Positions 1 to 64,000 of a stretch of 64,000 bases of DNA are shown one piece after another. The stretch lies in the NCBI GenBank assembly GCA_035353995.1, contig DAOQAL010000002.1, positions 28,729 to 92,728 on the forward strand. The letters are read 5' to 3'. The position numbers were made by a program, and so were the translations under genes. Positions within the stretch are counted from its first letter, which is position 1; every line of letters starts with the position of its first letter. The notes below the pieces were generated by a model. It made no database searches, was not told where the DNA came from, and saw only the letters and a program-made list of their open reading frames with translations. The stretch comes from Minisyncoccota bacterium (lineage in GTDB: Bacteria; Patescibacteriota; Minisyncoccia; Phycocordibacterales; UBA9973).

Positions 1-636
1 TATTAAATTAATAAGATAAATTTTTGAAATATTTTTGTTTTTTAAGAAAACTTTTATTGTGTTTAAAACAGGAACTTTTGTATACTTTGGATCCTTAAAA
101 TCACTTAAACAAAAACTAAAAATTATTGAAACAAGTAACATGAAACTTGCAGAAAATACATATATTCCTCTAAAAGACCCATCTTTTATAATAGAACCAG
201 AAACCATTTGGGCTATAACCCATGCTAGATTCATTACCATTAAAAAAAGTCCACGGAATTTTCCTATTGAAGAATTTTTTGAAACGTCCTCTATGAAAAT
301 ATCAAGTGATGCATAAAGAAAATTCATTGAAGCAAAAAACAAAATAAATGCAGGTATGATTGCATATATATTATCTATATATGCTAGCGATAACATCGCT
401 ACGAAATTCGTTATAGAGAACAATAGTGCAGTAAAACGATTTCCTAGTTTTGTTAATATCTTTGGAATCTTTAACATGCTCCATATTGTAATAACAGAAG
501 CAAGTATATAAACAATACCGAGATAATCCTCATTAATATATTTTTCTAGAAAACTTGAGTTTATATATGAAGTTAAAGCGATTGAAATAGAAAAAAGAAA
601 ACCTGCCAAATAAACGATGTTTTTGTTATTTCTCAT
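1..636 (-). CDS. MFS-type transporter, N-terminal 212 aa (CDS continues past the window start)
   Basis: Reverse-complement of 1-636 translated by hand is open throughout, starting at ATG 636-634 (MRNNKNIVYLAGFLFSISIALTSYINSSFLEKYINEDYLGIVYILASVITIWSMLKIPKILTKLGNRFTALLFSITNF...). It shows repeated hydrophobic helices and a GxxxNRF-type loop typical of MFS permeases. It is absent from the ORF track because it runs off the window edge. Confidence 0.5.
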   Translation of the reverse strand, partial: MRNNKNIVYLAGFLFSISIALTSYINSSFLEKYINEDYLGIVYILASVITIWSMLKIPKILTKLGNRFTALLFSITNFVAMLSLAYIDNIYAIIPAFILFFASMNFLYASLDIFIEDVSKNSSIGKFRGLFLMVMNLAWVIAQMVSGSIIKDGSFRGIYVFSASFMLLVSIIFSFCLSDFKDPKYTKVPVLNTIKVFLKNKNISKIYLINLI

Positions 637-661
637 TATTATTCTACACTTACTTATAATT

Positions 662-2596
662 TTATACAGTTAATACAACTGGTATAACTAATGGTCTTTT
701 TGCTGTTTTTTGGTAAAGATATTTTGAAATTGTTTCTCCCAAATTATTCTTTATATAATCCAAATCAAGCTGATTCATTTTTTGTGTAGTATCTTCTACT
801 GATTTCTTAATTATTATTCTTACTTGTCTTAATAGTTCCTGATTTTCTTTTAGATAAACGAAACCTCGTGAAATTAAATCTGGAGATTTTTTTAACTTGC
901 CAGTATTTTGATCAAGTAATGCTATAACGACAAACATCCCATCTTGTGCAAGCATTACACGATCTCTTATTACAACATCTTGTACATCAGAAATAGCAAG
1001 ACCATCTACCATCATTGGTGCGGATGGAGCTTTTTCTTTTCTAAGAACCATTTTTTTACCGTCTGCAGAAATTTCAATTATAGAACCATTATCAGGAACA
1101 ATAATATTTTCTTCTGGCATACCAAGTTCCATCGCTAATTCTTTATGAAGTTCCAACATGAAATGATTTCCATGAATTGGTATAAAAAATCTAGGATGTG
1201 TTTTTCTATGAAGCCATTTAATATCTTCTTTGTTTCCATGACCTGTAGCGTGAACAAAATCTTCTCCAGCAGTTCTGTAACTTATTATCTTTACTCCTTG
1301 ACGTGACAAATTATCTTTTATACGTTGAACTTTTAATTCATTTCCTGGTACAACAGAAGCAGAGAGAATTATTGTGTCTCCTTTTTTAATTCCAAATTTT
1401 TTATGAGATTTATTTGCAGCACGAGAAAGGGCTGCAAATTCTTCACCTTGTGAACCTGTCATAAGTATTACCACTCTATTAGGAGGGTATTTATCGGCTT
1501 CTTCTATTGGTATTATCGTGTCCTTTTTAGGTTTAAAGAAACCAGCTTCGATTGCGACATCAATATTTGTTTTCATTGAACGTCCATCTATGGCTATTTT
1601 TTTACCCATTGATTCTGCTGTTTTCACAACATGAGCAAGTCGAGTAATTTGTGAAGAGAAAGCTGCAATTATTATTCTTCCATTTATTTTTCTTAATAAA
1701 TTATCAAGCCCTTCGTGTACTTTTATTTCAGGAAGAGAAAAACCCTCGTTCTCTACATTTGTAGAATCTGTCATCAGAAGGAGTACATTTGCTTTATCAA
1801 AAATAGAATATTCTTTTTCTTCATTGTCGGTAACAACTCCATTTATTTGATCAAGTTTATAATCGCCAGGCGTAACAATCCAACCATGTTTTGTTTCTAT
1901 AATTATTCCCATTGAATCTGGAATTGTATGTGTAACACCAAAAATTCTGATTTTTATTTTTCCACAAGTTACAACTTCGTTTTTTTCTACAACTTCTATA
2001 TTTATTGGTGGTAAATGTGGAAATTCAGCTTGACGCTTTTTTATCATGAGAACAGTTAAGTTTCTTGAATAAACTTTTGGATTTCCAATACGAGATAAAA
2101 CTATTGGTATTCCACCAATATGATCCAGGTGTCCATGAGTTATAAATAAACCACGAATTTTGTCTTTATGTTCTTCTAAGTAAGTAGTATTAGGAATTAC
2201 GTAATCAACTCCAGGTGTGTCTTCATTTGAAAAATGCATACCAGCATCGACAACGATAATATCATCGCCTATTTCAATTGCAGTCATATTTTTTCCGATT
2301 TCCTCAGCTCCTCCTAACGGAATAATACGAATCTTGCCTTCTTCTAATGGTGGAATTTTTACTTCATTAATACTGTTGCTTTGATTTTTTAATGGTGAGC
2401 GCATTCCTCTTCCTTGTTTTTTGTTAAATTTAGAATATTGGAATGTTGAGCTTTTTGTTCCTTTCTTTCTGTCTGTTATTTTATTTTCTGTTTTTGGATA
2501 AATTTTATTAGCTACATTTATATGTGTAGGAAATTTTTCTTCCTTTTTATGTTCGATGCTTACAGCACTGAACGATAGTCTTGTTTTTTTAGTCAT
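662..2596 (-). CDS. rnj: Ribonuclease J (metallo-beta-lactamase/beta-CASP RNase) with a Lys-rich N-terminal extension
   Basis: HGHLDHIGG motif, IIPLGGAEEIGKNMTAIE start of the MBL fold, beta-CASP region and the conserved RNase J C-terminal domain. Confidence 0.85.
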   Translation of the reverse strand: MTKKTRLSFSAVSIEHKKEEKFPTHINVANKIYPKTENKITDRKKGTKSSTFQYSKFNKKQGRGMRSPLKNQSNSINEVKIPPLEEGKIRIIPLGGAEEIGKNMTAIEIGDDIIVVDAGMHFSNEDTPGVDYVIPNTTYLEEHKDKIRGLFITHGHLDHIGGIPIVLSRIGNPKVYSRNLTVLMIKKRQAEFPHLPPINIEVVEKNEVVTCGKIKIRIFGVTHTIPDSMGIIIETKHGWIVTPGDYKLDQINGVVTDNEEKEYSIFDKANVLLLMTDSTNVENEGFSLPEIKVHEGLDNLLRKINGRIIIAAFSSQITRLAHVVKTAESMGKKIAIDGRSMKTNIDVAIEAGFFKPKKDTIIPIEEADKYPPNRVVILMTGSQGEEFAALSRAANKSHKKFGIKKGDTIILSASVVPGNELKVQRIKDNLSRQGVKIISYRTAGEDFVHATGHGNKEDIKWLHRKTHPRFFIPIHGNHFMLELHKELAMELGMPEENIIVPDNGSIIEISADGKKMVLRKEKAPSAPMMVDGLAISDVQDVVIRDRVMLAQDGMFVVIALLDQNTGKLKKSPDLISRGFVYLKENQELLRQVRIIIKKSVEDTTQKMNQLDLDYIKNNLGETISKYLYQKTAKRPLVIPVVLTV

Positions 2597-2622
2597 TTTA
2601 TTTTAGTAATTTTTAGTAATTT

Positions 2623-4374
2623 TTATTTTGAGAATATTTCCCAAACGTTGTCCGTGTTTATATACCATAGATATGAATTTAAAAATCTGTCTGATGATGA
2701 AGTAATTGTATTTATTGAAACACCTTTTAGATTTTTTGACACTACATAAATGAAGTTCGGACTATATATAAATACTGCTGGCATATCTTTTTTTATTTCA
2801 TCTTCAAATTGTGCGTATTTTTTTTCTCTAGCATCTTGATTTGTCATTGTAAATGCATCTTCTAAAATTTTATCAGCTTTTGCATTTGTATACATTGCAA
2901 CATTTAATCCAGGATCTTTTCTTTGTGAAGAATGCCAGAATGCATATAAGTCAGATTCGTGATTTATTATTTCTCCAAAAAGCAAAGCATCATATTTTCG
3001 TGGGCGAATAACAGACTGATTTAAATTGCCAACTTCGAATGTTTTTACATCCACTTTCATTCCGAGTGCAGTAAGATTTTGTCTTATTATCTCTGCTGTT
3101 GCTACAAGCTCTGAAGTGTTACCAGTTGATATAGAAAATTCTATAGTTGATATTGTTTTTTTCTTCTTTACCGTAGTTGTCTTTTTTAAATAACCGTCTT
3201 CTCCTTTTTCCCAACCATCTTTCGCTAAAATTTCTTGTGCCTTTTTAAAATTTTCGTCTGCTGAAGAATTATTTTTTTCATTTTGTTTTTGATATGAAAC
3301 CATATTTGGTGGTATAGGTTCATCTATTGCGACTCCATATCCTGAAAATACTTCTTTAATAATTCTATCCTTATCAATAGACAAATCTATTGCTTCAACT
3401 ATTTTTTTATTAGTGAATATTTGGTTTTGATTCTGATTAAAGAAAAGACCAAACACTCTAGGAAGAACTGAAGACTTAATTACGTAATTTTTCTCTTTTA
3501 ACAATTCAGCATTTTTTGGTGTGATAGAACTTGCTTGTTCAACATTTCCACTTAACAGTGCTGAAATTAATTCTTCTTCATTTGAATAGAAATTCAAAGT
3601 TATATTTTTGATATATGGTTTTCCTAAAGCAAATTTTTGAAAAGATTTAAGTTCGATATTTTTTATTACGCCATTTGATTCTTTGCTAACATTTACTATT
3701 TGGAAAGGACCAGAACCTATAGGGTTTATATTGTAGTCATTTATCTCGATAGGGGAATCTACCCAAAGATGTTCTGGCAATATCCCAAGAGTTGTATTTT
3801 CTAGAAAAGATGCAAATGGTTGTTTCAAAGAAAATTTTATTGTTTTCTCGTCAATTTTTTGTACAGTTACTCCATCCCAATTTGTTTTCTCAGCACTTTT
3901 CGTAAGCGGATCTTTTGCTTTTTCTATTGTGAATACAATATCATCTACTGTTACAGGTTCTCCATCTTGAAAGAATATTTTATCTTTTAATATGAATGTA
4001 TAAGTTAAACCATCTTTTGATATTTCATAACTCTCAGCTAAGTCAGGTATTATTGTGCCATCTTGATTTTTTCTTGTAAGTCCAGAATATACTAAAGATA
4101 CTAGGTCATTATCTGTAGAAGAATATGCGAGAATTGGATTTATAAAACGTGGAGAACCAACAATGCCTTCTGAAATTGAACCTCCTTGCATCGGCACGCT
4201 TACCATAAACTTTTTATTTAATCCTTCCAAAATAACCATTGCGCTTACTGTAAGAGCAAACACAAGAATTAAAAGAATTATACGCTCTCTCTTTGAGAAC
4301 ATAGAAAGAGCCAACCTGATTTTACTTATTAAAGGTAATATAAAATTACGTATACGTTTATAGAAATTTCTCAT
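2623..4374 (-). CDS. ABC transporter substrate-binding protein, family 5 (oligopeptide/dipeptide type)
   Basis: N-terminal transmembrane anchor followed by a long periplasmic-type domain with OppA/DppA-like segments (GGSISEGIVGSPRFINPI..., LAESYEISKDGLTYTFILKDKIFFQDGEPVTVDDIVFT). Confidence 0.7.
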   Translation of the reverse strand: MRNFYKRIRNFILPLISKIRLALSMFSKRERIILLILVFALTVSAMVILEGLNKKFMVSVPMQGGSISEGIVGSPRFINPILAYSSTDNDLVSLVYSGLTRKNQDGTIIPDLAESYEISKDGLTYTFILKDKIFFQDGEPVTVDDIVFTIEKAKDPLTKSAEKTNWDGVTVQKIDEKTIKFSLKQPFASFLENTTLGILPEHLWVDSPIEINDYNINPIGSGPFQIVNVSKESNGVIKNIELKSFQKFALGKPYIKNITLNFYSNEEELISALLSGNVEQASSITPKNAELLKEKNYVIKSSVLPRVFGLFFNQNQNQIFTNKKIVEAIDLSIDKDRIIKEVFSGYGVAIDEPIPPNMVSYQKQNEKNNSSADENFKKAQEILAKDGWEKGEDGYLKKTTTVKKKKTISTIEFSISTGNTSELVATAEIIRQNLTALGMKVDVKTFEVGNLNQSVIRPRKYDALLFGEIINHESDLYAFWHSSQRKDPGLNVAMYTNAKADKILEDAFTMTNQDAREKKYAQFEDEIKKDMPAVFIYSPNFIYVVSKNLKGVSINTITSSSDRFLNSYLWYINTDNVWEIFSK

Positions 4375-4406
4375 AAAAGAAAAAGTATCAAATCTAAACA
4401 GAATCT

Positions 4407-4646
4407 TTAGCTTCTAGCTTTTATTATTATAGCGAGAAAAGCTGATAAAGCAAAAAGGATTCCACAAACTATGGATAAGTAAAAAAGAAACTTTTCTGAA
4501 CCACGACGAGTATGATGAAATGTGTCATCTCCACCACCAAGCGCGCCACCTAATCCTGCGCCGGACTGTTGAAGTAAAATAGCTATAACTAATACTATTG
4601 AAAAGACTATCTGCGCATAAGGCAGTATTTTGGCTATTAATTGCAT
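4407..4646 (-). CDS. secG: Preprotein translocase subunit SecG
   Basis: LLQQSGAGLGGALGGG glycine-rich SecG signature between two TM helices. Start placed at the internal Met (codon 21 of the ORF-track entry) to give a typical ~79-aa SecG. Confidence 0.7.
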   Translation of the reverse strand: MQLIAKILPYAQIVFSIVLVIAILLQQSGAGLGGALGGGDDTFHHTRRGSEKFLFYLSIVCGILFALSAFLAIIIKARS

Positions 4647-4700
4647 GTATACTATTATCGCACAATGAAGCATAAAAAGCAATATGTATTCATTTGCATA

Positions 4701-4728
4701 TTGCAAATAATATTACTAGTGATAAAAT
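4701..4728 (+). promoter_or_regulatory. Sigma-70-like promoter (TTGCAA-N16-TAAAAT) placing the transcription start ~1-2 nt before the ATG: likely leaderless mRNA
   Basis: TTGCAA at 4701-4706 and TAAAAT at 4723-4728. The ATG of the downstream CDS is at 4737. Confidence 0.4.
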
Positions 4729-4736
4729 TACATATT

Positions 4737-5849
4737 ATGTCTAGAGAAAAAATAATAACTTTAAGTAAAGATCTTCAGTCAAAAATTTTTATGGGGGAAA
4801 GGGATTATAAACCAGATCCTAAAACACCCATTACTAATTGGCTTGTTAATACAAAGAGGCATTGTAATGGTGGAAAAACCGTCAATGCAGGTCTTTGGCT
4901 AAAGAGGCATACAGACAATGGAGGAAAAATATTTTTAACCATGTCCGGTGCTGGTTCTTCTTTTCAGCAGGGTGTTATGATTTCTGAACTTATAAAAGCA
5001 GGAAAGATAGCTGCTATTTCTGTTACAGGTGCAAATATGGAAGAAAGTTTATACAGACTTGTTGCTAATAGTCATTATGCTTATATACCAGATTATTTGG
5101 AATTAACAAGATCAGAAGAAAAAGAATTAGCACAAGCTGGACTACGAAGAATTACTGATACATTTTTACCAGAGGATGAATCTGTTAGAGTGGTTTTGCC
5201 ACAACTTGAAAAACTTTGGCGTGAAGCGGAAGAAAACAATAAACCACTTTTGTGGCATGAATATTTTTTCCAACTTTTTGAAAGAAAGATGATAGATTTT
5301 GATCCTACTGCTAATACAGATGAGTGTTGGTTATACCAAGCATGGTTAAATAAGATTCCAGTTTTTGTTCCAGGTGCTGAAGACTCAACTATGGGAAATA
5401 TTTTTACTCAAGCTTGTTATGATGGAAACCATCCTATTCTTTCTAAATATAAATTAGAGAAACCTATAAGCCCAGAAGTTATTCATCATTCATTCCGTTA
5501 TATGCATGCTCTTGCAGAATGGTATTTAGATAATACTAAAGATAATGGATTAGCATTTCTTCAATTGGGAGGAGGCATAGCTGCAGATTTTCCTATTTGT
5601 GTAGTTCCACATATTAAAAAAGATTTTCTATATAAAGAAACGGAAGAGTTGCAAGAAAAAATTGTGCGTTCTTGGGCAGGGTTCATTGAAATACATTCTT
5701 CTCCTATGAGTTTCGGATCATACTCTGGTGCTGGTTTCAAAGAAAAAATAACTTGGGAGAAATTTGACGTAGATGCTTTTGGAGAGCAAATTTTCGGAGA
5801 CTACACAGAACATTTCCCTGATATCGTTGCCATTATACTAGGCAAATAA
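4737..5849 (+). CDS. Deoxyhypusine synthase family protein (DHS-like / homospermidine synthase-like)
   Basis: Clear similarity to eukaryotic/archaeal DHS as recalled from memory ([41 protein letters not shown] matches the TTAGGVEEDLIKC region; [19 protein letters not shown] matches [33 protein letters not shown] matches ILGGGVVKHHI). Start moved to the internal ATG at 4737; the upstream part of the track ORF overlaps secG and begins with TTG. Confidence 0.65.
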   Translation: [370 protein letters not shown]

Positions 5850-5939
5850 AAATTGTTAGATATTTTAAGGTATAATTTTTAACAAAAAATAAAAAATTAT
5901 ATTGTCATTTTATATTTGTAAAAAAGGGTTATTAAACTC

Positions 5940-5968
5940 TTGACTTTGATTTTGGATTAATATATACT
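5940..5968 (+). promoter_or_regulatory. rRNA promoter TTGACT-N17-TATACT
   Basis: TTGACT at 5940-5945, 17-nt spacer, TATACT at 5963-5968, about 210 nt upstream of the 16S 5' end. Confidence 0.5.
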
Positions 5969-6177
5969 CCTTCTAGCGTCTAATCCATATTGGATAAGGC
6001 GTTTTCATTTAATAAACAGACTTTGAAAATTTAATAGTTTGAGAACTAGTCCTGCAAAGGAGCAGGACGAAGTGCAAGTAATTTAGTTTATTTTTCAATA
6101 ATTTTATTGAGCATATGATCAAAATATATTAAACAAAAATCATTGCTGTTTTTTGTTTTGTTTCGTTCTAACAACTT

Positions 6178-7712
<1,535 letters not shown>

Positions 7713-7900
7713 TGAAACTCGTTGTTGGATATTTATATTCGATAACTTATTGAGTCGGTATTGTACGCCTCAATTGAGCGTACAATGGTTTATTTGAACC
7801 TAAAACAAAATGACAAGTATGGAAAGACATACAAATAAAAAAGTTTACTCTGCTTCGGTGGAGGAAAGAACGAAACAAAACAAAGAACAGCTAATAAAAA

Positions 7901-7930
7901 CACCTCGTGGAAACACGGGGTGTTTTTTTT
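7901..7930 (+). terminator. Intrinsic terminator closing the solitary 16S transcription unit
   Basis: Hairpin CACCTCGTG-GAAA-CACGGGGTG followed by T8. Confidence 0.5.
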
Positions 7931-7996
7931 GACAAAAAAATAAATTAAGTTATTGTATAATTGAAAAACAAATGTACTTAACCAAATAAATATCAT

Positions 7997-8416
7997 ATGA
8001 ACAAAAGAGAAGATTATCAGAAAATGGCGGAAATTCTCAATTCAATTTCTGCAGATGGTGGCGTGTTTTTTATTGCCACTAAAATAGGAAACAGAACTCG
8101 TATTTTAGGAAGACTTGAAAAAATGGAAGTAAAAGAAAACTCTGTTTCTTTTATACCTAAAAATTCTTTTTATTTTGTAAAAGACGAATCTTTTGAAATT
8201 CCTCCTGGAAGCATAAATTGGTTTTTTTCTATAGAACCTGCCTCTGGTTTTGTAGCCTGTATGCGAGCCGGTACTAAAGGGGCTTCTCATAATGTAAGTA
8301 TTTGCAACGTAGTTGTTATTAAAATCTTTTCTGAAAAGAATAATTTTTTACAATCAGTTGCTGAAAACTGTGACGGTTTGCCAGTAGAAAAAATTCCAAG
8401 AGAAATTATTGATTGA
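7997..8416 (+). CDS. Hypothetical protein
   Basis: 139-aa ORF with its own downstream hairpin/T-run. No confident family assignment. Confidence 0.4.
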   Translation: MNKREDYQKMAEILNSISADGGVFFIATKIGNRTRILGRLEKMEVKENSVSFIPKNSFYFVKDESFEIPPGSINWFFSIEPASGFVACMRAGTKGASHNVSICNVVVIKIFSEKNNFLQSVAENCDGLPVEKIPREIID

Positions 8417-8473
8417 TCTCTTTAAGGTGTCCCTAGTCTATATAGGGGCGCCTTTTTTTGATATAATAAAAAT

Positions 8474-9391
8474 ATGCCGGAAAATAAATATAAAAATAAA
8501 GTTGGAGTACTTCGTGGAGGTACAGATAAATTTTACGAAGACTCTTTACAGGATGGAGGAGAGGTAATTACTAATCTTTCTAAATATTTAGGTAGCAATT
8601 GGAAAGTTTTTGATATTTTAATTGATAAAAAAGGTGTTTGGCATTTTGCTGGGTTGCCAATTAAGCCTACTGAGTTAGCACATAAAGTTGATGTAATTTG
8701 GAATACTTCTAGTTCTGAATTTTCTCAAATTTTAAAAAATCTTGGTATACCATATTTTGGTTTGAAATCTTTTTCAGAATCTTTGTGTAATAGTAAACAA
8801 ATGTTAAAAGAACATATGGAAAAAATTGGAGTTAATATGCCAAGGCATTTGATTTTGTCACCTTATAAATGTGATATCGATGGTCCGAGAGAAAGATATT
8901 CAATAAAAAAAGCAAAAGAAGTTTTTGAAAAATTTGGTGCTCCTTGGACTATTCAATCATTAACTACAAATTCAAATATGGCTATTCATGTGGCGAATAC
9001 TTTTCCTGAATTAGTAGACGCTATAGAAGATGGTGTTAGTCAGGGTGTTGGTCTTTTGGTTGAAGAATGTATAAAAGGTAGAGAAGCACAAGTCCATATT
9101 TTACCAGGATTCAGAGGAGAAAATATTTATACTTTTCCTGTTGGCAATTTTAGGAAAGATGAAAAAGAAAAAATAGATTTGCTTTCTAGAAAAATTTTAA
9201 ATCATGTCGGATCACAATATTATTTGAAAACAAATTTTAAGTTAGATAATAAAGGGAAAATTTATTTTATTGGATTGGAGTTAATGCCTTCTTTAAAAAC
9301 AGAATCACATTTTTATTCATCTTGTGAATCTGTTGGCGTAAAACAACACCAGATTGTTGAGCATATCTTAAAAAGAGTTTTAGATTTATAA
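8474..9391 (+). CDS. ddl: D-alanine--D-alanine ligase (ATP-grasp)
   Basis: N-terminus VGVLRGGTDKFYEDSLQDGGEV matches the Ddl GGxSxEHEVSLxSG region; C-terminal ATP-grasp segment EECIKGREAQVHILPG. Confidence 0.65.
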   Translation: MPENKYKNKVGVLRGGTDKFYEDSLQDGGEVITNLSKYLGSNWKVFDILIDKKGVWHFAGLPIKPTELAHKVDVIWNTSSSEFSQILKNLGIPYFGLKSFSESLCNSKQMLKEHMEKIGVNMPRHLILSPYKCDIDGPRERYSIKKAKEVFEKFGAPWTIQSLTTNSNMAIHVANTFPELVDAIEDGVSQGVGLLVEECIKGREAQVHILPGFRGENIYTFPVGNFRKDEKEKIDLLSRKILNHVGSQYYLKTNFKLDNKGKIYFIGLELMPSLKTESHFYSSCESVGVKQHQIVEHILKRVLDL

Positions 9392-9397
9392 AATTCT

Positions 9398-9468
9398 CGG
9401 GCTGTAGTATACCGGTAGTACACACCCTTCGGGAGGGTGTAGACTGGGTTCGATTCCCAGCAGCCCGA
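9398..9468 (+). tRNA. tRNA-Pro (anticodon CGG)
   Basis: Hand-folded cloverleaf: acceptor CGGGCUG/CAGCCCG, D-arm GUAU...GUAC, anticodon stem CACCC/GGGUG with loop UUCGGGA, T-arm CUGGG-UUCGAUU-CCCAG, discriminator A. Confidence 0.8.
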
Positions 9469-9469
9469 C

Positions 9470-10399
9470 ATGGTATTAAATTTAATTTTGTTTTTAATTT
9501 CATTATACTTAGTAATAAAAGGAGCTACTTTCTCTACTAAATATGCAGCTCAATTAGCGGAAAAATTTCATTTATCAAAATATGCAATTGGTTTTATAAT
9601 TGTTTCAGTAATTTCTATTTTGCCAGAAGCTTTTATATCAATTAACTCTGCCATTGAACAGGTTCCTTTGTTTGGTCTTAGCGTTCTTTTTGGTTCAAAT
9701 GTTGCTGATTTGACTTTAATTTTTGCAATTATTATTTTTGCGAATGGACGTAGATTGAAAATCGAAAGTAAAATTTTAAAGGACCAAAAATTTTTTCCTC
9801 TTCTATTAATTTTGCCATTGCTTTTTGGAATTGATGGAAGCTTTTCTAGAATTGAAGGTTTAGCTTTAATTTTTTTTGGAGTAATTTTTTATTATTCCTC
9901 ATTAAGAAAAGAAACTGCTACCAGAGTGCCTATTGATAAGAAAGAAAATAAATTTAAAGATTTTTTATTTTTATTATTAAGTATGTCCGCCTTACTTTTA
10001 GGTGCCCACTTTACTGTAACTTCAGCTACAGCATTAGCAAATTATTTTAAAATTAGTTCAGTATTGATTGGAATTTTAGTTGTTGGACTTGGTACTACTT
10101 TGCCAGAATTATTTTTTTCCTTGAAGGCCGCGAAAAAAAATGATGATTCTTTAGCAGTAGGAGATATTTTTGGTACTGTCTTGGCAGACTCGACTATCGT
10201 TATAGGAATACTTGCTTTAATTTCTCCATTTTCTGTTCCAATAAAAACTATTTCTGTTACAGGAGTTTTTATGGTCATTGCCTCTATAATTTTATTATAT
10301 TTCATGCGTTCTGATAAAAATGTATCTAAAAAAGAAGGCATTTTACTCTTCTTGTATTGGCTTGTTTTTATTTTAGTTGAATTCTTCTTGAATAGATAA
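9470..10399 (+). CDS. Ca2+/cation antiporter (CaCA family; YrbG-like Na+/Ca2+ exchanger)
   Basis: Two alpha-repeat signatures, GSNVADLTLIF and GTTLPELFFS, in a ~10-TM protein. Confidence 0.7.
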   Translation: MVLNLILFLISLYLVIKGATFSTKYAAQLAEKFHLSKYAIGFIIVSVISILPEAFISINSAIEQVPLFGLSVLFGSNVADLTLIFAIIIFANGRRLKIESKILKDQKFFPLLLILPLLFGIDGSFSRIEGLALIFFGVIFYYSSLRKETATRVPIDKKENKFKDFLFLLLSMSALLLGAHFTVTSATALANYFKISSVLIGILVVGLGTTLPELFFSLKAAKKNDDSLAVGDIFGTVLADSTIVIGILALISPFSVPIKTISVTGVFMVIASIILLYFMRSDKNVSKKEGILLFLYWLVFILVEFFLNR

Positions 10400-10514
10400 T
10401 TTTTATGTTATACTAAAAAAGTAAATTGTTTTTATCTGTAGCGGGTGATCGCACTCACATAGGCACATATGTTGGAGGTTAGCCATCACCCGCTTCAAAT
10501 CAAAATAATTTAAA

Positions 10515-10542
10515 ATACATCACTTCGGTGGTGTATTTTTTT
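10515..10542 (+). terminator. Intrinsic terminator after the antiporter gene
   Basis: ATACATCAC-TTCG-GTGGTGTAT hairpin followed by T7. Confidence 0.55.
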
Positions 10543-10748
10543 ATTAACTTGCATAATTTTATTTTATTTTTGTTTTTTTATTTACAAAATATTTAAAATA
10601 ATTTTTTTTAAAAAAATAAAAATAAAAGTTATCCACAGTTTTTTAAAAAAATGATTGTTTTAAATTTGTTTTTGAGAGATAATTAAATTAGTTCTTTGCG
10701 ATAATTATTTTTTAAATATTTTTTAAAAATATTTTTAGGTCGTAATTA

Positions 10749-10777
10749 TTGCAAACTTAATTATTATTTAATAAAAT
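10749..10777 (+). promoter_or_regulatory. Promoter TTGCAA-N17-TAAAAT for the mini-ORF / secA leader
   Basis: TTGCAA at 10749-10754 and TAAAAT at 10772-10777. Confidence 0.45.
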
Positions 10778-10814
10778 GCAAGTTCGTAGAAATACGAATA
10801 AGCAAAAAAATAAA

Positions 10815-10883
10815 ATGGCAGCAAAAAAGAAAGCAAAGAAGACAACAAAGAAAGCAAAGAAGACAACAAAGAAGCGAGCATAG
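10815..10883 (+). CDS. Lys-rich mini-ORF (22 aa, MAAKKKAKKTTKKAKKTTKKRA) in the secA leader region
   Basis: ATG at 10815, TAG at 10881-10883. Contains a tandem 24-nt duplication (aaagcaaagaagacaacaaagaag). Preceded by a promoter and followed by an intrinsic terminator. Confidence 0.35.
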   Translation: MAAKKKAKKTTKKAKKTTKKRA

Positions 10884-10897
10884 TCTTCCTATAAAAA

Positions 10898-10923
10898 CTT
10901 CCGGCGAAAGTCGGAAGTTTTTT
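10898..10923 (+). terminator. Intrinsic terminator/attenuator hairpin 23 nt upstream of the secA start
   Basis: CTTCCG-GCGAAAGT-CGGAAG hairpin followed by T6. Confidence 0.5.
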
Positions 10924-10946
10924 GTTTTTGTGCTAATATATTATCT

Positions 10947-13448
10947 ATGAGTTTATTCAATAAAATCTTTGGTGATGAGAGCTCAAAATTCATTAAAGAA
11001 ATAGATAATATAATAGTAAAAATCAATTCTCTTGAGGATGAGATATCAAAATTAAAAGACGAGGATTTTCCAAATAAAACATTGGAATTTAAGAATCGTT
11101 TGAAGAATGGTGAAAATATTGATGATATTTTACCAGAGGCTTTTGCATTAGTTAGAGAGGCCCAGAAGAGAACTCTTGGTATTAGACTTTATGATGTTCA
11201 AATGGTAGGGGGTATTGCTTTGCATTCCGGTAAAATTTGTGAAATGAAAACTGGTGAAGGTAAGACTAACGTTGCAACATTGCCACTTTATTTAAATGCC
11301 TTAACAGAAAAAGGAGTACATCTTGTCACTGTGAATGATTATCTAGCTCGTCGTGACGCTGTTTTAATGGGACAAGTTTATGATTTCTTAGGTTTGTCCG
11401 TTGGTGTAATAAATTCACAAAATGTTTCTTATTTATATGATCCAAAACATTTTGATGAAGACAAAGAGCGTGATAAGGTTGGAGAATTTAAAATAATTTA
11501 TGATTTTTTAAAACCATGTTCAAGAAGAGAAGCATATTTTGCTGATATTACTTATGGAACAAATCACGAATATGGTTTTGATTATTTAAGAGATAATTTA
11601 GTAACTTCAATAAATGATCTTGTCCAAAGAGAGCACAACTTTGCAATTGTAGACGAGGTTGATTCTATATTAATAGATGAAGCACGTACTCCTCTTATAA
11701 TTTCTTCTGCTTCAAGTGATTCTGAAGATTTTTATGTTAAATTTTGTCAGATTGCTAAACAATTAAAAAAAGATACAGATTATAAAGTAGATGAAAAACT
11801 AAAAGCTATTTCTCTTACAGATGAAGGAATAACAAAAGCTGAAAATTTATTAGGAGTAGAAAACATTTATACAGAAAAAGGGATAAAATATGTTCATCAT
11901 TTAGAAACTGCCGTCAAAGCACAGGCAATTTTTGAACGTGATAAAGATTATGTTGTAAAAGAAGGTGAAGTTATTATCGTTGATCCATTTACAGGTCGTT
12001 TACAGCCAGGTAGACGTTGGTCTGAAGGTATACATCAGGCTATTGAAGCAAAAGAAGGTGTAAAAATTGAAAAAGAAACACGTTCTTCTGGGTCAATTAC
12101 ATTTCAAAATTATTTTAGATTTTATAAAAAACTTTCTGGAATGACAGGTACTGCTGAAACTTCTTCTGAAGAATTTTTGAAAGTGTATGGCCTAGATGTA
12201 ATAGTAGTTCCAACCAATCGTCCTGTAATAAGAATTGATCATCCAGATATTATTTTTCAAACAGAAAAAGGAAAATTCCAAGCTATTGCAAAAATGGTAA
12301 AAGATCTAAATAAAAAAGGGCAACCTGTTTTAATTGGAACAATCTCAATTGAGAAAAATGAACTTTTGTCAATTTATTTGAAGCAAGAAGGTGTACCGCA
12401 TACAATTTTAAATGCTAAAAATCATGAAAAAGAAGGAGAGATTATAGCTCAAGCTGGAAAGAGAGGAGCCGTTACTATTGCTACAAATATGGCTGGTCGT
12501 GGAATAGACATTAAACTTGGAGGTAATCCACAAACTAAAGAAGAGTATGAATTTGTAAAAAGTTCTGGTGGTCTTTTTGTCCTTGGTACAGAACGTCACG
12601 AAGCTCGTCGTATTGATAATCAGCTTCGAGGTCGTTCAGGAAGACAAGGTGATCCAGGAGAAACACAATTTTTTGTATCATTAGAGGATGATCTAATGCG
12701 CGTATTCGGTTCTGAAAAAATAAAAAATATGATGGGACGTTTTGGTATACCAGAGGATCAACCAATTGAAAATAGATTTATTGGAAAACAATTAGAAAGT
12801 GCCCAAGCAAAAATAGAAGGTTTTCATTTTGATGCTAGAAAGCACACTCTTGAATATGATGATGTTATGAATCATCAAAGACAGTCAGTTTATGAAAGAC
12901 GTCAAAAAATGATGCGAGTAGATAAAGAAGATATAGAAAAATTATTGTCTAAGATAACAGAAGAAAGAGATATTGTAAATCAATCCTCAGATGCAAGCAA
13001 TCTAGTAAAAGAAAAAAGAGAAAAATTAGGCGACCAAGTATTTTTTGAAACGGTACGCAGAATCGCTCTTTATGTTACTGATGTTCTTTGGATGGAGCAC
13101 TTGGAAGCAATGGATTATTTGCGAAGTTCAGTAAATTTGCGAGCATATGGTCAACGTGAACCAATTGTTGAATATAAGAAAGAAGGTTTAATAATGTTCA
13201 GAGAAATGGAAGAAGCTTTCAAAGATCAAGTATTTTCTTTGATTGAAAATATGAGTACAGAAGTAAAAGTTGCAAAAGAAGAAGATGGTATAAAAACAGA
13301 ATCTTTGGTAACAAGTCACGACGAGCCTTCTGAATTTTCGGATAATAAAAAAAGTTCCTCTGCAAAAAATGAAACAAAAACTGTAGGCAGGAATGATCCT
13401 TGTCCTTGTGGTTCTGGAAAAAAATACAAAAAATGTCACGGAGCATAA
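10947..13448 (+). CDS. secA: Preprotein translocase ATPase SecA
   Basis: DEAD-like motor ([25 protein letters not shown]), preprotein cross-linking and helical scaffold regions, and the C-terminal zinc-binding tail [14 protein letters not shown]. Confidence 0.95.
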
Positions 13449-13470
13449 ATTTGAATTAGATTAAAACTAA

Positions 13471-14694
13471 GTGAAAAAGATTGTTAAAAAACTTAAGATT
13501 AAAAGACGAGCTATTGCTACATTGGCAGCGTTGCATTTTTATGGTGATCCTTCAGCAAAATTGAAAATTATTGGAGTAACTGGCACTAATGGTAAAACGA
13601 CAACTGCCACTCTCTTGTATAAAATTGCTACAAGTTTAGGCTATAAAACAGGACTTATTGGTACTGTTGAAAATATCATCATAAATGATAGAAGGCCAAC
13701 TATAAATACAACACCAGGCCCTATGGTTTTAAATAAATTGCTTAAAGAGATGGCAGAAAAAGGTTGTGAATATGTTTTTATGGAAGTTTCTTCTCATGGA
13801 ATTGACCAAAAAAGGATTGCAGGAATAAATTTTGTCGGTGGTATTTTTACAAATCTTACTCAAGATCATCTTGATTATCACAAGAGTATGGAAAATTATT
13901 TCTTAACTAAGAAGAAGTTTTTTCAGAATTTACCAAAAGATTCTTTTGCACTTTCAAATGCTGATGACGAATATGGTGAAGAAATTTTGAAAGATATCAA
14001 AGCTAAAAAATATTTTTATGGAATAAATAAGCAAGCAGATTTTAAAGCTGAAATTAAAAAGTTAGATTTTGACGGAATAGAGTTACAAATAGGGGACAAT
14101 TTAATTAAATCAAAATTACTTGGAAAATTTAATTCATATAATTTACTTGCTATATTTAGTACAGCAAACCTTTTAGGTTTTGATATAGAAAAGGTTAAGA
14201 AAATTTTGGAAACTATTGAACCACCTAAAGGCAGATTTGATTATTTTGTTTCTAAAGGTGGAGTTTTGGGGATTATAGATTTTGCACATACGCCTGATGC
14301 CTTAGAAAAAGTTTTGAATACAATAAGAGAATTTAAAACAAATGGTAGTAGGATTATAACTGTTTTTGGTTGTGGTGGTGACAGAGATCCGTTGAAAAGA
14401 AGGATTATGGGAAAAATTGGAGTAGAACTTTCTGATGTTGCTATTTTAACTTCTGATAATCCAAGAAGTGAAGATCCAGAAAAAATTATTGCTGAAATGA
14501 AAACTGATTTGAGTATTAATGAATTAAAAAAAGTAAAAGTTTTTACAGACAGAAGTTTAGCTATTGTTGAAGCCGTAAAAGAAGCAAAAATGGGTGATAT
14601 AATTTTATGTGCAGGTAAGGGGCATGAAAGTTATCAAGATATAAAAGGTATAAAACATCATTTTAATGATATGGAGGAATTAAAAAAGTATTGA
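13471..14694 (+). CDS. murE: UDP-N-acetylmuramoyl-L-alanyl-D-glutamate--2,6-diaminopimelate ligase (MurE), N-terminally shortened, GTG start
   Basis: P-loop GVTGTNGKTTTATL and the MurE-specific DNPRSEDP motif. The P-loop lies only ~35 aa from the start, so the usual N-terminal domain is missing or reduced. Confidence 0.85.
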   Translation: MKKIVKKLKIKRRAIATLAALHFYGDPSAKLKIIGVTGTNGKTTTATLLYKIATSLGYKTGLIGTVENIIINDRRPTINTTPGPMVLNKLLKEMAEKGCEYVFMEVSSHGIDQKRIAGINFVGGIFTNLTQDHLDYHKSMENYFLTKKKFFQNLPKDSFALSNADDEYGEEILKDIKAKKYFYGINKQADFKAEIKKLDFDGIELQIGDNLIKSKLLGKFNSYNLLAIFSTANLLGFDIEKVKKILETIEPPKGRFDYFVSKGGVLGIIDFAHTPDALEKVLNTIREFKTNGSRIITVFGCGGDRDPLKRRIMGKIGVELSDVAILTSDNPRSEDPEKIIAEMKTDLSINELKKVKVFTDRSLAIVEAVKEAKMGDIILCAGKGHESYQDIKGIKHHFNDMEELKKY

Positions 14695-14717
14695 TTTAAA
14701 ATGAAAAAAATATAAAT

Positions 14718-14954
14718 ATGAAACTTGAAATTGGATCAATTTATAGACATTATAAGGGGACTAAAGTAAAAGTTTTAGGCGAAGCATTACATAGTGAGAC
14801 CTTAGAACCTATGGTTATTTATATGCATTTGGAAGATGGTATAACTTGGGTACGACCAAAGAAAATGTTTTTGGAGAAAGTAAAAATTGGCAAAAAACTT
14901 GTGCTAAGGTTTCAAAAAATTAAAACTAAAATTATAATTAAGCCCAAAAAATAA
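14718..14954 (+). CDS. DUF1653 family protein
   Basis: IYRHYKGTKVKVLGEALHSETLEPMVIYMHLEDGITWVRPKKMFLEKV matches the DUF1653 consensus (YRHYKG...HSET.E..VVY..L..G..WVRP..MF) as recalled from memory. Confidence 0.7.
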   Translation: MKLEIGSIYRHYKGTKVKVLGEALHSETLEPMVIYMHLEDGITWVRPKKMFLEKVKIGKKLVLRFQKIKTKIIIKPKK

Positions 14955-14955
14955 T

Positions 14956-15348
14956 ATGAAGACAATATTAGTGGATGCGGCGTATACTTTTACAATAGAG
15001 AAAGAAGGGAAGTTTGTAATTTTTCAGGATCTTTATAAATTACTAGAAACATATCCTAGCAGAAAAATATTGCTTACTGGAGCAAACGAAGAAAGAATGA
15101 AAAAATATGCCCTAGATAATGCTCCCTATCCAATATTTACCCAAAAACACAATCCAGAAAAGTCAGATCCAAAATATTATGAAACACTACTCAAAACTTT
15201 TAATCTGAACAAGGAAGAGGTAGTTTATTTTGAGCACGCACCTGAAGCGGTAAAAAGCGCCGAATCTATAGGTATAAAATCATATTTTTATGATAATGAA
15301 AAAAAAGATCTTACTGCTCTCAAGAAGTTTTTGGATGAAAATTTGTAA
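14956..15348 (+). CDS. Hypothetical protein, possibly HAD-like hydrolase fold
   Basis: N-terminal ILVDAAYTF and C-terminal EVVYFEHAPEAVKSAESIGIKSYFY resemble HAD motifs I and III/IV only weakly. Confidence 0.3.
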   Translation: MKTILVDAAYTFTIEKEGKFVIFQDLYKLLETYPSRKILLTGANEERMKKYALDNAPYPIFTQKHNPEKSDPKYYETLLKTFNLNKEEVVYFEHAPEAVKSAESIGIKSYFYDNEKKDLTALKKFLDENL

Positions 15349-15367
15349 ATTGTGCTAATATCAAAGT

Positions 15368-16702
15368 ATGGATAGTTATAAACAATTTTTTAAGGACAAA
15401 AAAATAACCGTTATGGGACTCGGGCTTTTAGGGCGTGGACTTGGTTATACTAAATTTTTGGCTGAATGTGGCGCTGATTTAATCGTTACTGATTTGAAGA
15501 CAAAGAAGCAATTAGCAACTTCTTTAAAACAATTGGGCAAATATAAGAACATTAAATATGTTCTTGGTGAGCATCGATTAGAAGATTTTAAAAATAGAGA
15601 GATGATAGTAAAAGCTGCTGGTGTTCCATTTGATTCTATTTATATAAAAGAGGCGAAAAAAAATAATATTCCGATTGAAATGGATGTTTCACTTTTTGCA
15701 AAACTTGCTCCGCAGGTAATAATTGTCGGTGTTACAGGTACTCGTGGTAAATCTATGACTGCTATGCTCATTTACGAAATTCTTTCCAAGAATTTGAAAG
15801 ATAAAAAAGTATATCTTGGTGGAAATATCCGTGGAGTTGCAACTTTGCCTTTGCTTGAAAAAGCAAAACCCGGTGATGTTTTGGTTTGCGAGCTAGATTC
15901 ATGGCAATTACAAGGTTTTGGTGATGCTAAAATGTCTCCGCATATTTCCATCTTCACTTCTTTTATGCCGGATCATATGAATTATTATAAAAATTCTATG
16001 AAAGATTATTTTGCTGATAAGATGAATATTTTCAAATATCAAAAAAAGAATGATTTCTTAATAATTCGACCGCACGTAGAAAAATTGATAAGTAAAAAAG
16101 TAAAAAGTAAGATAATAGTAGCTGATGTAAAAAAATTAGTTGGTTTTAAATTTGTTGTTCCAGGAGAGCATCAAAGAGAAAACCTAGCTTGTGCTTTTGA
16201 AGTTGCTAGACTTTTTAAAATTCCTATCGTTAAAATTAAGAACACAGTCAAAAATTTTAAAGGAATAGAAGGCAGATTGCAACATTTAAAAACTGTTCGT
16301 GGAATAAAAATTTACAATGATAATAATGCGACTACTCCAGAAGCTACAATAGCAGGTATTAAAGCTTTGTATCAAGATGGTAAAGAAGGCAAAATTGTTT
16401 TGATTTCTGGCGGAGCAGATAAAAAGCTTGATTTGAAGCTTTATGTGAATGTTGTGAATACTTTTTGTAAGGCTATAGTACTTATTCCTGGTAGTGGAAC
16501 GAATGTTTTGTTGAAAGATTACAAATTAAAAATTCCATATGTGGTAGGAAAAGATTTTAAAGATGCTGTTTTAAAGGGATTAGATTTTACAAAAAAAGGG
16601 GATGTTCTGCTCTTTTCTCCAGCCTTTGCTTCATTTGGTATTTTCAATAATGAATACGAAAGAAATGATTTATTTGTGAAGTTAATTAATAAGTTAAAAT
16701 AG
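15368..16702 (+). CDS. murD: UDP-N-acetylmuramoylalanine--D-glutamate ligase (MurD)
   Basis: N-terminal Rossmann-like segment ITVMGLGLLGRGLG and P-loop VGVTGTRGKSMTAMLI, with a Mur ligase C-domain. Confidence 0.85.
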   Translation: MDSYKQFFKDKKITVMGLGLLGRGLGYTKFLAECGADLIVTDLKTKKQLATSLKQLGKYKNIKYVLGEHRLEDFKNREMIVKAAGVPFDSIYIKEAKKNNIPIEMDVSLFAKLAPQVIIVGVTGTRGKSMTAMLIYEILSKNLKDKKVYLGGNIRGVATLPLLEKAKPGDVLVCELDSWQLQGFGDAKMSPHISIFTSFMPDHMNYYKNSMKDYFADKMNIFKYQKKNDFLIIRPHVEKLISKKVKSKIIVADVKKLVGFKFVVPGEHQRENLACAFEVARLFKIPIVKIKNTVKNFKGIEGRLQHLKTVRGIKIYNDNNATTPEATIAGIKALYQDGKEGKIVLISGGADKKLDLKLYVNVVNTFCKAIVLIPGSGTNVLLKDYKLKIPYVVGKDFKDAVLKGLDFTKKGDVLLFSPAFASFGIFNNEYERNDLFVKLINKLK

Positions 16703-16706
16703 AATT

Positions 16707-16916
16707 ATGAAAAAAGAAATAGAAAAAGATTACACAAAAAAGCAAACTATAAAAATTCTAAAAAGATTAGCTGATTCTTTGGGTAAAAATAAGGCTTTTA
16801 GAATGCAAATCAAAAACAAGAAAGTTTACATTCCTAAAGAGTCGGAAATTCAGATAGAATACGAAAAAGAGAAAAAGGAAGAAAAAATAGAAATCGAAAT
16901 AAAATGGGGGAAATAA
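16707..16916 (+). CDS. Small acidic protein, amphi-Trp-domain-like (C-terminal ...IEIEIKWGK)
   Basis: 69 aa with an amphipathic N-terminal helix and an alternating charged C-terminus ending in Trp. Confidence 0.35.
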   Translation: MKKEIEKDYTKKQTIKILKRLADSLGKNKAFRMQIKNKKVYIPKESEIQIEYEKEKKEEKIEIEIKWGK

Positions 16917-16957
16917 AATTAAATTACACAGGGTAGTCCTGTGTAAAATTAGAAGTA

Positions 16958-16978
16958 GTGTCAAAGACCGTCTTTGAC
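16958..16978. repeat. REP-like perfect 21-bp palindrome TGTCAAAGACCGTCTTTGACA (copy A, intergenic)
   Basis: Exact copy of the palindrome that flanks the RAYT gene. It shares an extended ~34-bp unit with copy B (AGAAGTA-R-TGTCAAAGAC-S-GTCTTTGACAAATT). Confidence 0.6.
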
Positions 16979-17005
16979 AAATTATAAAGAATTTAAAATG
17001 AATTT

Positions 17006-17494
17006 ATGAAAATACCAGTTGTAAATGAAAATGATGAAGTAATAGAAATTAAGGACAGAAAAGATGTGGATAAAAGTCCTGAGCTAATTTACCGCGTTTC
17101 TTATCTTTGGGTTACTGATACTAATGGAAGAATACTTTTGGCTCAACGGGCATTTAATAAAAATCATAATCCAGGTAAATGGGGTCCAGCAGTAGCTGGT
17201 ACAGTTGAAGAAGGAGAAACTTATGAATCAAATATAATTAAAGAAACCGAAGAAGAAATTGGTATTAAGGACGTAAAATTAAAAATTGGGCAAAAAGAAA
17301 GAAGAAAAACTAATTATAATTATTTTGCACAAGAATTTTTGCTTGAATTGCCAGCTGGTTTTAATGATTTTAAAATTCAAGAAGTGGAGGTCGCTCAAAT
17401 TAAATGGTTTACTAAAGAGGAATTAAAAAAAGAGTTACAAGAGCACCCAGACAATTTTTTGTCATTAATTAAAAACAAAATTGATTTAATATGA
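17006..17494 (+). CDS. NUDIX hydrolase
   Basis: Nudix box GTVEEGETYESNIIKETEEEIGI (Gx5Ex7REUxEExGU). Confidence 0.7.
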   Translation: MKIPVVNENDEVIEIKDRKDVDKSPELIYRVSYLWVTDTNGRILLAQRAFNKNHNPGKWGPAVAGTVEEGETYESNIIKETEEEIGIKDVKLKIGQKERRKTNYNYFAQEFLLELPAGFNDFKIQEVEVAQIKWFTKEELKKELQEHPDNFLSLIKNKIDLI

Positions 17495-18738
17495 ATTTAG
17501 ACTTATCAAAAATTAAAAAGGTATATTTTATCGGAATCGGGGGAATTGGAATTTCGGCATTGGCGAAATGGGCCAGTGCGCGTGGAATGGAAGTTGCGGG
17601 TGTAAACGATGAAGAAGGAAAAACGACAGACTCCCTTAGAGAATTTGGTATAGAAGTAATGTCAAAGACGGTCTTTGACAAATTGCCAGAAGCTGATATG
17701 TATGTTTACTCAGATGCTTGGCTTAACCGTGGTCCAGAAATAATAGAAGACGCACGAAATACTGGTAAGCCAACCTTGTCTTATTTTGAAGCTCTTAAAG
17801 AATTTTCCAAAGATTATAAAGTTATAGCAATTTCTGGAACTCATGGTAAAACTACGACTACTGCAATGGTTGCTGATATATTAATTGATGCGGGCATAGA
17901 CCCGACGGTTATTGTTGGTTCTTTTGTTAAAAAGTTTGATAGTAATTTTCGAGAAGGCAAGAGTGAATATTTAATAGTAGAAGCTGACGAATATAATCGT
18001 CATTTTTTACAATTTAATCCTTTCATTGGTGCAGTAACCAACATCGAAGCTGACCATTTGGATTGTTATAAAGATTTAGATGATATAAAAAAATCTTTTG
18101 ATCAGTTTTTATCTCAAAGTGAACACAAAATAACAAATTACGAAAAATATTTAGAAAAAGTTCCCAAACTTCTTGTCCCTGGAGAGCACAACAGAAAAAA
18201 TGCAGCCTTAGCTCTTGCTGTTGCAGATCTTTTGGGTATTAAGGAAGAGCTTGCTATAAAATCTTTAGAAAATTTTGAAGGAACTTGGCGTCGTTTGGAA
18301 AAACGAGGGAAGACAAAAGCTGGTACCATTATTTATGATGATTATGCTCATCACCCAACAGAAGTTCGAGCTAGCTTGCAAGCATTAAGAGAGCTTTATA
18401 CAAAAGAACAAGGCAAAAAAATAACTGTAGTCTTTCAGCCACATTTGTATTCCAGAACCAAGGCTCTTTTTGACGATTTTGCCAAATGTTTCCACGGGGC
18501 GGACAAAATCGTCCTTTTGCCTATTTATTTTGCTAGAGAAAACCCTGATAAAAGCATTTCAAGCGGTCTTTTAGCAGATGCTATATGTGCAAATGGTGAT
18601 AAAGCTATAGCTTTTACTGATTTTGAACTGGCAGAAGAATATATAAAGAGTCAAACCTTTGGTAAAGATGACATTTTTGTGACTATGGGTGCAGGGGAGT
18701 CTTATAAAATAGCCGATAAGCTGTTTGATTTTCAATAA
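17491..18738 (+). CDS. murC: UDP-N-acetylmuramate--L-alanine ligase (MurC)
   Basis: VYFIGIGGIGISALA N-terminal motif, P-loop ISGTHGKTTTTAMVA, and a Mur ligase C-terminal domain. Codons 57-64 (MSKTVFDK) are encoded by the REP palindrome. Confidence 0.85.
   Translation: MNLDLSKIKKVYFIGIGGIGISALAKWASARGMEVAGVNDEEGKTTDSLREFGIEVMSKTVFDKLPEADMYVYSDAWLNRGPEIIEDARNTGKPTLSYFEALKEFSKDYKVIAISGTHGKTTTTAMVADILIDAGIDPTVIVGSFVKKFDSNFREGKSEYLIVEADEYNRHFLQFNPFIGAVTNIEADHLDCYKDLDDIKKSFDQFLSQSEHKITNYEKYLEKVPKLLVPGEHNRKNAALALAVADLLGIKEELAIKSLENFEGTWRRLEKRGKTKAGTIIYDDYAHHPTEVRASLQALRELYTKEQGKKITVVFQPHLYSRTKALFDDFAKCFHGADKIVLLPIYFARENPDKSISSGLLADAICANGDKAIAFTDFELAEEYIKSQTFGKDDIFVTMGAGESYKIADKLFDFQ
17660..17680. 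repeat. REP-like 21-bp palindrome TGTCAAAGACGGTCTTTGACA (copy B) lying in frame inside murC
   Basis: The same palindrome with the central base flipped. It lies within the murC reading frame without interrupting it. Confidence 0.6.
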
Positions 18739-19006
18739 AATAGGTCAAGAAAGTTATCCACAATACAAAATTAGGCTTATTTTAGCCTTATTTGTCAATA
18801 AGGGGTTATTAAAAAAACCTTATTTTTCAAGCTATTTTCAATTTGACATATCAAAAAGTCGTTGCTTAACTATTGACTTTTGCTTGCCAATATGATAGTA
18901 TATAAGTATATCCTTATTATTAACCTTTAAAGCTTATTTAATAAGGATTTTTTCAGTTAAAGCTGAATTTCCAACCTATGAGTTTTGCGGAGCATAACCG
19001 CTTTGT

Positions 19007-19627
19007 ATGGAAAATAAAAACTTGATACGTTTTGTGGAATCATTTGTTTTGTTACCATTTATGACAATATCTATGCCACTTGGGAGTGTAACCGAGAATC
19101 AGGCAAATACTGTTCTAGATTCACAAATAACGTTATCACCAAAAGAAAATATCGAAACTTTAGGATTGCTTGCCTTTAACCAGGAAGTTGATCAGAAAGT
19201 TAACACCCTAAAGATAAAAGCAGAAGCTATTGATGCCTACTTTAAAGAGCACGATATGCCCCTTTTAGGAAAAGGAGAAAAGCTAGTAGAGGAAGCTGAG
19301 AAAAATAATCTTGATTGGCGTCTTTTAGCTGCCATAGCTGTTCGAGAATCTACTGGTGGAAAACATGATTGTAAAAAGGTAGAAAATAACCCATTCGGTT
19401 GGGGTTCTTGTAAAATCGGTTTTAAAACACTAGATGAGGCTATCGAAACCATTGGACGAAACTTGGGTGGAAATAACCCTAACACAGCACATCACTATTC
19501 AGGTAAGGATACAAAAGATATACTTCAAAAATATAACCCACCTTCTATAGTTAAGAATTATGCTGAACAGGTTATGTCTATAATGGATGAAATAGGAGAT
19601 AAAGATATAACAATTCTAAACTCTTAA
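19007..19627 (+). CDS. Secreted peptidoglycan hydrolase, glucosaminidase (FlgJ/LytD-like) domain
   Basis: N-terminal hydrophobic leader; NLDWRLLAAIAVRESTGG...NNPFGWG resembles the ESGWG...NN(L/P)FG(I/W) signature of mannosyl-glycoprotein endo-beta-N-acetylglucosaminidase domains. Confidence 0.5.
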   Translation: MENKNLIRFVESFVLLPFMTISMPLGSVTENQANTVLDSQITLSPKENIETLGLLAFNQEVDQKVNTLKIKAEAIDAYFKEHDMPLLGKGEKLVEEAEKNNLDWRLLAAIAVRESTGGKHDCKKVENNPFGWGSCKIGFKTLDEAIETIGRNLGGNNPNTAHHYSGKDTKDILQKYNPPSIVKNYAEQVMSIMDEIGDKDITILNS

Positions 19628-19652
19628 AAAACCACCCAATGGGTGGTTTTTT
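19626..19652. terminator. Bidirectional intrinsic terminator between two convergent genes
   Basis: A6-CCACCC-AAT-GGGTGG-T6. Confidence 0.6.
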
Positions 19653-19659
19653 AGTTTAT

Positions 19660-20757
19660 CTATTCTAGATGTATCAGTGTCATCTTATGACTCTTTGGTT
19701 CAAATAGTGTAATTTGGAAATTGTATTTTTTCCCAAGCTCTAGCTTTTCACGAAGTTTTGATTCTGAACTGAATGTTGAATTGTGTACTAATCCAGCAAC
19801 TCCTTCTTTTATAGAAACCAATGCACCGTGTTTATTGTATTTTATAACAACGCCTTCAATGATGTCGCCCTTTTTCAATTTGCCTTCAAATTCTTTCCAT
19901 GGATTTTCTTTTAGAGCTTTAATTGAAAGAGAGATTTTACCATCTTTTATTTCAATTATTTTTGCACGAACTTCATCTCCAACTTTAAACATGGAACGAG
20001 GATCTTCTACAAGTCCCCAGTCAAGTTCTGAAATATGTACCAATCCCTCAAGTCCATCTTCTAATTTTAAAAACATTCCAAAATCAACTATGCCAGCAAC
20101 TTTGCAAACAAGTTCATCACCAACATTGTACTTACTTAGAATTTCTTTCTTTTCTTCTGGGTTATTATCTTTTTCAGAAAAGATTAATTTTCCTTCTTTT
20201 GGAAGTGTAGAAATAATAATTACTGAAATTTTTTCTCCAACAAGTTTCTTCAATTCCTTTAAAATCTTATCTTTATCGGAATCTTCTACACGAGGATAGT
20301 GGTCAGATTTTAATTGAGAAGCTGGCAAAAATCCTTGTATTCCTTGCCATTCAAGTATAAGTCCTCCTTTATTTGCTTCTTTTATTTCAAGCTCCATTAC
20401 AGTTTTTGCTCTGATAGCTTTTTCTGCATCACTCCAAATTAGGGCTTGTTTTGCTTCTCGCAAAGATAATTCTATATATCCATCTTCATTTTCAGTGTCA
20501 ACTACTTTTGCTTTTATAAGATCTCCTACAGAAATTTTCTTTATGATATCTTTTGCATTAATAAATTCTTTTCCATAAATAATTCCTGTTCCAAAAGGAG
20601 ACAAGTCTACGAATACTGATGATTTTTTTACTAATATAACTGAACCTTCAACTAAAGATTCAATTGCAGGTCTTGATAGACTTCTATCTGCAATTGATTT
20701 CAAAACTGGATTCTCTTTTTCTTCTTTTATTGTTTCTTCTTTTATTGTTGCTTTCAT
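19660..20757 (-). CDS. rpsA: 30S ribosomal protein S1-like (four S1 RNA-binding domains, short form)
   Basis: Repeated S1-domain signatures (GxV...G.FV.L..G..GL.H.SE...). Confidence 0.6.
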   Translation of the reverse strand: MKATIKEETIKEEKENPVLKSIADRSLSRPAIESLVEGSVILVKKSSVFVDLSPFGTGIIYGKEFINAKDIIKKISVGDLIKAKVVDTENEDGYIELSLREAKQALIWSDAEKAIRAKTVMELEIKEANKGGLILEWQGIQGFLPASQLKSDHYPRVEDSDKDKILKELKKLVGEKISVIIISTLPKEGKLIFSEKDNNPEEKKEILSKYNVGDELVCKVAGIVDFGMFLKLEDGLEGLVHISELDWGLVEDPRSMFKVGDEVRAKIIEIKDGKISLSIKALKENPWKEFEGKLKKGDIIEGVVIKYNKHGALVSIKEGVAGLVHNSTFSSESKLREKLELGKKYNFQITLFEPKSHKMTLIHLE

Positions 20758-20983
20758 AAAATCGTTTTAAATTAAAATATCCGCGTAAAGCGGATATAAG
20801 GTCTAGGTGTCGCTTTAGCTTTTGCACAAGCGATGTTACCCTAAATCCATGCTTTTAATATAAATATCATCAAAAAGTAAGGATTACTAAGTGATTGAAT
20901 TTATGTTTTGATATTACTATATTTTATTAAAAAAGCAAGTAAGTGTTTTTTTTAAAAAAATATTATATAATAAAAGAATATTT

Positions 20984-23900
20984 ATGAAAAAAATAAAAAT
21001 TTTATTCGCCATTTGTTTTGTAGTGGTTTCTGTGTTTTGTGTATTTAAAAGTTTTAAAATAAATAATGCTTTAGGTGACGATACACCATCCATATCTTAT
21101 TCTGGTTCTTTTAGAGAGACTTCAGCAGATATAGGAGCTGTTTCTGGTAGTAGGGTAGCTACTATAACTGGAGATACATTTACAAATGCTGGTGGTGTAT
21201 GGGAAGAAGGTACTTATTATTATCTTACCAATAAACCATTTGGATTAAGTTCCAGTATGGCAGTAAGTTCAGATGGGACAACAGCAACGCTAACTTTTTC
21301 TGGTAATGCAAATTCAAGTACAAATTATAGCGATGTTTCAAATTTAACTATCACATTTTTAGATGGAGCTTTTACGAATAACCCAATAGCATCTGATGTT
21401 ACTAATTATACTGATAGTAATGGTGTTGTTGATTTTGTCTCAATTAATTACTGGAAAGAACTGGGTCCTGTTGTAGGTTCGGTTGAGTCTGGTGTTGATA
21501 TAATATCTCTTAAAATTGATTCAAATGATGTTCCTTATGTTGCTTTTAAAGATTCTAATAATAGTTATGGGCTTACCGTTAAGAAATGGAATGGAAGTGC
21601 ATGGAGCGTAGTTGGGTCTGAAAATTTTTCTTCTGGAGCAGTATACAATATTTCTTTTACAATAGATAAAAATGATGTTCCTTATGTGGCATATACTGAT
21701 TCAACAAACAGTTCAAAAATTACTGTTATGACATTTAATGGTTCATCGTGGGTTTTAGTTGGAACAGCCGGTTTCTCTACTGGTGAAGCTACTGCTACAT
21801 CTATTGCTACTGACAATAGTTATACACCTATTCCTTATGTATCATTTTTTGATAGTTCTGGAAATGTAGAAGTTATGAAATTTGTTGGTATTGATGAAAC
21901 ATATACAACTGGATGGCAAAAAGTTGGCCTTGATATAACTGCCGATAATACAGTTACTGATACTTCTATTGCTCTTAATTCAAGTAATATTCCTTATGTA
22001 GCTTATGTAAAACATTTATTATACGTAGGATCATATACATTTGTTCTAGAATATTCTTCTGATGTCTGGACAGCAGTTGGAGATTTATCTACTGTTCAGT
22101 TAGATTACAATAATTTTGCAATTGATTCACAAGATAATCTTTATGTATCATTTGTCTCAATAAAAGATGGTAGTTATATGAAGTCTATTAAGATAACAAA
22201 ATGGGATGGAAGTGCATGGGTTGATTTACCTATTGCATTTACACTAAACCCTACTACTGAAATTGATATTTCTTCTATATCTTTAGCTTTAGACAAAAAT
22301 GATATACCTTATGTAGCATATCCTGACTATGGATACACTGGTGATAGCCCTCGTATGGCTACGGTTGTAAGTTGTGATAACTGTGATAGTAAATGGAATC
22401 TAGTTGGTAATTCTGATTTTTCATATTATGCTGCGGATGATTTATCTCTTTCTTTAGACTCTAATAATATTCCTTATTTAGCTTTTAATGGAGAAAGCTT
22501 TAACGAAGTAGATTCTGGTGCTATCGTTATGACTTTTAAAACAGTTGAGCAGGTTGTTGGGCTATCCGCTACTGCTGGTGATTCAGAAGTTGATTTGTCT
22601 TGGACTCAATTAATAAATGATGGGTATTTTATTACTGATTATATTATAGAATACAAATTATCTTCAGGCGGTTCTTGGTCTACTTTTGATGATGGAACTT
22701 CGGAAAATCCTACAGCTACTGTTACTGGTTTATCTAATGGATCAAGTTATGATTTTAGAGTCAAGGCTTATAATTCTGTTTTAGGTGAAGGAACTGTTTC
22801 TTCTGTTGCTACGGCTACTCCAGTTTCCGCTACTTCTGCACCTTCGCAAGTTACTGGTCTTTCGGCAAATACAGATAGTATTAGTGAAATTAATTTATCT
22901 TGGACTGCACCTGATGATGGAGGATCTGATATAACTGATTATTTAATTGAATATAAATTAACTTCAGATAGTTCTTGGTCTACTTTTAATGATGGAACTT
23001 CAACAGAAATTACAGAAACAGTAAATGATCTTGATAGCGATACTAGTTATGATTTTAGAGTAAGCGCAATTAATTCTGTTGGAACAGGAACAGCATCTGA
23101 TATAGCAAGTGCAACAACAAAGAAAAAAACTTCTTCTGGTTCCTCAGCTTCTCAAACTATATCACCTGTAACAGAGCCAATAACACAACCCGTAACAGGG
23201 CCTATTACTCCTGTAAATCCACCAATAACAACACCAACAGAGCCTGCAAAACCTATTAATAATGAACCTAAAGAAACAAAACCACCACAACCAGATGAAG
23301 TGGCTCCAGTATTATCACCAATAGAAGAACCAGTAGTCGAAGATTTGCCACCAACAGAAGACGATACAAAACAAATAACAGAACCAGGTGATTCTTTGTG
23401 GAATACAATTTCTAAAGAAATAAGAAAAAGTTTTGTTGCAGTAAGTGATGCATCTTCTAGTGCATATTGGACAGCAAAAGAAGAAATAAATAAAAAAGAA
23501 GTTTCAGTTTTTATAAAAATTTTGACAACTGCTGGCATAGCGATCGGTGCTTTGTTTTCTGTTTTGCCAACATTGTTTGCTAGCCCATTTTCATTTTCAG
23601 AAATAGTATTATTGCCGTTTCGTATATGGTCATTACTTTTAGCTGCTTTGGGATTAAAAAAACGAAATCGTCCTTGGGGTACAGTCTATGATAGTGTTAC
23701 AAAACAACCACTTGATCCAGCTTATGTAATATTAAAAGATGAAAATGGAAAAGAAATTGCTTCTTCAATAACAGATCTTGATGGAAGATATGGATTCTTG
23801 GTAGAAGAAGGAAATTACACATTAGAAGTAAATAAGACGGATTATAAATTCCCATCAAAAAATCTTGAAGGAAAAAATTCAGATGAATTATATCAAAACC

Positions 23901-24445
23901 TTTATCAAGGAGAAGTTATTTCTGTAATGAATTCCGAAGAAGTTATTACAAAAAATATTCCAATGGATCCAATAAAATTTAACTGGAACGAATTTGCTAA
24001 AAAGCAACAGAAACTAAATAAATTTTATTCAAGAAAAGATTTTATCTTTAATAGGATTTCAACAGCATTATTTATCCTTGGTGGAATTACTTCAATTCTT
24101 GCATTGTTATTAGCACCTGAACCGTACAATATAATAATTTTTGCAGTTTATATAGTTCTTTTTGTACTAAGACAGCTTGGTATAAGACCTAAAGATAAAG
24201 GAACTATTTTGGAAAATAATCATCCTTTGCCTTTCTCAATTATCAGAGTATTCCAAAAAGCAACAAATACAGAAATAATACACAAGGTTTCTGATAAGCA
24301 TGGTAAGTTTTATTGTTTAGTTCCAAATGGAAGTTATTATATAAAAATAGAAAAAAAGCTAGAATCTGGTGATTATGAAACTGTTCATGTTTCAGGAATA
24401 ATTGATGTTGCTAAGGGTTTAATAAAGGGGAAATTTGAAGTATAA
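20984..24445 (+). CDS. Large cell-surface protein with mixed domains: signal peptide, ~40-aa ND(V/I)PYVAY repeats, two fibronectin type-III domains, Pro/Thr-rich stalk, TM segments, two carboxypeptidase-regulatory-like (CarbopepD_reg / transthyretin-like) beta-sandwich domains
   Basis: Signal peptide MKKIKILFAICFVVVSVFCVF. At least 7 repeats containing NDVPYVA(F/Y) and W..VG. Fn3-like modules (LSWTQ...YIIEYKL...YDFRVKAYNSVLGEG, and a second copy). P/T-rich linker. Hydrophobic helices around residues 840-890 and 1020-1060. GTVYDSVTKQPLDPAYVILKDENGKEIASSITDLDGRYGF is CarbopepD_reg-like. Confidence 0.6.
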   Translation: MKKIKILFAICFVVVSVFCVFKSFKINNALGDDTPSISYSGSFRETSADIGAVSGSRVATITGDTFTNAGGVWEEGTYYYLTNKPFGLSSSMAVSSDGTTATLTFSGNANSSTNYSDVSNLTITFLDGAFTNNPIASDVTNYTDSNGVVDFVSINYWKELGPVVGSVESGVDIISLKIDSNDVPYVAFKDSNNSYGLTVKKWNGSAWSVVGSENFSSGAVYNISFTIDKNDVPYVAYTDSTNSSKITVMTFNGSSWVLVGTAGFSTGEATATSIATDNSYTPIPYVSFFDSSGNVEVMKFVGIDETYTTGWQKVGLDITADNTVTDTSIALNSSNIPYVAYVKHLLYVGSYTFVLEYSSDVWTAVGDLSTVQLDYNNFAIDSQDNLYVSFVSIKDGSYMKSIKITKWDGSAWVDLPIAFTLNPTTEIDISSISLALDKNDIPYVAYPDYGYTGDSPRMATVVSCDNCDSKWNLVGNSDFSYYAADDLSLSLDSNNIPYLAFNGESFNEVDSGAIVMTFKTVEQVVGLSATAGDSEVDLSWTQLINDGYFITDYIIEYKLSSGGSWSTFDDGTSENPTATVTGLSNGSSYDFRVKAYNSVLGEGTVSSVATATPVSATSAPSQVTGLSANTDSISEINLSWTAPDDGGSDITDYLIEYKLTSDSSWSTFNDGTSTEITETVNDLDSDTSYDFRVSAINSVGTGTASDIASATTKKKTSSGSSASQTISPVTEPITQPVTGPITPVNPPITTPTEPAKPINNEPKETKPPQPDEVAPVLSPIEEPVVEDLPPTEDDTKQITEPGDSLWNTISKEIRKSFVAVSDASSSAYWTAKEEINKKEVSVFIKILTTAGIAIGALFSVLPTLFASPFSFSEIVLLPFRIWSLLLAALGLKKRNRPWGTVYDSVTKQPLDPAYVILKDENGKEIASSITDLDGRYGFLVEEGNYTLEVNKTDYKFPSKNLEGKNSDELYQNLYQGEVISVMNSEEVITKNIPMDPIKFNWNEFAKKQQKLNKFYSRKDFIFNRISTALFILGGITSILALLLAPEPYNIIIFAVYIVLFVLRQLGIRPKDKGTILENNHPLPFSIIRVFQKATNTEIIHKVSDKHGKFYCLVPNGSYYIKIEKKLESGDYETVHVSGIIDVAKGLIKGKFEV

Positions 24446-24516
24446 GAATATTTCTGACCTTTTTGTGCTTATAAAAAAGATGATTTTTCTTTTATTTTTT
24501 GCTATAATATATAGTA

Positions 24517-25143
24517 ATGATAATCACATATTTTGGAAAACAATTTTTTAAAATACAACAAGGTGAAATGGTTATTGCATTTAACCCTGTAAGTAAAAGC
24601 TCTAAATTAGATATATCTACTCATTTTGGTGCTGACATAGCTCTTGTAACTACAAATCATCCAGACTATAACGGTGTTGAACAATTATCATATGGAGACA
24701 GAGAACCATTTGTTATTAATGGGCCAGGTGATTATGAAGTTAAAGAAATATTTATTAAAGGAGTAATGTCGCCAGCATTAGTTGATAATAAAAAATACGT
24801 AAACAGTGTTTATCTTCTTACTGTAGATGACATGGATATATTATTCCTTGGAGCTTTATCTGATTCTGAAGTAAGCAAAGAATCACGTGAAGCTATAGAA
24901 GAACCAGATATTCTTTTTGTGCCAATAGGTGGAAAGGGAATTATCGATGCAAAACAAGCAGCAAAATTTGCTTCTTCTCTTGAACCAAAACTTATTATTC
25001 CTATGGATTATGATGATGCATCACTTAAAACTTTTTTGAAAGAACTAAGTGAAGAAAAAGCTGAAGTCGTTGATAAACTTACAATAAAGAAAAAAGATTT
25101 AGAAGGAAAAGAAGGTGAGGTCGTAGTATTAAAATCAATTTAA
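24517..25143 (+). CDS. MBL-fold metal-dependent hydrolase (UPF0173/Lactamase_B_3-like)
   Basis: IITYFGKQFFKIQ...MVIAFNP N-terminus and overall pattern typical of the small beta-lactamase-fold hydrolases. Confidence 0.5.
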   Translation: MIITYFGKQFFKIQQGEMVIAFNPVSKSSKLDISTHFGADIALVTTNHPDYNGVEQLSYGDREPFVINGPGDYEVKEIFIKGVMSPALVDNKKYVNSVYLLTVDDMDILFLGALSDSEVSKESREAIEEPDILFVPIGGKGIIDAKQAAKFASSLEPKLIIPMDYDDASLKTFLKELSEEKAEVVDKLTIKKKDLEGKEGEVVVLKSI

Positions 25144-25170
25144 TTATTCCGTTAATTCGGATTAATATTT

Positions 25171-25422
25171 ATGAAAAGAGTAATTCATCATTTAAGAAAA
25201 AAACCAGAAGAAGAAAGAAGACATATTTTGCATCTTTCTGTTATTATAATTGGAATTATTTTAATTTTTCTTTGGACACTATCTTTAGGAAGAAGTATTA
25301 CAAATAAAGATACAAAGATAAAAATGAAGCAAGATTTAAAACCATTTTCCGTTTTGAAAGAAAATATGGTCGGAGGTTATAATAGTATTACAACGGGAGA
25401 AAGTTCCAACACTGCTGAATAA
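25171..25422 (+). CDS. Hypothetical small membrane protein
   Basis: 83 aa with a single TM helix ([20 protein letters not shown]). Confidence 0.3.
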
Positions 25423-25427
25423 TATTT

Positions 25428-27890
25428 ATGGCTAAAAAAACAATTGATCCAATAGAAAAAAAACCAAGAGAAGATGAAATTCTTCCAGTAAACATAGTTA
25501 GCGAAATGAAAGAGTCGTATTTGGCTTATGCTATGTCTGTTATTACATCACGTGCATTGCCAGACGTAAGAGATGGATTAAAACCTGTTCACAGAAGAAT
25601 ATTATTTGCTATGAATGAAATGGGACTTACTTCAAGTTCTAGATTTAGAAAATCCGCTGCTGTTGTTGGAGATGTTTTAGGAAAATATCATCCTCACGGA
25701 GATGTGGCAGTGTATGACACAATGGTTGGTATGGCACAAGAATTTTCTTATCGTTATCCTTTTATTTTAGGTCAAGGTAACTTTGGTTCTATAGATGGAG
25801 ACAGTGCAGCTGCAATGCGTTATACAGAGACGAAGATGGCAAAAATTTCTAATGAACTTTTAAAAGATTTAGATAAAGAAACAGTTGATTTTCGTCCAAA
25901 CTATGACCAAACACGTAAAGAACCGACAGTTCTTCCTGCAGCTGTTCCCGCATTGTTATTAAATGGAACACTTGGTATTGCTGTTGGTATGGCAACGAAT
26001 ATCCCACCTCACAATTTAGCAGAAGTTGTAGATGCAACAAGATTTTTAATTGATAAAGAAGATGCAACTACAGAAGATTTAATGCAATTTATTAAAGGGC
26101 CTGATTTTCCTACTGGTGGAATTGCTTATGGATATAAAGATATTCTTCATGCATATTCTTCAGGACGTGGAGGTGTTGTTTGTAGAGGAGAAGCTGAAAT
26201 AATTGAAACAAAAGGAGGAATGTACCAAATAGTTATAACTTCTATTCCTTTTAGAGTAAATAAAGCAAACTTAATAATGTCTATTGCAGACCTTGTTCAA
26301 GAAAAAAAGCTTGAAGGTATAAAAGGGTTAAGAGATGAATCTACAAAAGATATTCGTATAGTTATTGATTTAAAAAGTGGTGCTCATCCTGAAAAAATTC
26401 TAAATTATATTTATAAAAATACTCAACTTGAATCAAATTTCAATTTTAATATTGTTGCATTAGTTGATGGAGTGCCACAAACACTTTCTCTAAAATCTAT
26501 TCTTGTTGAATTTATTGCTCATAGACGTGATGTTATAAAAAGAAGATGTCAATATGATTTAAGAAAAGCTGAAGAACGTGAACATATTTTATTAGGTCTT
26601 AAAAAAGCCCTTGATAAAATTGATAGAATCATAACTGTTATAAGAAATTCAAAAGACGCACAGATTGCAAAAATAAATTTGATAAAGGAATTTAAATTTT
26701 CTGATTTGCAGGCAGCTGCAATATTAGAAATTAAATTACAGAAATTAGCTGGATTAGAAAGAAAAGCAGTGGAAGATGAATTAGCAGAAAAACAGAAATT
26801 TATTAAGGAAATGAAAGAACTTTTAACAAGTCCTAAAAAAATGTTGAAAGTTGTATCAGACGAATTAAAAGAAATTCGTGATAGATATTTTGATGAGAGA
26901 AGAACAAAAATAATTAAAGGAGGAGTGAAAGAAATTAATGATGAAGATTTGATTCCAGATACAGAAACTGTTCTTGTTTTCACTGCTGGTGGATACGTAA
27001 AACGTACTGATCCTAGTGAATACAGAGCACAAAAGAGAGGGGGAGTTGGTGTTGTGGATTTAGAAACAAAAGAAGAAGATTTTGTAACGATGCTTGTTTC
27101 AGGGTCTACTCATAATGATTTGTTGTTCTTTACTAATACAGGAAAAGCTTATCAAATGAAAATGTATGATATTCCTGAAGGACGTCGTGCAACAAAAGGA
27201 AAATCAATTATGAACTTCTTGTCTCTTTCTGGAGATGAAAAAGTCACATCTATTTTGTCTCTACCAAAAGAAGCCAAAAAACTTCCTTCTTCTTTGGTTC
27301 TTGTAACAAAAAATGGAACAGCGAAAAAAATGTCAGGGGAAAGCTTTAAAGATGTTCGCCGAAGTGGAATTATTTCAATAAGATTAGATAAAGGTGACCA
27401 ATTAGTTCAAGCTCTTTTAGTTGATAAAGGTGACGAGATAATGATTGCAACAGAAGGAGGTCAGTCAATAAGATTCAAAGAAAGTGATGTTAGAGAAATG
27501 GGAAGAACTGCTGGCGGAGTGCGAGGAATTAAATTAGGAAAAAATGATGAAGTAATTGGTGTTGATGTTATTAAAAAAGATCAAAAAGATGGAGCATTTC
27601 TTACAATGAGTGCAAATGGTTTTGGTAAAAAAACTGCTCTTAAAGAATATAAAGTACAAAAGCGTGGTGGTTCAGGAATCAAAACAGCAAAAGTTACAAC
27701 AAAAACAGGAAAATTGATTGTAGCAAAAGTTTTGAGTACTGAAGAAGAAGAACTAATAGCAATGTCAAAAAAGGGACAAGTAATTAGAACTGCTCTAAAA
27801 GATATTCCATCATTAGGACGTCAAACTCAAGGAGTTACAATAATGCGTCTTCGCGCAGGGGACGGTATTGCATCTCTTACCTGCATGTAA
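25428..27890 (+). CDS. gyrA: DNA gyrase subunit A
   Basis: [26 protein letters not shown], the active-site Tyr region, and C-terminal beta-pinwheel repeats with GyrA-box-like QKRGGSG. Confidence 0.95.
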
Positions 27891-27909
27891 ATTTCTCAAA
27901 CTCTCAAAC

Positions 27910-27930
27910 TGTCAAAGACCGTCTTTGACA
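27910..27930. repeat. REP palindrome TGTCAAAGACCGTCTTTGACA (copy C) overlapping the 3' end of the RAYT gene
   Basis: The last 7 codons of the RAYT ORF (KHVKDGL*) are read from this palindrome. Confidence 0.65.
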
Positions 27931-28541
27931 TGCTTGGTGTTATTGGCTATAGTTTCTTTTTCGAAATCTTTTTTGCTGAAAACTGATTCTAAAAAATCTT
28001 TAAATACGATTGATGAATTTCTATTTTCGGTAAAATCTTTATAGCTACTCCATTTATATTGACCAGGGTGTTTAACTAAACCATCCTTTACTGGATTCAT
28101 ATGTATATAAGCGGAAGTCCACATAAACTGCGGATTGTTTTCAATATTTACTGCTTTAAATTTATCTTGAAATACATGTCCAACTTTTTTATATTTTAAA
28201 TTTAGATATTTTGCATAGCTAGTACATGTTTGAGATATTAGCCTAGAAATAGGAACATCTCCGCATTGTTCTATCAATAAATGAAAATGATTTGGCATAA
28301 GGCAAAAAGAATGTAATTTAAATGATTTAGCATTTCCGTTTATTCTAATTCGTGAATTTTTTACTGACGATATGTCATCTTTTTTTAGAATTTCTTTATC
28401 TACTCCGAGAGATAGACCAAGTCTAAAAAGGAAAGCATTATAGTCGCTTTCTTCGTGGAAAATTTTTTCTTTATTATTACCTCGATTGTAAACATGCACC
28501 AAAGCACCAGGCATAAATGTTTTATAGTCTCTATTGTTCAT
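27912..28541 (-). mobile_element. REP-associated tyrosine transposase (RAYT), IS200/IS605 TnpA-like Y1 HUH enzyme
   Basis: HUH motif CLMPNHFHLLI. C-terminal catalytic-Tyr helix FMWTSAYIHMNPVKDGLVKHPGQYKWSSYKDF closely parallels E. coli RAYT (YafM) ...[28 protein letters not shown] as recalled from memory. N-terminal HVYNRGNNKEKIF. Flanked on both sides by the same palindrome. Confidence 0.8.
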
Positions 28542-28551
28542 AAATCAATTA

Positions 28552-28572
28552 TGTCAAAGACCGTCTTTGACA
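28552..28572. repeat. REP palindrome TGTCAAAGACCGTCTTTGACA (copy D), 11 bp upstream of the RAYT start codon
   Basis: Exact 21-bp copy. Confidence 0.65.
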
Positions 28573-28646
28573 GCAAGGAGATTGTTAATAACTATAGACA
28601 ACTATAGGCGAAAAAGATTTTTTATACTATAATATATAGTATATAT

Positions 28647-29174
28647 ATGTTTGCTGATCCGATAAAAAATTTAAAACAACTTGGATTAAGAGAAGATATG
28701 ATTGTAGCTGATTTAGGGGCGGGAACAGGTTTTTATTCTATTGCTGCAGCAAAAATGGTACCAAATGGAAAAGTATATGCTATAGAAGTAATAAAAGATT
28801 ATTTGATTACTATAAAAAATAAAGCGAAAGAATTTCATATTAACAATCTTGAATGTTTTTGGGGAGATATTGAAAAACTTGGTGGAACAAAATTAAAAGA
28901 TGGCATTGTTGATGCTGTTATACTTTCGAATATTTTATCTCAAATTGAGGACAAGAGTGGTCTTGTTCTTGAAGTTAAAAGAATATTAAAACAAAATGGT
29001 AAGGTTCTTGTAGTAGACTGGTCTGAATCTTCTGCTTTAGGTCCAAAACCAGATAAAATAATTTTGAAAGATAAAGTAGTTGAAATATTTGCAAAAAAAG
29101 GATTAACTTTTAATCGTGATATTGATGCTGGTAGTCATCATTATGGTATTGTTTTAACAAATAAAAAAATATGA
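28647..29174 (+). CDS. Class I SAM-dependent methyltransferase
   Basis: Motif I VADLGAGTGFYSIAAA and motif post-I/II spacing typical of Methyltransf_11/25. Confidence 0.6.
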   Translation: MFADPIKNLKQLGLREDMIVADLGAGTGFYSIAAAKMVPNGKVYAIEVIKDYLITIKNKAKEFHINNLECFWGDIEKLGGTKLKDGIVDAVILSNILSQIEDKSGLVLEVKRILKQNGKVLVVDWSESSALGPKPDKIILKDKVVEIFAKKGLTFNRDIDAGSHHYGIVLTNKKI

Positions 29175-30466
29175 AAGGAAATTTTAAAATAGTAATGTTA
29201 GTTATTTGTATTATTGCAGCTGTTTTTGGAATTTTAGTTTTTGCTGGATTAATTACAATTGGTAGTGATAAAAACGAAGAAGGCTCTCTTGGTACAGTCA
29301 TAATATGGGGAACAGATAAAATGCAAAACCTAGCTAAGCCAATAGAGAATTTCAATAAAGTAAATACAACCTTTACGGTAAAGTATGTTCAAAAAGACGC
29401 AGAAACATTTGATGAAGACTTACTCGAAGCTCTTGCTTCAGGAACAGGTCCTGATATGTTTTTTATCTCTAATGAATTAGCACATAAATACAGTAATAAA
29501 ATTTATACTATTCCATACACAAGTTATCCATTGGCTTCATTTAAAGGTACATTTGCAAGCGCTGGTGATGTATTTTTGACTTCAAATGGTGTATTAGCAT
29601 TTCCTTTAACGATAGACCCTATTGTTATGTATTACAACAGAAGCATATTGGATTCAAGCAATGTAATTTATCCACCAACAAATTGGACTGAATTAACAAA
29701 TCTTGTGCCTTCAATTACAGTAAAAGATGGATCAAATAAAATTTCAACAAGCACTGTTGCATTAGGCCAGTTTTCAAATATACTTCATGCAAAAGATATT
29801 TTAGTAACTCTTTTTATGCAGGCTGGAAATTCTATAGTAACTGAAAGTAATGGGACATTTTCTTCGGTTTTAGATTCAACAGATTCAAAATATAGTCTTA
29901 GCTCGATGCTAGAATATTATACGAATTTTTCTGACCCATTAAGCGATACATATTCTTGGAACAAATCACTTGCAAATTCGCAAGATTATTTTAGCTCAGA
30001 AAATTTAGCATTTTATTTTGGATATGCAAGTGAGATGGAAACATTGGTAAATAAAAATCCAAATTTAAATTTTCTAGTTTCTGCTATTCCTCAAATAGAA
30101 AATTCTAAAACAAAGGTAACAAATTCTAAGGTTACCGGTATAGCAATTTCTTCATTTTCTAAAAATTTCAGCACGGCTTTTACTGCTGCAAGTTTGATGT
30201 CAACGGGTAGTTTTGCATCTGATTATATAAAAGCTACATCATATATACCTGCAAGAAGAGATCTTCTTTCTGAAAAAAAGACCGATGCATTTTCTCCTAT
30301 ATTTTATGCTTCAGCATTATACGCAAAAAGTTGGATTGATCCATCTAGTGAAGACACGAATGATATTTTTAGAACTATGATTGATGGAACTCTTTCGAAT
30401 AGCTTATCAACAAATGAAGCCATAAAAGATTCAAGCGCAAAACTTGATTTATTATTAGCGAAATAA
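29171..30466 (+). CDS. Extracellular solute-binding protein (ABC transporter SBP family 1, sugar-type), membrane-anchored
   Basis: N-terminal TM anchor followed by a MalE-like alpha/beta domain (TVIIWGTDKMQNLAKPIENFNK...). Confidence 0.5.
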   Translation: MKGNFKIVMLVICIIAAVFGILVFAGLITIGSDKNEEGSLGTVIIWGTDKMQNLAKPIENFNKVNTTFTVKYVQKDAETFDEDLLEALASGTGPDMFFISNELAHKYSNKIYTIPYTSYPLASFKGTFASAGDVFLTSNGVLAFPLTIDPIVMYYNRSILDSSNVIYPPTNWTELTNLVPSITVKDGSNKISTSTVALGQFSNILHAKDILVTLFMQAGNSIVTESNGTFSSVLDSTDSKYSLSSMLEYYTNFSDPLSDTYSWNKSLANSQDYFSSENLAFYFGYASEMETLVNKNPNLNFLVSAIPQIENSKTKVTNSKVTGIAISSFSKNFSTAFTAASLMSTGSFASDYIKATSYIPARRDLLSEKKTDAFSPIFYASALYAKSWIDPSSEDTNDIFRTMIDGTLSNSLSTNEAIKDSSAKLDLLLAK

Positions 30467-30488
30467 AATTTATATAAATTTTTAAGAT

Positions 30489-30893
30489 ATGAAAAAAACA
30501 ATAACTATATTATCTTTAACTCTTCTTTTGGGGTTTTTAATTTTTCCTGCATTTTCTTTTGCAGAAGAAACAACAGATCTTTCTACTAGCGGTGGTGGAC
30601 TTACTGCAGCATGCCCAGAAGGGGGGTGTGGTTTTAAAGAATTAGTTGATGTAGTTAATAAAGTGATAAATTATGTTTTATTTGTACTTGCAATACCAAT
30701 AGCAGCGATTATGTTTGCATATGCAGGAATATTGCTTATAACATCTGGTGGCGAACCTTCTAAAAGAACAAAAGCAAAAAGTATTTTTGTGAATGTTGGT
30801 ATCGGTCTTGTTGTGGCTGCTGCAGCTTGGCTTATTATTAATACTATTCTTTCAATAGTTGGTTTTGATGGGTCGTGGATTGGTTTTAAGTAA
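30489..30893 (+). CDS. Small secreted two-helix membrane protein, TrbC/VirB2-pilin-like paralog 1
   Basis: Sec signal peptide (MKKTITILSLTLLLGFLIFPAFSFA), Cys pair CPEGGC, then hydrophobic helix - charged loop (GGEPSKRTKAKS) - hydrophobic helix. Confidence 0.5.
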   Translation: MKKTITILSLTLLLGFLIFPAFSFAEETTDLSTSGGGLTAACPEGGCGFKELVDVVNKVINYVLFVLAIPIAAIMFAYAGILLITSGGEPSKRTKAKSIFVNVGIGLVVAAAAWLIINTILSIVGFDGSWIGFK

Positions 30894-30895
30894 TA

Positions 30896-31318
30896 GTGTA
30901 TAATTTATTTATGATAAATAATTTTAAAAAGAATTTATTTGTATTAATCTTAGTTTCTTTTATCGTTTTCTCTCCAGTTTTATTATTTGCACAAGGTGGA
31001 ACAGGAAGCCTTGGCGACAGTGGCGGAACAGGAAGTTTGAGTGGAGATACCACTAGTGGCCAACTTAAAAATCCAATTAATCAAAGTTCTATAAATGGTC
31101 TTATTAAGACAATTCTAGAAGGCGTTCTAAAAATAGGAATACCAATAGTTGCATTAGCCATAATATATTGTGGTTTTCTTTTTGTTTCTGCAAGAGGAAA
31201 TCCAGAGGCATTAAAAAAAGCTAAAGATGCACTAATCTATACTTTAATTGGAGCAGCGATTCTTTTGGGATCGTGGGCAATTGCGCAACTTATTTCTGAT
31301 ACAGTATTAAAATTATAA
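30896..31318 (+). CDS. TrbC/VirB2-pilin-like paralog 2
   Basis: Signal peptide, Gly/Ser/Thr-rich segment, helix - loop (RGNPEALKKAKD) - helix. Confidence 0.5.
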   Translation: MYNLFMINNFKKNLFVLILVSFIVFSPVLLFAQGGTGSLGDSGGTGSLSGDTTSGQLKNPINQSSINGLIKTILEGVLKIGIPIVALAIIYCGFLFVSARGNPEALKKAKDALIYTLIGAAILLGSWAIAQLISDTVLKL

Positions 31319-31327
31319 ATAATTTAT

Positions 31328-32077
31328 ATGAAAAATAAAAAAATAAAAAAAATTTGTTTGATGATTCTAATATTAGCAGTTATAGCTGTGCCATTTTTAT
31401 CTTTTGCTCAAAATGTAACTGATGTTACTCCAGTAGAAGAAGCGTGTGGAGCATCTTCTACTGATTTATTAGGAATAATTTGTAGAATAGGTTTTTATTT
31501 GAATCAAATAATTCCAATATTGCTTGCATTAGGAGTTGTATATTTCGTATGGGGGGTTATTACCTATATGATAAAAGATGATGAGGAAGCAAAGAAAAAA
31601 GGAAAGAATAGAATTATTTACGGCATTATTGGTTTGGTTGTAATAATATCACTATGGGGTATTGTGACTATTGTTATAGATAGTCTTGGTATTGATACGC
31701 AAGAACTTGCTCGAATCACACCTTCAACAGAGCAAATTACACAAACTTATGAGACTTCAGGTGTATGCATAGCAAATTATAAAAAATTATCCTCTCCTGT
31801 ATTGGGAGATTTAATTAACTATGTTACTTGCACTATAAGTAAATCAGTAATTCCATTGCTTTTCATTCTAGCTGTCCTCTTATTTATATGGGGTGTTGTT
31901 CAGTATGTTATTAATGCAGATTCTGATGAGAAAAGAACAAAAGGTAGGGATTTTATGATATGGGGAATTATTGGTCTTGTTGTCATGACATCAATTTGGG
32001 GTTTGGTTAAGATTTTTGGAGATACATTTGATATTAAAACTGATTTCGTGCCTCAAGTTAATACACAGGGGCAGTAA
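31328..32077 (+). CDS. TrbC/VirB2-pilin-like paralog 3 (internally duplicated: two copies of the helix-loop-helix module)
   Basis: Signal peptide, then IIPILLALGVVYFVWGVITYMIKDDEEAKKKGKNRIIYGIIGLVVI..., repeated as IPLLFILAVLLFIWGVVQYVINADSDEKRTKGRDFMIWGIIGLVVM... Confidence 0.5.
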   Translation: MKNKKIKKICLMILILAVIAVPFLSFAQNVTDVTPVEEACGASSTDLLGIICRIGFYLNQIIPILLALGVVYFVWGVITYMIKDDEEAKKKGKNRIIYGIIGLVVIISLWGIVTIVIDSLGIDTQELARITPSTEQITQTYETSGVCIANYKKLSSPVLGDLINYVTCTISKSVIPLLFILAVLLFIWGVVQYVINADSDEKRTKGRDFMIWGIIGLVVMTSIWGLVKIFGDTFDIKTDFVPQVNTQGQ

Positions 32078-32208
32078 GTTTAACAGTGTTTTTATGTTAT
32101 AATTAGATAAACCTATTTTTAGGAAAATATTATTAGTAAGGTCGCATTTATTATTAGTTCAGCCACAGGCTGATATCCGCTCGAAGCGGTAAAATATTAA
32201 AAATTATT

Positions 32209-32583
32209 ATGAAAAAGAAGTTAATTGTTTTGTCAGGTTTGATTGCACTTGCTCCATTTGCTTTTGCTGATGCTGGTCTTTGTACTTTTCAAACTGGTAT
32301 TCAAGCAGTTATTTGTAAAATTGGTGAGATTTTAAATACAATTATACCAATTTTGATTGTATTGGGTGTTGTTTACTTCGTATGGGGAGTTATCACCTAT
32401 ATGATAAACGACGATGAAGAAGCAAAAAAGAGGGGAAAGAATAAAATTATTTACGGAATAATTGGTTTAGTTGTTATCGTTGGCATGTGGGGATTGGTAA
32501 AGATAATAACAAGCACTTTTGATTTGGATAATAATAGTGCAGGTATTGAAACTCCATGTGTCCCAGGAACTCCAGGATGTTAA
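32209..32583 (+). CDS. TrbC/VirB2-pilin-like paralog 4
   Basis: Signal peptide; core IIPILIVLGVVYFVWGVITYMINDDEEAKKRGKNKIIYGIIGLVVIVGMWGLVKI nearly identical to module 1 of paralog 3. C-terminal CVPGTPGC. Confidence 0.5.
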   Translation: MKKKLIVLSGLIALAPFAFADAGLCTFQTGIQAVICKIGEILNTIIPILIVLGVVYFVWGVITYMINDDEEAKKRGKNKIIYGIIGLVVIVGMWGLVKIITSTFDLDNNSAGIETPCVPGTPGC

Positions 32584-32598
32584 AATAATTCATTATTT

Positions 32599-32922
32599 AT
32601 GGGATTTTTATTTGTAAATGTTGCATATGCGAGTGTTGATTCATTCGTAATAAATCTAAATAAGTTGATAATCAATCCTCTTATTTTATTACTCTTTGCT
32701 TTAGCTGTAGTATATTTTTTATATGGCATTGTTGAATTTCTTTCTAATCAAGAAAATGAAGATAAAAGAAGCAAAGGTAAAAGTCATATGATATGGGGAA
32801 TTATTGGAATGACTATTATGATGGGAGTATTTACTATTATGAAACTAATATTAAATACTTTAAATATAGATGGAATTAATCCAGAGAAGGGAACAGTGCA
32901 ACTAGATAATTATCCAGAATAA
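32599..32922 (+). CDS. TrbC/VirB2-pilin-like paralog 5
   Basis: LILLLFALAVVYFLYGIVEFLSNQENEDKRSKGKSHMIWGIIGMTIMMGVF core. Confidence 0.45.
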   Translation: MGFLFVNVAYASVDSFVINLNKLIINPLILLLFALAVVYFLYGIVEFLSNQENEDKRSKGKSHMIWGIIGMTIMMGVFTIMKLILNTLNIDGINPEKGTVQLDNYPE

Positions 32923-32944
32923 ATTTTTTGAAAATAAATTTCCA

Positions 32945-32972
32945 AAAACCCCGAAAGGGGTTTTTGTTTTTT
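32945..32972 (+). terminator. Intrinsic terminator ending the pilin-like array
   Basis: AAAACCCC-GAAA-GGGGTTTT followed by a T-run. Confidence 0.6.
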
Positions 32973-32981
32973 AAGGAAAAT

Positions 32982-33022
32982 AAAAAAAGCGGTTTGCTTT
33001 CGCAAACCGCTCAGTGTTTTTT
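32982..33022. terminator. Bidirectional terminator (A-run, GCGGTTTGC-TTTC-GCAAACCGC, T-run)
   Basis: Perfect 9-bp stem flanked by an A-run upstream and a T-run downstream. Also serves the convergent minus-strand operon. Confidence 0.6.
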
Positions 33023-33028
33023 AAATTC

Positions 33029-33667
33029 TCAATCAGTCTTATAAAGAATGACCTCGAATGTACTAGTTTCTCCAGGAAGAGTTGAAACTCTCACTGGACC
33101 TTGTGTAGCATCATCGGGTAGTGGATCTCTGTTAATCTCTCCCTTTTTATACAATACTGATCTTGTCCATCCACAATTTTTGGAAGTGAACTCTACTTGG
33201 TAACTTACATAATTTTGAGTCCGAAATGCAAACCTGTAATGGACTCTTGAAGTTTCCCATACTTTACCAGGACCAATAGTTCCGCTTTCTATGTAGGTAA
33301 TTGGTTTACCATCCAAGTAAGCGTCATATTTGGTTCCAGAGAAACCGTAGACTACAACCTTACTTTGCCCGTTAATTAATCTGTCACAGCTGTTAACAAT
33401 AGAGCAGATAATAATAAAAGCAAAAACTATTCCAGCAGCTATTAAGACTAAATTAGCAATTTTTGAGAATTTATCCCAAGAACTCACTTTAGTTTTTTGA
33501 ACTATTTGAGTGTTTTGGGATTTAGTAGTGTCAGTTGTATCAGCAGTCAGCGTGCTTGTATTTTTTTCAGTTTTTGTTGCTGAACGACTTCTACTTACAT
33601 TCACTAAAATAATAGTGATGATACCAACTACAATAATGATTCCAGGTATTATCCAGAATAAATTCAT
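33029..33667 (-). CDS. Hypothetical membrane protein co-transcribed with the SPFH protein (possible NfeD-like partner)
   Basis: Two TM helices separated by a Ser/Thr-rich linker; ~110-aa C-terminal soluble domain. ATGA start/stop overlap with the upstream SPFH gene. Confidence 0.4.
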   Translation of the reverse strand: MNLFWIIPGIIIVVGIITIILVNVSRSRSATKTEKNTSTLTADTTDTTKSQNTQIVQKTKVSSWDKFSKIANLVLIAAGIVFAFIIICSIVNSCDRLINGQSKVVVYGFSGTKYDAYLDGKPITYIESGTIGPGKVWETSRVHYRFAFRTQNYVSYQVEFTSKNCGWTRSVLYKKGEINRDPLPDDATQGPVRVSTLPGETSTFEVILYKTD

Positions 33668-34752
33668 TTTTTACCTCCTTCTTTTACTCTTTTAAATAAT
33701 TCTTCAAGACCACTAACGGCAGAAAACAATTCTCCACCTGGGATGATGGTGTAGTTCGCTTTTTGGATAGCTTCTTGCATGGTTTGTAACCAAATTACAA
33801 GCTTGCCTTCGTCTGTGCCAGCTTGTTTAGCAAGTTTTCCCATGCCGAATGCTTTTGCCTCGTAGATTAATTTTTCAACTTTAGCCTTAGTTTCTCCAAT
33901 TAAAAGCTCTGCCTTAGCAGTTCCTTCTCCTTGTTTCTCGATTCTAGTTTTTTCCCCATCCGCTGTAGCAGACATAGATTTTGCACCAAGAATAGCTTCT
34001 GAAACACCGACAACAGCTTTATTTAACCCATGACTGAAGTTGAAAGGTTTTATCTGGGCATTTATAACTTCAATTCCCCAACCACGTACCTCTTCCTCAA
34101 TTGATATTTTCAGTTGATTGCTATACTTATCAAGATTTTTGAGGGCTACTGCTGGTGTGATCTGTGCAAAATTTGCATTGAATTCAGCGATGCACGTATC
34201 TTCCATTTGCTTTCTTGCTTTTTCGATAGTACCAATAGTTGATACAAAAACTTCCAAATCTATAATTCTCCAGCGTATTACTGGGGTGACTTCCACAGTC
34301 ATTTGAATGTTGTATGGACTATCTTTTAGATCAGGGTATTTGTTATAATCAGGCTGACCAAAAGTTATTCTGATGGGTGGAAAGTACCCTTTGGTCATAG
34401 GCACATTTCCTTCTCCCTCTTTTGTTCGCCAGATCTTTTCTGGATCTGCGGGAAGCTCGTCTTGAATAACAAGAATAGTTTCTTTCTTTAAAGAAACAAA
34501 TCCTAGCAGAACAAAAACCAAACCAGATTTGACCTTGTCAATAGGCCTTCCAAATAAAAGAAGAAGTCCAACTTGATCCACCTCGACTCTACGTAGGCAA
34601 GCCATTGAATAAACAAATTCTACGGCAAAAGCACAACCAATAAGGTTGTATTTATTTACCCAATTGTCTTTTCCCGAAAACATCATGATAATTCCCGAAA
34701 TTAGCAGAATTATCAAACATGTAATAGCAAAATATTTTACTGTTTTTTTCAT
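33664..34752 (-). CDS. SPFH/band-7 (stomatin/flotillin-like) protein
   Basis: N-terminal TM, SPFH core, and Ala/Glu/Lys-rich coiled-coil tail (AKAELLIGETKAKVEKLIYEAKAFG). Confidence 0.7.
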   Translation of the reverse strand: MKKTVKYFAITCLIILLISGIIMMFSGKDNWVNKYNLIGCAFAVEFVYSMACLRRVEVDQVGLLLLFGRPIDKVKSGLVFVLLGFVSLKKETILVIQDELPADPEKIWRTKEGEGNVPMTKGYFPPIRITFGQPDYNKYPDLKDSPYNIQMTVEVTPVIRWRIIDLEVFVSTIGTIEKARKQMEDTCIAEFNANFAQITPAVALKNLDKYSNQLKISIEEEVRGWGIEVINAQIKPFNFSHGLNKAVVGVSEAILGAKSMSATADGEKTRIEKQGEGTAKAELLIGETKAKVEKLIYEAKAFGMGKLAKQAGTDEGKLVIWLQTMQEAIQKANYTIIPGGELFSAVSGLEELFKRVKEGGKK

Positions 34753-34930
34753 AATACACCTCCTCCAGTGGTGATTTTTTTTTATTTTTTATTGATGAAT
34801 TAATATATTTTTTTATATTTTCAACATTTATCAATGATCAAAATACCACTATAGTATAGCATAAATAAAACAAAAAGTCAATCCCTTAGGACTGACTTTT
34901 TGATAATAATAATCTTATTTATAATGTTTA

Positions 34931-35674
34931 TTATGCGTGCTTTAATGGCACTGACTCATTTTCTTTGTTTGAGAACAACTTCCTCCATAGAACTACTATA
35001 AGCAATATTAGGATAAAGAAGAATATCCATTGAACAAGACTTGATGGCATAAATGCGCTTGAACCAAATATTGCATTTGATGCTAATTCGCTTTCTTGAT
35101 CACTTGTTTCTTTTATCGTCTTAGAATTTGCGCTAGTAGCCTGATTTGCAGTTGAACTTACAACTGAAGTTTTTGCTTTGGATGTTGTATTTGCGCTCGC
35201 ATTTGTGGGATTAGTTACTTTAAAAGTAATTGCATTTGAGTATCCTCCACCGGGAGCTGGGTTGAAAACTGAAATAGAGTAACTGCCAATTGTTCCAAGT
35301 TCGTAAGAATTCAATTGAGCTGTAAGAGTTGAAGAATTTATAAATGATGTATTCAAATCATGATCATTTAATCTAATATTTGATTCAGGAGTAAAATTTC
35401 TTCCTTTTACAGTTATTGTTATATTTGAATTCTTAGTTATAGAATTTGGACTTACTGAAGTTACTGAAGGATTAGGATTATAATCATCATTTGACCAATT
35501 TCCAGATCCTCCGTTGTTACTATCATCATAGTAACCAACATATTCACCATCTTCCCAACCAACATGATAATAAGCGTTTGCGTTGTTTGGTAATAAGACC
35601 AATAAGTTCAAAACAAAAACTATTGAAGTGGCAAAAACGAAAGATATTAAGTTTTTATAATTTATTTTAAACAT
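34931..35674 (-). CDS. Surface protein with IPT/TIG-like domain and C-terminal TM anchor
   Basis: Signal peptide, PSVTSVSPNSITKNSNITITVKGRNFTPESNIRLND (IPT/TIG-like), Ser/Thr-rich stalk, C-terminal hydrophobic helix. Confidence 0.45.
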   Translation of the reverse strand: MFKINYKNLISFVFATSIVFVLNLLVLLPNNANAYYHVGWEDGEYVGYYDDSNNGGSGNWSNDDYNPNPSVTSVSPNSITKNSNITITVKGRNFTPESNIRLNDHDLNTSFINSSTLTAQLNSYELGTIGSYSISVFNPAPGGGYSNAITFKVTNPTNASANTTSKAKTSVVSSTANQATSANSKTIKETSDQESELASNAIFGSSAFMPSSLVQWIFFFILILLIVVLWRKLFSNKENESVPLKHA

Positions 35675-35765
35675 ACTAACAGTATAGCATATTCGAAATA
35701 AAAAGTCAAGCCCTAAAATAGGCCTTAAAATAAGAACTAAATTAATGTATTAGTCCATTTTTTAG

Positions 35766-35847
35766 TGCTGGAGGAGGGACTCGAACCCTCAAGTCTTTCG
35801 ACACTAGTTCCTAAGACTAGCGCGTATACCAATTCCGCCACTCCAGC
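35766..35847 (-). tRNA. tRNA-Leu (anticodon TAG), long variable arm
   Basis: Hand-folded on the minus strand: acceptor GCUGGAG/CUCCAGC, anticodon loop CUUAGGA, variable hairpin GUCGAAAGAC, T-arm GAGGG-UUCGAGU-CCCUC. Confidence 0.8.
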
Positions 35848-35900
35848 ATTATATAATTATAAGCTTATAAAATATTTCGTATGAAAACTTTTTAAGCTAG

Positions 35901-35973
35901 TCCGCCCAGTTGGATTTGAACCAACGACCAATCGCTTAAGAGGCGAGTGCTCTACCAACTGAGCTATGGGCGG
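35901..35973 (-). tRNA. tRNA-Lys (anticodon CTT)
   Basis: Minus strand GCCCAUAGCUCAGUUGGUAGAGC..., anticodon loop CUCUUAA, T-arm GUUGG-UUCAAAU-CCAAC. Confidence 0.8.
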
Positions 35974-36024
35974 ATATATAAAAATACTTTTTTCTTTTTT
36001 AAATAAATATTCAATATTTATTTG

Positions 36025-36106
36025 TGCCCGGAGTGGGAATCGAACCCACACCTCTTGCGAGACACGATTTTAAGTCGTGCGCGTATACCAGTTCCGCCAT
36101 CCGGGC
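36025..36106 (-). tRNA. tRNA-Leu (anticodon TAA), long variable arm
   Basis: Minus strand GCCCGGAUGGCGGAACUGGUAUACGCGCACGACUUAAAAUCGUG..., T-arm GUGGG-UUCGAUU-CCCAC. Confidence 0.8.
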
Positions 36107-36163
36107 ATTTAAAATGTATTTTCTAATTATAATTTATTAATATTTTTTTCTCAAATTACAATG

Positions 36164-36235
36164 AGGCCTGGGGCGGAATCGAACCGCCGTATGAGAGTTT
36201 TGCAGACTCTAGCCTTACCACTTGGCGACCAGGCC
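36164..36235 (-). tRNA. tRNA-Cys (anticodon GCA)
   Basis: Minus strand GGCCUGG...CUGCAAA loop...GGCGG-UUCGAUU-CCGCC-CCAGGCC, discriminator U. Confidence 0.8.
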
Positions 36236-36246
36236 ACTTTTCCATA

Positions 36247-36567
36247 TTACTTTGGTCTGAGCAATTCGTCAATTTTCTGTCTATTTTTTTCTCCTTTATC
36301 AATTTCAATATCAAGAAATGGTATAATTTTTATCTTCATATTTTTTTTCAAAAAATCTCTTAATTCTTTTCTTTTTCTTTTTGCAAAATCTAAAGCATCG
36401 TGTTCTTTTTCATCAGGAAGAACTGTTATAAATATTGTTGCATTTTTAAGATCATGAGAAATATTGCATGATGTTACAGTAATAAGAGATGTACGATTAT
36501 TTTCTCGTTCTAAAAAATTTGCGGATAGTTCTTTTATTAAATTTGCAACTTTTTCTGTTCTATCCAT
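36247..36567 (-). CDS. rbfA: Ribosome-binding factor A
   Basis: KVANLIKELSANFLERE...TSLITVTSCNISHDLKNATIFITVL matches the RbfA KH-like fold consensus. Confidence 0.7.
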   Translation of the reverse strand: MDRTEKVANLIKELSANFLERENNRTSLITVTSCNISHDLKNATIFITVLPDEKEHDALDFAKRKRKELRDFLKKNMKIKIIPFLDIEIDKGEKNRQKIDELLRPK

Positions 36568-36568
36568 T

Positions 36569-38077
36569 TTATTTTTGGGTTACGATAAAAGATTCAACTA
36601 TATCGCCTGGTGCAATTTCTGTTTTTGATTCAACCATCATTCCAAATTCTATGCCTTCCTCTACAGAAGAAGTTTTTGTTTTATTTTTTTCTAAATTTAC
36701 AATTCTTCCATTTCCTATTTCAAAATCTCTTCGTATTATCTTTACAGTGCTATTTAAAGCTATTTTACCTTCTATCACTTTACCACCCATTATTTGACGT
36801 TCTTTTGTCCTGCTGAATGTTTTTAATATTTTTGCTTTTCCAAGTATTTCAGTTGTTTCAACTTTTAATCTTCTTTTTTCCATTTCTTCTTCTAGCCATT
36901 CTGTCATTTTATAAATTATATTAAAGAAAGAAACAGTAATTCCTTTTTTCTCTGCTAATTCAGTCGCACTCTTGTCTATTTTTACATTGAATCCAACTAT
37001 TATTGCATCTGGACAACTTGCCACGGCTTTTACATCTGATTCAAGTATTGATCCTGCTCCTTTTTGAACGATTCTAAATTCAGTATTTTCACTTTTTATT
37101 TTGCTAATTTCTTTTTCTATAGCTTCAAGCGATCCTGAAACATCAGTTTTTATTACAATCGGAATTATTTTTTTATTTGTATCTTCTACGTTTATTGTTT
37201 TTTCGCAATTTATTTTTTCTTTTAAATTAGATGCATAATTTTCTGCATCCTTTTTATTTTTAAATGCAACAAATTCTGAACCTATATTAGGTATTTTACT
37301 AAAACCTATTAATCTGATAGGGGATGAGAATGTTGCTTCATCTACACTCTTTCCAAGAAAGTTTTCAATAATTCTTGTAGAACATATAGCATCTTCCACT
37401 GCTACTGTCATTCCTTTTTTTAAAGTACCATTTTTTATAATTAATGTAGCTTGAATACCTCTTTTGGAATCTAAATTTGCTTCAATAACAAAACCTGATG
37501 CTTCTTTTTCTTTTACTGCTGTTAAACTTTCCATTTCTGCAAGAATTAAAAGTAGCGATAATAGATTTTCTACACCTTCTCCTGTTTTTGCTGAAATTTC
37601 TGCAAATGGGATTTTTCCTCCATAGTTTTCCAAATATATTTCATTCTCTGCCAATTCTATTTTTGTTTTTTCAATATTTGCTCCAGGTTTGTCTATTTTA
37701 TTTATTGCAACAATATAAGGAACATTATTTTCAGTGATTGTTTTCCATGCCTCAATTGTTTGAGGTTTTACTCCATCTTCAGCTGATACGATAAGAATAG
37801 CTATATCTGCAATCTGTGCACCACGTTCACGCATTTTTGAAAAAGCCGCATGTCCTGGTGTGTCTAGAAATGTTATTTTTCTATCTTTTCCATGTTCATC
37901 TTTATGTATTACTTCATAAGCTGAAATATGCTGAGTAATTCCTCCAGCTTCTTTGTCTACAATGTTTGTATTTCTAATATAATCAAGTAGTGTAGATTTT
38001 CCGTGATCAATATGTCCCATTACCACTATTACAGGAGGACGTTCTACAATATTTTCTTTTGTAATTGTTTTTTCCAT
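36569..38077 (-). CDS. infB: Translation initiation factor IF-2 (short form: G domain through C2)
   Basis: G1 [27 protein letters not shown]. 502 aa, lacking the long N-terminal region. Confidence 0.85.
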
Positions 38078-38149
38078 ATTATTAAATTTTTTAGAGAAGT
38101 ATAGTTGTAAAAACTTTCCTATATGAAAATATTTACAACTACACTCCTG

Positions 38150-38605
38150 CTATACTTCTGCTTTTTTCAATGCTTCCTTTTCTTCTTCGGTAAGCTCGTA
38201 TTCGGATTTCTTATTTTTAATTGGTTTAGCAAATACGCTCATTCTTTCTCTTGAATATAAACTTGAAAGAACAACTCCATCTCCATCTTCATTTAGCATA
38301 CCTATAGAAAAACTTTGGTTACTGCCTTGATCTGGAAATGGGTTAAAACGAACTGTTTCTACACCGCGTATACTCTTTTTAAGTTTTGCATTTATTTTTT
38401 TAAGTTCATCTTCAGCATTTTCTTTTGCAATTTTCAACTTAGCAATATCACTTTCAAGGTTTTCAAGAGTTTCCTCTAGATCTTTTGCTTTCTTTCCTAA
38501 AAAGAATCTTTTTAAACGTTTTTCTGTATTAAAAACCCATACTATGTTTATTAAAATAATAATTGCTATAAAAATAAATAGGGCAATTTCGAACTTTATA
38601 TTCAT
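38150..38605 (-). CDS. DUF4446 family membrane protein
   Basis: N-terminal TM, coiled coil, and RFNPFPDQGSNQSFSIGMLNEDGDGVVLSSLYSRERMSVFAKPI core. Confidence 0.5.
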   Translation of the reverse strand: MNIKFEIALFIFIAIIILINIVWVFNTEKRLKRFFLGKKAKDLEETLENLESDIAKLKIAKENAEDELKKINAKLKKSIRGVETVRFNPFPDQGSNQSFSIGMLNEDGDGVVLSSLYSRERMSVFAKPIKNKKSEYELTEEEKEALKKAEV

Positions 38606-38629
38606 AGTTATTTAATATATACTATTTTT

Positions 38630-39877
38630 ATGAAGAAATCAAAGGAAATATATTTAGATTATGCTTCAAGCACTCCAATAGAAAAGCGCGTTGTTTCTGC
38701 GATGAATCATATTATCAATAATAATTTCGCAAATCCGAGTGCTATTCATGAACTTGGTTTAAAATCTAAAGAAATTTTAAACAATGTAAGATCTAATATA
38801 GCAGATATTTTGGAAGTTAGGCCAAAAGAAATAATTTTTACAAGTGGTGCAACAGAAAATAATAATTTAGCAGTTTTAGGTATATTTCAAAAAACACATT
38901 TTAATTTTTTTCCTCACATTGTTACTACAAATATAGAGCATCCTTCTGTAATAGAAGTTTGTAAATATTTAGAAGAAACAAAACAAGCTGAAGTTACTTA
39001 TGTAAACGTAGAGCCAGATGGCATAGTTGACCCAAAAAAGATTAGTAAAGCTTTGAAAAAAAATACAGTGTTAGTTGCAATAATGTATGCGAATAATGAA
39101 ATAGGGACGATACAGCCAATAAAAGAAATTGCAAAAGAAATAAGACATTTTAAAAAAATGCAAATAGATACATTACTAAAAAAAGACAATACTATGTCTT
39201 CTCCTATTTTCCCAATTTTTTACGTTGATGCAACTCAAGCTGTAAATTATTTGCCAATTTCTGTGCCAAAACTCGGTGTAGATATGATGTCATTCAATGG
39301 AGATAAAATTTATGGTCCAAAGGATATAGGAGTTTTCTATTCTAGGAATAATATTCCATTAGGTAAAATCTTTTTTGGTGGTGATCAAGAATTTGGTAAA
39401 AGACCTGGTACAGAAAATCTTGCAAGTATCGTTGGATTGGATGAAGCGTTAAAAATTGTAGGAAAGATAAAAATTAATGAGAATAAAAGATTAATTAATC
39501 TAAGAAATTATTTTATTAAGCAATTAACAAATTCAAAAACTTTTAAAAAATATGGAATTTTGTTAAATGGAAGTTTGGAAAATAGATTGCCAAATAATAT
39601 AAATATAACAATACCAAAAATTCCAAGTGATTTACTCTTAGTAGAACTTTCTGCTAATGGAATATATGTTTCAGAAAAAAGTGCTTGCAAATCTGGTGAT
39701 AAAAAAAGTTCTCACGTTATTAATGCAATTTGTAATATTTCTGAATCAAATTCGTCAAATAAAGAGAGTAATTCCCTAAGATTTTCTTTGGGCAGAAGTA
39801 CAACAAAAGATGATTTAAATTACACCCTAAAGGTATTAGCTTCGACATTGAAAAAACTAGAAAAATGGTATTGCTAA
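38630..39877 (+). CDS. Cysteine desulfurase-family aminotransferase class V (NifS/IscS-like)
   Basis: IYLDYASSTP N-terminus; PLP-lysine region SFNGDKIYGPKDIGVFYSR. Confidence 0.7.
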   Translation: MKKSKEIYLDYASSTPIEKRVVSAMNHIINNNFANPSAIHELGLKSKEILNNVRSNIADILEVRPKEIIFTSGATENNNLAVLGIFQKTHFNFFPHIVTTNIEHPSVIEVCKYLEETKQAEVTYVNVEPDGIVDPKKISKALKKNTVLVAIMYANNEIGTIQPIKEIAKEIRHFKKMQIDTLLKKDNTMSSPIFPIFYVDATQAVNYLPISVPKLGVDMMSFNGDKIYGPKDIGVFYSRNNIPLGKIFFGGDQEFGKRPGTENLASIVGLDEALKIVGKIKINENKRLINLRNYFIKQLTNSKTFKKYGILLNGSLENRLPNNINITIPKIPSDLLLVELSANGIYVSEKSACKSGDKKSSHVINAICNISESNSSNKESNSLRFSLGRSTTKDDLNYTLKVLASTLKKLEKWYC

Positions 39878-39936
39878 TGTCTTAGATAAGTTGTTCCTTG
39901 ATTTTGACTAAAAGAAAAGAATGATATAATGAAGGC

Positions 39937-40698
39937 ATGGATATGAAAGATTTAAACAAATCACAATTAGTTTTACTTACGATACTGATAAGTTTTATCA
40001 CTTCGATTGCTACAGGTATTTCTACCGTGTCCTTGTTACAGCAAGCACCTGTGTCTTTCACAGCACCTATCAATCGTATTGTAAGACAAACAGTAGAAAA
40101 GATTGTACCTGGTGAATCAAGTGTTCAAACAGTTGTCGTAAAAGAAGAAGATTTAGTAGTGGATGCTATAGCAAAAAATCAATCAACTGTTTTTGCAATA
40201 AGTAAAGATTCTTTTGATGAGTTTGGAAATTCAATAGAAGTATCTGCTGGAAGAGGATTTGCTGTTTCGAATGATGGAATTATTGTAGCTGACTCTTTGC
40301 AAGTTACAGGTTATGAAAAGTATTATGTAAAAAATGATAATGGTAAATTTAATGCTGAGTTTATTTCTGCGGACAAAAAAGGTTTTTCTTTCTTAAAAAT
40401 TGGAAAACCTATTGATGAAAAAAGTAAGTTGGTTTATACTGTTCCAGCTTCCGGTGATTTAGGGAATATGAAAGCTGGACAGAAGATCATTCTTTTGGGA
40501 AGCACTATTTCATCTTTTATTTATGAGGGTTCAAAAGATTTAAAAATTACTGTAAATAAAACAAATGCTGGTGGAATTTTGCTTGATATAGATGGAAATG
40601 TGCTAGGAATTGCTTTGTCTAATGAAACTATTTCTTTTGCTTCGATTGCAGATATTCTTAGCTCTTTGAAATCCCTAAACGAAACACCAAAAGCATAA
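39937..40698 (+). CDS. Trypsin-like (HtrA/S1C fold) protein with the catalytic His and Ser replaced: probably a pseudo-protease
   Basis: N-terminal TM anchor. [17 protein letters not shown] aligns to GSGF...G.ILTNAHVV without the His; [18 protein letters not shown] aligns to GNSGGPL..L.G.VIGIN with Ser replaced by Ala. Confidence 0.4.
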
Positions 40699-40751
40699 AA
40701 TATTGTTGTTCGCTATTAATTTTATTTATAAATTTTAATTTATATTTATTT

Positions 40752-43454
40752 ATGCCACCACTTAACAAATTTACAACTAAAGCAAAGGATGCAATAAAAA
40801 AGGCTCACGAGCTTGCAATTGAGCGTGGTCAAAATCACGTTTCTTCATTGCACTTGCTTGCAGCTCTTTTACTTCAAGATGAAAGTATGGTTAATTCCAT
40901 TCTAGACAGATTAGAGGTAGATACTATGCTATTAACTGATTCCATTTTGGAATTAATAGAAACACCAGAAACTAGAAGTACTATTTCTCCAGCCTATCAA
41001 ATTTATTTAAATGCAGATTTTGCACAAGCAATAGAACATTCAGTTAAATTAGCAGAATACTTGAAAGATGAATTTGTTTCTACTGAACATTTATTTGTTG
41101 CTATATTGGAAGTTCCTGGAGAAGCTCGTGAAGTTTTGGCAAGACATAGAATTAATAAAGATCTTGTATTAAAAGTTTTAGAAGAACTTCGTAGTCAAAA
41201 TATTACTGATGTTAGCGAACCTAAAAAGTTTAAATTAATTTTGAAATATACTAGAAATTTAACTAAGCTTGCAAAAGAAGATAAGCTAGACCCTGTTATA
41301 GGAAGAGACAGCGAAATAACTAGAATAATGCAAATACTTTCTCGCAGAACAAAAAATAATCCTATTTTAATAGGTGAGGCTGGTACTGGAAAAACTGCAG
41401 TCGTTGAAGGTTTGGCTCAAAGAATTTCAAAAAACAATGTTCCAGAATCTTTAAGAGAAAAAGAGCTTGTTTCACTAGATCTTGGAATGCTTATTGCTGG
41501 TACTAAATATCGTGGAGAATTTGAAGAAAGATTAAAAGGCATAATGAAAGAAATAGAAAGAGCAGAAGGAAAAATAATTTTATTCATTGATGAAATACAT
41601 ACTATTGTTGGTGCTGGTGGTGGTGAGGGAACTATGGATGCTTCGAATATGTTGAAGCCTGCACTTTCTCGTGGAGAGTTAAGAGCAATTGGTGCTACTA
41701 CTTTAAAAGAATATCAAAAATATATTGAAAAAGATCCAGCTTTGGCTCGTCGTTTTCAACCTGTTTATATAGAAGAGCCGAGCGTGGAAGATGCTATTGC
41801 TATTTTGCGTGGGCTTAAAGAAAAATATGAACTTTTCCACGGAATACGTATTACAGATGATGCTATAGTTTCTGCTGTAAATCTTTCTACACGTTATATT
41901 ACGAATAGATTTTTGCCAGACAAGGCTGTTGATTTGATAGATGAAGCGTCATCTTCATTAAAAATAATGTTGGAAAATAAACCACCAGTGTTAGAAGATG
42001 CTCATAGAAAAATAATGCGTCTTGAAATTGAAAAGGAAGCTCTAAAAAAAGAAATTGAAGAAGAATATTCTGAGGATAAGAGTAAAAAAAATAGAATTAA
42101 AGCAATTGATAAAGAGATAGGGAATTTAAAAGAAAAAACAAAAGAACTTGAATTAAAGTGGCAAAACGAAAAAGCAATTGTAGTTGAAACTAGTTCAATA
42201 AAAAAAGAACTTGATGCTCTTCGTGTTGAAGCAGAAAATGCTGAGATGAGAACTGATCTTTCAAAGGCTGCGGAAATTCGCTATGGTAAAATCCCAATGC
42301 TTAAAAAAGAACTTGATACAAAATTAGCACGTCTCAAAAAATTACAAAAATCTAGAAGAATATTGAAAGAAGAAATTACTGCAGAAGATATTGCTGAAGT
42401 TGTAGCACGATGGACAGGTATTCCTCTTTCAAAGATGCTTGAAGAAGAGCGTGCAAAATTGGAAAAAATGGAAGAAGAATTATATAAGAGAGTTATTGGA
42501 CAGAAAGATGCAATTAAAAGAGTTGCTGATGTAATTCGTCGTTCTCGTGCTGGAATTTCTGATCCTAATAGGCCTATTGGTTCATTTATTTTCTTAGGCC
42601 CATCAGGAGTTGGAAAAACAGAACTTACAAAAGCTCTTGCTCAATTTATGTTTAATGATGATAGAGCGCTTATTAGAGTTGATATGTCTGAATATATGGA
42701 AAAATATTCAGTTTCAAAACTTATAGGTTCTCCACCTGGTTATGTTGGATATGAAGAATCAGGCCAATTAACTGAAGCAGTAAGGCATAGACCATATTCT
42801 GTTGTTCTTTTTGACGAAATAGAAAAGGCACATCCAGAAGTATTTAATATGTTACTTCAAGTTATAGATGAGGGAAGATTAACAGACGGAAAAGGTAGAG
42901 TTGTAAATTTTAAAAATTCAATTATTATTTTGACGTCAAATATCGGTTCTCAATTTGTTGAAAAAATGGAATCAATAGGATTTTCAAATAATTCAGATAG
43001 AGATGATTACAGTAATATGAAAGATAAAGTTCTTGAATCTTTGAAAGAAAATTTCCGACCAGAATTTTTGAATCGTTTGGACGAAATTATAGTTTTTGAT
43101 GTCCTATCAAAAGAAGCAATTATTGAAATAGTGAAATTGAGAGTAGAAATGGTAAAAGAAAGATTACTTGCGAAAGGAATCCATTTCAAAATTTCTGATG
43201 ATGCATTGTCTCTGTTGGCAGAAAAAGGATATGATCCACATTATGGTGCAAGACCTATTAATCGTTTGATTCAAAATAAAATTTTGAATCCTGTTGCGTC
43301 ATATATTATTTCAAATGATGTAAAAAATGGAGATATGATTGCTGTGTCTGTAAAAAATAATGAAATATTTATTGAAAATCAAAAGGAACATTCAAAACAC
43401 ATAAAAAAAATTCAAAGTCCAATTATTACATCACAGCGTTCGCCAAAGAAATAA
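40752..43454 (+). CDS. clpB: ATP-dependent chaperone ClpB
   Basis: Clp N domain, two AAA+ modules ([15 protein letters not shown]; [15 protein letters not shown]), long M-domain coiled coil, C-terminal ClpB_D2-small domain. Confidence 0.9.
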
Positions 43455-43457
43455 ATT

Positions 43458-43485
43458 AAAAATCTCCCTTCAAAGGGAGATTTTT
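43458..43485. terminator. Intrinsic terminator after clpB
   Basis: AAAAATCTCCCTT-CAAA-GGGAGATTTTT. Confidence 0.6.
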
Positions 43486-43553
43486 AATTTGGTGCGCCGG
43501 GTAGGAGCGCTTCGCATTTCTCTCCTTACAGAAGCTTGAATTTTTTAATATAG

Positions 43554-43637
43554 TGCGCCGGGTAGGATTCGAACCTACGTAGCCCTAAGGGCGACTGATT
43601 TACAGTCAGTTGCAATTGACCACTCTGCCACCGACGC
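43554..43637 (-). tRNA. tRNA-Tyr (anticodon GTA), long variable arm
   Basis: Minus strand GCGUCGG...anticodon loop CUGUAAA, variable hairpin GCCC-UUA-GGGC, T-arm GUAGG-UUCGAAU-CCUAC, acceptor 3' CCGGCGC-A. Confidence 0.8.
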
Positions 43638-43905
43638 TATTTTGCGACATAAGTCGCAATCCTATATATGCGTAGGAACATAGCTTTAGTGGTAGCCCAC
43701 CTTCGCTACGCTACAGATAAAAAATGAAGCAGTTCATTTTTTATCCACCGACGCATCTTAGAGTAAAATAGCATAAAAAAAGTCTTTTTGCATCTTTTTC
43801 TATTGAGTATTTTATTTTATAAAAATACTTTTTGCTATTTTAAGAATAGTATGTTATGATTAACAAAATAAATTAAGCCTGACGGCTTTTTTATTTCGTA
43901 AAATT

Positions 43906-45720
43906 ATGGAAATTAGAAATATTGCAATTATAGCGCACGTTGATCACGGCAAAACAAAACTGACCGATTCTTTAATGAAACAAAACGGTATGTTTTTGGA
44001 CGACAGTGTATCAATGGATTCAAATGAACTCGAAAAAGAGCGAGGTATTACAATATATTCAAAAAATACATCTATATATTATAAAGGAACTAAAATAAAT
44101 ATTGTAGATACTCCAGGGCACGCAGACTTTGGTTCTGAAGTTGAACGTGTTCTTCGTGCAATTGATTCTGTTTTATTGTTAGTTGATGCTGTAGAAGGAC
44201 CAATGCCTCAAACAAGATTTGTATTGAAAAAATCCTTAGAGCTTGGATTAAAACCAATTGTTGTTATAAATAAAATAGACAAAAAAGCTGCTGATCCGAA
44301 TAGAGCATACGAAGAGGTTCTAGAACTTTTTTTTGAATTAGGCGCTACAGAAGAGCAGGCAAATTTTGAAACTGTTTATGCAATAGGTAGAGAAGGAATT
44401 GCAAAAAGAAAATTAGAAGATGAATCAAAAGATTTAACTCCTCTTTTGGATGTTATTTTAGAAAAAGTTTCACCAGCATCAAAAAATGAAGAAGGTCTTA
44501 TGTCTGCGCAAGTATTCAATCTAGGTTATGACAATTTCTTAGGAAGACTTGCTATAGCTAGAATATATTCTGGAAAAATGACTTCAGGTAATCAGGTTTT
44601 TGTAAAAGGAGAAAATGGAACAAGATCTGGAAAAATATCTAAATTATTTACCTTTGAAGGTTTAACTAGAAAAGAAGTTAAAGAAGCAACTTCTGGCGAT
44701 ATTGTACTTCTTGCTGGTATACCTGATATATATATTGGAGAAACGATTTGTGAAGATGAGTCTGTTGAACCAATGCCACATATTGCTATTGATGAGCCAA
44801 CAATTTCTTTAAATTTTTTAGTAAATGATTCTCCTTTTGCTGGGAAAGAAGGTAAATTTGTAACATCAAGACAATTAAAAGAAAGACTAGAAAAAGAGTT
44901 GGAGATGAACGTAGGTCTTAAAGTTGATTTTTCTCCAGAACAAGGAAAAATAAAATCGGGACCAAGTTTTTTTAAAGTGTACGGAAGAGGTGAATTGCAC
45001 ATTGCTATTCTTTTAGAAAATATGCGCAGAGAAGGATTTGAAATGCAGGTATCTCAACCAGAAGTTATTGTTAAAGAAATAAATGGTATAAAAATGGAAC
45101 CATATGAAGAAATAATCATAGATGTTCCAAATATTTTTTCAGGTTCTGTTATAGAAAAAATTAGTAAACGCAGAGGTCTTATGAAAAATATGACAGAAAA
45201 AGAAGGCATTTGTAGAATTACTTTTGAAATACCAACAAGGGGAATTTTAGGATACAGAGGAGAATTTATAGTAGATACAAAAGGTGAAGGAATTATGTCT
45301 GGCAGAGTTATAGGATTTAAAGAACATGCAGGAGAAGTTAGAAAAAGAGAATATGGATCTATGGTTTCTATGGTATCTGGAAAAGCTGTAGCTTTTGCTC
45401 TTGCAAACTTACAAGAACGAGGCGTGCTTTACATTGGTCATGGAGCAGAGGTATACGAAGGAGCTGTAATTGGTAATGTATTAAAAGGAAATGATATGTC
45501 TGTAAACCCAACAAAAGGTAAACAGCTCAGTAATATGCGTGCTTCTGGAACAGATGAAGCAATAATTTTAAATCCTCCTTTTGTGCTTAATATTGAAAGG
45601 GGATTAGAGGTTATGGGTGATGATGAGTATCTGGAAATAACTCCAAAAAGTGTTAGACTTAGAAAAAAATATTTAACAGAACTCGAAAGAGTGAGAATGG
45701 CTCGTTTAGTCAATGACTAA
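43906..45720 (+). CDS. typA: Translational GTPase TypA/BipA
   Basis: [31 protein letters not shown], and the BipA-specific C-terminal domain. Confidence 0.9.
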
Positions 45721-45723
45721 AAT

Positions 45724-45751
45724 TTGACATCGGGTCAAGATTATGTATAAT
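45724..45751 (+). promoter_or_regulatory. Consensus sigma-70 promoter TTGACA-N16-TATAAT
   Basis: TTGACA at 45724-45729 and TATAAT at 45746-45751, 40 nt upstream of the next ATG. Confidence 0.5.
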
Positions 45752-45791
45752 TAAGATAAAAGAAATTATTATAAATTAAGATTATAAAAAA

Positions 45792-46820
45792 ATGACAACA
45801 ATATCATTCAAACCAAAGCAGGTAACAAAAAAAATAACTTCAAATCTACACAATAGAGCAAATGATGTAATCATGAATCGTTTTGGTTTGAACACTGAAG
45901 CTGAAAGAAAGACTCTCGAAGAAATTGGTAAGAAATATAATATAACTCGTGAAAGAGTAAGACAAATAGAAGAGTCAGCTCTTAACATGATAAAAAAATC
46001 AGAAGCTTATAAAGGTGAGCAGGCTGTTTTTGATGAACTAAAAGAATTGATAAACTCTTTGGGTTCTATTATTTCAGAACATGAACTTTTGTCTCACATA
46101 TCAAAAGATAAAGCAACTCAGAATCATATTCATTTTTATTTGGTATTGGGTGACGCTTTCAAAAAACACAGAGAAGATAATCACTTTCATGCACGTTGGA
46201 GTGTGAATGATGAAGTTGCACAAAAAGTACATGATTCTTTGAAAAAACTTTATGCAAGTCTTAATGATGAAGATTTAATATCAGAAACAGAAATGATAAA
46301 AAAGTTTTTTGATAATATGAAAGATTCAGTTGAAGAATACAAGAAAGAAGAAATAGTAAAGAGATGGCTTGGAATGTCAAAAACAATATCTAAAAATCCG
46401 CTTGGTGAATGGGGAAAATCAACATCTCCTAATATCCGTACTCGTGGTGTAAAAGATTATGCATTTTTAGTAATGCGACGTCATGGTTCTCCTATGCATT
46501 TCAGAGAAGTAGCTGATAATATTTCAAAAACTTTTAATAGAAAAACTCACTATGCAACATGTCACAATGAACTCATAAAAGATCCTCGTTTTGTATTAGT
46601 TGGACGTGGAATGTATGCTTTATCTGAATGGGGATATAAAGCCGGAATTGCAAGAGAAATAATTAGAGATATTCTAAAAAGAGAAGGTCCTCTTTCTAAA
46701 GATCAAGTTGTAGAAAAAGTAATGAAAGAAAGATATTTCAAGAAAAATACTATTTTGGTAAATCTTGTTAATTCAAAATATTTCAAAAAGAACAAAAACG
46801 GTCTTTATACTGCAATATAG
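45792..46820 (+). CDS. Sigma-70 region-4 HTH protein with C-terminal winged-helix (HARE-HTH-like) domain
   Basis: LNTEAERKTLEEIGKKYNITRERVRQIEESALNMIKK resembles sigma-70 region 4.2. C-terminal RGVKDYAFLVMRRHGSPMHFREVADNIS...FVLVGRGMYALSEWG resembles HARE-HTH/winged-helix modules. Confidence 0.4.
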   Translation: MTTISFKPKQVTKKITSNLHNRANDVIMNRFGLNTEAERKTLEEIGKKYNITRERVRQIEESALNMIKKSEAYKGEQAVFDELKELINSLGSIISEHELLSHISKDKATQNHIHFYLVLGDAFKKHREDNHFHARWSVNDEVAQKVHDSLKKLYASLNDEDLISETEMIKKFFDNMKDSVEEYKKEEIVKRWLGMSKTISKNPLGEWGKSTSPNIRTRGVKDYAFLVMRRHGSPMHFREVADNISKTFNRKTHYATCHNELIKDPRFVLVGRGMYALSEWGYKAGIAREIIRDILKREGPLSKDQVVEKVMKERYFKKNTILVNLVNSKYFKKNKNGLYTAI

Positions 46821-46866
46821 AATATTTTGTTTTACTTTACTCTCTCTTTATATTAATATATAAGAT

Positions 46867-48168
46867 ATGGCTGATATTCCTGTAGATATAGCTGTTTTTC
46901 TTTTTAATATTGTTTTATGGATTTTACCTCTTATCGGTACGATCTTTTTGGCTGTGGTTGCTTGGAAGTTGTGGATACATTATGTACAACAAAATTTTAT
47001 TTCTGGTATTGATTTTGTTTTATTAGAAATTGTTCCTCCACGTGATGTTCTTCGTTCACCAAAAGCTATGGAGCTTTTCTTTACTAATGCTCTTTATCAT
47101 AAAAGTACAAAGGGTGGTATTGAAGAGTTCTGGCAAGGTGCTGTTTGGTTTTGGTTTTCTCTTGAAATAGTTTCTATTGATGGACAAGTTCATTTTTATA
47201 TTAGAACACCAACGAGAATAAGAGGATTAATTGAAACACAAATGTATGCTCAATATCCTCAAGCTCAGATAAAAGAAGTTGATGATTACACTCTTGCAGT
47301 AGATGAGATTTCAGATAATAGTAAATACAATCTATGGGGATGTGAATTTTGGTTGGACAAACCAGAAGCTTATCCTATAAAAACTTATGTTGATTTTGGT
47401 TTAGATAAAGATCCTAAAGAAGAATTTAAAGTTGATCCAATCGCTCCGATAATAGAACTTTTTGGTTCTCTAAAAAAAGGAGAACAAATGTGGTTACAGT
47501 TTGTTATTACTCCAGCACGCAAAAAATATCATACAATAGGAACTTGGTTTAAAAATCATGACTGGGTTGCTGAATCAAGGCTGGAAGTTAGAAAAATATT
47601 AAAACCATATATGGCTGTTAAGGATGAAGGTAAAAGAATAGAAGTTCGTGTTCCTTCTTATTTGGAAGGTCAAGTAGAAGGTATTAATAGTAAAATAACT
47701 AAACTAGGTTTTGATTGTGGCATAAGAGCATGCTATGTTGCAAAAAAAGAATCTTACGATTTAAGTAATAGAAGAAATTTACGTCTTATTTTCCGTCAAT
47801 ACGCAACTCCATCACTAAATTGTCTTGAAAGACATAATTCAACTCAGGCTGATGCTTTTACTGCTAATTTCTTTGAATCTTTCTTTCTTATTTCTCAAAA
47901 GACGATTACTCGTTTATCAAATAGAATGCTGGAAGAATATAGAGAACGTGCATTTTTCTATACTCCATTAAGACATAAACTTTCTAGTTTTATTCCTTGG
48001 CCACTTTCACCTTATATATTTCCAAAATATTTTCACCACAATACTTTTGTTCTTAATACAGAAGAAATTGCTACACTTTGGCATTTCCCAGGTCAGATTT
48101 TGAAAGTTCCTACATTAGAACGTATAGAATCAAAAGAAGCATCACCGCCTCCAAATTTACCGATATAA
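46867..48168 (+). CDS. Hypothetical membrane-anchored protein
   Basis: N-terminal TM (IAVFLFNIVLWILPLIGTIFLAVVAW); no recognisable catalytic motifs. Confidence 0.4.
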   Translation: MADIPVDIAVFLFNIVLWILPLIGTIFLAVVAWKLWIHYVQQNFISGIDFVLLEIVPPRDVLRSPKAMELFFTNALYHKSTKGGIEEFWQGAVWFWFSLEIVSIDGQVHFYIRTPTRIRGLIETQMYAQYPQAQIKEVDDYTLAVDEISDNSKYNLWGCEFWLDKPEAYPIKTYVDFGLDKDPKEEFKVDPIAPIIELFGSLKKGEQMWLQFVITPARKKYHTIGTWFKNHDWVAESRLEVRKILKPYMAVKDEGKRIEVRVPSYLEGQVEGINSKITKLGFDCGIRACYVAKKESYDLSNRRNLRLIFRQYATPSLNCLERHNSTQADAFTANFFESFFLISQKTITRLSNRMLEEYRERAFFYTPLRHKLSSFIPWPLSPYIFPKYFHHNTFVLNTEEIATLWHFPGQILKVPTLERIESKEASPPPNLPI

Positions 48169-48171
48169 TAT

Positions 48172-49110
48172 ATGGAAAATTTTTCTTTATTAAATAATAA
48201 TAAAATTCCAGAAGAAAATATAAAGAAACAATATTCATTTAAGAAAAAAGTTTCTCTCTTTGTTTTGGGATTATTTTCTTTTTTGTTTATTGGATATTTT
48301 CTTTTTTTAAGTACCCCGTGTTCTTTTCCAAAGGGTATTGTAATTAGTATTGAAAAAGGAGAAAGTTTGAGAGATGTATCTTTATTATTGAAAGAAAAAA
48401 AAATTATTAGATCAAGAGTTTCTTTTGAAACATTTGTTATTTTATTTGGTGGAGAAAAACATATTTCTCAAGGAGATTATTTATTTGAAAATAAATTACC
48501 AGTTTTCGAGGTTGCAAAACGAATAGTTGAAAAGGATCGTCATTTAGCATCAGTAAAAATAACAATTCCTGAAGGATATAATCTTTTGCAAATAGCTGAT
48601 GCGGTTTCTACAAAATTGAAAAATTTTAACAGAGAAAAATTTTTTACAGAAGCAAAAGAGGGATATCTATTTCCAGATACATATTTTTTCTTTTCAACAG
48701 ATAGTGAAGAGCAAGTTGTAAAGTATATGACAGAAAATTTTGAAAAGAAAATTAAAACGGTAAAGTCTGAAATTAATGATTCTGGTAAAACAGAAAATGA
48801 GATTATAATTATGGCATCTCTTATAGAAAAAGAGGCAAAAGGTGATGCTGATAGAGGTTATATTTCTGGAATTTTGTGGAATAGATTAAAAAAGGGAATG
48901 CCATTACAAGTTGATTCAGCTGAAGAAACATACAAAACAAAAGGTTTGCCAGAGAACCCTATTTGCAATCCAGGCTTAAAAGCTATAAAAGCGTCGATTT
49001 CACCAATTAATTCTCCATATTTATATTATCTTCATGATAAGAATGGCATAATTCATTATGCAAAAACTTTTGATGAGCATAAAAAAAATAAATTAAAATA
49101 TTTGAATTAA
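48172..49110 (+). CDS. mltG: Endolytic murein transglycosylase MltG (YceG-like)
   Basis: N-terminal TM, TIPEGYNLLQIADAVS and GYLFPDTYFF signature motifs. Confidence 0.75.
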   Translation: MENFSLLNNNKIPEENIKKQYSFKKKVSLFVLGLFSFLFIGYFLFLSTPCSFPKGIVISIEKGESLRDVSLLLKEKKIIRSRVSFETFVILFGGEKHISQGDYLFENKLPVFEVAKRIVEKDRHLASVKITIPEGYNLLQIADAVSTKLKNFNREKFFTEAKEGYLFPDTYFFFSTDSEEQVVKYMTENFEKKIKTVKSEINDSGKTENEIIIMASLIEKEAKGDADRGYISGILWNRLKKGMPLQVDSAEETYKTKGLPENPICNPGLKAIKASISPINSPYLYYLHDKNGIIHYAKTFDEHKKNKLKYLN

Positions 49111-49113
49111 AAA

Positions 49114-49641
49114 ATGAGAAAACATAATTTAGCTTTTACAGATTTAGAAACCACTGGTCTTAATATTCTCAAACATGAGATTATTGAGATTGGTTGTGTT
49201 ATTACAGATTATAAATTGAAAGTTATTGAAGAATTTGAAATAAAAATAAAACCAGAAAATATTGAGAATGCAGATCTTGTTGCTTTAAAGGTGAATGGAT
49301 ACAATGATGAAGATTGGAAAGACGCTATGTCATTAAAAAATGCATTACATATTTTTTCTGATAAAGCAAAAGATTGCATTATGGTAGGACAAAATGTTGC
49401 TTTTGATTCTTGGTTTTTAGAATATAATTTTGCTAAATTAAATTTAAAAAATACATTGCACTATCATAGGCTTGATACTATTTCTATTGCTTGGGCAAAA
49501 CTTCATAAAAAAGAAGAAGTTAACCATTTCTCTTTGCGTGAAATGTGTAAATATTTTGGAATAAAAAATGAAAATCCGCACAGAGCATTGTCTGATGCAC
49601 AGGCTACATTTGAGCTTTACAAAAAGCTTATGAATATGTAG
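49114..49641 (+). CDS. DEDDh 3'-5' exonuclease (DnaQ-like)
   Basis: Exo I FTDLETTGL, Exo II VGQNVAFDSWFL, Exo III HRALSDAQATFELYKKL. Confidence 0.65.
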   Translation: MRKHNLAFTDLETTGLNILKHEIIEIGCVITDYKLKVIEEFEIKIKPENIENADLVALKVNGYNDEDWKDAMSLKNALHIFSDKAKDCIMVGQNVAFDSWFLEYNFAKLNLKNTLHYHRLDTISIAWAKLHKKEEVNHFSLREMCKYFGIKNENPHRALSDAQATFELYKKLMNM

Positions 49642-49679
49642 TATCAAATCATATTTGTTTTAAAAAATATTTTCATTTT

Positions 49680-50774
49680 ATGAAGAAACTTAAAAACAAA
49701 AAAATAGTTTTTGTTGGCATGTCTGGAGGTGTAGATTCTTCTGTTTCTGTAGCTATTTTGAAAGAACAAGGCTATGACGTAGTTGGTGTTTTTATTCGTA
49801 CTTGGCACCCAGATTTTTTGCCATGCAATGAAGAAAAAGAAAGATTAGATGCGATGAGAGTAGCTGCTTTTTTGAATATACCATTTTTAACTTTTGATTT
49901 TGAAGACATTTATAAAAAAGGAGTGGCAGATTATATGATTGCAGAATATAAAGCTGGTAGAACTCCAAACCCAGATGTTATGTGTAATAAGGAAGTAAAA
50001 TTTGGTGCTTTTCTTAAAAAATCTCTTTCTATGGGTGCAGACTATGTTGCTACTGGACATTATGCAATAAGTAAAAAATATTCGAATGATTTTAATTTAT
50101 TGAAAGGAAAAGATTCCACGAAAGATCAAGTATATTTTCTCTGGACATTAAAACAGGAACAGCTTTCAAAAATTTTTTTCCCTGTAGGTAATATAAAAAA
50201 GACAGAGGTAAGAAAACTTGCAAAAAAATTTAAGTTACCTGTTGCAGATAAAAAAGATAGTCAGGGGATTTGTTTTCTTGGAGCTGTTGATTTAAAAGAA
50301 TTTTTAAAACACTATATTAAAGAAAAAGGAGGAAACGTAGTAAATACAAATGGGGAAATTATTGGATACCACGATGGGGCTGTTTTCCATACACTTGGAG
50401 AACGTCATGGTTTTACAATTACGAAAAAGAATCCAAACGATGGAGCTTATTATATAGTTTCAAAAAATATAAAGAAAAATACTTTAGTAGTAAGTCAGGA
50501 TAAAAATTCTTTTCAAGAAGATAAAGATAAGAAAAATAATTCGGAATTTTATTTAGAAATAGATAATTTAAATTGGATTAACGAAATTCCTAAAGCAAAT
50601 AAAAATTATCAAGCACAAATTCGTTACCATGGAGAATTTTTACCTTGCAAGATAGAATTGAATAGTAAAACAAAAGCAAAAGTAATTTTTAAAAAATATA
50701 TTTTAGCAGATAAAGGACAGTCATGTGTTATTTATGATAAAGATGTTTGCCTTGGTGGTGGTATAATTATATAA
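49680..50774 (+). CDS. mnmA: tRNA-specific 2-thiouridylase MnmA
   Basis: PP-loop VGMSGGVDSSV, catalytic Cys region MCNKEVKFGAFL, CFLG. Confidence 0.85.
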   Translation: MKKLKNKKIVFVGMSGGVDSSVSVAILKEQGYDVVGVFIRTWHPDFLPCNEEKERLDAMRVAAFLNIPFLTFDFEDIYKKGVADYMIAEYKAGRTPNPDVMCNKEVKFGAFLKKSLSMGADYVATGHYAISKKYSNDFNLLKGKDSTKDQVYFLWTLKQEQLSKIFFPVGNIKKTEVRKLAKKFKLPVADKKDSQGICFLGAVDLKEFLKHYIKEKGGNVVNTNGEIIGYHDGAVFHTLGERHGFTITKKNPNDGAYYIVSKNIKKNTLVVSQDKNSFQEDKDKKNNSEFYLEIDNLNWINEIPKANKNYQAQIRYHGEFLPCKIELNSKTKAKVIFKKYILADKGQSCVIYDKDVCLGGGIII

Positions 50775-50783
50775 TATAAATAT

Positions 50784-51263
50784 ATGGAACAATTTTTTAT
50801 ACAAAACGGAGATATTGTTTTGAGATTAGTAATAGCTATGTTTTTAGGAATGTTAGTTGGAACAGAACGCTTTTTAGCCCGCAAGGAAGCAGGTGTTAGA
50901 ACTCATGCTCTTGTATCTGTGGGTTCAGCTCTTTTTGTTATAATTTCTGAAATAGTTATGCAAAATTATGCTAACATGGGAGCATTTGATCCAATGCGTA
51001 TGGCATCTCAGATCGTTGTAGGAATTGGATTTCTTGGTGCTGGCTCTATTATATTGGAAGGTTCACGATTAAAAGGGTTAACGACAGCAGGTGGACTTTG
51101 GGTTACTGCTGGAATAGGAATGGCAGCTGGATTTGGACTTTTTGGACTTGCTACTATATCAACAGTTTTAGTCCTTTTAATTTTGATTTTTGTTTATATA
51201 CTTGAAAAACCTCTTTTAAAAATTTCAGAAAAAAACGATACTGCAGAAAAAACTGATAATTAA
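50784..51263 (+). CDS. MgtC/SapB family membrane protein
   Basis: RLVIAMFLGMLVGTERFLARKEAGVRTHALVSVGSALF matches the MgtC N-terminal consensus. Confidence 0.7.
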   Translation: MEQFFIQNGDIVLRLVIAMFLGMLVGTERFLARKEAGVRTHALVSVGSALFVIISEIVMQNYANMGAFDPMRMASQIVVGIGFLGAGSIILEGSRLKGLTTAGGLWVTAGIGMAAGFGLFGLATISTVLVLLILIFVYILEKPLLKISEKNDTAEKTDN

Positions 51264-51268
51264 TTTTT

Positions 51269-52912
51269 ATGAACTCGAATGAAATCAGACAAAAGTTTTT
51301 AAGTTTTTTTGAGAACAAAGGACATAAAATAATTTCTTCATCTTCTCTTATACCTGAAAATGATCCATCAGTGCTTTTTACTACTGCTGGTATGCAACAA
51401 TTTAAAAAATATTACATAGATCCAGAATTGGCAGAAAAAGAACTTGGAAGTAAAAATGTTGTAACTGTGCAAAAATGTGTCAGGACTGGTGACATAGATG
51501 AAGTTGGTGATAATTCGCATTTAACATTTTTTGAAATGCTAGGTAATTTTTCTTTTGGTGGTTATGGAAGAAAGGAAGCTATAGAATATGCTTACGAATT
51601 TATTACAAAAGAAATGAATTTAGATATTTCTTATGTAACTTGCTATAAAGGAGAAGGAATTGTTCCAAAAGATTCTGAGTCTGAAAAAGTTTGGCAAGAG
51701 CTCGGATTGAAAGATATTAGGGAAGAGGGATCTGATGTTTTTTGGGGACCAACTGGAGATTCTGGTCCTTGTGGCCCTACTACGGAAATTTATTGTAAGA
51801 ATGCGTCTGGAGAAGATGTAGAAATTTGGAATATAGTTTTTAATGAATATTTTTGTAATGGTTCACGGGAGAAATTAGATAAAGGTGAAGCCGAATTAAA
51901 AAAATTACCAGTTTTAGGAATTGATACTGGAATGGGTTTTGAAAGACTTGTTTCTATAGTTCAGAATAAAAAAAGCGTTTACTATACTGATTTATTTGAA
52001 GGTGAAAATACAAGAGAAGAAAGAGTTGTTTCTGATCATATTAAAGCATCTATGTTTTTAATTTCTGATGGTGTTGTTGCTTCTAATACTGGAGCAGGGT
52101 ATGTTCTTCGCAGATTGATTAGAAGAGCTGTAAGATTTACAAAAGAACCACTAAAAAATAGAATAGAAAAAGTAAAAAATTTATACAAAGGAATTTATGA
52201 TTTAGATGAAAAAGGAGAAATAGAAAAAGAAGCAGAAAAATTTAAATTAACGCTAGAACATGGTTTGAAAGAATTTGAAAAAGGTATTGATCCTTTTATT
52301 CTAGCTACCACTTATGGTTTTCCTATTGAACTTACAGAGGAATTGGCAAAAGAAAAGGGAATAAAAATAAATTTGGAAGATTTTAATAAAAAAATGGCAG
52401 AGCATCAAAAGCTTTCTCAAACAGCTTCAGCTGGAATGTTTAAAGGAGGACTAGCTAGTCATTCTGAAAAAGCTACTAAATTACACACAGCACATCACTT
52501 GCTTTTGTCTGCTTTACAAAAAGTTGTTAATCCAGAAATACATCAAAGGGGAAGTAATATTACAGATGAAAGATTGAGAATAGATTTTATTTGTGATCAT
52601 AAATTAACGGAAGAAGAAAAGAAAAATGTTGAAGATCTAGTAAATGAAAAGATTAAGAGTGATTTAAATGTAATCAAAAAAGAAATGCCACTTTCTGAAG
52701 CCCAAAAGACAGGAGCAGAAATGGAATTTGGTGCAAAGTATCCAGAAATAGTTACAGTTTATTTTATTGAAGATAAAAATGGTAATGTTTTTTCGAAAGA
52801 ATTTTGTGGAGGACCACACGTTTTGCATACTGGTGAATTAGGAATATTCAAAATAATAAAAGAAGAAGCCGTATCTGCTGGTATTAGGAGAATAAAAGCT
52901 ACACTTATATAA
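51269..52912 (+). CDS. alaS: Alanine--tRNA ligase, minimal form (catalytic core plus editing domain, no C-Ala domain)
   Basis: Class II AlaRS N-terminus (FLSFFENKGHKII.SSSLIP.NDPSVLFTTAGMQQFK), GMGFERL, editing-site HTAHHLL and CGGPHV motifs. Only 547 aa. Confidence 0.8.
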   Translation: MNSNEIRQKFLSFFENKGHKIISSSSLIPENDPSVLFTTAGMQQFKKYYIDPELAEKELGSKNVVTVQKCVRTGDIDEVGDNSHLTFFEMLGNFSFGGYGRKEAIEYAYEFITKEMNLDISYVTCYKGEGIVPKDSESEKVWQELGLKDIREEGSDVFWGPTGDSGPCGPTTEIYCKNASGEDVEIWNIVFNEYFCNGSREKLDKGEAELKKLPVLGIDTGMGFERLVSIVQNKKSVYYTDLFEGENTREERVVSDHIKASMFLISDGVVASNTGAGYVLRRLIRRAVRFTKEPLKNRIEKVKNLYKGIYDLDEKGEIEKEAEKFKLTLEHGLKEFEKGIDPFILATTYGFPIELTEELAKEKGIKINLEDFNKKMAEHQKLSQTASAGMFKGGLASHSEKATKLHTAHHLLLSALQKVVNPEIHQRGSNITDERLRIDFICDHKLTEEEKKNVEDLVNEKIKSDLNVIKKEMPLSEAQKTGAEMEFGAKYPEIVTVYFIEDKNGNVFSKEFCGGPHVLHTGELGIFKIIKEEAVSAGIRRIKATLI

Positions 52913-52938
52913 TTTTTTTATGATATAATAAAACGAGT

Positions 52939-54117
52939 ATGGGAATTTTTTCAAGCTCGAAAAACAAAGATGAACTAGCATTAGTCTTTGATATCGGCTC
53001 TTCTTCAATTGGTGGGGCTCTTTTTTTGATTCAAAAAAATGGAGTCCCAAAAATAATCTATTCAATTCGAGAGCCTATAACACTTGAAAAGACAATAAGT
53101 TTTGATAGATTTTTATCTTTAACTTTAAAATCCCTTGAAGCTGTAGCAACTAAAATTGGAAAAACAGGGTTAGGAGCACCGAAAGAAACTTTCTGTGTTC
53201 TTTCTTCGCCTTGGTATGCATCGCAAACAAGAAGTATATTGCTTAAAAAAGATACACCATTTATTTTTAATTCAAAACTTGCTGATAGTCTAATTCAAAA
53301 AGAAATACTTTCTTTCGAGGCAGATTGCAAAGAAAAATATACAAGCAATGGAGAAAAAGTTGTTCCTATTGAATTAAAAAATATGCAGATATTGTTAAAT
53401 GGATATCCTACACAAAAGCCACTTGATCAAAAAGCTTCAGAACTTGAAATGACAGTTTTTGTTTCTATGGGTACTGAATCAGTTTTAGAAAAAATAAAAG
53501 AAGTTATAGGAAAACATTTTTATCATAAAAATATAAAATTCTCTTCATTTATTATGTCCTCTTTTGCAGTTGCAAGAGATATTTTTGTTCACCAAGATAA
53601 TTTTCTTTTAATTGATATCGGTGGAGAAGTTACAGATATTTCTATGATTAAAAAAGACATACTGCGTTCATCTGTTTCTTTTCCATTTGGTAAAAACTTT
53701 TTAATTCGTGGAGTTGCATCTATTTTGGATTGTTCTCTTGATGAAGCTATTTCATATATATCTCTATACAAAGATGGTCATATTGCAGATTCTTCTCTCA
53801 AAAAAATAGAACCAATAATAAATAAATTAAAAAATGAATGGCTTACAAAATTTCAAGAATCTTTAGTTAAACTATCAAATGATATTTCTATTCCATCTAC
53901 AATTTTCTTAACCGTAACTCCTGAATTGGCAAATTTCTTCACAGAAACAATAAAATCTGAGCAGTTCAACCAATACACATTAACAGAATCAAAATTTAAA
54001 GTTGTTTTTCTTGGCTCGCAGGCACTTCATGGTGTAGCTTTAATAAAAGATGATATTGTACATGATTCATTTTTAATAATAGAATCAATTTATATTAGTC
54101 GTTTTCTTCACAAATAA
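52939..54117 (+). CDS. Actin-fold ATPase of the FtsA/PilM (ASKHA) type
   Basis: Phosphate-1 LALVFDIGSSSIGGALF and phosphate-2/adenosine LLIDIGGEVTDISMIKKD motifs. Confidence 0.45.
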   Translation: MGIFSSSKNKDELALVFDIGSSSIGGALFLIQKNGVPKIIYSIREPITLEKTISFDRFLSLTLKSLEAVATKIGKTGLGAPKETFCVLSSPWYASQTRSILLKKDTPFIFNSKLADSLIQKEILSFEADCKEKYTSNGEKVVPIELKNMQILLNGYPTQKPLDQKASELEMTVFVSMGTESVLEKIKEVIGKHFYHKNIKFSSFIMSSFAVARDIFVHQDNFLLIDIGGEVTDISMIKKDILRSSVSFPFGKNFLIRGVASILDCSLDEAISYISLYKDGHIADSSLKKIEPIINKLKNEWLTKFQESLVKLSNDISIPSTIFLTVTPELANFFTETIKSEQFNQYTLTESKFKVVFLGSQALHGVALIKDDIVHDSFLIIESIYISRFLHK

Positions 54118-54121
54118 AATT

Positions 54122-55462
54122 ATGGCAAAAATATTACAAGACATGGTAAAAGTAAAAAGAGCAGGTGGTTTCAAAGAGAAAAATGTTGAGCCAAAAGTTC
54201 AAAAAGACATTTACCAAAATAAACAAAATGTAAAAAGCGAAAAAGAAAAAAAGGAATTTCGTGATTCTTATTTTAACAAAAAATTTACATCTGTTTATGA
54301 CAATTTTGATGATAAAAAAGACAAAGGTGGCCAAAAATATGGGCTTTGGTTTGTTGCATTAATTTCTATTGTTGTATTATTTTTTGCAGTATCATTTTTG
54401 TTTTCTAGTGCACAAATAACTATTAATCCGAAAACGAAAGATGTTTTTTTGAATAAAAATTTTTCAGCATCAAAATCATTGAAGGATGATTATCTATTAT
54501 ATAATTCTGTAATTATTCCTGGTGAAGAATCAAAAACAGTTAAAGCTGGTGAAGAAAAAGATTATGTTCAACCAGCAACTGGATCTGTTTTACTTTACAA
54601 TTCTTTTAGTACTTCTTCTCAAGATCTTTCAATTGATACAAGGTTAGAAGGTTCAAATGGAAAAATTTATAAAACAAAATCAAAAGTAACTATTCCTGGA
54701 ATGACAAAAAGTGGAACACCAGGGAAAATAAGTGTTGATATTTACGCATCAGAACCTGGCGAAGAATATAATAGTTCACCATTAGATTTTAAAATTTTAG
54801 GGTTTAAGGGTACGTCAAAATATTCAAAATTCTATGGTAGGTCTGTTGGAGAAATAGCTGGAGGTTTAAAAGGAAAGGCTAGACAATTAAGTGATGAAGA
54901 AAAAGAAAAAGCTATAAACAGCTTAAAAGATACTCTTTTAGAAAAACTTTTTAAAAAAGCAAAAGATCAAACGCCAGAGGATTTTGTTTTCTTTAAAAAT
55001 GCTAATTTTTTAAATATTGAGGAACAAAAAATAGGTGCAACATCAAAAGATGGTGATGTTACAATAACAATAAAAGGAACATTTTATGGACTTTTGTTTA
55101 ACAAAGAGGAAATATCAAAAAAAATAACAGATTCTGTATTGAATGATGAAGAAAAAGGAAATGATATATATATATCAAATATTTCTAATTTAGATTTTTC
55201 TGTTGAAAATAAAGATATACTGTTATTTACAGAAGCAACAGAAATGAATTTCAAACTAAAAGGTGATATGAAAATTGTTTGGAATGTTGATTCTTCACAA
55301 ATAATATTGGATGTATTGGGAAAAAGTAAAAAACAATTTAGCCAAATATTATCTGAATATACAAACATCGAATCAGCTGATTTGGTTGTAAAACCTATAT
55401 GGAAAAGATCTTTTCCAGAAAAAACAAAAGATATAAAAGTAAAAATCAATTATCCAGAATAA
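54122..55462 (+). CDS. Hypothetical single-pass membrane protein with Lys-rich cytoplasmic N-terminus
   Basis: TM GLWFVALISIVVLFFAVSFLF; 4-bp gap from the FtsA/PilM-like gene suggests an operon. Confidence 0.35.
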   Translation: MAKILQDMVKVKRAGGFKEKNVEPKVQKDIYQNKQNVKSEKEKKEFRDSYFNKKFTSVYDNFDDKKDKGGQKYGLWFVALISIVVLFFAVSFLFSSAQITINPKTKDVFLNKNFSASKSLKDDYLLYNSVIIPGEESKTVKAGEEKDYVQPATGSVLLYNSFSTSSQDLSIDTRLEGSNGKIYKTKSKVTIPGMTKSGTPGKISVDIYASEPGEEYNSSPLDFKILGFKGTSKYSKFYGRSVGEIAGGLKGKARQLSDEEKEKAINSLKDTLLEKLFKKAKDQTPEDFVFFKNANFLNIEEQKIGATSKDGDVTITIKGTFYGLLFNKEEISKKITDSVLNDEEKGNDIYISNISNLDFSVENKDILLFTEATEMNFKLKGDMKIVWNVDSSQIILDVLGKSKKQFSQILSEYTNIESADLVVKPIWKRSFPEKTKDIKVKINYPE

Positions 55463-55503
55463 TTAATATATAAATTATAATAGTGTTATTAACAATAAGT
55501 ATA

Positions 55504-55532
55504 TTGACCTTTTTCAAATACTTTGTTAGTAT
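55504..55532 (+). promoter_or_regulatory. Promoter TTGACC-N17-TAGTAT for the infA-ribosomal-rpoA cluster, giving a very short (<8 nt) 5' UTR
   Basis: TTGACC at 55504-55509, TAGTAT at 55527-55532, infA ATG at 55544. Confidence 0.45.
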
Positions 55533-55543
55533 TAGCATACTAA

Positions 55544-55783
55544 ATGAGTGAAATAAAAAACGATAAAATATTAACCGCTAGAGGCATAATTACAGAAGCA
55601 TTGCCTAGTACTTTATTTAGAGTGAAACTTGAAAAAGAATCCGCTGACGTAGAAGAGAAAGAAATTTTGGCGTATCTATCTGGAAAAATGAGGATACACA
55701 GAATAAAAGTTTTAATAGGAGATTATGTCGAAGTTGTAATTGATCAATACGGCGGAAAGGGTAGAATTGTAAAAAGGTTGTAA
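55544..55783 (+). CDS. infA: Translation initiation factor IF-1 (with a short acidic insertion)
   Basis: GIITEALPSTLFRVKLE...LAYLSGKMRIHRIKVLIGDYVEVVIDQYGGKGRIVKRL matches the IF-1 S1-like fold. KESADVEEKE is an insertion. Confidence 0.85.
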   Translation: MSEIKNDKILTARGIITEALPSTLFRVKLEKESADVEEKEILAYLSGKMRIHRIKVLIGDYVEVVIDQYGGKGRIVKRL

Positions 55784-55885
55784 TTTTTTTAAAAATAGTG
55801 TATTATAGTAACCACAATTGATGGAATAGAGAAACACTGAAAAAATAAGGGTTATTCCCTTGTTTTTGAATTGTTATATAAAAAA

Positions 55886-55996
55886 ATGAAAATTAGATCA
55901 ACAGTTAAAAAGATTTGTGATAATTGTAAAATGGTAAAGCGTAAGAGACATTTGCGAGTTATTTGTACTAACCCAAAACATAAACAAAAACAATAA
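55886..55996 (+). CDS. rpmJ: 50S ribosomal protein L36
   Basis: Hand translation [36 protein letters not shown] with a Cys/His zinc ribbon. Not in the ORF track because it is under 60 aa. Confidence 0.8.
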
Positions 55997-55998
55997 TT

Positions 55999-56379
55999 AT
56001 GAGAATACTTGGAATCACTGTGCCAAATGAAAAGAGATTAGAAATCGGACTTACTTGTGTCTATGGTGTTGGCATTTCATCTGCCAGAAAAATTTTGGAT
56101 CAAGTAGGAATTGATCGTGGCAAAAAAGCAAAAGATTTAACTTCTGATGAAGAAAACAAAATTAGAGCAATTATAGAAAGTATGAAGATAGAAGGTAACT
56201 TGAAAAGAGAAGTTGCTGCAAATATAAAAAGATTAAAAGATATAAAAACTTATCGAGGTATTCGTCATATGAAGAGATTGCCAGTTAGAGGTCAAAGAAC
56301 AAAAACAAATTCTAGGACTATAAGAGGCAATGTAAGAAAAACAATGGCTTCAGGTAAGAGAAAAGAAAGTAAGACATAG
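55999..56379 (+). CDS. rpsM: 30S ribosomal protein S13
   Basis: MRILGITVPNEKRLEIGLTCVYGVG... Confidence 0.9.
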   Translation: MRILGITVPNEKRLEIGLTCVYGVGISSARKILDQVGIDRGKKAKDLTSDEENKIRAIIESMKIEGNLKREVAANIKRLKDIKTYRGIRHMKRLPVRGQRTKTNSRTIRGNVRKTMASGKRKESKT

Positions 56380-56416
56380 TTTTGATTTGCTTAACTATAA
56401 ATAAAATTAATTTAAA

Positions 56417-56863
56417 ATGGGAAAAACAAAAATCACAACAGAATCATCAGAAGAAGTTATAAAAGATTCAAGCGCAGAGAATCAAAAAACTACTTCAACA
56501 AAAACTCCAAAGAAGAAAATTACTTCAGGTATCCTTTTTGTTGAAGCAACATTTAATAATACAAAAGTTCTTTTTGGAGACAAGGTAGGTAATACATTGT
56601 TTTGGTCAAGTGCTGGATCTTTAGGTTTTAGAGGTGCAAAAAAGGGAACTCCATTTGCAGCTTCAAAAGTTGGAGATCTTATTGGTATGAAAGCATTGGC
56701 TCTCGGAGTTAAAGATTCTGATGTCGTTGTAAAAGGCGTTGGATCAGGACGAGAACCAGCTATTAGAGCATTTATGGCTCATGGAATTGAAATTACATCT
56801 ATAAAAGACGCAACTCCAGTTCCTCACAATGGTCCGAAACCTAAAAAACCAAGAAGAGTATAA
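56417..56863 (+). CDS. rpsK: 30S ribosomal protein S11 (with N-terminal extension)
   Basis: GILFVEATFNNTKVLFGDKVGNTLFWSSAGSLGFRGAKKGTPFAA... Confidence 0.9.
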   Translation: MGKTKITTESSEEVIKDSSAENQKTTSTKTPKKKITSGILFVEATFNNTKVLFGDKVGNTLFWSSAGSLGFRGAKKGTPFAASKVGDLIGMKALALGVKDSDVVVKGVGSGREPAIRAFMAHGIEITSIKDATPVPHNGPKPKKPRRV

Positions 56864-56885
56864 AAATTAAGAATTAAATTATTTT

Positions 56886-57491
56886 ATGATAACAAAACCA
56901 AAATTTAAAATTTGTAGAAGATTAGGACCAGGTGTTTATGACAAATGTCAAACAACCAAGTTTTCAACTACATCTGGTAAATTTGGCAATTCTAATTCAA
57001 AACGTCCAAAAGCACTTTCTGAATACGGAACTCAGCTTTTAGAAAAACAGAAAATTCGATTTTCTTATGGAATTTCAGAACGCCAACTTTCAAATTATGT
57101 TAAAAAGGCTTCCAATATTAAAGGAGCTGGAACTGCTATAAAATTTTATGAAGATCTTGAGTCTCGATTAGATAACGTAATTTATAGAATGGGTCTTGCT
57201 TCAAGTAGACGTGCTACACGTCAGATGGTTTCCCATGGACATTTTATTGTTAACAATAAAAAAGTTACGATTCCATCTTTTGAAACAAAACCAGGTGACA
57301 TAATCAAAATTCGTGAAGGTTCAAAAAATAAGAAAATTTTTGACAATATGGCTGAAAGATTAAAAGATTATTCAGCTCCATCATGGGTTTCTTTTGACCC
57401 TGTAAAAATGGAAGGAAAAATTTTGGCTAAGCCAAAAAATACTGAAACGTTTCTTGATTTAAACGCTGTGCTCGAATTTTACAGTCGTTAA
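56886..57491 (+). CDS. rpsD: 30S ribosomal protein S4
   Basis: KFKICRRLG...; S4 domain LESRLDNVIYRMGLASSRRATRQMVSHGHFIVNNKKV. Confidence 0.9.
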   Translation: MITKPKFKICRRLGPGVYDKCQTTKFSTTSGKFGNSNSKRPKALSEYGTQLLEKQKIRFSYGISERQLSNYVKKASNIKGAGTAIKFYEDLESRLDNVIYRMGLASSRRATRQMVSHGHFIVNNKKVTIPSFETKPGDIIKIREGSKNKKIFDNMAERLKDYSAPSWVSFDPVKMEGKILAKPKNTETFLDLNAVLEFYSR

Positions 57492-57545
57492 ATTAATTTG
57501 AATTTGTTTTTTATTTATTATTAAATTAAATTTTTATATAAAAAT

Positions 57546-58514
57546 ATGTCTGAATATAAAATAATTATGCCTTCTAAACCGAGAATCGTACTAGAAGAGG
57601 GAAATAAAGGAGTATTTGAAATAGACGGACTATATTCTGGGTATGGACACACTCTTGGAAATAGTTTAAGAAGAATAATACTTTCTTCATTGCCTGGGGC
57701 AAGCGTTACTTCTATAAAAATAGAGGGTGTTTCCCACGAGTTTTCAGCTATGGATGGAATAAAAGAGGATGTTATTATTATGATTCTAAATATTAAGAAA
57801 ATCCGTTTTAAGATGTTATCTGACGAACCTCAAACAGTAAATCTTTCAATAAAAGGACCAAAAGTAGTAACAGCAGAAGACATAAAGATAAGTGGGCAAG
57901 TCGAAATTTTAAATCCTGATTTGTATATTGCTGAAGTTACTGGTAAAGTAAACTTGAATATAGAAATGAAGATAGAAAAAGGACTTGGTTTTATTTCAAA
58001 AGAATCTTTACAAAAAGAAAAAGTAGAGATTGGAACAATAGCAGTAGATGCTATCTTTTCTCCTATTCGTCGTGTTTCTTATGAAGTTGAAAATATGCGT
58101 GTTGGCGATAGAACTAACCACAATCGTTTAAGAATGTATATTGAAACAGATGGTACATTAACTCCACGTGAAGCTCTATCTCGTTCTATTGAAATAATGA
58201 TAAATCAATTAAAAGCAATAGTTGATTTTAAAGAACCAGAGGAAATAGTAGAAGAGAAAAAAATAGAAGTTGAAGAGAAAGATAAAGAAGAAAAAAAAGA
58301 AGATGATTTTACAGATGTTCTAAAAACAAGGACAGATAATTTAGATCTTTCAACAAGAACATTAAATGCATTAACTGCAGCAAATATCAGAACACTTGGA
58401 GGCCTTGCAAGAAAAAGAAGAGAAGATTTACTTGAAGTAGAAGGTATAGGAGAAAAAGGAATTAATGAAATCAAAAAAGTACTTAGTAAGTATGGTTTTA
58501 ATTTGAAAGAATAA
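57546..58514 (+). CDS. rpoA: DNA-directed RNA polymerase subunit alpha
   Basis: N-terminal domain (GYGHTLGNSLRRIILSSLPGASVTSIKIEGV) and C-terminal domain helix-hairpin-helix (DLSTRTLNALTAANIRTLGGL). Confidence 0.9.
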   Translation: MSEYKIIMPSKPRIVLEEGNKGVFEIDGLYSGYGHTLGNSLRRIILSSLPGASVTSIKIEGVSHEFSAMDGIKEDVIIMILNIKKIRFKMLSDEPQTVNLSIKGPKVVTAEDIKISGQVEILNPDLYIAEVTGKVNLNIEMKIEKGLGFISKESLQKEKVEIGTIAVDAIFSPIRRVSYEVENMRVGDRTNHNRLRMYIETDGTLTPREALSRSIEIMINQLKAIVDFKEPEEIVEEKKIEVEEKDKEEKKEDDFTDVLKTRTDNLDLSTRTLNALTAANIRTLGGLARKRREDLLEVEGIGEKGINEIKKVLSKYGFNLKE

Positions 58515-58528
58515 ATAATAGTAAAAAT

Positions 58529-58882
58529 ATGAGACATCACAATAACAAAAGAAAATTTGGAAGAGAAAAAAATCAGAGAAATGCATTGATGATATCTTTG
58601 GCATTGAATTTGATAGTAAGAGAAAAAATAAAAACTACTGAAATAAAAGCAAGAGAGCTTCGACCATTTATAGAAAAATTAGTCACAAAAGCAAAGAAAG
58701 ATAATTTAACTAATCGTAAATTAGTATCTTCAAGAGTATTAAACAGAAAGAAAGAAGTAAAAAAACTTTTTGAAAAAATAGCTCCTAAATATGCTGATAA
58801 GAATGGAGGATATACAAGAATTTTAAAACTTGGCGCTAGAAAGTCCGATGGTGCAAAGATGGCTATTATAGAATTTGTATAA
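58529..58882 (+). CDS. rplQ: 50S ribosomal protein L17
   Basis: MRHHNNKRKFGREKNQRNALMISLALNLI...GGYTRILKLGARKSDGAKMAIIEFV. Confidence 0.85.
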   Translation: MRHHNNKRKFGREKNQRNALMISLALNLIVREKIKTTEIKARELRPFIEKLVTKAKKDNLTNRKLVSSRVLNRKKEVKKLFEKIAPKYADKNGGYTRILKLGARKSDGAKMAIIEFV

Positions 58883-58893
58883 TATTTAAAAAT

Positions 58894-59262
58894 ATGAAAA
58901 AAGAAAATACAAAAAAAGAAGAAAAAATAATAGATGCGAGTGGTAGAACCTTAGGAAGAGTTGCAAGTGAAGTTGCTATGTCTTTAATGGGTAAAACAAA
59001 AGCTAGTTTTGAACGCAACGTTTATTCTGGTGTTCCAGTAAAGGTTATAAATGCATCAAAAATAAAAATTACATCCAAAAAATTGGATAGTATAGTTCAT
59101 AAAAGATATTCAGGTATTCCAGGAGGCCTTCGTATCATAAAAGGTACTGAAACAGTTGAAAAGAAAGGATTTGGTGAATTAGTTAAATTAGTTGTTTTCC
59201 AAATGTTACCTGATAATAAAATTAGAAAACAAATGATGGAAAAATTAACAATAGAAAAATAA
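58894..59262 (+). CDS. rplM: 50S ribosomal protein L13
   Basis: IDASGRTLGRVASEVAMSLMGK...; sits directly upstream of rpsI as in the rplM-rpsI operon. Confidence 0.8.
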   Translation: MKKENTKKEEKIIDASGRTLGRVASEVAMSLMGKTKASFERNVYSGVPVKVINASKIKITSKKLDSIVHKRYSGIPGGLRIIKGTETVEKKGFGELVKLVVFQMLPDNKIRKQMMEKLTIEK

Positions 59263-59291
59263 TTTTTAGCGCTACGGCGTAGATTAAAAAA

Positions 59292-59702
59292 ATGGAGAAA
59301 AAAACAACAAAAGAAAAATATATTGAAGCAATAGGAAGAAGAAAAACTTCAACTGCAAGAGTACGAATTACACCAAGCACTAAAGCAAGTTTTATTGTTA
59401 ATGGTAAAGATTCAAAAGAATATTTTAAAACAGAAGAAGAAAAACGTTTAGTTCAAGATCCAATAGCAAAAGGAAAACCAGGTAGCAAATGGACAGTAGA
59501 AGCAAAAGTTTCTGGTGGTGGAATACATTCTCAAGCTGAAGCTGTAAGACATGGACTTGCTAGAGCATTAGTTTTATCAGATCAAGAACTTAGAGGAAAA
59601 TTAAAAACATTGGGATATTTGAAACGTGATCCTAGGGCTAAGGAAAGAAGAAAATTCGGTCTTAAGAAAGCAAGAAAAGCTCCACAGTGGTCTAAAAGAT
59701 AA
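59292..59702 (+). CDS. rpsI: 30S ribosomal protein S9
   Basis: ...GGGIHSQAEAVRHGLARAL...RDPRAKERRKFGLKKARKAPQWSKR. Confidence 0.9.
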   Translation: MEKKTTKEKYIEAIGRRKTSTARVRITPSTKASFIVNGKDSKEYFKTEEEKRLVQDPIAKGKPGSKWTVEAKVSGGGIHSQAEAVRHGLARALVLSDQELRGKLKTLGYLKRDPRAKERRKFGLKKARKAPQWSKR

Positions 59703-59706
59703 AACA

Positions 59707-59735
59707 AAATCCCCCATATTTATAGGGGGATTTTG
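59707..59735 (+). terminator. Intrinsic terminator after rpsI
   Basis: AAAATCCCCC-ATATTTAT-AGGGGGATTTT. Confidence 0.6.
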
Positions 59736-59801
59736 GTATCTATTAAAATATGTTAAAATAAAAGTATAAAGACATTTTAAAAGTTTTAAATTTTTAATTA
59801 A

Positions 59802-60434
59802 ATGGATGAAGAAGAATCAAAAAAAAATAAAAAAACAGATCCAATTTCAGTCGGAACTGATTCAGGAAAAGAAGAAAAAGACGAGTCAGAAGTTCTTGAA
59901 TTTGAATTTAATGAAGACGGGGAAGAAGATTTCAAAAAGACAATAAAGAAACTTCGAGCTGATTTAAAAAAGGCTAAAAAAGAAAAGGATGAGTATTTAA
60001 CAGGTTGGCAAAAAGAGCGAGCTGATTTTACTAATTACAAAAAACAAGAAGAAGACAGAAAAATAAATTTTTCAGAATCAATTCGTGAAAGAATCTTAAC
60101 AAGATTTTTGACAGTGACAGATAGTTTTAATATGGCTTTTAAAAACAAAGAAGTATGGGAAAAAGTAGATGAGAGTTGGAGAAAGGGAGTTGAATATATA
60201 TATTCTCAGATGAATACAATTTTTGAGGAATACGGAGTAAAACCAGTTGGTGAAGTAGGTGAAAGCTTTGACCATAATATTCATCATTCTATTGAAATGA
60301 TTCCGACTGATAAAAAAGAAGATGATCATAAAATTGCAGAAGTAATTCAAAAAGGTTACAAATTGGGCGATCGCGTTATTCGTGTCGCCAGGGTGAATGT
60401 TTTTGAATACAAAAATGACAAACCCGCAGAATAA
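59802..60434 (+). CDS. grpE: Nucleotide exchange factor GrpE
   Basis: Acidic N-terminus; RADFTNYKKQEEDRK; C-terminal FDHNIHHSIEMIPTD...VIQKGYKLGDRVIRVARVNV. Confidence 0.85.
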   Translation: MDEEESKKNKKTDPISVGTDSGKEEKDESEVLEFEFNEDGEEDFKKTIKKLRADLKKAKKEKDEYLTGWQKERADFTNYKKQEEDRKINFSESIRERILTRFLTVTDSFNMAFKNKEVWEKVDESWRKGVEYIYSQMNTIFEEYGVKPVGEVGESFDHNIHHSIEMIPTDKKEDDHKIAEVIQKGYKLGDRVIRVARVNVFEYKNDKPAE

Positions 60435-62217
60435 AACACATTCAGCAGGCAGAGTCTCAAAGACCTGCCAAAATTGTAAATGCGAATTCACTATTGAATC
60501 GGAAGATTTTAAATTTTACGAAAAGTTTGGAGTGCAGGTACCAGGATTTTGCCATGAATGTAGATTGCAAAGAAAATTAACATGGCGCAACGAGCGTTCT
60601 TTATATAAAAGAAATTGTGGTCTCTGTGGGAAGACGGTTATCTCTGTTTTTTCCTCAGACAAACCTTTTCCTGTGTATTGTCACGATTGTTATCGTGGAC
60701 ATTCCTGGGATCCACTTTCTTATGGAGAAGAAGTTGATTTTTCAAAGCATTTTTTAGATCAATTTTTTGAATTACAACAGAAAGTTCCTAGACAATATGC
60801 TTTGGTTTTCGGTAACATTAATAGTGAATATACCAATGGTACTGGTTACAACAAAAATTGTTATTTAATTTTTGTTAGTGATCACAACGAAGATTGTTTC
60901 TATTCCTTCAATATTTACTATTGTAGAAATTCTCTTGATCTTTCAACTTGTTTTAATTGTGAGTATTGTTATGAGCTTCTAAATTGTTCCGATTGTAATC
61001 ATTGTTCATTTTCGATCGACTGTCGAGATTCCTACAATCTTCTTTTTTCCAAAGATTGTGTAAATTGTCATGACTTAGTTGGTTGTGTTGGATTGCGTAA
61101 TAAAGCATATGCAATTTTTAATGTTGTTTATTCTAAAGAAGAATACGAGAAAAGAATTTCCGATTTAGATCTTTCCTCATACCATTCAACGATGGCAATT
61201 AAATCAAAGGCGCAGGATTTGTTCAGAAAATACCCAGTGAAATACTTACATGGATCAAACAATAAAGATGTGACTGGTGATATGGTAAATAATTCAAAAA
61301 ATACACTCCATGCTTTTTCTGCTAAGAGTCTTGAAGACAGTAAATATATTATCAATGGTAACAAAGCACGGGAATCTTATGAATGTTATGTAGCGGTAGA
61401 CGATTCGGAATATTGTTTTGATAGCTTGGGTTGTGCCAATACACAAAATGTGAAAGCTAGCCATTTACCTTGGGATAGTTTTGATTGTGATTATACAGAC
61501 GCTTGTGAGAGTTCCAATAACTGTTTCGGATGTGTAGGACTTTTGCATCATGAATACTGCATTTTAAATAAAAGATATTCCAAAGAGGAATATGTAAAAT
61601 TGCGTGAAAAAATTATTGCTGGAATGAAAGAAAAACCATATACCGATAAAGAGGGAAGAACATATAACTTCGGGGAGTTTTTTCCAGCAGAGTTTTCACC
61701 TCACGATTATAATGAAACATTAGCAAATTTTTATTACCCTCTTTCAAAAGAAGAAGCAAAAAAACATGGTTACTTTTGGAAAGATCCAGAACCAAAAGAT
61801 TATACAATAACTTTAGATTCTGATAACTTACCAAACAATATAAAAAATGTGGATGATTCGATTCTAAAAGAAGTAATAGTTTGCGAGCACAAAGGAAGTT
61901 GTATCACTGACCAATGTACGGAAGCATTTAGGATAACACCTGGAGAACTCGTTTTATATCGTCGTCTTAATATTCCTTTGCCTAGGTTGTGCCACAATTG
62001 TCGTTACTATGAACGCTTGAAGCTTGAAAACCCAAAGAAACTTTGGAAGAGACAATGTCAGTGTGCTGGATCTCACTCGGAAAATGGGTTATATAAAAAT
62101 ACAGGGACGCACGAACATAAAGGAGAGAAATGCCAAACTGAATTTGAAACCAGCTATGCTCCCGATAGGAAAGAGATTGTTTATTGTGAGAAGTGTTACC
62201 AAAAAGAGGTGTATTAA
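60397..62217 (+). CDS. Cys-rich protein with terminal zinc-ribbon modules and an internally duplicated Cys-repeat core (unknown function)
   Basis: More than 50 Cys residues. N-terminal CQNCKC...CHECR...CGLCGK...YCHDCY and C-terminal CEHKGSC...CHNCRYYERLK...CQCAG...YCEKCYQK are homologous zinc ribbons. Central halves share ...GCVGL....Y.I.N..YSKEEY.K. The ORF-track start overlaps grpE by 38 nt, so the true start is probably the internal Met at about 60415. Confidence 0.5.
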   Translation: MFLNTKMTNPQNKTHSAGRVSKTCQNCKCEFTIESEDFKFYEKFGVQVPGFCHECRLQRKLTWRNERSLYKRNCGLCGKTVISVFSSDKPFPVYCHDCYRGHSWDPLSYGEEVDFSKHFLDQFFELQQKVPRQYALVFGNINSEYTNGTGYNKNCYLIFVSDHNEDCFYSFNIYYCRNSLDLSTCFNCEYCYELLNCSDCNHCSFSIDCRDSYNLLFSKDCVNCHDLVGCVGLRNKAYAIFNVVYSKEEYEKRISDLDLSSYHSTMAIKSKAQDLFRKYPVKYLHGSNNKDVTGDMVNNSKNTLHAFSAKSLEDSKYIINGNKARESYECYVAVDDSEYCFDSLGCANTQNVKASHLPWDSFDCDYTDACESSNNCFGCVGLLHHEYCILNKRYSKEEYVKLREKIIAGMKEKPYTDKEGRTYNFGEFFPAEFSPHDYNETLANFYYPLSKEEAKKHGYFWKDPEPKDYTITLDSDNLPNNIKNVDDSILKEVIVCEHKGSCITDQCTEAFRITPGELVLYRRLNIPLPRLCHNCRYYERLKLENPKKLWKRQCQCAGSHSENGLYKNTGTHEHKGEKCQTEFETSYAPDRKEIVYCEKCYQKEVY

Positions 62218-62237
62218 AAAGATAAACTCCATTTTGA

Positions 62238-62348
62238 TACAGTATACTGTAGCAAATTAAATCCATTAATACAATTTATAACAGTATACTGTGGTAAATT
62301 GAATTTACCTATGTAATTTATAACAGTTTACTGTGATAAATTGAATTT
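62238..62348. repeat. Three tandem 42-bp repeats, each carrying the 12-bp palindrome ACAGTATACTGT (third copy ACAGTTTACTGT) and a TAAATTGAATTTA palindrome
   Basis: Palindrome copies begin at 62239, 62281 and 62323 with exact 42-bp spacing. They sit in the convergent gap between the Cys-rich gene and the PaaX-like gene. Confidence 0.6.
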
Positions 62349-62874
62349 AGCTTTTGATAGATTCGATGAAGGCGAGAGAAGTTTCTGGGTCTAATTTATC
62401 TGTGACAATTATCATAAGTTCTGTAGAGAGGCCCAAATCTTTTTTTATATTAGTAAAAAGATGTTCGTATGGGTGAGGGGAGATCCAAACAGTATTTTTT
62501 ATACATACAAAATTTGCTTTCTTTAAAAGATAGCGTAATGCTTCACGTTCGCTTTTTCTTTCTTCCGGTATATCTAAAATTATAATTCTCCAAAATCCAT
62601 CCCAAGTATTTGGCACCAAAGCTTCTTCTCCTTCAAGTCGTATTGAATTTAATTTACCTTGTCCCTTTTTCGTTATTTTTAAATATTTTTGATTGTCAGA
62701 ATTGTGTATTTCTACGCAACCAGATTCAACTAATTGTTTGATTGAACGGGCTAAAGCATAGTTCCTTTTAGGATCATTATCCTTAATTGTGTCAAAAGAA
62801 ATTGCTGGTTTTTCTGCTAAAATTTTTAAAATAGCCTTTTGAATATTAGATTTTTTGGAATTTTCAGATTTCAT
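62347..62874 (-). CDS. PaaX-family-like transcriptional regulator (winged-helix N-terminus, PaaX_C-like C-terminus)
   Basis: WDGFWRIIILDIPEERKSEREALRYLLKKANFVCIKNTVWISPHP matches the PaaX C-terminal consensus W.G.W.L.....PE..R..R..LR..L...GFG.L....W(I/V)SP as recalled from memory. Confidence 0.45.
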   Translation of the reverse strand: MKSENSKKSNIQKAILKILAEKPAISFDTIKDNDPKRNYALARSIKQLVESGCVEIHNSDNQKYLKITKKGQGKLNSIRLEGEEALVPNTWDGFWRIIILDIPEERKSEREALRYLLKKANFVCIKNTVWISPHPYEHLFTNIKKDLGLSTELMIIVTDKLDPETSLAFIESIKS

Positions 62875-62907
62875 ATTGACATTATAACATAGCTGAATAT
62901 AATATCA

Positions 62908-62963
62908 ACAAGTATTTTGCGACCGCGAAATACTTGTCAAAAATGGGTGTATTAGTATATAAT
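62908..62963 (+). promoter_or_regulatory. Promoter (TTGTCA-N18-TATAAT) whose -35 is embedded in a 10-bp inverted repeat ACAAGTATTT-N10-AAATACTTGT: candidate operator in the divergent regulator / DUF3467 intergenic region
   Basis: Inverted-repeat arms at 62908-62917 and 62928-62937; TTGTCA at 62934-62939; TATAAT at 62958-62963. Confidence 0.35.
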
Positions 62964-62979
62964 GGTTTTATTAGTTAGA

Positions 62980-63017
62980 AACCCCGAAAGTCGAAGTCGG
63001 GAAATAAAATAAATAAA
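62980..63017 (+). repeat. 38-bp 5'-UTR element AACCCCGAAAGTCGAAGTCGGGAAATAAAATAAATAAA (copy 1), ending 3 nt before the ATG at 63021
   Basis: Identical 38-mer recurs at 63305-63342 in front of dnaK. Contains a CCCGA...UCGGG stem. Confidence 0.5.
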
Positions 63018-63020
63018 TAT

Positions 63021-63299
63021 ATGATAGATCCAAAAAAAATAGATTTTAATCAATTGCCAAAGAAGTTTTGTGACGGAGCAATTGGAGCATTTAATAAAGA
63101 ATCATTTTTCTTTGCTTTCACATCCGGAAATAATTTGGATGTCTTTGCTACTACTCCGAGAACAATGAAAGATATTGCGATTTTTCTGACAAGACATGTT
63201 GAAAATTATGAAAAACAATTCGGAGAAATAGATATGACCATTCCTGAAATACCGAGCCCACTTCAAATGTCCGATTTGGGTAGTTCTGATAAAAAATAA
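63021..63299 (+). CDS. DUF3467-like small protein
   Basis: GAIGAFNKESFFFAFTSGNNLDVFATTPRTMKDIAIFLTRHVENYEKQFGEI follows the DUF3467 pattern (A....HS.SEF.LDF...P.......R....P.HAK.L...L.ENV..YE) as recalled from memory. Confidence 0.4.
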   Translation: MIDPKKIDFNQLPKKFCDGAIGAFNKESFFFAFTSGNNLDVFATTPRTMKDIAIFLTRHVENYEKQFGEIDMTIPEIPSPLQMSDLGSSDKK

Positions 63300-63304
63300 T
63301 TACA

Positions 63305-63342
63305 AACCCCGAAAGTCGAAGTCGGGAAATAAAATAAATAAA
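63305..63342 (+). repeat. 38-bp 5'-UTR element (copy 2), 13 nt upstream of the dnaK ATG
   Basis: Exact repeat of the 62980-63017 element. Confidence 0.5.
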
Positions 63343-63349
63343 AATATAA

Positions 63350-64000
<651 letters not shown>

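Follow-up and report, generated by a model that had tools for sequence, protein, structure and literature searches.

A probable one-off local copy of a murC-borne hairpin repeat in a Minisyncoccota bacterium

Introduction

REPINs, known from the work of Bertels and Rainey, are repeats associated with a RAYT gene, which is single-copy and vertically inherited, and each REPIN consists of two inverted REPs a short, fixed distance apart. In the IS200/IS605 family (IS608, ISDra2), hairpins are recognised by a Y1 HUH enzyme, which cleaves the single-stranded DNA at a distance of between a few and some 20 nt from the hairpin foot; the left and right hairpins are distinct and imperfect, and insertion takes place 3' of a fixed tetra- or pentanucleotide which is likewise present beside the donor. 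Palindromic elements of Rickettsia (RPE), lying in frame within genes, were reportedly described by Ogata and co-workers in 2000; RPE-1 has a length of 100-150 bp. Intragenic REPs have been documented and REPtrons described (Di Nocera et al. 2013, PMC3733652), and REP superfamilies are tagged by an unpaired GTAG or CGTC at one end of the stem-loop (PMC3733652). No literature on RAYT or REP in Patescibacteria was found among the papers searched, which is absence of evidence only.

Here we compare with these systems a short palindrome, linked to a RAYT-like gene, in a stretch of 64,000 nt (64 kb, hereafter called the window) from a Minisyncoccota bacterium, and consider how one of its copies came to carry sequence of the neighbouring murC gene. 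The loci retrieved for comparison (L numbers) are all from other genomes, the best being about 81 % identical.

The palindrome family

The window contains four copies of a perfect 21-bp palindrome, TGTCAAAGAC-S-GTCTTTGACA (also written TGTCAAAGACNGTCTTTGACA), starting at positions 16959 (copy A), 17660 (copy B), 27910 (copy C) and 28552 (copy D), the expected number being 0, and no degenerate or variant palindromes were found in the 64 kb. Copy A folds into a hairpin with a 9-bp stem and a 3-nt loop, and the palindrome has TTGACA on both strands. The identical repeat sequence is common to many very divergent lineages of Patescibacteria. Outside the 19-mer, only R-T...A-Y is conserved across 132 copies (R at -2, T at -1). 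Of 135 copies across genomes, 83 are in frame as (M/L/V)SKTVFD in ORFs of at least 120 codons, and the host genes are dozens of unrelated ones, murC among them; a copy in UvrC was also seen, and RNase H and aminoacyl-tRNA synthetase genes are among the other hosts. In annotation, 'MSKTVFD' segments of such proteins should be regarded as repeat-encoded and not be taken for functional motifs.

Like REPINs, these repeats are associated with a RAYT, and close doublets are present in relatives, some of them with the compensated variant GTCAAGGACNGTCCTTGAC. The doublets, 25-40 bp apart, were seen only in other genomes (L084, L085, L022). REPIN-type pairing, which the sequence-only reading had raised, is not seen in the window, where the spacings are 701 bp (A to B) and 642 bp (C to D, around the RAYT-like ORF) and no doublet occurs; in contrast to a REPIN, what was copied here is one hairpin together with flanks of its donor.

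The RAYT-like transposase locus

Copies C (27910-27930) and D (28552-28572) flank a Y1_Tnp ORF and have flanks unlike those of A and B, as had been noted earlier. The ORF, a RAYT-like HUH/Y1 transposase of 209 amino acids (27912-28541, minus strand), is convergent with gyrA (25428-27890). Copy C overlaps its 3' end, encoding the last residues VKDGL and supplying the stop codon, and copy D is located 10 nt upstream of its start codon. The protein contains HFH and YIHMNPV motifs and matches Pfam Y1_Tnp with 40.2 bits (cut-off 23). Its sole NCBIfam match, the equivalog REP_Tyr_transpos NF047646 (65.2 bits, E = 5.8e-18), misses the curated cut-off of 80, and in its best PDB match, TnpA-REP (4ER8), the HFH motif is aligned to HMH and YIHMNPV to YIYINPV. 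Judged by these matches, the ORF is a divergent relative of the REP-associated tyrosine transposases.

In the window and in eight other genomes, the Y1 ORF has the palindrome on either side, and the palindrome is thus linked to the RAYT. Orthologues of the transposase (56-64 % identity) adjoin the 3' end of gyrA at nine loci, and in many Patescibacteria the RAYT-type system is passed on at one fixed position downstream of gyrA. The window contains one copy of the gene, about 10 kb from A and B.

A short palindrome on both sides of a single HUH/Y1 transposase gene, best matches to TnpA-REP and to the NCBIfam REP-associated tyrosine transposases, and synteny of the transposase locus across genomes are features shared with the REP/RAYT systems (E. 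coli TnpA-REP, REPtrons). In contrast to those systems, the palindrome is perfect, with 21 bp and a 3-nt loop, and has no GTAG or CGTC tag; the transposase score of 65 bits is under the NCBI curated cut-off; the copy number appears very low, at four in the 64 kb of the window; the repeat is common to many Patescibacteria lineages rather than species-specific; most copies are intragenic, in one reading frame, rather than extragenic; and the stop codon of the transposase lies inside the repeat. Compared with IS200/IS605, the two ends of the RAYT gene have one identical, perfect palindrome instead of distinct left and right ends, and only one transposase copy is present in the window.

The unit shared by copies A and B

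Copies A and B share a unit of 34 nt, TAGAAGTA[G/A]TGTCAAAGAC[C/G]GTCTTTGACAAATT, located at 16950-16983 in the intergenic spacer that separates the Amphi-Trp gene from the NUDIX gene and at 17651-17684 in murC, both on the plus strand. In A, the palindrome (16959-16979) has 5' and 3' extensions of 9 nt and 4 nt, respectively, which match the coding sequence of murC exactly or nearly exactly; the sequence-only reading had placed it one base off (16958-16978), and had the position of B (17660-17680) right. The pattern TAGAAGTARTGTCAAAGACSGTCTTTGACAAATT has two exact matches in the 64-kb window, both on the plus strand, and no further matches with up to three mismatches were found there (shuffled sequences also gave 0). 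A and B have 32 of the 34 nt in common, the sole differences being G/A at the R position and C/G at the centre, and they are 701 bp apart with their asymmetric flanks in direct orientation.

At the 13 flank positions, A and B are identical in 12, A and the true murC orthologues in 9-10, and A and approximately 240 other oriented copies from other genomes in no more than 8, typically 2-6. The earlier claim of a shared unit extending beyond the 21-bp core thus stands, with the exact pattern occurring twice and flank identity far over background. Copy A is also identical to the murC site of L116 across 28 contiguous nt, both variable positions included.

The C/G difference at the centre had been read as a sign that A and B were inserted in opposite orientations. 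The asymmetric flanks run the same way in both copies, so that the centre base is no marker of orientation, and the centre is free to vary: it is G in 60, C in 58, T in 8 and A in 6 copies family-wide, and G, C or T among the murC orthologues. It is both the apex of the hairpin loop and the third base of a four-fold degenerate Thr codon.

Copy B in murC

The murC gene (17491-18738, plus strand), encoding UDP-N-acetylmuramate--L-alanine ligase, has the Pfam domains Mur_ligase, Mur_ligase_M and Mur_ligase_C and aligns with solved MurC structures, and its homologues are named MurC in their source records. The gene is intact, with its three Mur ligase domains. The in-frame palindrome of copy B is translated as (M)SKTVFD between flanks that encode ...I-E-V and K-L.... 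These flanks are native murC codons (GIEV...KLPEAD). They are kept in the palindrome-bearing orthologues L109, L030, L088, L116, L118 and L120 and also in the palindrome-free orthologues L127 and L031, and the same was observed over 120 homologues. Because the flanks of B are native murC codons, the flanks that copy A has in common with B are murC sequence, and the murC site is where A comes from. The GTAG beside A was considered as an E. coli-type REP tag and rejected, being murC codon sequence (E-V-V) with no family-wide enrichment.

At least five further genomes of Patescibacteria (L030, L088, L109, L116, L126) have the same palindrome at these murC codons, and B is therefore old and orthologous. 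Of the recent mobilisation proposed earlier for the pair, the part concerning B is thus not supported, and A is the only new copy. The lineages in which the palindrome recurs at this site are dispersed across the gene tree.

Relative to relatives and to solved MurC, the palindrome replaces a native heptad in register, with a net length change of zero; in the murC of L126 it adds 5 amino acids. The native seven-residue slot is of the LKKDFK type in relatives and YIGHEAE in solved MurC, and in eight of the nine differences between repeat and native heptad at the DNA level the repeat has G/C and the native sequence A/T. This bias makes it attractive to derive the LKKDFK heptad solely from an ancient insertion followed by A/T decay, but the native motif is conserved tree-wide and aligns with canonical MurC, and the native heptad is here tentatively treated as the ancestral state.

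The palindrome resembles the RPEs of Rickettsia as an in-frame palindromic repeat in intact genes, including housekeeping and repair genes such as the UvrC example. It differs from them in being only 7 codons long, in showing no net insertion in murC but an in-register replacement, in its recurrence at one site in scattered lineages, and in its link to a RAYT gene.

Copy A in the spacer

The gene context of the two copies was as claimed earlier: an Amphi-Trp domain ORF (16707-16916, plus strand; Pfam PF20068, E = 3.1e-07) lies upstream of A, a NUDIX hydrolase gene (17006-17494, plus strand; Pfam) downstream of it, and B lies within murC. A and B bracket the NUDIX gene and the first 160 bp of murC. 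Directly upstream of A is another hairpin, TTACACAGG-GTAGT-CCTGTGTAA (16924-16946), which is unrelated to the palindrome and looks like a terminator; it was considered as a second repeat family and rejected, as it occurs once in the window.

Outside the 34 nt, no similarity to murC was found on either side of A, the outer identity of 0.10-0.29 being background. The bases directly to the left are AAAAT in A and TGGTA in B, and the junctions of A in the window sequence show neither target-site duplication nor microhomology. Among the closest MurC and NUDIX homologues examined, A was absent from every relative sharing the gene neighbourhood or a NUDIX orthologue, and A is lineage-specific. The identical NUDIX protein and the same neighbourhood are on record for 10 contigs (placement was returned for one), which argues against an assembly artefact. 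A scan of metagenome contigs with the 29-mer core as query gave 0 matches to the unit and also missed the source contig, so that it is weak evidence and says nothing on genome-wide copy number. No second copy carrying donor flanks was found in within-genome pairs of the retrieved loci, so that the event is rare and no general mechanism can be drawn from it.

Origin of copy A

Copy A is probably a one-off, lineage-specific local copy of the murC site, the copied sequence being a hairpin repeat of a RAYT-type system. Copy B is a long-established intragenic copy in a hypervariable loop of the N-terminal domain of MurC, translated as MSKTVFD, and copying would have proceeded from murC to the spacer, a 34-nt patch (the hairpin with 9 nt of murC before it and 4 nt after it) being placed 701 bp upstream. 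Both differences between A and B are at positions which also vary among murC orthologues, namely the first base of the Met/Val codon and the loop apex.

The favoured mechanism is a short-patch event that took place on single-stranded DNA and was centred on the hairpin. The Y1 enzyme may have cut a few bases on either side of the hairpin, with the piece then being rejoined, or replication may have switched templates between the nearby sites; the data do not separate the two. The 'peel and paste' transposition of IS200/IS605 provides a precedent for moving a hairpin with short flanks. In contrast to IS608, the left flanks of A and B differ, and the rule that the left flank of the donor equals the target site is not followed. 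Neither Y1 cutting nor template switching leaves a visible signature at A.

Less probable, though a serious alternative, is that A is the footprint of a cassette exchange or rearrangement, in which the NUDIX gene and the 5' part of murC were acquired by recombination at the murC palindrome and A is the remnant of the palindrome site of an earlier murC allele, the old 5' part of murC having been deleted. The interval between murD and murC is a variable cassette slot with different small hydrolase genes in every relative examined, the NUDIX genes of the window and L116 are not orthologous, and the direct repeats A and B exactly enclose the NUDIX gene and the 5' part of murC. That A has both variable positions of the L116 murC allele fits such an exchange, as does the mosaic character of MurC: the identity of the window MurC to its homologues differs between the N-terminal and C-terminal parts, the N-terminal class is discordant with the C-terminal tree (26 parsimony steps), and the presence of the palindrome follows the N-terminal class (19/24 vs 32/96), although this signal may be inflated because the 120 MurC homologues were picked by similarity to the window MurC. 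However, no murC similarity is present around A beyond the 34 nt, the exchange would require two breakpoints, both by chance within 9 nt of the hairpin, and A is nearer to its own B (12/13) than to any orthologue.

It is improbable that the two sites form a paired protein-binding operator, kept by selection and controlling the NUDIX-murC operon, for example by looping. The sites do bracket the start of the operon, TTGACA is present on both strands of the palindrome, and operators are typically palindromic; but coding constraint accounts for the flanks of B, the murC site is kept in relatives without the upstream partner, the occurrence of the palindrome in dozens of unrelated genes is a better fit to a repeat family, and the plus strand has no called promoter-like site at A.

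The sequence-only reading, that a 34-bp REP subfamily is itself mobile and was inserted independently and in opposite orientations into the spacer and murC, has very little probability left. It could draw on the 32 of 34 nt common to A and B and on the RAYT-like gene 10 kb away. Against it, the flanks have the same orientation, those of B are conserved murC codons present also without the palindrome, the 132 copies show no flank consensus past R-T...A-Y, no other copy in the window or among the approximately 240 oriented copies elsewhere has these flanks, and other genomes carry the palindrome at the same murC site. Flank identity at two sites only, with a local duplication as the explanation, was the outcome which that reading had itself set against a subfamily, and it is what was found: A and B are specifically related by a local, lineage-specific event. 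Least credible of all is that the palindrome was inserted twice independently in an A+T-rich genome and that the flanks are alike by chance: low-complexity flanks (AAAAT/ATTTT) do give some long shared flanks between unrelated copies in all-against-all comparison, but those of A and B are not low-complexity, their 12/13 identity compares with at most 8 for the other oriented copies, and A also matches the L116 murC allele over 28 nt.

Implications

The copy of the murC site in the spacer is, taken with B alone, a small footnote, a case of a hairpin repeat copied with a few bases of donor flank, which constrains how REP-like repeats spread. To our knowledge, the spreading step of a REP-like repeat has never been observed directly.

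The palindrome family matters more than the A/B pair. Tentatively, and with the odds rather against it, Patescibacteria may have a phylum-wide, vertically inherited RAYT/REP system in which the hairpin is found mostly within essential genes and propagates through short templated patches rather than through classical insertion. Spread by patches is suggested by the in-register overwriting of the heptad in murC with no length change, the native heptad being A/T and weakly palindromic, and by the recurrence at the same murC codons in scattered lineages; the 13 nt of donor flank kept by A would be a direct trace of patch copying. On the same tentative reading, the murC hairpin may also be a recombination boundary for the variable cassette slot upstream. 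With this family, REP/RAYT biology would reach into reduced, host-dependent bacteria, and it would become testable whether such repeats are kept by selection, conversion or repeated targeting, and whether they act as recombination boundaries in streamlined genomes.

The 34-nt unit and the palindrome in the window

The asymmetric 34-nt pattern TAGAAGTARTGTCAAAGACSGTCTTTGACAAATT, which comprises the palindrome with 9 nt on its 5' side and 4 nt on its 3' side, matched the window exactly twice, at 16950-16983 (copy A) and 17651-17684 (copy B), both on the + strand, bearing out the identity past the 21-bp core that had been noticed in the sequence-only reading. A third match was not found in the window at up to 3 mismatches, and shuffled sequence had no match at all. 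The perfect palindrome of 21 bp, TGTCAAAGAC-S-GTCTTTGACA, is present at four sites (16959, 17660, 27910 and 28552). Each copy folds into a hairpin whose stem is 9 bp and whose loop is 3 nt, and relaxed patterns detected no degenerate copies in the window. The gene context was as previously described, with copy A, whose earlier coordinate was one base off, in the spacer between the Amphi-Trp ORF (16707-16916) and the NUDIX gene (17006-17494), copy B inside murC (17491-18738), and copies C and D at either side of a Y1_Tnp ORF (27912-28541, - strand).

The consensus -35 hexamer TTGACA is present on both strands of all four copies (e.g. 16974-16979), so that insertions could create outward-reading promoter halves; no promoter was called at copy A, where the best match to a -10 hexamer, TAAAAT, lies at a distance of just 14 nt. 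A hairpin with a 9-bp stem (TTACACAGG-GTAGT-CCTGTGTAA, 16924-16946), without a second copy in the window, directly follows the stop codon of the Amphi-Trp ORF and ends 3 nt short of unit A; it resembles a terminator, the call being on the - strand. Unrelated to the palindrome family are inverted repeats with 18-nt arms (AAATTAAAAATCTCCCTT/AAGGGAGATTTTTAATTT, 43453-43490) and 14-nt arms (TAAAAAACCACCCA/TGGGTGGTTTTTTA, 19625-19653), both probably bidirectional terminators, and an imperfect palindrome with 65-nt arms near 62.2 kb (62225-62348).

Copy B in murC

The same murC codons hold the palindrome in five loci from other genomes (L030, L088, L109, L116 and L126) and a decayed palindrome in two (L118 and L120); copy B is thus old. 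A comparison of 120 MurC homologues shows a hypervariable loop at this site, with a native (L/F)(K/Q)KD(F/Y)K heptad in most, exact SKTVFD in 8, MSK..FD-like variants in about 15 and unrelated inserts in others. The surrounding residues (...G-I-E-V before and K-L-P-E-A-D... after the site) are conserved in homologues with and without the palindrome, so the 9 nt to the left and 4 nt to the right are native murC and not part of a mobile unit.

MSKTVFD adds no length to the MurC of the window, and solved MurC structures align gap-free across this segment (YIGHEAE in 6CAU). In locus L127 the native DNA, TGATTTTAAAAAAAGATTTTAAAAGT, runs colinear with the repeat, agrees with it at 12 of 21 positions and is itself an A/T quasi-palindrome, the differences being mostly G/C in the repeat and A/T in the native sequence. 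In L126 the palindrome follows the native heptad, adding 5 residues, and in UvrC it stands in place of FTGT-HD with a net gain of 1 residue. Among homologues selected by similarity to the MurC of the window, palindrome carriers were scattered as if at random on the C-terminal tree (20 steps for 24 carriers), yet showed an association with a single N-terminal sequence class. Two accounts fit this pattern: in-register replacement that occurred repeatedly at a hotspot, or short murC 5' segments being exchanged between lineages.

The murC loop is a general hotspot for repeat-like insertions. In other lineages it contains a different insert, rich in G+C and partly palindromic (...CCCGCCGAAGCCTTGGCGAAGGCGGG...), that encodes DLPAEALAKAG or SAEALAEAD, and in still others an insert of about 25 residues (REEFFESAPSETKGQGTHTILKIP); the sources are L031 (~7800-7860, murC, - strand) and the homologues P0074, P0059, P0104, P0005 and P0006.

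The palindrome family in other genomes

Scanning one genome per species with the 19-mer core gave at least 115 loci. Among the matches listed, nearly all were from Patescibacteria (Nomura-, Zambryski-, Paceibacterota and Saccharibacteria). Of 135 distinct copies in these matches, 83 were within ORFs 120 codons or longer, in a single frame reading (M/L/V)SKTVFD. On the coding strand the central position was G in 39, C in 35, T in 6 and A in 4 of these matches, indicating no orientation preference, and outside the 19-mer only R-T...A-Y was conserved family-wide.

Other housekeeping genes hold the same palindrome in frame at orthologous positions in different genomes, including uvrC (L005, L025, L071, L073, L102), where it lies in the GIY-YIG domain after RVKSY, an RNase H-like gene (L014, L068), and further loci (L004, L058; L064, L097; L043, L045, L072). 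A compensated variant, GTCAAGGACNGTCCTTGAC, reading SRTVLD, is frequently separated by just 10-30 nt from a GTCAAAGAC copy, and the two make up in-frame doublets (L010, L027, L048, L052, L057, L062, L063, L080, L104, L111, L115); it is absent from the window, and MSRTVLD occupies the murC site in homologue P0097. The few 19-mer matches in non-Patescibacteria MAGs (Prevotellaceae, Terracidiphilus; L007, L012, L047, L099, L100) may be due to chance or unrelated, since several have A or T at the centre or an atypical flanking base. The full gyrA-RAYT locus is present on a contig labelled Simkania (L060/L098), which may be misbinned.

The RAYT-like transposase

The product of the ORF flanked by copies C and D is a divergent HUH/Y1 transposase resembling the REP-associated tyrosine transposases (RAYT). 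It scored over the cut-off for Pfam Y1_Tnp; its sole NCBIfam match, 'REP-associated tyrosine transposase', reached 65 bits, under the curated 80. Among solved structures it is closest to E. coli TnpA-REP (4ER8), and the HUH and Tyr motifs of the two align. Orthologues with 56-64% identity have the palindrome on both sides in 8 further genomes and adjoin the gyrA 3' end in 9, as in the window. Palindrome and transposase are a REP/RAYT-type arrangement kept at a conserved locus, RAYT-flanking REPs being classic.

The downstream palindrome encodes the C-terminal residues VKDGL and the stop codon of the transposase, in the window (palindromes at 27910-27930 and 28552-28572) and in L015, L024, L053, L060, L106 and L113. 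The upstream palindrome has a conserved NCAAG outside and ATAAT inside, 6-10 nt before the ATG, which could be a promoter or autoregulatory arrangement.

Origin of copy A

Copy A lies in a non-coding spacer, yet has the flank bases of murC. Copy B matches it at 12 of the 13 flank positions, real murC orthologues of other genomes at 9-10, and about 240 other oriented copies at 8 or fewer. The murC site of L116 matches copy A over 28 contiguous nt, including both positions at which A and B differ; these, at position 1 of the Met/Val codon and at the loop apex (position 3 of the Thr codon), also vary among murC orthologues. Copy A is absent in relatives sharing the neighbourhood or carrying the orthologous NUDIX gene, and is therefore a lineage-specific, local, secondary copy of the 34-nt murC patch. 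The recent local duplication proposed earlier thus holds for copy A and not for copy B, whose murC codons carry the palindrome in other genomes.

Neither target duplication nor junction microhomology was visible, the bases left of A differ from those left of B, and no signature of an IS608-like rule or simple template switching was found. Our preferred explanation is a short-patch event that took place on single-stranded DNA and was centred on the hairpin. Its route would have been cutting by the Y1 enzyme a few bases from the hairpin on each side, with rejoining, or a template switch during replication, 700 bp separating the two sites. Y1 transposases such as IS608 and TnpA-REP cut a short distance from their hairpins, a precedent for the first route.

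The main rival is that copy A is the footprint of a cassette exchange: what lies between A and B is exactly the NUDIX gene and the murC 5' end, the small hydrolase genes in the murD-murC interval differ from one relative to the next, and the N- and C-terminal parts of MurC seem to differ in their history; however, no murC similarity extends past the 34 nt. This slot (15368-17494 in the window; L116, L118, L120, L123, L124, L126, L127) contains tightly packed small genes, the set differing per relative (NUDIX of two unrelated types, HAD, peptidase S51, alpha/beta hydrolase, HIT, Tle3-like, DUFs), which suggests frequent cassette turnover beside the murC palindrome. A mobile 34-bp subfamily does not agree with flanks that are native murC in a family keeping only R-T...A-Y, nor can the C/G difference mean insertion in opposite orientations, because the asymmetric flanks of A and B point the same way. 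An assembly artefact is argued against by the identical NUDIX protein recorded on ten contigs.

Relation to known REP systems

In-frame intragenic REPs have been described, e.g. Rickettsia RPE-4/6 and in Opitutus (PMC3733652), and the A/B case and its palindrome family are a variant of intragenic and RAYT-flanking REPs. Unlike the REP superfamilies (PMC3733652), the Patescibacteria palindrome lacks GTAG or CGTC tags; it differs further in being a perfect untagged 21-bp hairpin common to very divergent genomes, with very low copy number in the window, mostly intragenic copies in one reading frame, and a divergent RAYT with its stop codon in the repeat. In the literature searched, no paper linking RAYT or REP with Patescibacteria was found. 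The interpretation in the sequence-only reading was partly supported: there is a local copy, but the 34-bp unit is no mobile subfamily, A and B share one orientation and copy B is not recent. The A/B pair itself is of modest interest; the wider palindrome family merits a proper survey.

Follow-up and report, generated by a model that had tools for sequence, protein, structure and literature searches.

A 21-bp palindrome, probably a REP-type element, is translated in frame within murC and brackets a RAYT-like gene in Patescibacteria

The window, that is, the whole stretch of 64,000 nt of DNA that was analysed, contains a complete copy of murC, an essential gene of cell-wall synthesis, with a perfect 21-bp palindrome inside its reading frame, and a RAYT-like gene that lies between two further copies of this palindrome. 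The features on which the analysis is based are the following, with coordinates counted over the whole window.

16951..16983, plus strand: extended match of palindrome copy 1 to the murC copy (17652-17684), reading TAGAAGTA-R-palindrome-AATT
16959..16979, no strand: palindrome copy 1, intergenic, 42 nt past the stop codon of an Amphi-Trp ORF and 26 nt before the ATG of a Nudix gene (17006)
17469..17681, minus strand: antisense ORF that starts (TTG) with MSKTVFD, a by-product of the palindrome
17491..18738, plus strand: murC (UDP-N-acetylmuramate--L-alanine ligase), the host gene, full length with all three Mur ligase domains
17660..17680, no strand: palindrome copy 2, in the murC frame, codons 57-63 reading MSKTVFD
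25428..27890, plus strand: gyrA, upstream synteny anchor of the RAYT module
27910..27930, no strand: palindrome copy 3, overlapping the end of the RAYT-like gene (five codons plus the TGA stop) and read there in the third frame (VKDGL*)
27912..28541, minus strand: RAYT-like HUH tyrosine (Y1) transposase of 209 aa, with HUH motif NHFHLL and Tyr motif YIHMNPVK
28552..28572, no strand: palindrome copy 4, upstream of the RAYT gene, 10 nt from its start codon
28647..29174, plus strand: SAM methyltransferase, downstream synteny anchor of the RAYT module

The 21-mer TGTCAAAGACGGTCTTTGACA at 17660-17680 is perfectly palindromic, its two 10-nt arms flanking a central G, and so has the form TGTCAAAGAC-G-GTCTTTGACA. 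It lies inside murC and touches codons 57-64, its final base being the first base of codon 64; the region 17647-17688 reads GGT ATA GAA GTA ATG TCA AAG ACG GTC TTT GAC AAA TTG CCA. An earlier note on this DNA had described a 21-bp palindrome within the murC frame that encodes MSKTVFD on both strands, and this is a real observation, confirmed by both the sequence and the ORF (17491-18738, 415 codons). The antisense ORF at 17469-17681 described in the same note is also present and does open with MSKTVFD; we rejected it as a gene, such a start being an automatic result of the palindrome. The possibility, likewise raised there, that the true start of murC lies downstream of 17680 does not hold. 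The GIGGxG motif of MurC corresponds to residues 15-20, and alignments to solved MurC structures start at MurC residues 5-10. Because both begin before codon 57, the murC start is located upstream of the palindrome, which is therefore truly intragenic. As single-stranded DNA, each copy can form a hairpin with a 9-bp stem and a 3-nt loop (about -7.5 kcal/mol).

A search of the window for the pattern TGTCAAAGAC-N-GTCTTTGACA gave four matches, at positions 16959, 17660, 27910 and 28552, versus none in 100 dinucleotide-preserving shuffles. Copies with one to five mismatches were not found in the 64,000-nt window, and the 10-nt half-site, tested as an independent unit, never occurs alone. Copies 1 and 2 share more than the palindrome: 8 nt to its left and 4 nt to its right are the same, and 13 of 20 flank positions are identical. 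Because these shared flanks are native codons in murC (I-E-V and K-L), they suggest, and are suggestive only, that copy 1 was copied from the murC copy. Between copies 1 and 2 lie the Nudix gene and the initial 56 codons of murC, and at the position of the Nudix gene the closest relative, L187, has a different gene of 223 aa. The statistics of the flanks are only suggestive of a local copy event or a cassette exchange. A separate hairpin, TTACACAGG-GTAGT-CCTGTGTAA, is present at 16924-16946, just past the Amphi-Trp ORF and 12 nt upstream of copy 1, and appears terminator-like on the minus strand in our scan.

Among GTDB species genomes, exact copies of the palindrome were identified in 107 stretches, which with few exceptions come from Patescibacteria; almost all of these stretches are labelled Patescibacteria, Paceibacterota, Nomurabacteria or Zambryskibacteria. 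A collection of 2.9 million viral contigs gave no exact match. Contigs L018 (labelled Bacteroidota) and L055/L091 (labelled Simkania) have CPR-type genes and synteny, e.g. gyrA-RAYT-methyltransferase with 83% GyrA identity, and are probably mis-binned. The palindrome is also present on L105, which is labelled Burkholderiales. The window and the 107 loci together contain 129 exact copies, and 78 of these are located in long open frames (120 codons or more), in which they are read as [M/V/L]SKTVFD. Nine copies are in the CQR[R/P]SLT frame and none is in the third frame, which contains a TGA. Because the central base is the third position of the Thr codon, the SKTVFD peptide is the same in either orientation of the palindrome, and because the other frames give CQR[R/P]SLT or a TGA, the intragenic survivors are nearly all found in the SKTVFD frame. 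Of the 129 copies, 118 have C or G at the centre, even though the genome is AT-rich. The sampled host ORFs encode UvrA, UvrC, NAD-dependent DNA ligase (LigA), the delta' subunit of Pol III (HolB), RNase H, LeuRS, a class II aaRS, a NifS-like aminotransferase and a reverse transcriptase, those identified by gene name being uvrA, uvrC, ligA, leuS and rnhA; the host genes are thus biased towards genome maintenance. In the gene for the reverse transcriptase (RVT_1), the palindrome is at an orthologous position in four species (L014, L018, L031 and L098).

The best-sampled genomes have five to eight exact copies each, as counted from 8-kb stretches, and the density is about one copy per 16-40 kb. 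A flank profile of 124 copies showed only a purine (R) at position -1 and a pyrimidine (Y) at +1, and neither a conserved 5' tetranucleotide tag (GTAG/GTGG) nor a target motif was detected beside the stem in these copies. Since no flank motif extends beyond R -1 and Y +1, the repeat unit is 21-23 bp long, and it lacks the GTAG tag known from classical REPs. About a sixth only of the copies form doublets, in which a canonical copy is combined with a copy of a GG/CC dialect; such doublets are found in different genes (L025, L045, L057, L075, L095, L106 and others). Their start-to-start distance is often 27 bp, and the spacer is always 6 nt long and varies in sequence.

It could be argued that the recurrence of the peptide reflects chance, or selection of an SKTVFD motif at the protein level. 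The murC DNA was compared across 49 orthologues. The identical palindrome is present at the murC site in L108, L083/L114, L100/L117 and L028, being shifted by one codon in the latter, whose MurC has an unchanged total length. Other relatives contain variant palindromes at this site, all with matching arms: TGTCAAAGGCCGCCTTTGACA in L130, TGTCAAGGG-GCA-CCCTTGACA in L112, TGTCAAAGG-CAA-CCTTTGACA in L134, TGTCAAAG-ATGCC-CTTTGACA in L122 and L139, and TGTGTCAAAG-GGCAT-CTTTGACACA in L187. The palindrome-bearing orthologues are scattered on a neighbour-joining tree built with the site excluded; although this is a rough tree, we rejected a single origin of the palindrome on it. In the murC flanks of five species, 51% of the codons at identical amino acids are identical, versus all five degenerate codons of the palindrome. 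Moreover, the three SKTVFD alleles that were obtained by MurC similarity search, and not by pattern search, all have the exact palindromic DNA. The earlier note had considered that orthologues might carry the same residues without any palindromic DNA. We found the opposite: all seven SKTVFD loci with readable DNA, among which are some near-duplicates and the three from the similarity search, have identical palindromic DNA. Because the codons of the palindrome are fixed while those of the flanks have drifted, the constraint acts on the DNA and not on the peptide. Judged by these codon comparisons, then, it is the DNA that is kept constant, and selection is not for the peptide. Apart from the recurrence of the peptide, nothing speaks for chance or for a protein motif; zero copies are expected by chance, intergenic copies exist and the host proteins are unrelated, and we regard this explanation as already refuted. 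For annotation this means that SKTVFD, SRTVLD or CQRPSLT, where they recur in proteins of Paceibacteria, are encoded by the repeat and do not constitute a functional motif. MurC identity profiles of the N-terminal 56 aa versus the rest of the protein, which bear on recombination at the palindrome, were noisy.

Variation of the palindrome preserves its symmetry. Across all loci, copies with one mismatch are rare (2), versus 14 copies with two mismatches, nearly all of which have matching changes on both arms. The main dialect is TGTCAAGGAC-N-GTCCTTGACA, which reads SRTVLD. Eight of 21 distinct variants have G·C in place of A·T at pair 7-15, and five of the 21 show covariation at pair 9-13; the covariation score of the variants was reached by no shuffle, it being understood that the control slides and shuffles carry caveats stated by the tool itself.

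Copies 3 and 4 bracket the RAYT-like gene. Its product matches Pfam family Y1_Tnp (PF01797; E 4e-10, 40 bits, above the cut-off of 23), and its sole NCBIfam match is NF047646 (REP-associated tyrosine transposase, REP_Tyr_transpos), with 65 bits, which is below the equivalog cut-off of 80 bits. In the PDB, the sole match is TnpArep of E. coli (4ER8; E = 0.012), and the alignment with it includes both the HUH motif and the catalytic Tyr motif. The order gyrA-RAYT(-)-methyltransferase, with the palindrome beside the RAYT gene, is found in at least 10 related species, the methyltransferase being present usually, not always, and the palindrome is located on both sides of the RAYT gene wherever both ends fall within the fetched stretch. 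Across the syntenic species, the RAYT proteins are 56-64% identical, and identity of the GyrA C-terminus is 60-86%, exceeding 80% in most. Because this gene order is conserved, comparative evidence indicates that the RAYT gene is a single-locus gene that is vertically inherited. Furthermore, seven of eight distant RAYT paralogues from the fetched loci (27-35% identity) have their own distinct palindrome of 15-27 bp, either on both sides of the gene or with a second copy inside it, and several of these palindromes also occur in long ORFs, e.g. in murD of L122. A gene together with its cognate palindrome is the hallmark of REP/RAYT systems, or "REPtrons" (PMC3733652). It is mainly because of this architecture that we retain the label REP used in the earlier note, which appears well supported by the RAYT-like gene flanked by two palindrome copies and its synteny in at least 10 species. 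It should be noted, however, that the absence of a GTAG-type tag, the low copy number, the small share of copies that form doublets, the sub-cut-off RAYT score and a length difference of zero (see below) are points against a REP/RAYT reading.

The region between murD and murC also hosts other elements. Its contents vary by species, and may be a Nudix gene, a Tle3-like gene, a RAYT gene or nothing. Distant RAYT paralogues with their own flanking palindromes are located between murD and murC in L126 (964-1665) and L145 (305-1043). The murD gene of L187 (Ga0172371_10001899) contains a perfect 47-bp palindrome, CCCCAAAGCCTTGCTTAGGGGAATTTCCCCTAAGCAAGGCTTTGGGG, in frame at L187:1951-1997; the corresponding segment is about 16 aa (…GSPKALLRGISPKQGFG…), which is 12 aa longer than in the window's MurD, where it reads YQDG. 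A different RAYT-associated palindrome is present at the same murD site in L122. The 47-bp palindrome was considered as a repeat family and rejected, as among the fetched loci only L187 and L188 have it.

According to the earlier note, the REP copy in murC constitutes a precise 7-aa insertion, tolerated in a poorly conserved loop. The alignments do not bear this out. Firstly, residues 5-208 of MurC align with MurC of Yersinia, E. coli and Haemophilus without a gap at the palindrome site, MSKTVFD being aligned with YFHHRPE of Yersinia MurC (4HV4) in an ungapped local alignment. Secondly, tblastn searches yielded the same ungapped correspondence for at least 30 MurC genes of other phyla, e.g. 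GAEIYIGHNRENIKDVDLVVY. Thirdly, most of 120 MurC orthologues with 70-80% identity have a segment of the same length at this place, e.g. LKKDFK, QKDYK or QNELK, the sequence of an "empty" murC allele being …GTAATTTTAAAAAAAGATTTTAAAAGT…. On the basis of these alignments, the murC copy adds no codons and appears to replace seven existing ones. The segment lies in the N-terminal domain, in a hypervariable stretch. A floppy or disordered loop it is not, according to the AlphaFold model (pLDDT 92), in which residues 57-63 comprise the end of strand beta3 (55-58), a one-turn helix (59-61) and the beginning of the connection to beta4; the model thus depicts a structured surface connection. This segment of MurC (17659-17700 in the window, and the orthologous sites P0001-P0120) is a hot spot for different segment types. 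Other recurrent types, LSDLPAEALAKAG, REEFFESAPSETKGQGTHTILKIP and RTVLKEVPKDGPF, are found in orthologues that are scattered on the tree, and L123 has at the same place an unrelated palindrome with 12-bp arms, GGTGCCAAAATC…GATTTTGGCACC.

The length comparison was extended to the other loci by comparing palindrome-bearing ORFs with orthologues that lack the palindrome. The commonest length difference is zero (14 comparisons); many differences are +1 to +3, and a few are +5 to +7. UvrC is one residue longer than the solved B. caldotenax domain, SYMSKTVFD being aligned with SYFTGT-HD. In addition, "empty" sites often share residues with SKTVFD: F/Y in MurC (LKKDFK) and LeuRS, FTGT-HD in UvrC, S..FD in the orthologues of the L099 gene and SKTF at position 39533 of the window. 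The latter site (39533-39550) is in a NifS-like gene, which reads N-SKTF-KK (TCAAAAACTTTTAAA) where L040, L042 and L067 carry the palindrome; this near-miss, one codon shorter, could be a decayed copy or a proto-site. Near-gapless MurC and UvrC alignments and residue-sharing "empty" sites, like the points against a REP/RAYT reading given above, are unlike what classical cut-or-copy-and-paste would predict.

These data bear directly on the view that a 21-bp REP was inserted in frame into a tolerant loop of murC by simple transposition, adding seven residues. Some members of the family do resemble insertions: compared with the respective orthologues, RNase H has 5 aa more, LigA 6 aa and the product of one gene 7 aa, doublets (dialect plus canonical copy) add 13-16 aa relative to the window's own orthologue, and MurC of P0010, P0020 and P0024 reads LKKDL+MSKTVFD, which is 5 aa longer. 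However, the window's MurC has no extra residues compared to solved MurC proteins or most orthologues, the palindrome of L028 is one codon off at the same total length, and zero is the commonest difference across genes. Simple transposition is therefore an improbable account of the murC copy, and the family shows both replacement-like and insertion-like events.

Another possibility is that the palindrome in murC functions at the level of RNA or transcription, as a pause site, attenuator, internal promoter or terminator. The TTGACA ends on both strands, the stable stem and a weak terminator-like site on the minus strand in a simple scan would be in line with such a regulatory hairpin. However, promoter and terminator scans around all four copies gave matches at or near shuffled expectation, without consistent placement with respect to genes, the RNA fold of the murC context is ordinary (z = -1.25), and the same 21-mer is present at unrelated positions in many unrelated genes. 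We therefore consider a regulatory role of this kind highly improbable.

The main rival explanation holds that the palindrome is a non-mobile recognition site that evolved in place under some drive. It would be a binding or uptake signal, e.g. one that serves a domesticated RAYT with a function in the chromosome or one akin to a DNA uptake sequence (DUS), and would have arisen by point mutations at compatible codons. Selection, or biased recombination among relatives, would then have spread or maintained it. Length neutrality, orthologous positions across species, residues shared with "empty" sites, the variant dialects, extreme sequence identity across many species and the low copy number all fit this explanation. 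A bias of host genes towards genome maintenance has also been reported for uptake sequences. The host bias observed here, which is as for intragenic REPs (PMC3733652), fits it as well. On the other hand, twenty specified bases are much to assemble by point mutation, the half-site is never found alone and one-mismatch intermediates are nearly absent. In addition, the density is far below that of known uptake sequences, an uptake signal would leave unexplained why RAYT paralogues are bracketed by palindromes of their own, and inserted doublets exist. On balance, we consider evolution in place unlikely.

The repeat itself, its frame, its association with the RAYT-like gene, its conservation at the DNA level, its symmetry-preserving variation and the absence of a net insertion in murC lead us to a reading that we favour, with some reservation, as the probable one: the 21-bp palindrome is a REP-type element, the hairpin of a vertically inherited RAYT, and its murC copy is length-neutral and translated. 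The palindrome would be a DNA hairpin recognised by the RAYT encoded at 27912-28541, which is the candidate recogniser. The murC copy would be one of many intragenic members, occupying seven pre-existing codons of a hypervariable N-terminal stretch at the end of beta3 and the following turn, and would have arisen by replacement of the resident segment and not by simple 21-bp transposition. We infer exchange or in-place evolution because single-strand "peel and paste" would add 21 bp, unlike what is seen in murC. The constancy of the sequence may be due to RAYT-dependent re-copying or exchange between hairpins, to hairpin-templated correction, or to both; the RAYT, acting on the hairpins, would then be responsible for the creation and homogenisation of the copies. 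A more specific version of the REP reading, which we put forward tentatively and with considerable doubt, is a length-neutral exchange in which, on single-stranded DNA, the hairpin takes the place of 21 nt of resident sequence. This could generate a REP family that resides mainly in essential CPR genes, overwrites them at structurally tolerant sites, seven codons at a time, and is homogenised across copies and species. If true, such an exchange would be a mode of REP propagation that has not been described for any RAYT.

How does this family compare with known systems? The Y1 HUH transposase fold and the hairpins by the gene ends are reminiscent of IS200/IS605 elements. Unlike these elements, however, the RAYT-like gene is not multi-copy, keeps its chromosomal location across at least 10 species and is not accompanied by tnpB, and the same perfect palindrome is present on both flanks instead of distinct left-end and right-end structures.

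DUS/USS and chromosomal palindromic sites such as parS are short exact motifs that are located mostly in genes, at orthologous positions and in a tolerated frame, that exist in dialects and that are length-neutral. The motif described here resembles such sites in all of these respects, but it is considerably longer, forms a perfect palindrome, occurs at a far lower density and is linked to RAYT genes. A DNA uptake sequence has a short non-palindromic core that is present about once per kb and also occurs singly, whereas there are four copies in 64 kb here and the half-site is never alone.

The Rickettsia palindromic elements (RPE of Ogata et al.) are reportedly the classic case of in-frame palindromes. 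Intragenic REPs have already been described in several species, where they are biased to replication/repair genes and tRNA synthetases (Di Nocera et al. 2013, PMC3733652). The statement in the earlier note that coding-region REPs are rarely documented is thus overstated, intragenic REPs having been catalogued, many of them in repair genes (PMC3733652). The intragenic copies make up a minority in those cases and are described as insertions by which the protein gains residues (20-30 aa for dimers), RPE-1 being described only as a longer palindromic insertion (PMC3733652). Our family is like intragenic REPs and RPE in that palindromic repeats are translated in frame in housekeeping genes, with a bias to DNA repair/replication and tRNA synthetases. 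It differs from them in that the unit is 21 bp, most copies are intragenic and no residue is added by the murC copy; unlike in an RPE-like insertion element, the difference is 0 aa in MurC and most commonly zero family-wide.

The closest parallel is with the REP/RAYT systems (REPtrons), such as E. coli TnpArep with REP/BIME and the REPIN-RAYT systems of Pseudomonas. As in those systems, a single-locus, syntenic HUH Y1 gene is bracketed by a dispersed short palindrome with a hairpin stem of 9 bp, each RAYT paralogue has its own palindrome, and two dialects are combined as doublets, which may be compared with the Y/Z REPs of BIMEs or with REPIN doublets. Unlike the known REPs, which are numerous and extragenic, the palindrome lacks a GTAG tag and has five to eight exact copies in a genome where REPs have tens to hundreds, at least 60% of its copies are intragenic in one frame and many are length-neutral, the identical sequence is common to many species, and the host phylum is Patescibacteria. 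In the limited literature that could be searched, no relevant report was found of REP/RAYT in CPR, Patescibacteria or Parcubacteria, nor of the sequence or the peptide. The prevailing view is that REP/RAYT systems are extragenic and occur mostly in Proteobacteria, and the origin of their copies is unsettled; with the CPR family, there is now a concrete case for testing whether a RAYT can overwrite DNA instead of inserting into it. The family also illustrates how selfish or domesticated repeats are accommodated in very compact genomes. Compared with the known systems, what is new here is the phylum, the intragenic majority in one frame, the exact conservation across species and the length neutrality.

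Follow-up and report, generated by a model that had tools for sequence, protein, structure and literature searches.

A RAYT-like enzyme of Paceibacterota and a symmetric, tag-less hairpin family lying largely within genes

The gene studied here lies in a 64-kb window (the whole stretch of DNA that was analysed) and encodes, at 27912..28541 on the minus strand, a 209-aa protein of the REP-associated tyrosine transposase (RAYT) kind. Our preferred reading, which we regard as probable, is that the RAYT is vertically inherited together with a cognate family of single-stranded DNA hairpins, and that this family is unusual in being intragenic, symmetric and devoid of a GTAG tag. The usual view of REP/RAYT systems is that they are extragenic, mainly proteobacterial and specific to a species. 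The present system works like REP/RAYT while failing several of the classical features of REPs, being tag-less, symmetric, mostly intragenic and represented by few copies. The protein family was already known; what it goes with was not. No paper linking a RAYT or REP with CPR/Patescibacteria was found in the literature searched. An initial annotation of this DNA had proposed a REP/RAYT system in a CPR-type genome. The genome is indeed of CPR type (Paceibacterota), as the distribution of the palindrome and of the protein's homologues indicates, and the REP/RAYT reading is right in kind and partly supported, having missed the intragenic, frame-specific and often length-neutral copies described below.

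Both sequence and predicted fold support the assignment of the 209-aa protein to the Y1/HUH enzymes, with the RAYTs as its nearest relatives. The HMM search that had been proposed as a check of its Y1/HUH identity returned Pfam Y1_Tnp (PF01797) at 40.2 bits (E=4.4e-10; cut-off 23). The sole NCBIfam match was REP_Tyr_transpos (NF047646) at 65.2 bits, which is under the equivalog cut-off of 80, and the protein is 44 aa longer at its C-terminus than E. coli TnpA_REP. The sole PDB sequence match was 4ER8, the structure of that same E. coli enzyme (a RAYT, YafM), with E=0.012, and the HUH residues H85-F-H87 and the catalytic-type Y145 align to the HMH and the Tyr helix of 4ER8. The AlphaFold model (pLDDT 85.4, pTM 0.86) gave 4ER8 as its best Foldseek PDB match (E=2.8e-7, target TM 0.70), which bears out the resemblance to YafM proposed initially. 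The top five PDB matches are all Y1 transposases, consistent with an HUH fold, and the IS200, IS608 and ISDra2 transposases followed at E=3e-4 or weaker, approximately 1000-fold below 4ER8; the protein is thus closer to TnpA_REP than to the IS200/IS605 enzymes by sequence as well as by fold. More than 2,400 homologues were found, the best 120 of which are at least 61% identical, measure approximately 205-225 aa and come from Patescibacteria. Several of these best 120 have already been named RayT by JGI. In 37 homologues (61-80% identical) residues N84-H85-F86-H87, Y145, H147 and N149 are invariant.

The palindrome is a 21-mer of the form TGTCAAAGAC-[C/G]-GTCTTTGACA, in which two 10-nt arms enclose one unpaired centre base. 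Exact copies occur at four positions of the window (16959-16979, 17660-17680, 27910-27930 and 28552-28572), and the claim of a palindrome on both sides of the RAYT gene with two further copies elsewhere is thereby confirmed. The chance expectation for the palindrome in the window is zero in 100 shuffles, even with 3 mismatches permitted, and a relaxed search of the window for TGTCAAAG-N5-CTTTGACA with up to 3 mismatches recovered no copies beyond the known four. As single-stranded DNA the palindrome has a folding energy of -7.2 to -7.6 kcal/mol (z -4.4 to -6.7), for a stem of 9 bp closed by a loop of 3 nt. The upstream copy (28552..28572) occupies the divergent intergenic region between the RAYT gene and a methyltransferase gene and ends 10 nt, not 11 bp, before the RAYT ATG. 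The downstream copy (27910..27930) lies 20 nt past the gyrA stop codon and encodes the last five sense codons (VKDGL) plus the TGA of the convergent RAYT, rather than its last seven codons as first described, so that the RAYT stop codon is supplied by the palindrome. The position of this downstream palindrome relative to the RAYT is the same in orthologues, and RAYTs across the family share the C-terminus VKD[G/A/S/R][L/P]*, as encoded by the palindrome in its stop frame. At the other end of the gene the context cTTGc-PAL-TAAT-N6-start is kept in 7 of 12 orthologous loci, with a -10-like box in the others, and the upstream palindrome probably overlaps the RAYT core promoter. A promoter and terminator scan of positions 27700-28800 returned counts equal to those of shuffled sequence. 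The same scan contained one strong-looking TTGACA-17-TATAGT antisense to the RAYT and one terminator-like prediction, again in counts no higher than in shuffles.

The genomic surroundings of the RAYT are conserved. The order is gyrA (25428..27890, plus strand), the RAYT on the opposite strand, a Class I SAM methyltransferase gene divergent from it (28647..29174, plus strand), a solute-binding protein gene and pilin-like genes. The gyrA, RAYT, methyltransferase and solute-binding protein genes occur together in loci L011, L019, L026, L042, L049, L062, L066, L088, L094 and L177, and the gyrA-RAYT-methyltransferase neighbourhood is kept in at least nine other Paceibacteria species, represented by MAG fragments, in which the RAYT appears as a single copy. 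Thirteen RAYT orthologues (56-64% identity) were found among the palindrome loci, and the palindrome adjoins all thirteen, just 5' of the start codon and at or over the stop codon at every end that the contig and the tblastn match covered. Both ends are occupied in 10 other loci, and L005, L026 and L041 have a single recoverable end (for L041 the palindrome was taken from the flank listing, and synteny refers to the methyltransferase and solute-binding protein genes). The conserved synteny argues that the RAYT has been inherited vertically and has not been hopping, and the gene is domesticated-looking. This bears directly on the reading of the locus as a mobile, autonomous IS200-like element of approximately 660 bp (hairpin-RAYT-hairpin), whose footprints or miniature derivatives would be the solo palindromes; this is in essence the 'still active' reading of the initial annotation. 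Such an element would account for the Y1 fold, the identical hairpins at both ends, the 100% identity of the window copies and the different neighbourhood in which the RAYT orthologues of L030 and L005 sit. It is nevertheless very improbable, given that each locus set has a single copy, which stays in the gyrA/methyltransferase synteny, that the RAYTs are only 56-64% identical, that the 21-mer is found in none of 2.9 million viral contigs and that solo palindromes lie at orthologous sites of different species. The IS200/IS605 elements (IS608 and ISDra2 TnpA) share the HUH/Y1 fold and recognise subterminal single-stranded hairpins; they differ from the present system in having distinct left and right ends, tnpB and several non-syntenic whole elements, where we find one syntenic locus with identical, symmetric ends and no tnpB. 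Carriage of the palindrome by phages was rejected on the same lack of viral-contig matches.

The strongest argument for the hairpin as the cognate DNA of the RAYT is a sequence-based one, namely that enzyme and palindrome co-vary. The RAYT P0039, a member of another subclade that ends in VKDRP*, occupies the same synteny and bears a variant palindrome at both ends (variant B, TGTCAAGGACsGTCCTTGACA). RAYT paralogues of 31-36% identity are flanked by their own perfect palindromes, GCCATAAGTC-G-GACTTATGGC and ACGGAAGC-nnn-GCTTCCGT, and also carry copies of these palindromes within their own ORFs. The association of palindrome and RAYT in relatives, on which the initial annotation had staked its reading, therefore holds in two respects, as the palindrome adjoins every orthologue examined and changes with the RAYT lineage. 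The variants also carry compensatory changes that preserve the stem. Across related loci totalling 789 kb, TGTCAA/TTGACA pairs occur 142 times at a spacing of 9 and twice at all other spacings together, with none at spacings of 6-8 or 10, and the inner-stem variants in these loci are GGAC-n-GTCC, AGGG-n-CCCT and GGTT-n-AACC. These observations weigh on the proposal that the palindrome is a duplex operator or nucleoid-protein site bound by a dimeric protein. The parS, matS and Noc sites are likewise found within genes and conserved between species, and low copy number, a perfect dyad, location in genes without length change, conservation across the clade and placement over the RAYT promoter would all suit a site of that type. 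We consider it improbable; the inner-stem variants, found together in individual genomes and also at one and the same orthologous site, are complementary in both arms, so that intra-strand pairing is kept rather than a half-site, and the palindrome co-varies with the lineage of an HUH enzyme that acts on single strands.

Several features expected of a classical REP are absent. The asymmetric 5' tetranucleotide and imperfect palindrome of REPs are replaced here by a perfect dyad, and no GTAG/CGTC-like tag or target motif flanks the hairpin, with no signal at offsets 2-8. Of the check suggested initially, the folding of the palindrome as a single-stranded hairpin was thus borne out and the GTAG-like flank was not. 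The only flank preference outside the dyad is R at -1 and Y at +1, and these two bases are complementary in 55 of 114 copies against 40 expected. The centre base is C or G (G on the plus strand in the copy at 17660-17680), with 35 G and 26 C on coding strands. It was rejected as an orientation marker, since its orientation around the RAYT is inconsistent across orthologous loci and it flips between orthologous palindrome copies. A symmetric element with such a centre base carries no orientation by which the RAYT could be said to lie between inverted REPs, as the initial annotation had it. A GTAG-loop hairpin at 16924-16946 was likewise rejected as a second REP family, being unique in the window. 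REPIN doublets and BIME-like clusters are not the usual unit; most palindrome copies are single and a minority are tandem pairs with spacers of 4-18 nt. The E. coli REP/REPtron system is similar to ours in its Y1/HUH enzyme (TnpA_REP) with the same layout of HUH motif and Tyr helix and in a gene bracketed by a palindrome dispersed over the chromosome. It differs in its GTAG tag, whereas the present palindrome is tag-less, fully symmetric, 54% deep in ORFs and present in tens of copies at most rather than hundreds. The lack of an asymmetric tag, a copy number very low for a REP family and the NCBIfam score of 65 against 80 bits all count against our preferred reading.

To determine how the palindrome is distributed among genomes, a set with a single genome for each GTDB species was scanned for the exact 21-mer. 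This yielded 97 stretches in 62 species-level assemblies, nearly all of them Nomura-, Zambryski- or Paceibacterota, with 1-8 exact copies per MAG. The palindrome loci range from 29 to 54% GC and the CPR-type loci among them from 29 to 51%; the 54% GC locus is an unrelated Prevotella match. Four of the palindrome contigs look mis-binned. The initial annotation had taken the 100% identity of the window copies as a sign that the element may still be active. Occurrence of the same 21-mer in 62 species-level assemblies, together with the conserved synteny, argues instead that copy identity reflects constraint and not recent activity. Orthologues of different species share palindrome sites, which hold either a single copy or a tandem of the canonical palindrome and variant B, and the palindrome is under constraint at the DNA level across species. 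In the Pseudomonas REPIN-RAYT system, Bertels and Rainey reportedly described a single-locus, vertically transmitted RAYT with co-evolving palindromes that persist for long periods at orthologous sites. The system described here is alike in its single-locus, vertically inherited RAYT and in a co-evolving palindrome family that is long-lived at orthologous sites. It differs in that its hairpins are single rather than inverted doublets, are intragenic and frame-restricted, and have an identical sequence in many species where the Pseudomonas sequences are species-specific.

The location of the copies is the most unusual property of the family. Among 115 non-redundant exact copies, 62 (54%) lie deep within ORFs, defined as ORFs of 150 codons or more in which 20 or more codons lie on either side of the palindrome. 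Genes make up approximately 83% of the palindrome loci, and the copies are therefore somewhat depleted in genes, yet, unlike classical REPs, far from extragenic. The reading frame is strongly biased: xSKTVFDx is the translation of 61 of the 62 intragenic copies and CQRxSLT that of the remaining one, and TGA closes the third frame. The hosts are housekeeping genes, including LeuRS (three sites), UvrC, MurC, LigA (three sites), ThrRS and ArgRS, and further hosts are BipA/TypA-like GTPase, cysteine-desulfurase-like, RNase H-like and reverse-transcriptase-like proteins. Most host names were read from conserved motifs, LigA was named from NCBI records, and the Mur-ligase and BipA domains were identified with Pfam. 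Intragenic REPs as such have already been described by Di Nocera et al. (2013; PMC3733652), who reported REPs inside genes, notably those for repair proteins (uvrA/B, ligase) and aminoacyl-tRNA synthetases, and among them the Rickettsia RPE-4/-6 and the Opitutus terrae GTAG REPs, which lie in frame inside known proteins. The intragenic REPs in that report form the smaller part of families that carry a tag and are mainly intergenic, are described as insertions of 20-30 aa and often dimers, and include a CGTC class without a known transposase; the report also describes REP termini that supply stop codons, as the hairpin does for the RAYT here. The present palindrome is likewise in frame within functional genes of the same classes. 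It differs from the Rickettsia and Opitutus elements in being intragenic in the majority of copies, seven codons long, often length-neutral and tied to a RAYT, and it is this RAYT-tied, mostly intragenic CPR form that is new.

The murC gene for UDP-N-acetylmuramate-L-alanine ligase (17491..18738, plus strand) provides the intragenic example in the window, as the copy at 17660..17680 is read in frame within it as M-S-K-T-V-F-D. Its position inside murC was absent from the initial annotation. There are 343 murC relatives in metagenomes, of which 45 close ones were fetched by protein similarity. Loci L098-L147 came from groundwater and lake metagenomes. Their murC sites hold either the canonical palindrome (centre C, G or T), a variant palindrome or ordinary codons of the VFKKDFK or FQKDFKE types. 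The variants keep TGTCAAAG and CTTTGACA and differ in the inner stem or loop, orthologous sites including AAGGC-C-GCCTT, AAGGG-T-CCCTT and similar forms. Palindrome-free MurC proteins of the VFKKDFK and FQKDFKE types have the same length as palindrome-bearing ones. A small number of variant alleles exceed this length by 2-3 residues, and a few palindrome-free genes (L116, L126, L133 and L134) have longer, unrelated insertions at the site. A rough neighbour-joining murC tree scatters the palindrome-bearing alleles among the palindrome-free ones, on which a single ancient gain was rejected; so rough a tree does not permit events to be counted, and its apparent repeated gain could be allele exchange.

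A similar situation applies to LigA. Site B of this protein measures 18 residues in 120 of 120 orthologues found by protein similarity, its native motif is M[A/P/S]K[S/T]VF[D/E/N], and MSKTVFD occurs in 12 of the 120. In three MSKTVFD alleles and in L039 the site B DNA is exactly ATG TCA AAG ACs GTC TTT GAC A. In the palindrome alleles of LigA and MurC the exact DNA is retained while flanking synonymous sites vary, and one LigA allele is a partly decayed copy (TGTCAAAGACAGTCTTCAAT in L183). In both genes the hairpin takes the place of seven ordinary codons and leaves the length unchanged. Length-neutral cases are found in MurC, LigA (2 sites), the reverse-transcriptase-like gene and others, and at such sites the native peptide already resembles SKTVFD. 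Elsewhere there are clear insertions of +5 to +9 residues, and both insertion and length-neutral replacement therefore occur; the palindrome is not, in the manner described for Rickettsia-type elements, always an insertion that adds residues. The loop variant TGTCAAAGAGACACTTTGACA is present at three unrelated loci (a LigA allele, the L122 murC gene and the region 5' of the L062 RAYT), and this recurrence argues for templated copying.

In-situ, length-neutral origin at sites where the peptide was already similar could also be produced by an uptake-signal-like drive, in which competent, nucleotide-scavenging cells preferentially take up and recombine motif-bearing DNA, as with the Neisseria DUS and Pasteurellaceae USS. 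These resemble the palindrome in outcome only, in being length-neutral, frame-biased, placed in tolerant segments and clade-wide; the bias toward genome-maintenance genes and the patchy occurrence on the murC tree would also agree with such a drive. The DUS is a short, non-palindromic core that occurs singly at approximately 1 per kb, whereas the density of the palindrome is some 16-fold lower, at approximately 1 per 16 kb (four in the 64-kb window), and the 10-nt half-site alone has no exact match in the window. The uptake reading was rejected because of this lack of lone half-sites and is extremely unlikely; the strict association and co-variation with a transposase lineage is not predicted by it, and discrete recurring variants and insertions would be unexpected.

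The window contains one apparent case of local copying. A 34-bp unit, TAGAAGTA-G-palindrome-AATT, lies in an intergenic position upstream of a NUDIX gene (16950..16983, plus strand), and a matching unit, its presumed donor, lies within murC (17651..17684, plus strand). The two form a direct repeat (D6) of 94% identity. The initial annotation had spoken of a 34-bp extended unit of the palindrome, which is correct for these two copies and does not extend to the other two. The flanks TAGAAGTA (I-E-V; 8 nt on the 5' side) and AATT (K-L; 4 nt on the 3' side) belong to the native coding sequence of murC, as palindrome-free orthologues show. The murD and murC genes are adjacent in most relatives, whereas in the window the interval between them holds an Amphi-Trp ORF, the 34-bp unit and the NUDIX gene. 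The murC-derived flanks and the adjacency of murD and murC in relatives suggest that a patch larger than the hairpin was copied approximately 700 bp upstream. Y1 enzymes cleave outside the stem, and a copied 34-nt patch would fit cleavage of that kind.

The exact conservation of the palindrome at orthologous sites in many species can also be explained with the RAYT as a bystander. The hairpin would then serve the host at the RNA or DNA level, in mRNA 3'-end protection, pausing, termination or as a gyrase or nucleoid-protein site; ordinary selection would keep it, and the RAYT would use it as promoter and terminator. In addition to the conservation itself, intergenic copies often have the terminator-like form aaaag-PAL-ctttt or are followed by T-runs, the 27910 copy closely follows the gyrA stop codon, and a symmetric element gives an RNA hairpin in either orientation. 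A host function needing no enzyme could conserve orthologous sites, and this too counts against our preferred reading. We nonetheless judge the host-function explanation unlikely. It leaves unexplained why four RAYT lineages each have their own palindrome at both ends, a terminator within LeuRS, MurC, LigA or UvrC would be harmful, the hairpins have no match to any Rfam family, and the recurrence of loop variants at unrelated loci is better explained by copying than by convergent selection. Taken one by one, the rivals of the RAYT-hairpin reading are weakened by enzyme-palindrome co-variation, compensatory stems, synteny or the lack of lone half-sites.

Under the preferred reading of a RAYT with its cognate hairpins, the 209-aa protein would be a single-strand DNA nuclease-ligase of the Y1/HUH type, and its substrate would be the 21-23-nt hairpin R-TGTCAAAGAC-S-GTCTTTGACA-Y, which it would bind and cleave. 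The hairpin would form in single-stranded DNA at replication forks or transcription bubbles. One hairpin over the promoter region would probably exert feedback control on the RAYT, the second supplies its stop codon, and further copies are scattered through the chromosome, mostly in essential genes and in the single frame that gives the harmless peptide SKTVFD. Copies may arrive by two routes. The first would be insertion, which adds 5-9 residues or makes tandem pairs and would include the local case of a 34-nt patch with murC flanks copied 700 bp upstream; the second would be a length-neutral conversion of look-alike coding segments, such as MAKSVFD in LigA and VFKKDFK in MurC. After arrival, base-for-base retention across species could result from RAYT-dependent correction or from selection on the hairpin. 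A bolder form of the second route is that the RAYT overwrites look-alike stretches in essential genes with its own 21-nt hairpin, through a length-neutral and frame-compatible 'cassette exchange' or short-patch conversion between single-stranded hairpins, and that the copies are then corrected to a master sequence across a bacterial class. We offer this cassette exchange only tentatively and think it rather doubtful. Among the known 'peel-and-paste' steps of Y1 enzymes we know of none that replaces target DNA length-neutrally, and to our knowledge such propagation and concerted maintenance has not been described for any HUH enzyme.

The significance of these results lies in a RAYT-linked hairpin that is unchanged across dozens of CPR species of very different GC content. 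The palindrome is a sharp lineage marker, and SKTVFD in CPR proteins is best regarded as 'graffiti' encoded by the DNA rather than as a protein motif. If the pattern is driven by selection, single-stranded DNA or RNA hairpins within genes would hold an unrecognised function in minimal genomes. If it is driven by the enzyme, HUH enzymes would have a new means of spreading and homogenising DNA; if the cassette-exchange reading were true, a mobile-element relic would be shaping the sequences of core proteins in minimal genomes.

Analysis of the sequences bordering the RAYT, the 209-residue Y1/HUH enzyme gene bracketed by the 21-bp palindromes, identified a TTGACA-17 nt-TATAGT arrangement on the plus strand (window 27925-27953) that matches the consensus at 11 of 12 positions and is formed by the downstream palindrome's right arm. 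This element points antisense into the 3' end of the RAYT and could be the promoter of an antisense RNA. On the opposite flank, a GTTAT[T/C]AACAA motif is conserved upstream of the RAYT in the window (~28585-28595) and in five stretches from other assemblies (L011, L062, L088, L094 and L177), where it occupies the divergent RAYT/methyltransferase intergenic region 8-10 nt past the upstream palindrome. In all relatives, the block of RAYT, methyltransferase and solute-binding protein is followed by a series of small T4SS_pilin/TrbC-like genes (window 30489 onward; L177 5637-7663; L179 2910-5343).

Distant RAYT paralogues and their palindromes were located at L032 6988-7767, L015 5537-6097, L035 131-174 and L177 16018-16044. 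These paralogues have perfect palindromes of their own, at both ends and within their own coding sequence, and one of these palindromes (ACGGAAGC…GCTTCCGT) is also intergenic in the genome with the other-subclade RAYT that is flanked by palindrome variant B. Among the stretches with the 21-mer, the records from metagenome-assembled genomes assigned to Simkania (L049/L083), Bacteroidota (L016) and Burkholderiales (L095, 31% GC) hold CPR-type genes or have CPR-like composition and look mis-binned. The match in Prevotella (L040, 54% GC) lies within an unrelated local AGACGGTCTTT repeat.

A hairpin whose loop contains GTAG, TTACACAGG-GTAGT-CCTGTGTAA (window 16924-16946), sits directly behind the Amphi-Trp ORF and 3 nt ahead of the 34-bp unit (the intergenic palindrome with its murC-derived flanks); it occurs once, with no further copies in the window. 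Other repeats comprise a 47-nt coding repeat in six copies spaced ~150-310 nt (21499-22484) and a 58-nt repeat with a GC-rich hairpin, present as two 90% identical copies 325 nt apart (62972-63029 and 63297-63354).

The window also contains a complete 16S rRNA gene on the plus strand (6177-7712), bracketed by a 25-nt inverted repeat of 96% complementarity (6145-6169 and 7867-7891) that is probably its processing stem. No 23S rRNA gene is found anywhere in the 64 kb, indicating that the rRNA genes are unlinked.

Follow-up and report, generated by a model that had tools for sequence, protein, structure and literature searches.

Tandem arrays of divergent VirB2-like pilin genes, often located away from virB4, have already been published for the Patescibacteria (PMC12102498, PMC10633639, PMC12857230). 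Quinonero-Coronel et al. 2025 described 441 such arrays of 2–11 pilin genes with a mean identity of 25% (PMC12102498). In their definition, an array consists of 2–11 PF04956/PF18895 genes that stand in tandem or have one non-pilin gene between them. A pilin series was shown to be essential in Ca. Southlakia epibionticum (PMC10633639, PMC12857230), and a pilus has never been visualised for any type IV secretion system (T4SS) of the Patescibacteria (PMC12857230). Of the VirB4-carrying Patescibacteria assemblies, 1,948 also contain VirB2-like pilins, but only 1,135 of these encode them near virB4, so that about 40% have them apart (PMC12102498). VirB4 itself is present in 2,417 of 3,035 Patescibacteria assemblies (~80%).

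The stretch of DNA analysed here (the window, 64 kb of a Patescibacteria chromosome with a GC content of ~30%) contains five adjacent PF18895 genes, which corresponds to a VirB2 pilin array as defined for this phylum. The sequence-only reading of the window had described five consecutive genes of 107–249 aa on the plus strand, and the open reading frames are indeed present at 30489–32922 (Table 1). It had also raised the possibility of novelty, which is not supported, since arrays of this kind are published for the Patescibacteria (PMC12102498, PMC10633639, PMC12857230). The open reading frame of the second paralog opens at GTG 30896 (140 aa), while the public gene calls use the ATG at 30911 (135 aa). 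As p3 carries two pilin modules, the five genes amount to six modules. All five pass the PF18895 gathering cut-off and have positional orthologs in 80 other species-level genomes; they are genuine genes and not chance open reading frames.

Table 1. Features of the pilin array and of its putative transcription unit (positions in the window).
Feature	Position	Strand	Description
SAM-dependent methyltransferase	28647..29174	+	Pfam Methyltransf_31/11/25; first in the putative transcription unit; 4-nt overlap with the next gene
SBP_bac_1 (family-1 solute-binding protein, membrane-anchored)	29171..30466	+	PF01547, 59.3 bits
Pilin paralog 1 (p1)	30489..30893	+	134 aa; signal peptide ending ...FSFA; CPEGGC in the mature N-terminus, then hairpin
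Pilin paralog 2 (p2)	30911..31318	+	135 aa from ATG 30911; Gly/Ser/Thr-rich mature N-terminus; hairpin
Pilin paralog 3 (p3)	31328..32077	+	249 aa; signal peptide, hairpin a, Cys-containing disordered linker, hairpin b
Pilin paralog 4 (p4)	32209..32583	+	124 aa; signal peptide ending ...AFA; Cys25/Cys36 pair; hairpin; C-terminal PCVPGTPGC
Pilin paralog 5 (p5)	32599..32922	+	107 aa; short uncharged N-terminus MGFLFVNVAYA; no Cys; hairpin
Tandem pair of G+C-rich hairpins, T-runs on either strand	32943..33011	.	At 32943–32966 and 32988–33011

The five proteins were compared with the profiles PF18895 (T4SS_pilin; curated gathering cut-off 26.6 bits), PF04956 (TrbC/VirB2; 27.9 bits), and the NCBIfam model NF045849 (Mbov_0395 family pilin-like conjugal transfer protein; curated cut-off 40 bits). 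The whole-protein scores against PF18895 exceeded the cut-off in every case (p1 45.8, p2 35.5, p3 74.6, p4 41.5, and p5 31.0 bits), and the match in p3 fell into two stretches, i.e., two domains. Precomputed PF18895 matches also exist for these genes as called in the public contig, and for every listed homolog. The most TrbC/VirB2-like of the paralogs is p2, which scored 29.2 bits with PF04956; p1 (19.8), p4 (18.3), and p3 (17.1) stayed below the cut-off of this profile, and p5 gave no match to it in the profile search of the five proteins. The NF045849 cut-off was passed by p3 (58.4 bits) and p4 (42.9 bits) and not by p1 (30.5), p2 (30.2), or p5 (31.2); this is an equivalog model for Mycoplasma ICE proteins, and a protein that passes it need not have their role. 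A protein identical to p4 carries the NCBI name "pilin [Candidatus Paceibacterota bacterium]", which supports a Patescibacteria origin of the array, and 783 homologs of p4 were found.

These scores bear out the earlier proposal of a TrbC/VirB2-like helix-loop-helix hairpin, through PF18895 for all five proteins and through PF04956, the profile that had been named for checking it, for p2. The suggestion of a novel family did not survive, as PF18895 is curated in Pfam and NCBI already calls the exact protein a pilin. On their profile matches, we class the five proteins as VirB2/TrbC-type pilins belonging to the Patescibacteria branch of PF18895. A profile built from 46 p4 homologs had no match among the PDB sequences even at E <= 10, the structure searches did not discriminate VirB2 from generic helical hairpins, and a tblastn search with p2 against 72,556 plasmids found no relative. 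Holins were rejected as an assignment, because the best match (Phage_holin_5_2, E=0.37) was far below the threshold and the neighbourhood consists of housekeeping genes. TM2 proteins and bacteriocins or other membrane-active peptides were rejected as well, as they gave no significant profile match and the surroundings are of the housekeeping and not of the phage or lysis type.

Hydropathy analysis showed two long hydrophobic segments around a K/R-rich loop in every paralog, and two such modules in p3. This agrees with the order of hydrophobic helix, charged loop, and second hydrophobic helix that had been described for all five proteins. The AlphaFold2 monomers of p3 and p4, modelled in line with the check proposed earlier, were predicted as helical hairpins. 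In p4, the helices span residues 31–66 and 70–103 (pLDDT 72.7), while p3 has two hairpins at residues 47–119 (a, p4-like) and 159–233 (b) with a disordered linker between them (pLDDT 62.9). Both hydropathy and the model thus support the view of p3 as a fusion of two modules. The leaders of p1–p4, as read from the sequence, consist of a K-rich n-region, an h-region, and an ...FA site. Meanwhile, the 11-residue N-terminus of p5 lacks a basic n-region and is not a classical signal peptide, so that the Sec signal peptide claimed for all five proteins is retained for p1–p4 only. Similarly, the cysteines claimed for the mature N-terminus of all the paralogs are present as a pair in p1, p3, and p4 but are missing there in p2, whose single Cys sits within helix 1, and in the Cys-free p5. 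Cys25 and Cys36 of p4 are invariant in the alignment columns of its homologs. The overall topology is that of the VirB2/TrbC class (leader, two putative membrane helices, and a short basic loop), with the leader of p5 being short and uncharged.

The same array within the same housekeeping block was found in 80 species-level relatives (Paceibacteria/Nomurabacteria-like). The shared order is gyrA, methyltransferase, SBP_bac_1, 5–6 pilins, TIG protein, and IF2, and the order of the paralogs, 1-2-(3a)-3b-4-5, is fixed. The positional orthologs are 53–73% identical, which is similar to the neighbouring housekeeping genes (60–68%); those of p1, in the same position, range from 53 to 63%, and those of p5, with the conserved start N(V/I)AYA(S/G)VDSF, from 66 to 73%. 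The paralogs, in turn, are 23–47% identical to each other, except for module a of p3 and p4. This pair shares ~84% of residues over the 51-residue core, where it had been called nearly identical over about 50 residues, 67% over 79 aa, and 72% of DNA over 238 nt; the last value points to an old duplication. The two-module ortholog of p3 is present in about half of the related loci, module a is missing in L002-type relatives, and, from one species to another, modules of the 3a/p4 lineage have been duplicated, fused, or lost. The hairpin core is 54–77% conserved and free of indels, whereas the mature N-terminus of p1, p2, and p4 is 17–25% conserved with indels (in p2, 62–77% for the hairpin and 17% for the N-terminus). 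This contrast is consistent with a packed core and an N-terminus that is exposed. Orthologs of p1 elsewhere bear N-terminal fn3/Ig-like, Pur_ac_phosph_N, DUF5018, or InlB-B-repeat domains, which places this end of the protein on the extracellular side and points to a possible display of adhesins.

The fixed order in ~80 species, the higher identity of orthologs than of paralogs, and the 5–6 pilins kept in the 80 loci in the comparison of copy numbers contradict the ongoing diversification and amplification proposed earlier. The array is old and stable, and it is not amplifying now. For the same reason, we give little credit to the suggestion of antigenically varying subunits. According to it, recently amplified, fast-diversifying, and interchangeable pilins would serve antigenic or host-range variation, as with the VirB2 proteins of Bartonella and Anaplasma. 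The paralogs do diverge strongly in the exposed N-terminal segment, the module-3a/p4 lineage has been rearranged among species, and adaptation to host strains has been raised in a published discussion (PMC12102498). On the other hand, each paralog is individually conserved, having its positional ortholog elsewhere at the identities given above, the closest pair (p3a and p4) is just 72% identical in DNA, and neither recombination repeats nor silent cassettes turned up. Simple antigenic variation is hard to reconcile with an operon that is ancient and fixed and whose subunits are not interchangeable, and we consider this explanation highly improbable.

Genes for VirB4, VirB6, VirB3, or VirB8 were found neither in the window and the 10 kb adjoining each of its ends (~84 kb) nor, in the 80 relatives, in the regions of ±10 kb around the array. 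Large open reading frames adjoining the arrays of five relatives (L035, L039, L055, L087, and L089) were considered as T4SS genes and rejected, since they encode a topoisomerase, a tRNA synthetase, DUF6909, or a product with no Pfam match, and not one of them matched a T4SS family. Nor did a cyclisation peptidase turn up in the window (64 kb). The contig does encode two VirD4/T4CP-like ATPases, 1.3 kb past the right end of the window and ~32 kb downstream of the array. The earlier statement that no T4SS genes are nearby is thus correct for the window but not for the contig beyond it. T4CP homologs are near universal in the Patescibacteria, mostly unlinked to virB4, and non-essential in S. epibionticum, so these ATPase genes are weak evidence of a link. 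It had also been considered that the homologs might always be encoded inside complete T4SS loci, which would make the genes an ordinary if relocated pilin set. In the 80 relatives, the array never adjoins T4SS machinery genes. An ordinary if relocated set is nevertheless the closest description, with the qualifier that in this clade it never adjoins that machinery.

Directly upstream of the array, the SBP_bac_1 gene stops 22 nt before p1. Its product has one N-terminal hydrophobic segment (residues 1–33), and the best NCBIfam match is GanS, which is weak only. A convergent Band_7/SPFH gene lies downstream, and both flanks (PF01547 for the upstream one) are as described earlier. The tandem hairpins between the array and this gene, which were also found as an inverted repeat, are predicted to act as bidirectional terminators, for the array on one side and for the convergent SPFH operon on the other; 12 terminator-like sites were found against 2.1 expected in shuffles. 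The intergenic gaps are short and terminators follow p5 alone, which suggests a single transcription unit; the methyltransferase, SBP_bac_1, and p1–p5 genes probably form one conserved chromosomal operon. No ICE features were seen, the array region being a stable chromosomal housekeeping block. The GC skew over the stitched 81.5 kb tracks the gene strand, and no replication origin was seen there.

The array might also work without any T4SS. Pilins and SBP_bac_1 would then form a surface or membrane complex that captures or takes up host-derived solutes, or the pilins would self-assemble into a filament. The order of methyltransferase, SBP_bac_1, and pilins is kept with its 4-nt overlap and 22-nt gap at virtually every related locus, down to relatives at 32–39% identity, no gene for an ABC permease or ATPase partner of SBP_bac_1 was found in the 64-kb window, and the array is never beside virB4 in the clade. 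However, the whole 20-kb neighbourhood (S1, LactB3, gyrA ... IF2, clpB) is equally syntenic, so that adjacency alone implies no functional link, and Shapirobacteria-type relatives (L089) carry the array without SBP_bac_1, which is otherwise directly upstream of it. Besides, assembly in the absence of VirB4/VirB6 is not known for any member of the VirB2 family, and the ~80% of Patescibacteria assemblies with VirB4 also count against T4SS independence. We regard this explanation as unlikely. It is similarly doubtful that the Paceibacteria/Nomurabacteria-like pilins (five to six individually conserved modules, with a fused double pilin and, in some species, a pilin bearing Ig-like adhesin domains) have left the T4SS gene cluster, become fixed in an operon with the membrane-anchored SBP and the methyltransferase, and now build a surface filament or membrane complex that captures host-derived nutrients together with the SBP. 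If true, such a structure could either be VirB4-independent or represent a specialised uptake conduit of a kind not described for any T4SS.

We favour, with a probability of roughly 0.7, the reading in which the proteins are subunits for a T4SS encoded elsewhere in the genome and form a pilus-like or channel structure; the link to the T4SS comes from family homology and the literature statistics. In this process, p1–p4 would be exported N-terminus-first via Sec and cut by signal peptidase after ...(F/Y)A, while p5 would be inserted without a classical leader. The two helices would span the membrane with the K/R-rich loop in the cytoplasm. A chromosomal T4SS of the monoderm type (MPF-FATA-like; VirB4, VirB6, VirB3/PrgI, and TrsD) located elsewhere would then extract and polymerise the subunits. 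The product may be a surface pilus-like or channel structure for contact or exchange with the host cell, as proposed for the Southlakia epibionticum array. In solved examples of the VirB2/TrbC class, the extracellular helical filament contains bound phospholipid. Being distinct and individually conserved, the paralogs would serve as non-redundant subunits (major, minor, or tip) and not as interchangeable antigenic variants.

The subunits could also act as T4SS components without an extracellular pilus, i.e., as membrane hairpins lining or stabilising a monoderm channel, or as a short wall-spanning stub. T4SSs of the Gram-positive type, including the Patescibacteria VirB4 clade, are generally without pili (PMC12102498, PMC10633639), the best NCBIfam match comes from Mycoplasma, a wall-less monoderm with no known pilus, and no pilus has been seen for the Patescibacteria (PMC12857230). 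Meanwhile, the variable mature N-termini and the Ig-like/fn3 domains on p1 orthologs are easier to reconcile with surface exposure than with a role in a buried channel, and the five to six paralogs, each conserved and distinct, look like a set of major and minor subunits. We consider an arrangement without a pilus rather unlikely.

The protein family is already known, as are its tandem arrays and the fact that they often lie apart from virB4, and the present array is an ordinary, well-conserved example. To the open question of the role of the Patescibacteria T4SS and its putative pilus it adds a fixed ancient operon of non-interchangeable subunits in a large uncultivated clade. The arrays of this clade feature a fused double pilin, an adhesin-bearing pilin in some species, and a co-located orphan SBP; p1 with Ig-like domains and the SBP are candidates for host contact.

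When compared with known systems, the array is like the other Patescibacteria arrays, e.g., the six-pilin series in SEML1_0006-0019 of Ca. Southlakia epibionticum ML1, in phylum and in its PF18895/PF04956 membership. Both consist of tandem small Sec-type hairpin proteins with low paralog identity (~25% in the published arrays versus 23–47%, with one pair at 67%, here), and both are chromosomal and without relaxase context. The differences are that the array described here is outside a T4SS cluster, in a fixed housekeeping block downstream of gyrA, methyltransferase, and SBP_bac_1 genes, and that it contains a two-module fused pilin. Moreover, the published survey places the highest abundance of arrays in Microgenomatia and Saccharimonadia, and the lineage of the present one is Paceibacteria/Nomurabacteria-like. 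With TrbC/VirB2 of diderm T4SSs (PF04956; VirB2 of A. tumefaciens and TrbC of RP4) the proteins share a leader, two hydrophobic helices, and a basic loop, but four of the five paralogs are below the PF04956 threshold, there are five or six paralogs instead of one, the host is of the monoderm type without an outer membrane, and no adjacent virB3/virB4 was found. The Mbov_0395/MMCAP2_0565 family (NF045849) of Mycoplasma ICEs is similar in its monoderm, MPF-FATA-type contexts; there, however, the pilin-like gene is single and lies in a mobile ICE beside a VirB4-like ATPase, while here it is a multi-gene stable array. Finally, the VirB2 paralogs of Bartonella and Anaplasma phagocytophilum are likewise divergent tandem copies in a host-dependent bacterium. 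They are located with or near virB genes and are thought to serve antigenic variation, whereas the paralogs of the present array are individually conserved and appear not to be interchangeable.

Profile searches showed that all five plus-strand proteins of the array (p1–p5) exceed the gathering cut-off of the Pfam T4SS_pilin family PF18895 (26.6 bits), scoring 45.8, 35.5, 74.6, 41.5 and 31.0 bits, respectively. The TrbC/VirB2 family PF04956 (cut-off 27.9 bits) was passed by p2 with 29.2 bits and matched below threshold by p1, p3 and p4. The NCBIfam model NF045849, built for the Mycoplasma ICE 'Mbov_0395 family pilin-like conjugal transfer protein', was exceeded by p3 and p4, with p1, p2 and p5 at about 30 bits. 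All 783 homologs found with p4 contain PF18895, and a sequence identical to p4 carries the NCBI name 'MAG TPA: pilin [Candidatus Paceibacterota bacterium]'. Profile matches to holins or other membrane families were insignificant. Neither fold searches nor a profile search against PDB sequences gave a specific match, which is not surprising for so simple a hairpin; the pilin assignment therefore rests on sequence profiles. Judged by these, the VirB2-like identity proposed in the sequence-only reading is right, and what that reading described is for the most part accurate.

The consecutive plus-strand layout and the flanks described in that reading were also found: SBP_bac_1, a solute-binding protein gene, lies upstream, and a minus-strand operon (a 212-aa membrane protein and an SPFH/Band_7 protein) converges on the array. 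The intergenic gaps within the array measure 9–17 nt, only the p3–p4 gap being longer (131 nt). The SBP_bac_1 gene ends 22 nt before p1 and is overlapped for 4 nt by the methyltransferase gene, while no terminator comparable to the two hairpins 3' of p5 occurs inside the array. Because of this overlap, the short gaps and the position of the terminators, the seven genes from the methyltransferase to p5 look like a single transcription unit.

Features of the pilin array and its surroundings (window coordinates unless marked L008, the public contig matching the window)
Feature	Position	Strand	Remarks
SBP_bac_5	2623-4374	-	second orphan-looking binding protein
16S rRNA gene	6177-7712	+	complete
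fn3/CarboxypepD_reg protein	20984-24445	+	1153 aa; predicted surface; upstream of gyrA
IS200-like Y1 transposase	27912-28541	-	between gyrA and methyltransferase
Methyltransferase	28647-29174	+	upstream of SBP_bac_1
SBP_bac_1	29171-30466	+	single N-terminal membrane anchor
p1	30489-30893	+	134 aa
p2	30896-31318	+	from GTG; public calls use ATG at 30911 (135 aa)
p3	31328-32077	+	249 aa
p4	32209-32583	+	124 aa
p5	32599-32922	+	107 aa
Terminator hairpins, two	32943-32966, 32988-33011		strong, bidirectional
IPT/TIG-domain protein	34931-35674	-	247 aa; predicted surface; Ser/Thr-rich stalk, C-terminal anchor
Alanyl-tRNA synthetase	51269-52912	+	547 aa, short for AlaRS; in L008:873-2516 split into two gene calls (99 and 432 aa)
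606-aa protein	60397-62217	+	sole family match a weak CxxC zinc-finger
PaaX_M (Cas2-like domain) protein	62347-62874	-	opposite to the other two insert genes
DUF3467-like protein	63021-63299	+	small
Tandem T4CP/VirD4-like ATPases	L008:14948-19073 (window-equivalent ~65344-69469)		TrwB_AAD_bind, T4SS-DNA_transf and TraG-D_C above Pfam thresholds

Every paralog has a K/R-rich loop between two long hydrophobic segments, and p3 consists of two such modules (p3a and p3b). The AlphaFold2 model of p4 (46 homologs, pLDDT 72.7) is a helical hairpin with helices 31–66 and 70–103; that of p3 (shallow alignment, pLDDT 62.9) has a leader helix and hairpins 47–119 and 159–233 separated by a disordered linker. 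The helix-loop-helix topology and the double p3 read earlier thus held. The signal peptide and Cys-containing mature N-terminus had been ascribed to all five proteins, but p5 has an uncharged N-terminus of only 11 residues and no Cys, and the sole Cys of p2 sits within helix 1. The supposed near-identity of p3 and p4 over about 50 residues amounts to ~84% between p3a and p4 over a 51-residue core (67% over 79 aa; DNA, 72% over 238 nt). In the alignment of p4 orthologs, the Cys25/Cys36 pair of the mature N-terminus is invariant and the C-terminal PCVPGTPGC is widely conserved, a pattern which suggests two small disulfide loops, one at each exposed end of the hairpin.

For comparison, 80 further loci were gathered by looking up identical proteins and by one scan across species-representative genomes. 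The ORFs called in them were searched with an HMM that combined the window paralogs with two sets of orthologs, and neighbours were labelled by homology to window genes. Nearly every locus shares the block glucosaminidase, S1, Lactamase_B_3, gyrA, (IS200-like Y1 transposase), methyltransferase, SBP_bac_1, 5–6 pilin genes, (SPFH), TIG-domain protein, rbfA, IF2, DUF4446, aminotransferase, unknown, clpB; almost all relatives keep a counterpart of the 247-aa TIG-domain protein on the downstream side of the array. When each pilin module was typed against the window modules, the order was fixed as 1, 2, (3a/4-like), 3b, 4, 5. Gene 3 is a single module in 24 loci and a two-module fusion in about 45; an additional 4-like gene stands free in about a dozen. 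Positional orthologs are 53–73% identical to the window pilins, comparable to the flanking SBP (60–67%) and methyltransferase (66–68%), whereas paralogs share 23–47%, the p3a–p4 pair (67%) standing apart. As orthologs exceed paralogs in this way, the alignments indicate that the array is ancient and each member individually maintained. Antigenic variation among interchangeable variants through ongoing amplification is contradicted by this positional orthology and is very improbable; the fixed module order likewise speaks against the diversification by tandem amplification proposed earlier. Within ortholog groups, the hairpin shows no indels and matches the window protein at 54–77% identity, and the mature N-terminal segments of p1, p2 and p4 show 17–25% identity with many indels.

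About 19 of the related loci carry a homolog of the Y1 transposase gene at the equivalent position, and the others lack it. It is unusual for a mobile element to keep one place in different species, which suggests that this insertion is domesticated or very old.

In other species, p1 orthologs reach 300–617 aa, with fn3, Pur_ac_phosph_N, DUF5018 or InlB-B-repeat (Ig-like) domains N-terminal and the pilin hairpin C-terminal; such an extended p1 is the first array gene in nine related loci (L013, L015, L022, L023, L041, L043, L065, L067 and L082). This arrangement puts the N-terminus of p1 on the outer side of the cell and suggests that an adhesin is displayed there by an 'adhesin-pilin' fusion. 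In two distant relatives (L089:6379-10248 and L087:8381-9976), proteins without a Pfam match follow or interrupt the array: one of 783 aa with only an N-terminal hydrophobic segment, and polytopic membrane proteins of 504 and 531 aa, which could be VirB6-like candidates.

No ORF matching VirB4, VirB6, VirB3, VirB8 or VirB11 was found in the 64-kb window, and no recognisable T4SS machinery gene lies within ±10 kb of the array in any of the 80 related loci. The earlier statement that other T4SS genes are missing nearby is correct within the window, but just beyond its right end two T4CP-like ATPase genes (744 and 526 aa) lie between dnaK and dnaJ, ~32 kb from the array. Both also match TraD/VirD4-type NCBIfam models weakly. 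They apparently have no N-terminal membrane anchor, as the matched ATPase domain already begins at about residue 30–55, and the first additionally bears a treble-clef zinc finger. According to the literature, T4CP homologs are near-universal in Patescibacteria and seldom adjacent to virB4.

We favour, at a probability of about 0.7, the reading that p1–p5 are membrane hairpins from which a T4SS encoded elsewhere builds a structure for contact with the host, either pilus-like or a channel. The predicted leaders imply that p1–p4 would be exported via Sec and processed by signal peptidase, and p5 would probably insert into the membrane without a leader. Within the membrane, the hairpins would have their basic loop turned toward the cytoplasm; family membership and the literature suggest a chromosomal MPF-FATA-like T4SS as the assembling system. 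A T4SS role in which the proteins stay membrane-embedded and form no filament is rather unlikely. Still less probable is a T4SS-independent complex acting with the co-operonic SBP, for which no ABC permease or ATPase gene was found in the 64-kb window: the array–SBP linkage is suggestive, but since synteny extends over the entire neighbourhood, being adjacent is by itself no proof.

The window belongs to a Patescibacteria (CPR) chromosome of the Paceibacteria type and matches, in reverse orientation, contig Ga0116171_10000020 (163,865 bp) of JGI metagenome 3300009692. It has ~30% GC and contains housekeeping genes (RNase J, secA, several Mur ligases, gyrA, a short IF2, clpB, typA, alaS, rpoA, grpE and ribosomal protein genes), six tRNA genes and a 16S rRNA gene that stands alone. 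Neither a 23S nor a 5S gene was found beside the latter or anywhere in the 64 kb; the rRNA genes are therefore unlinked. Many related contigs begin 10–50 kb ahead of the array, compatible with assembly breaks at the 16S rRNA gene. The grpE–dnaK operon is interrupted by three genes, with dnaK just outside the window.

Tandem VirB2-like pilin arrays are already an established kind of object in Patescibacteria, as three publications describe such pilins. In 3,035 genomes searched with profiles including PF04956 and PF18895 (Quinonero-Coronel et al. 2025, PMC12102498), VirB4 was present in 2,417 assemblies and VirB2-like pilins together with VirB4 in 1,948, in only 1,135 of which the pilin gene was near virB4; the 441 arrays of 2–11 pilin genes were spread over 383 assemblies and averaged 25% identity. 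In Southlakia epibionticum, epibiotic growth was shown by Tn-seq to require the series of predicted pilins that lies within the T4SS cluster (Wang et al. 2023, PMC10633639), and a 2025 review (PMC12857230) mentions six sequence-divergent VirB2-like pilins and speculates on a pilus conduit. The array is a further member of this known kind, and its proteins are already annotated as 'pilin'. What is new relative to these systems is an array fixed clade-wide away from virB4 and beside an orphan SBP, together with the fused double pilin and the adhesin-bearing p1 orthologs.
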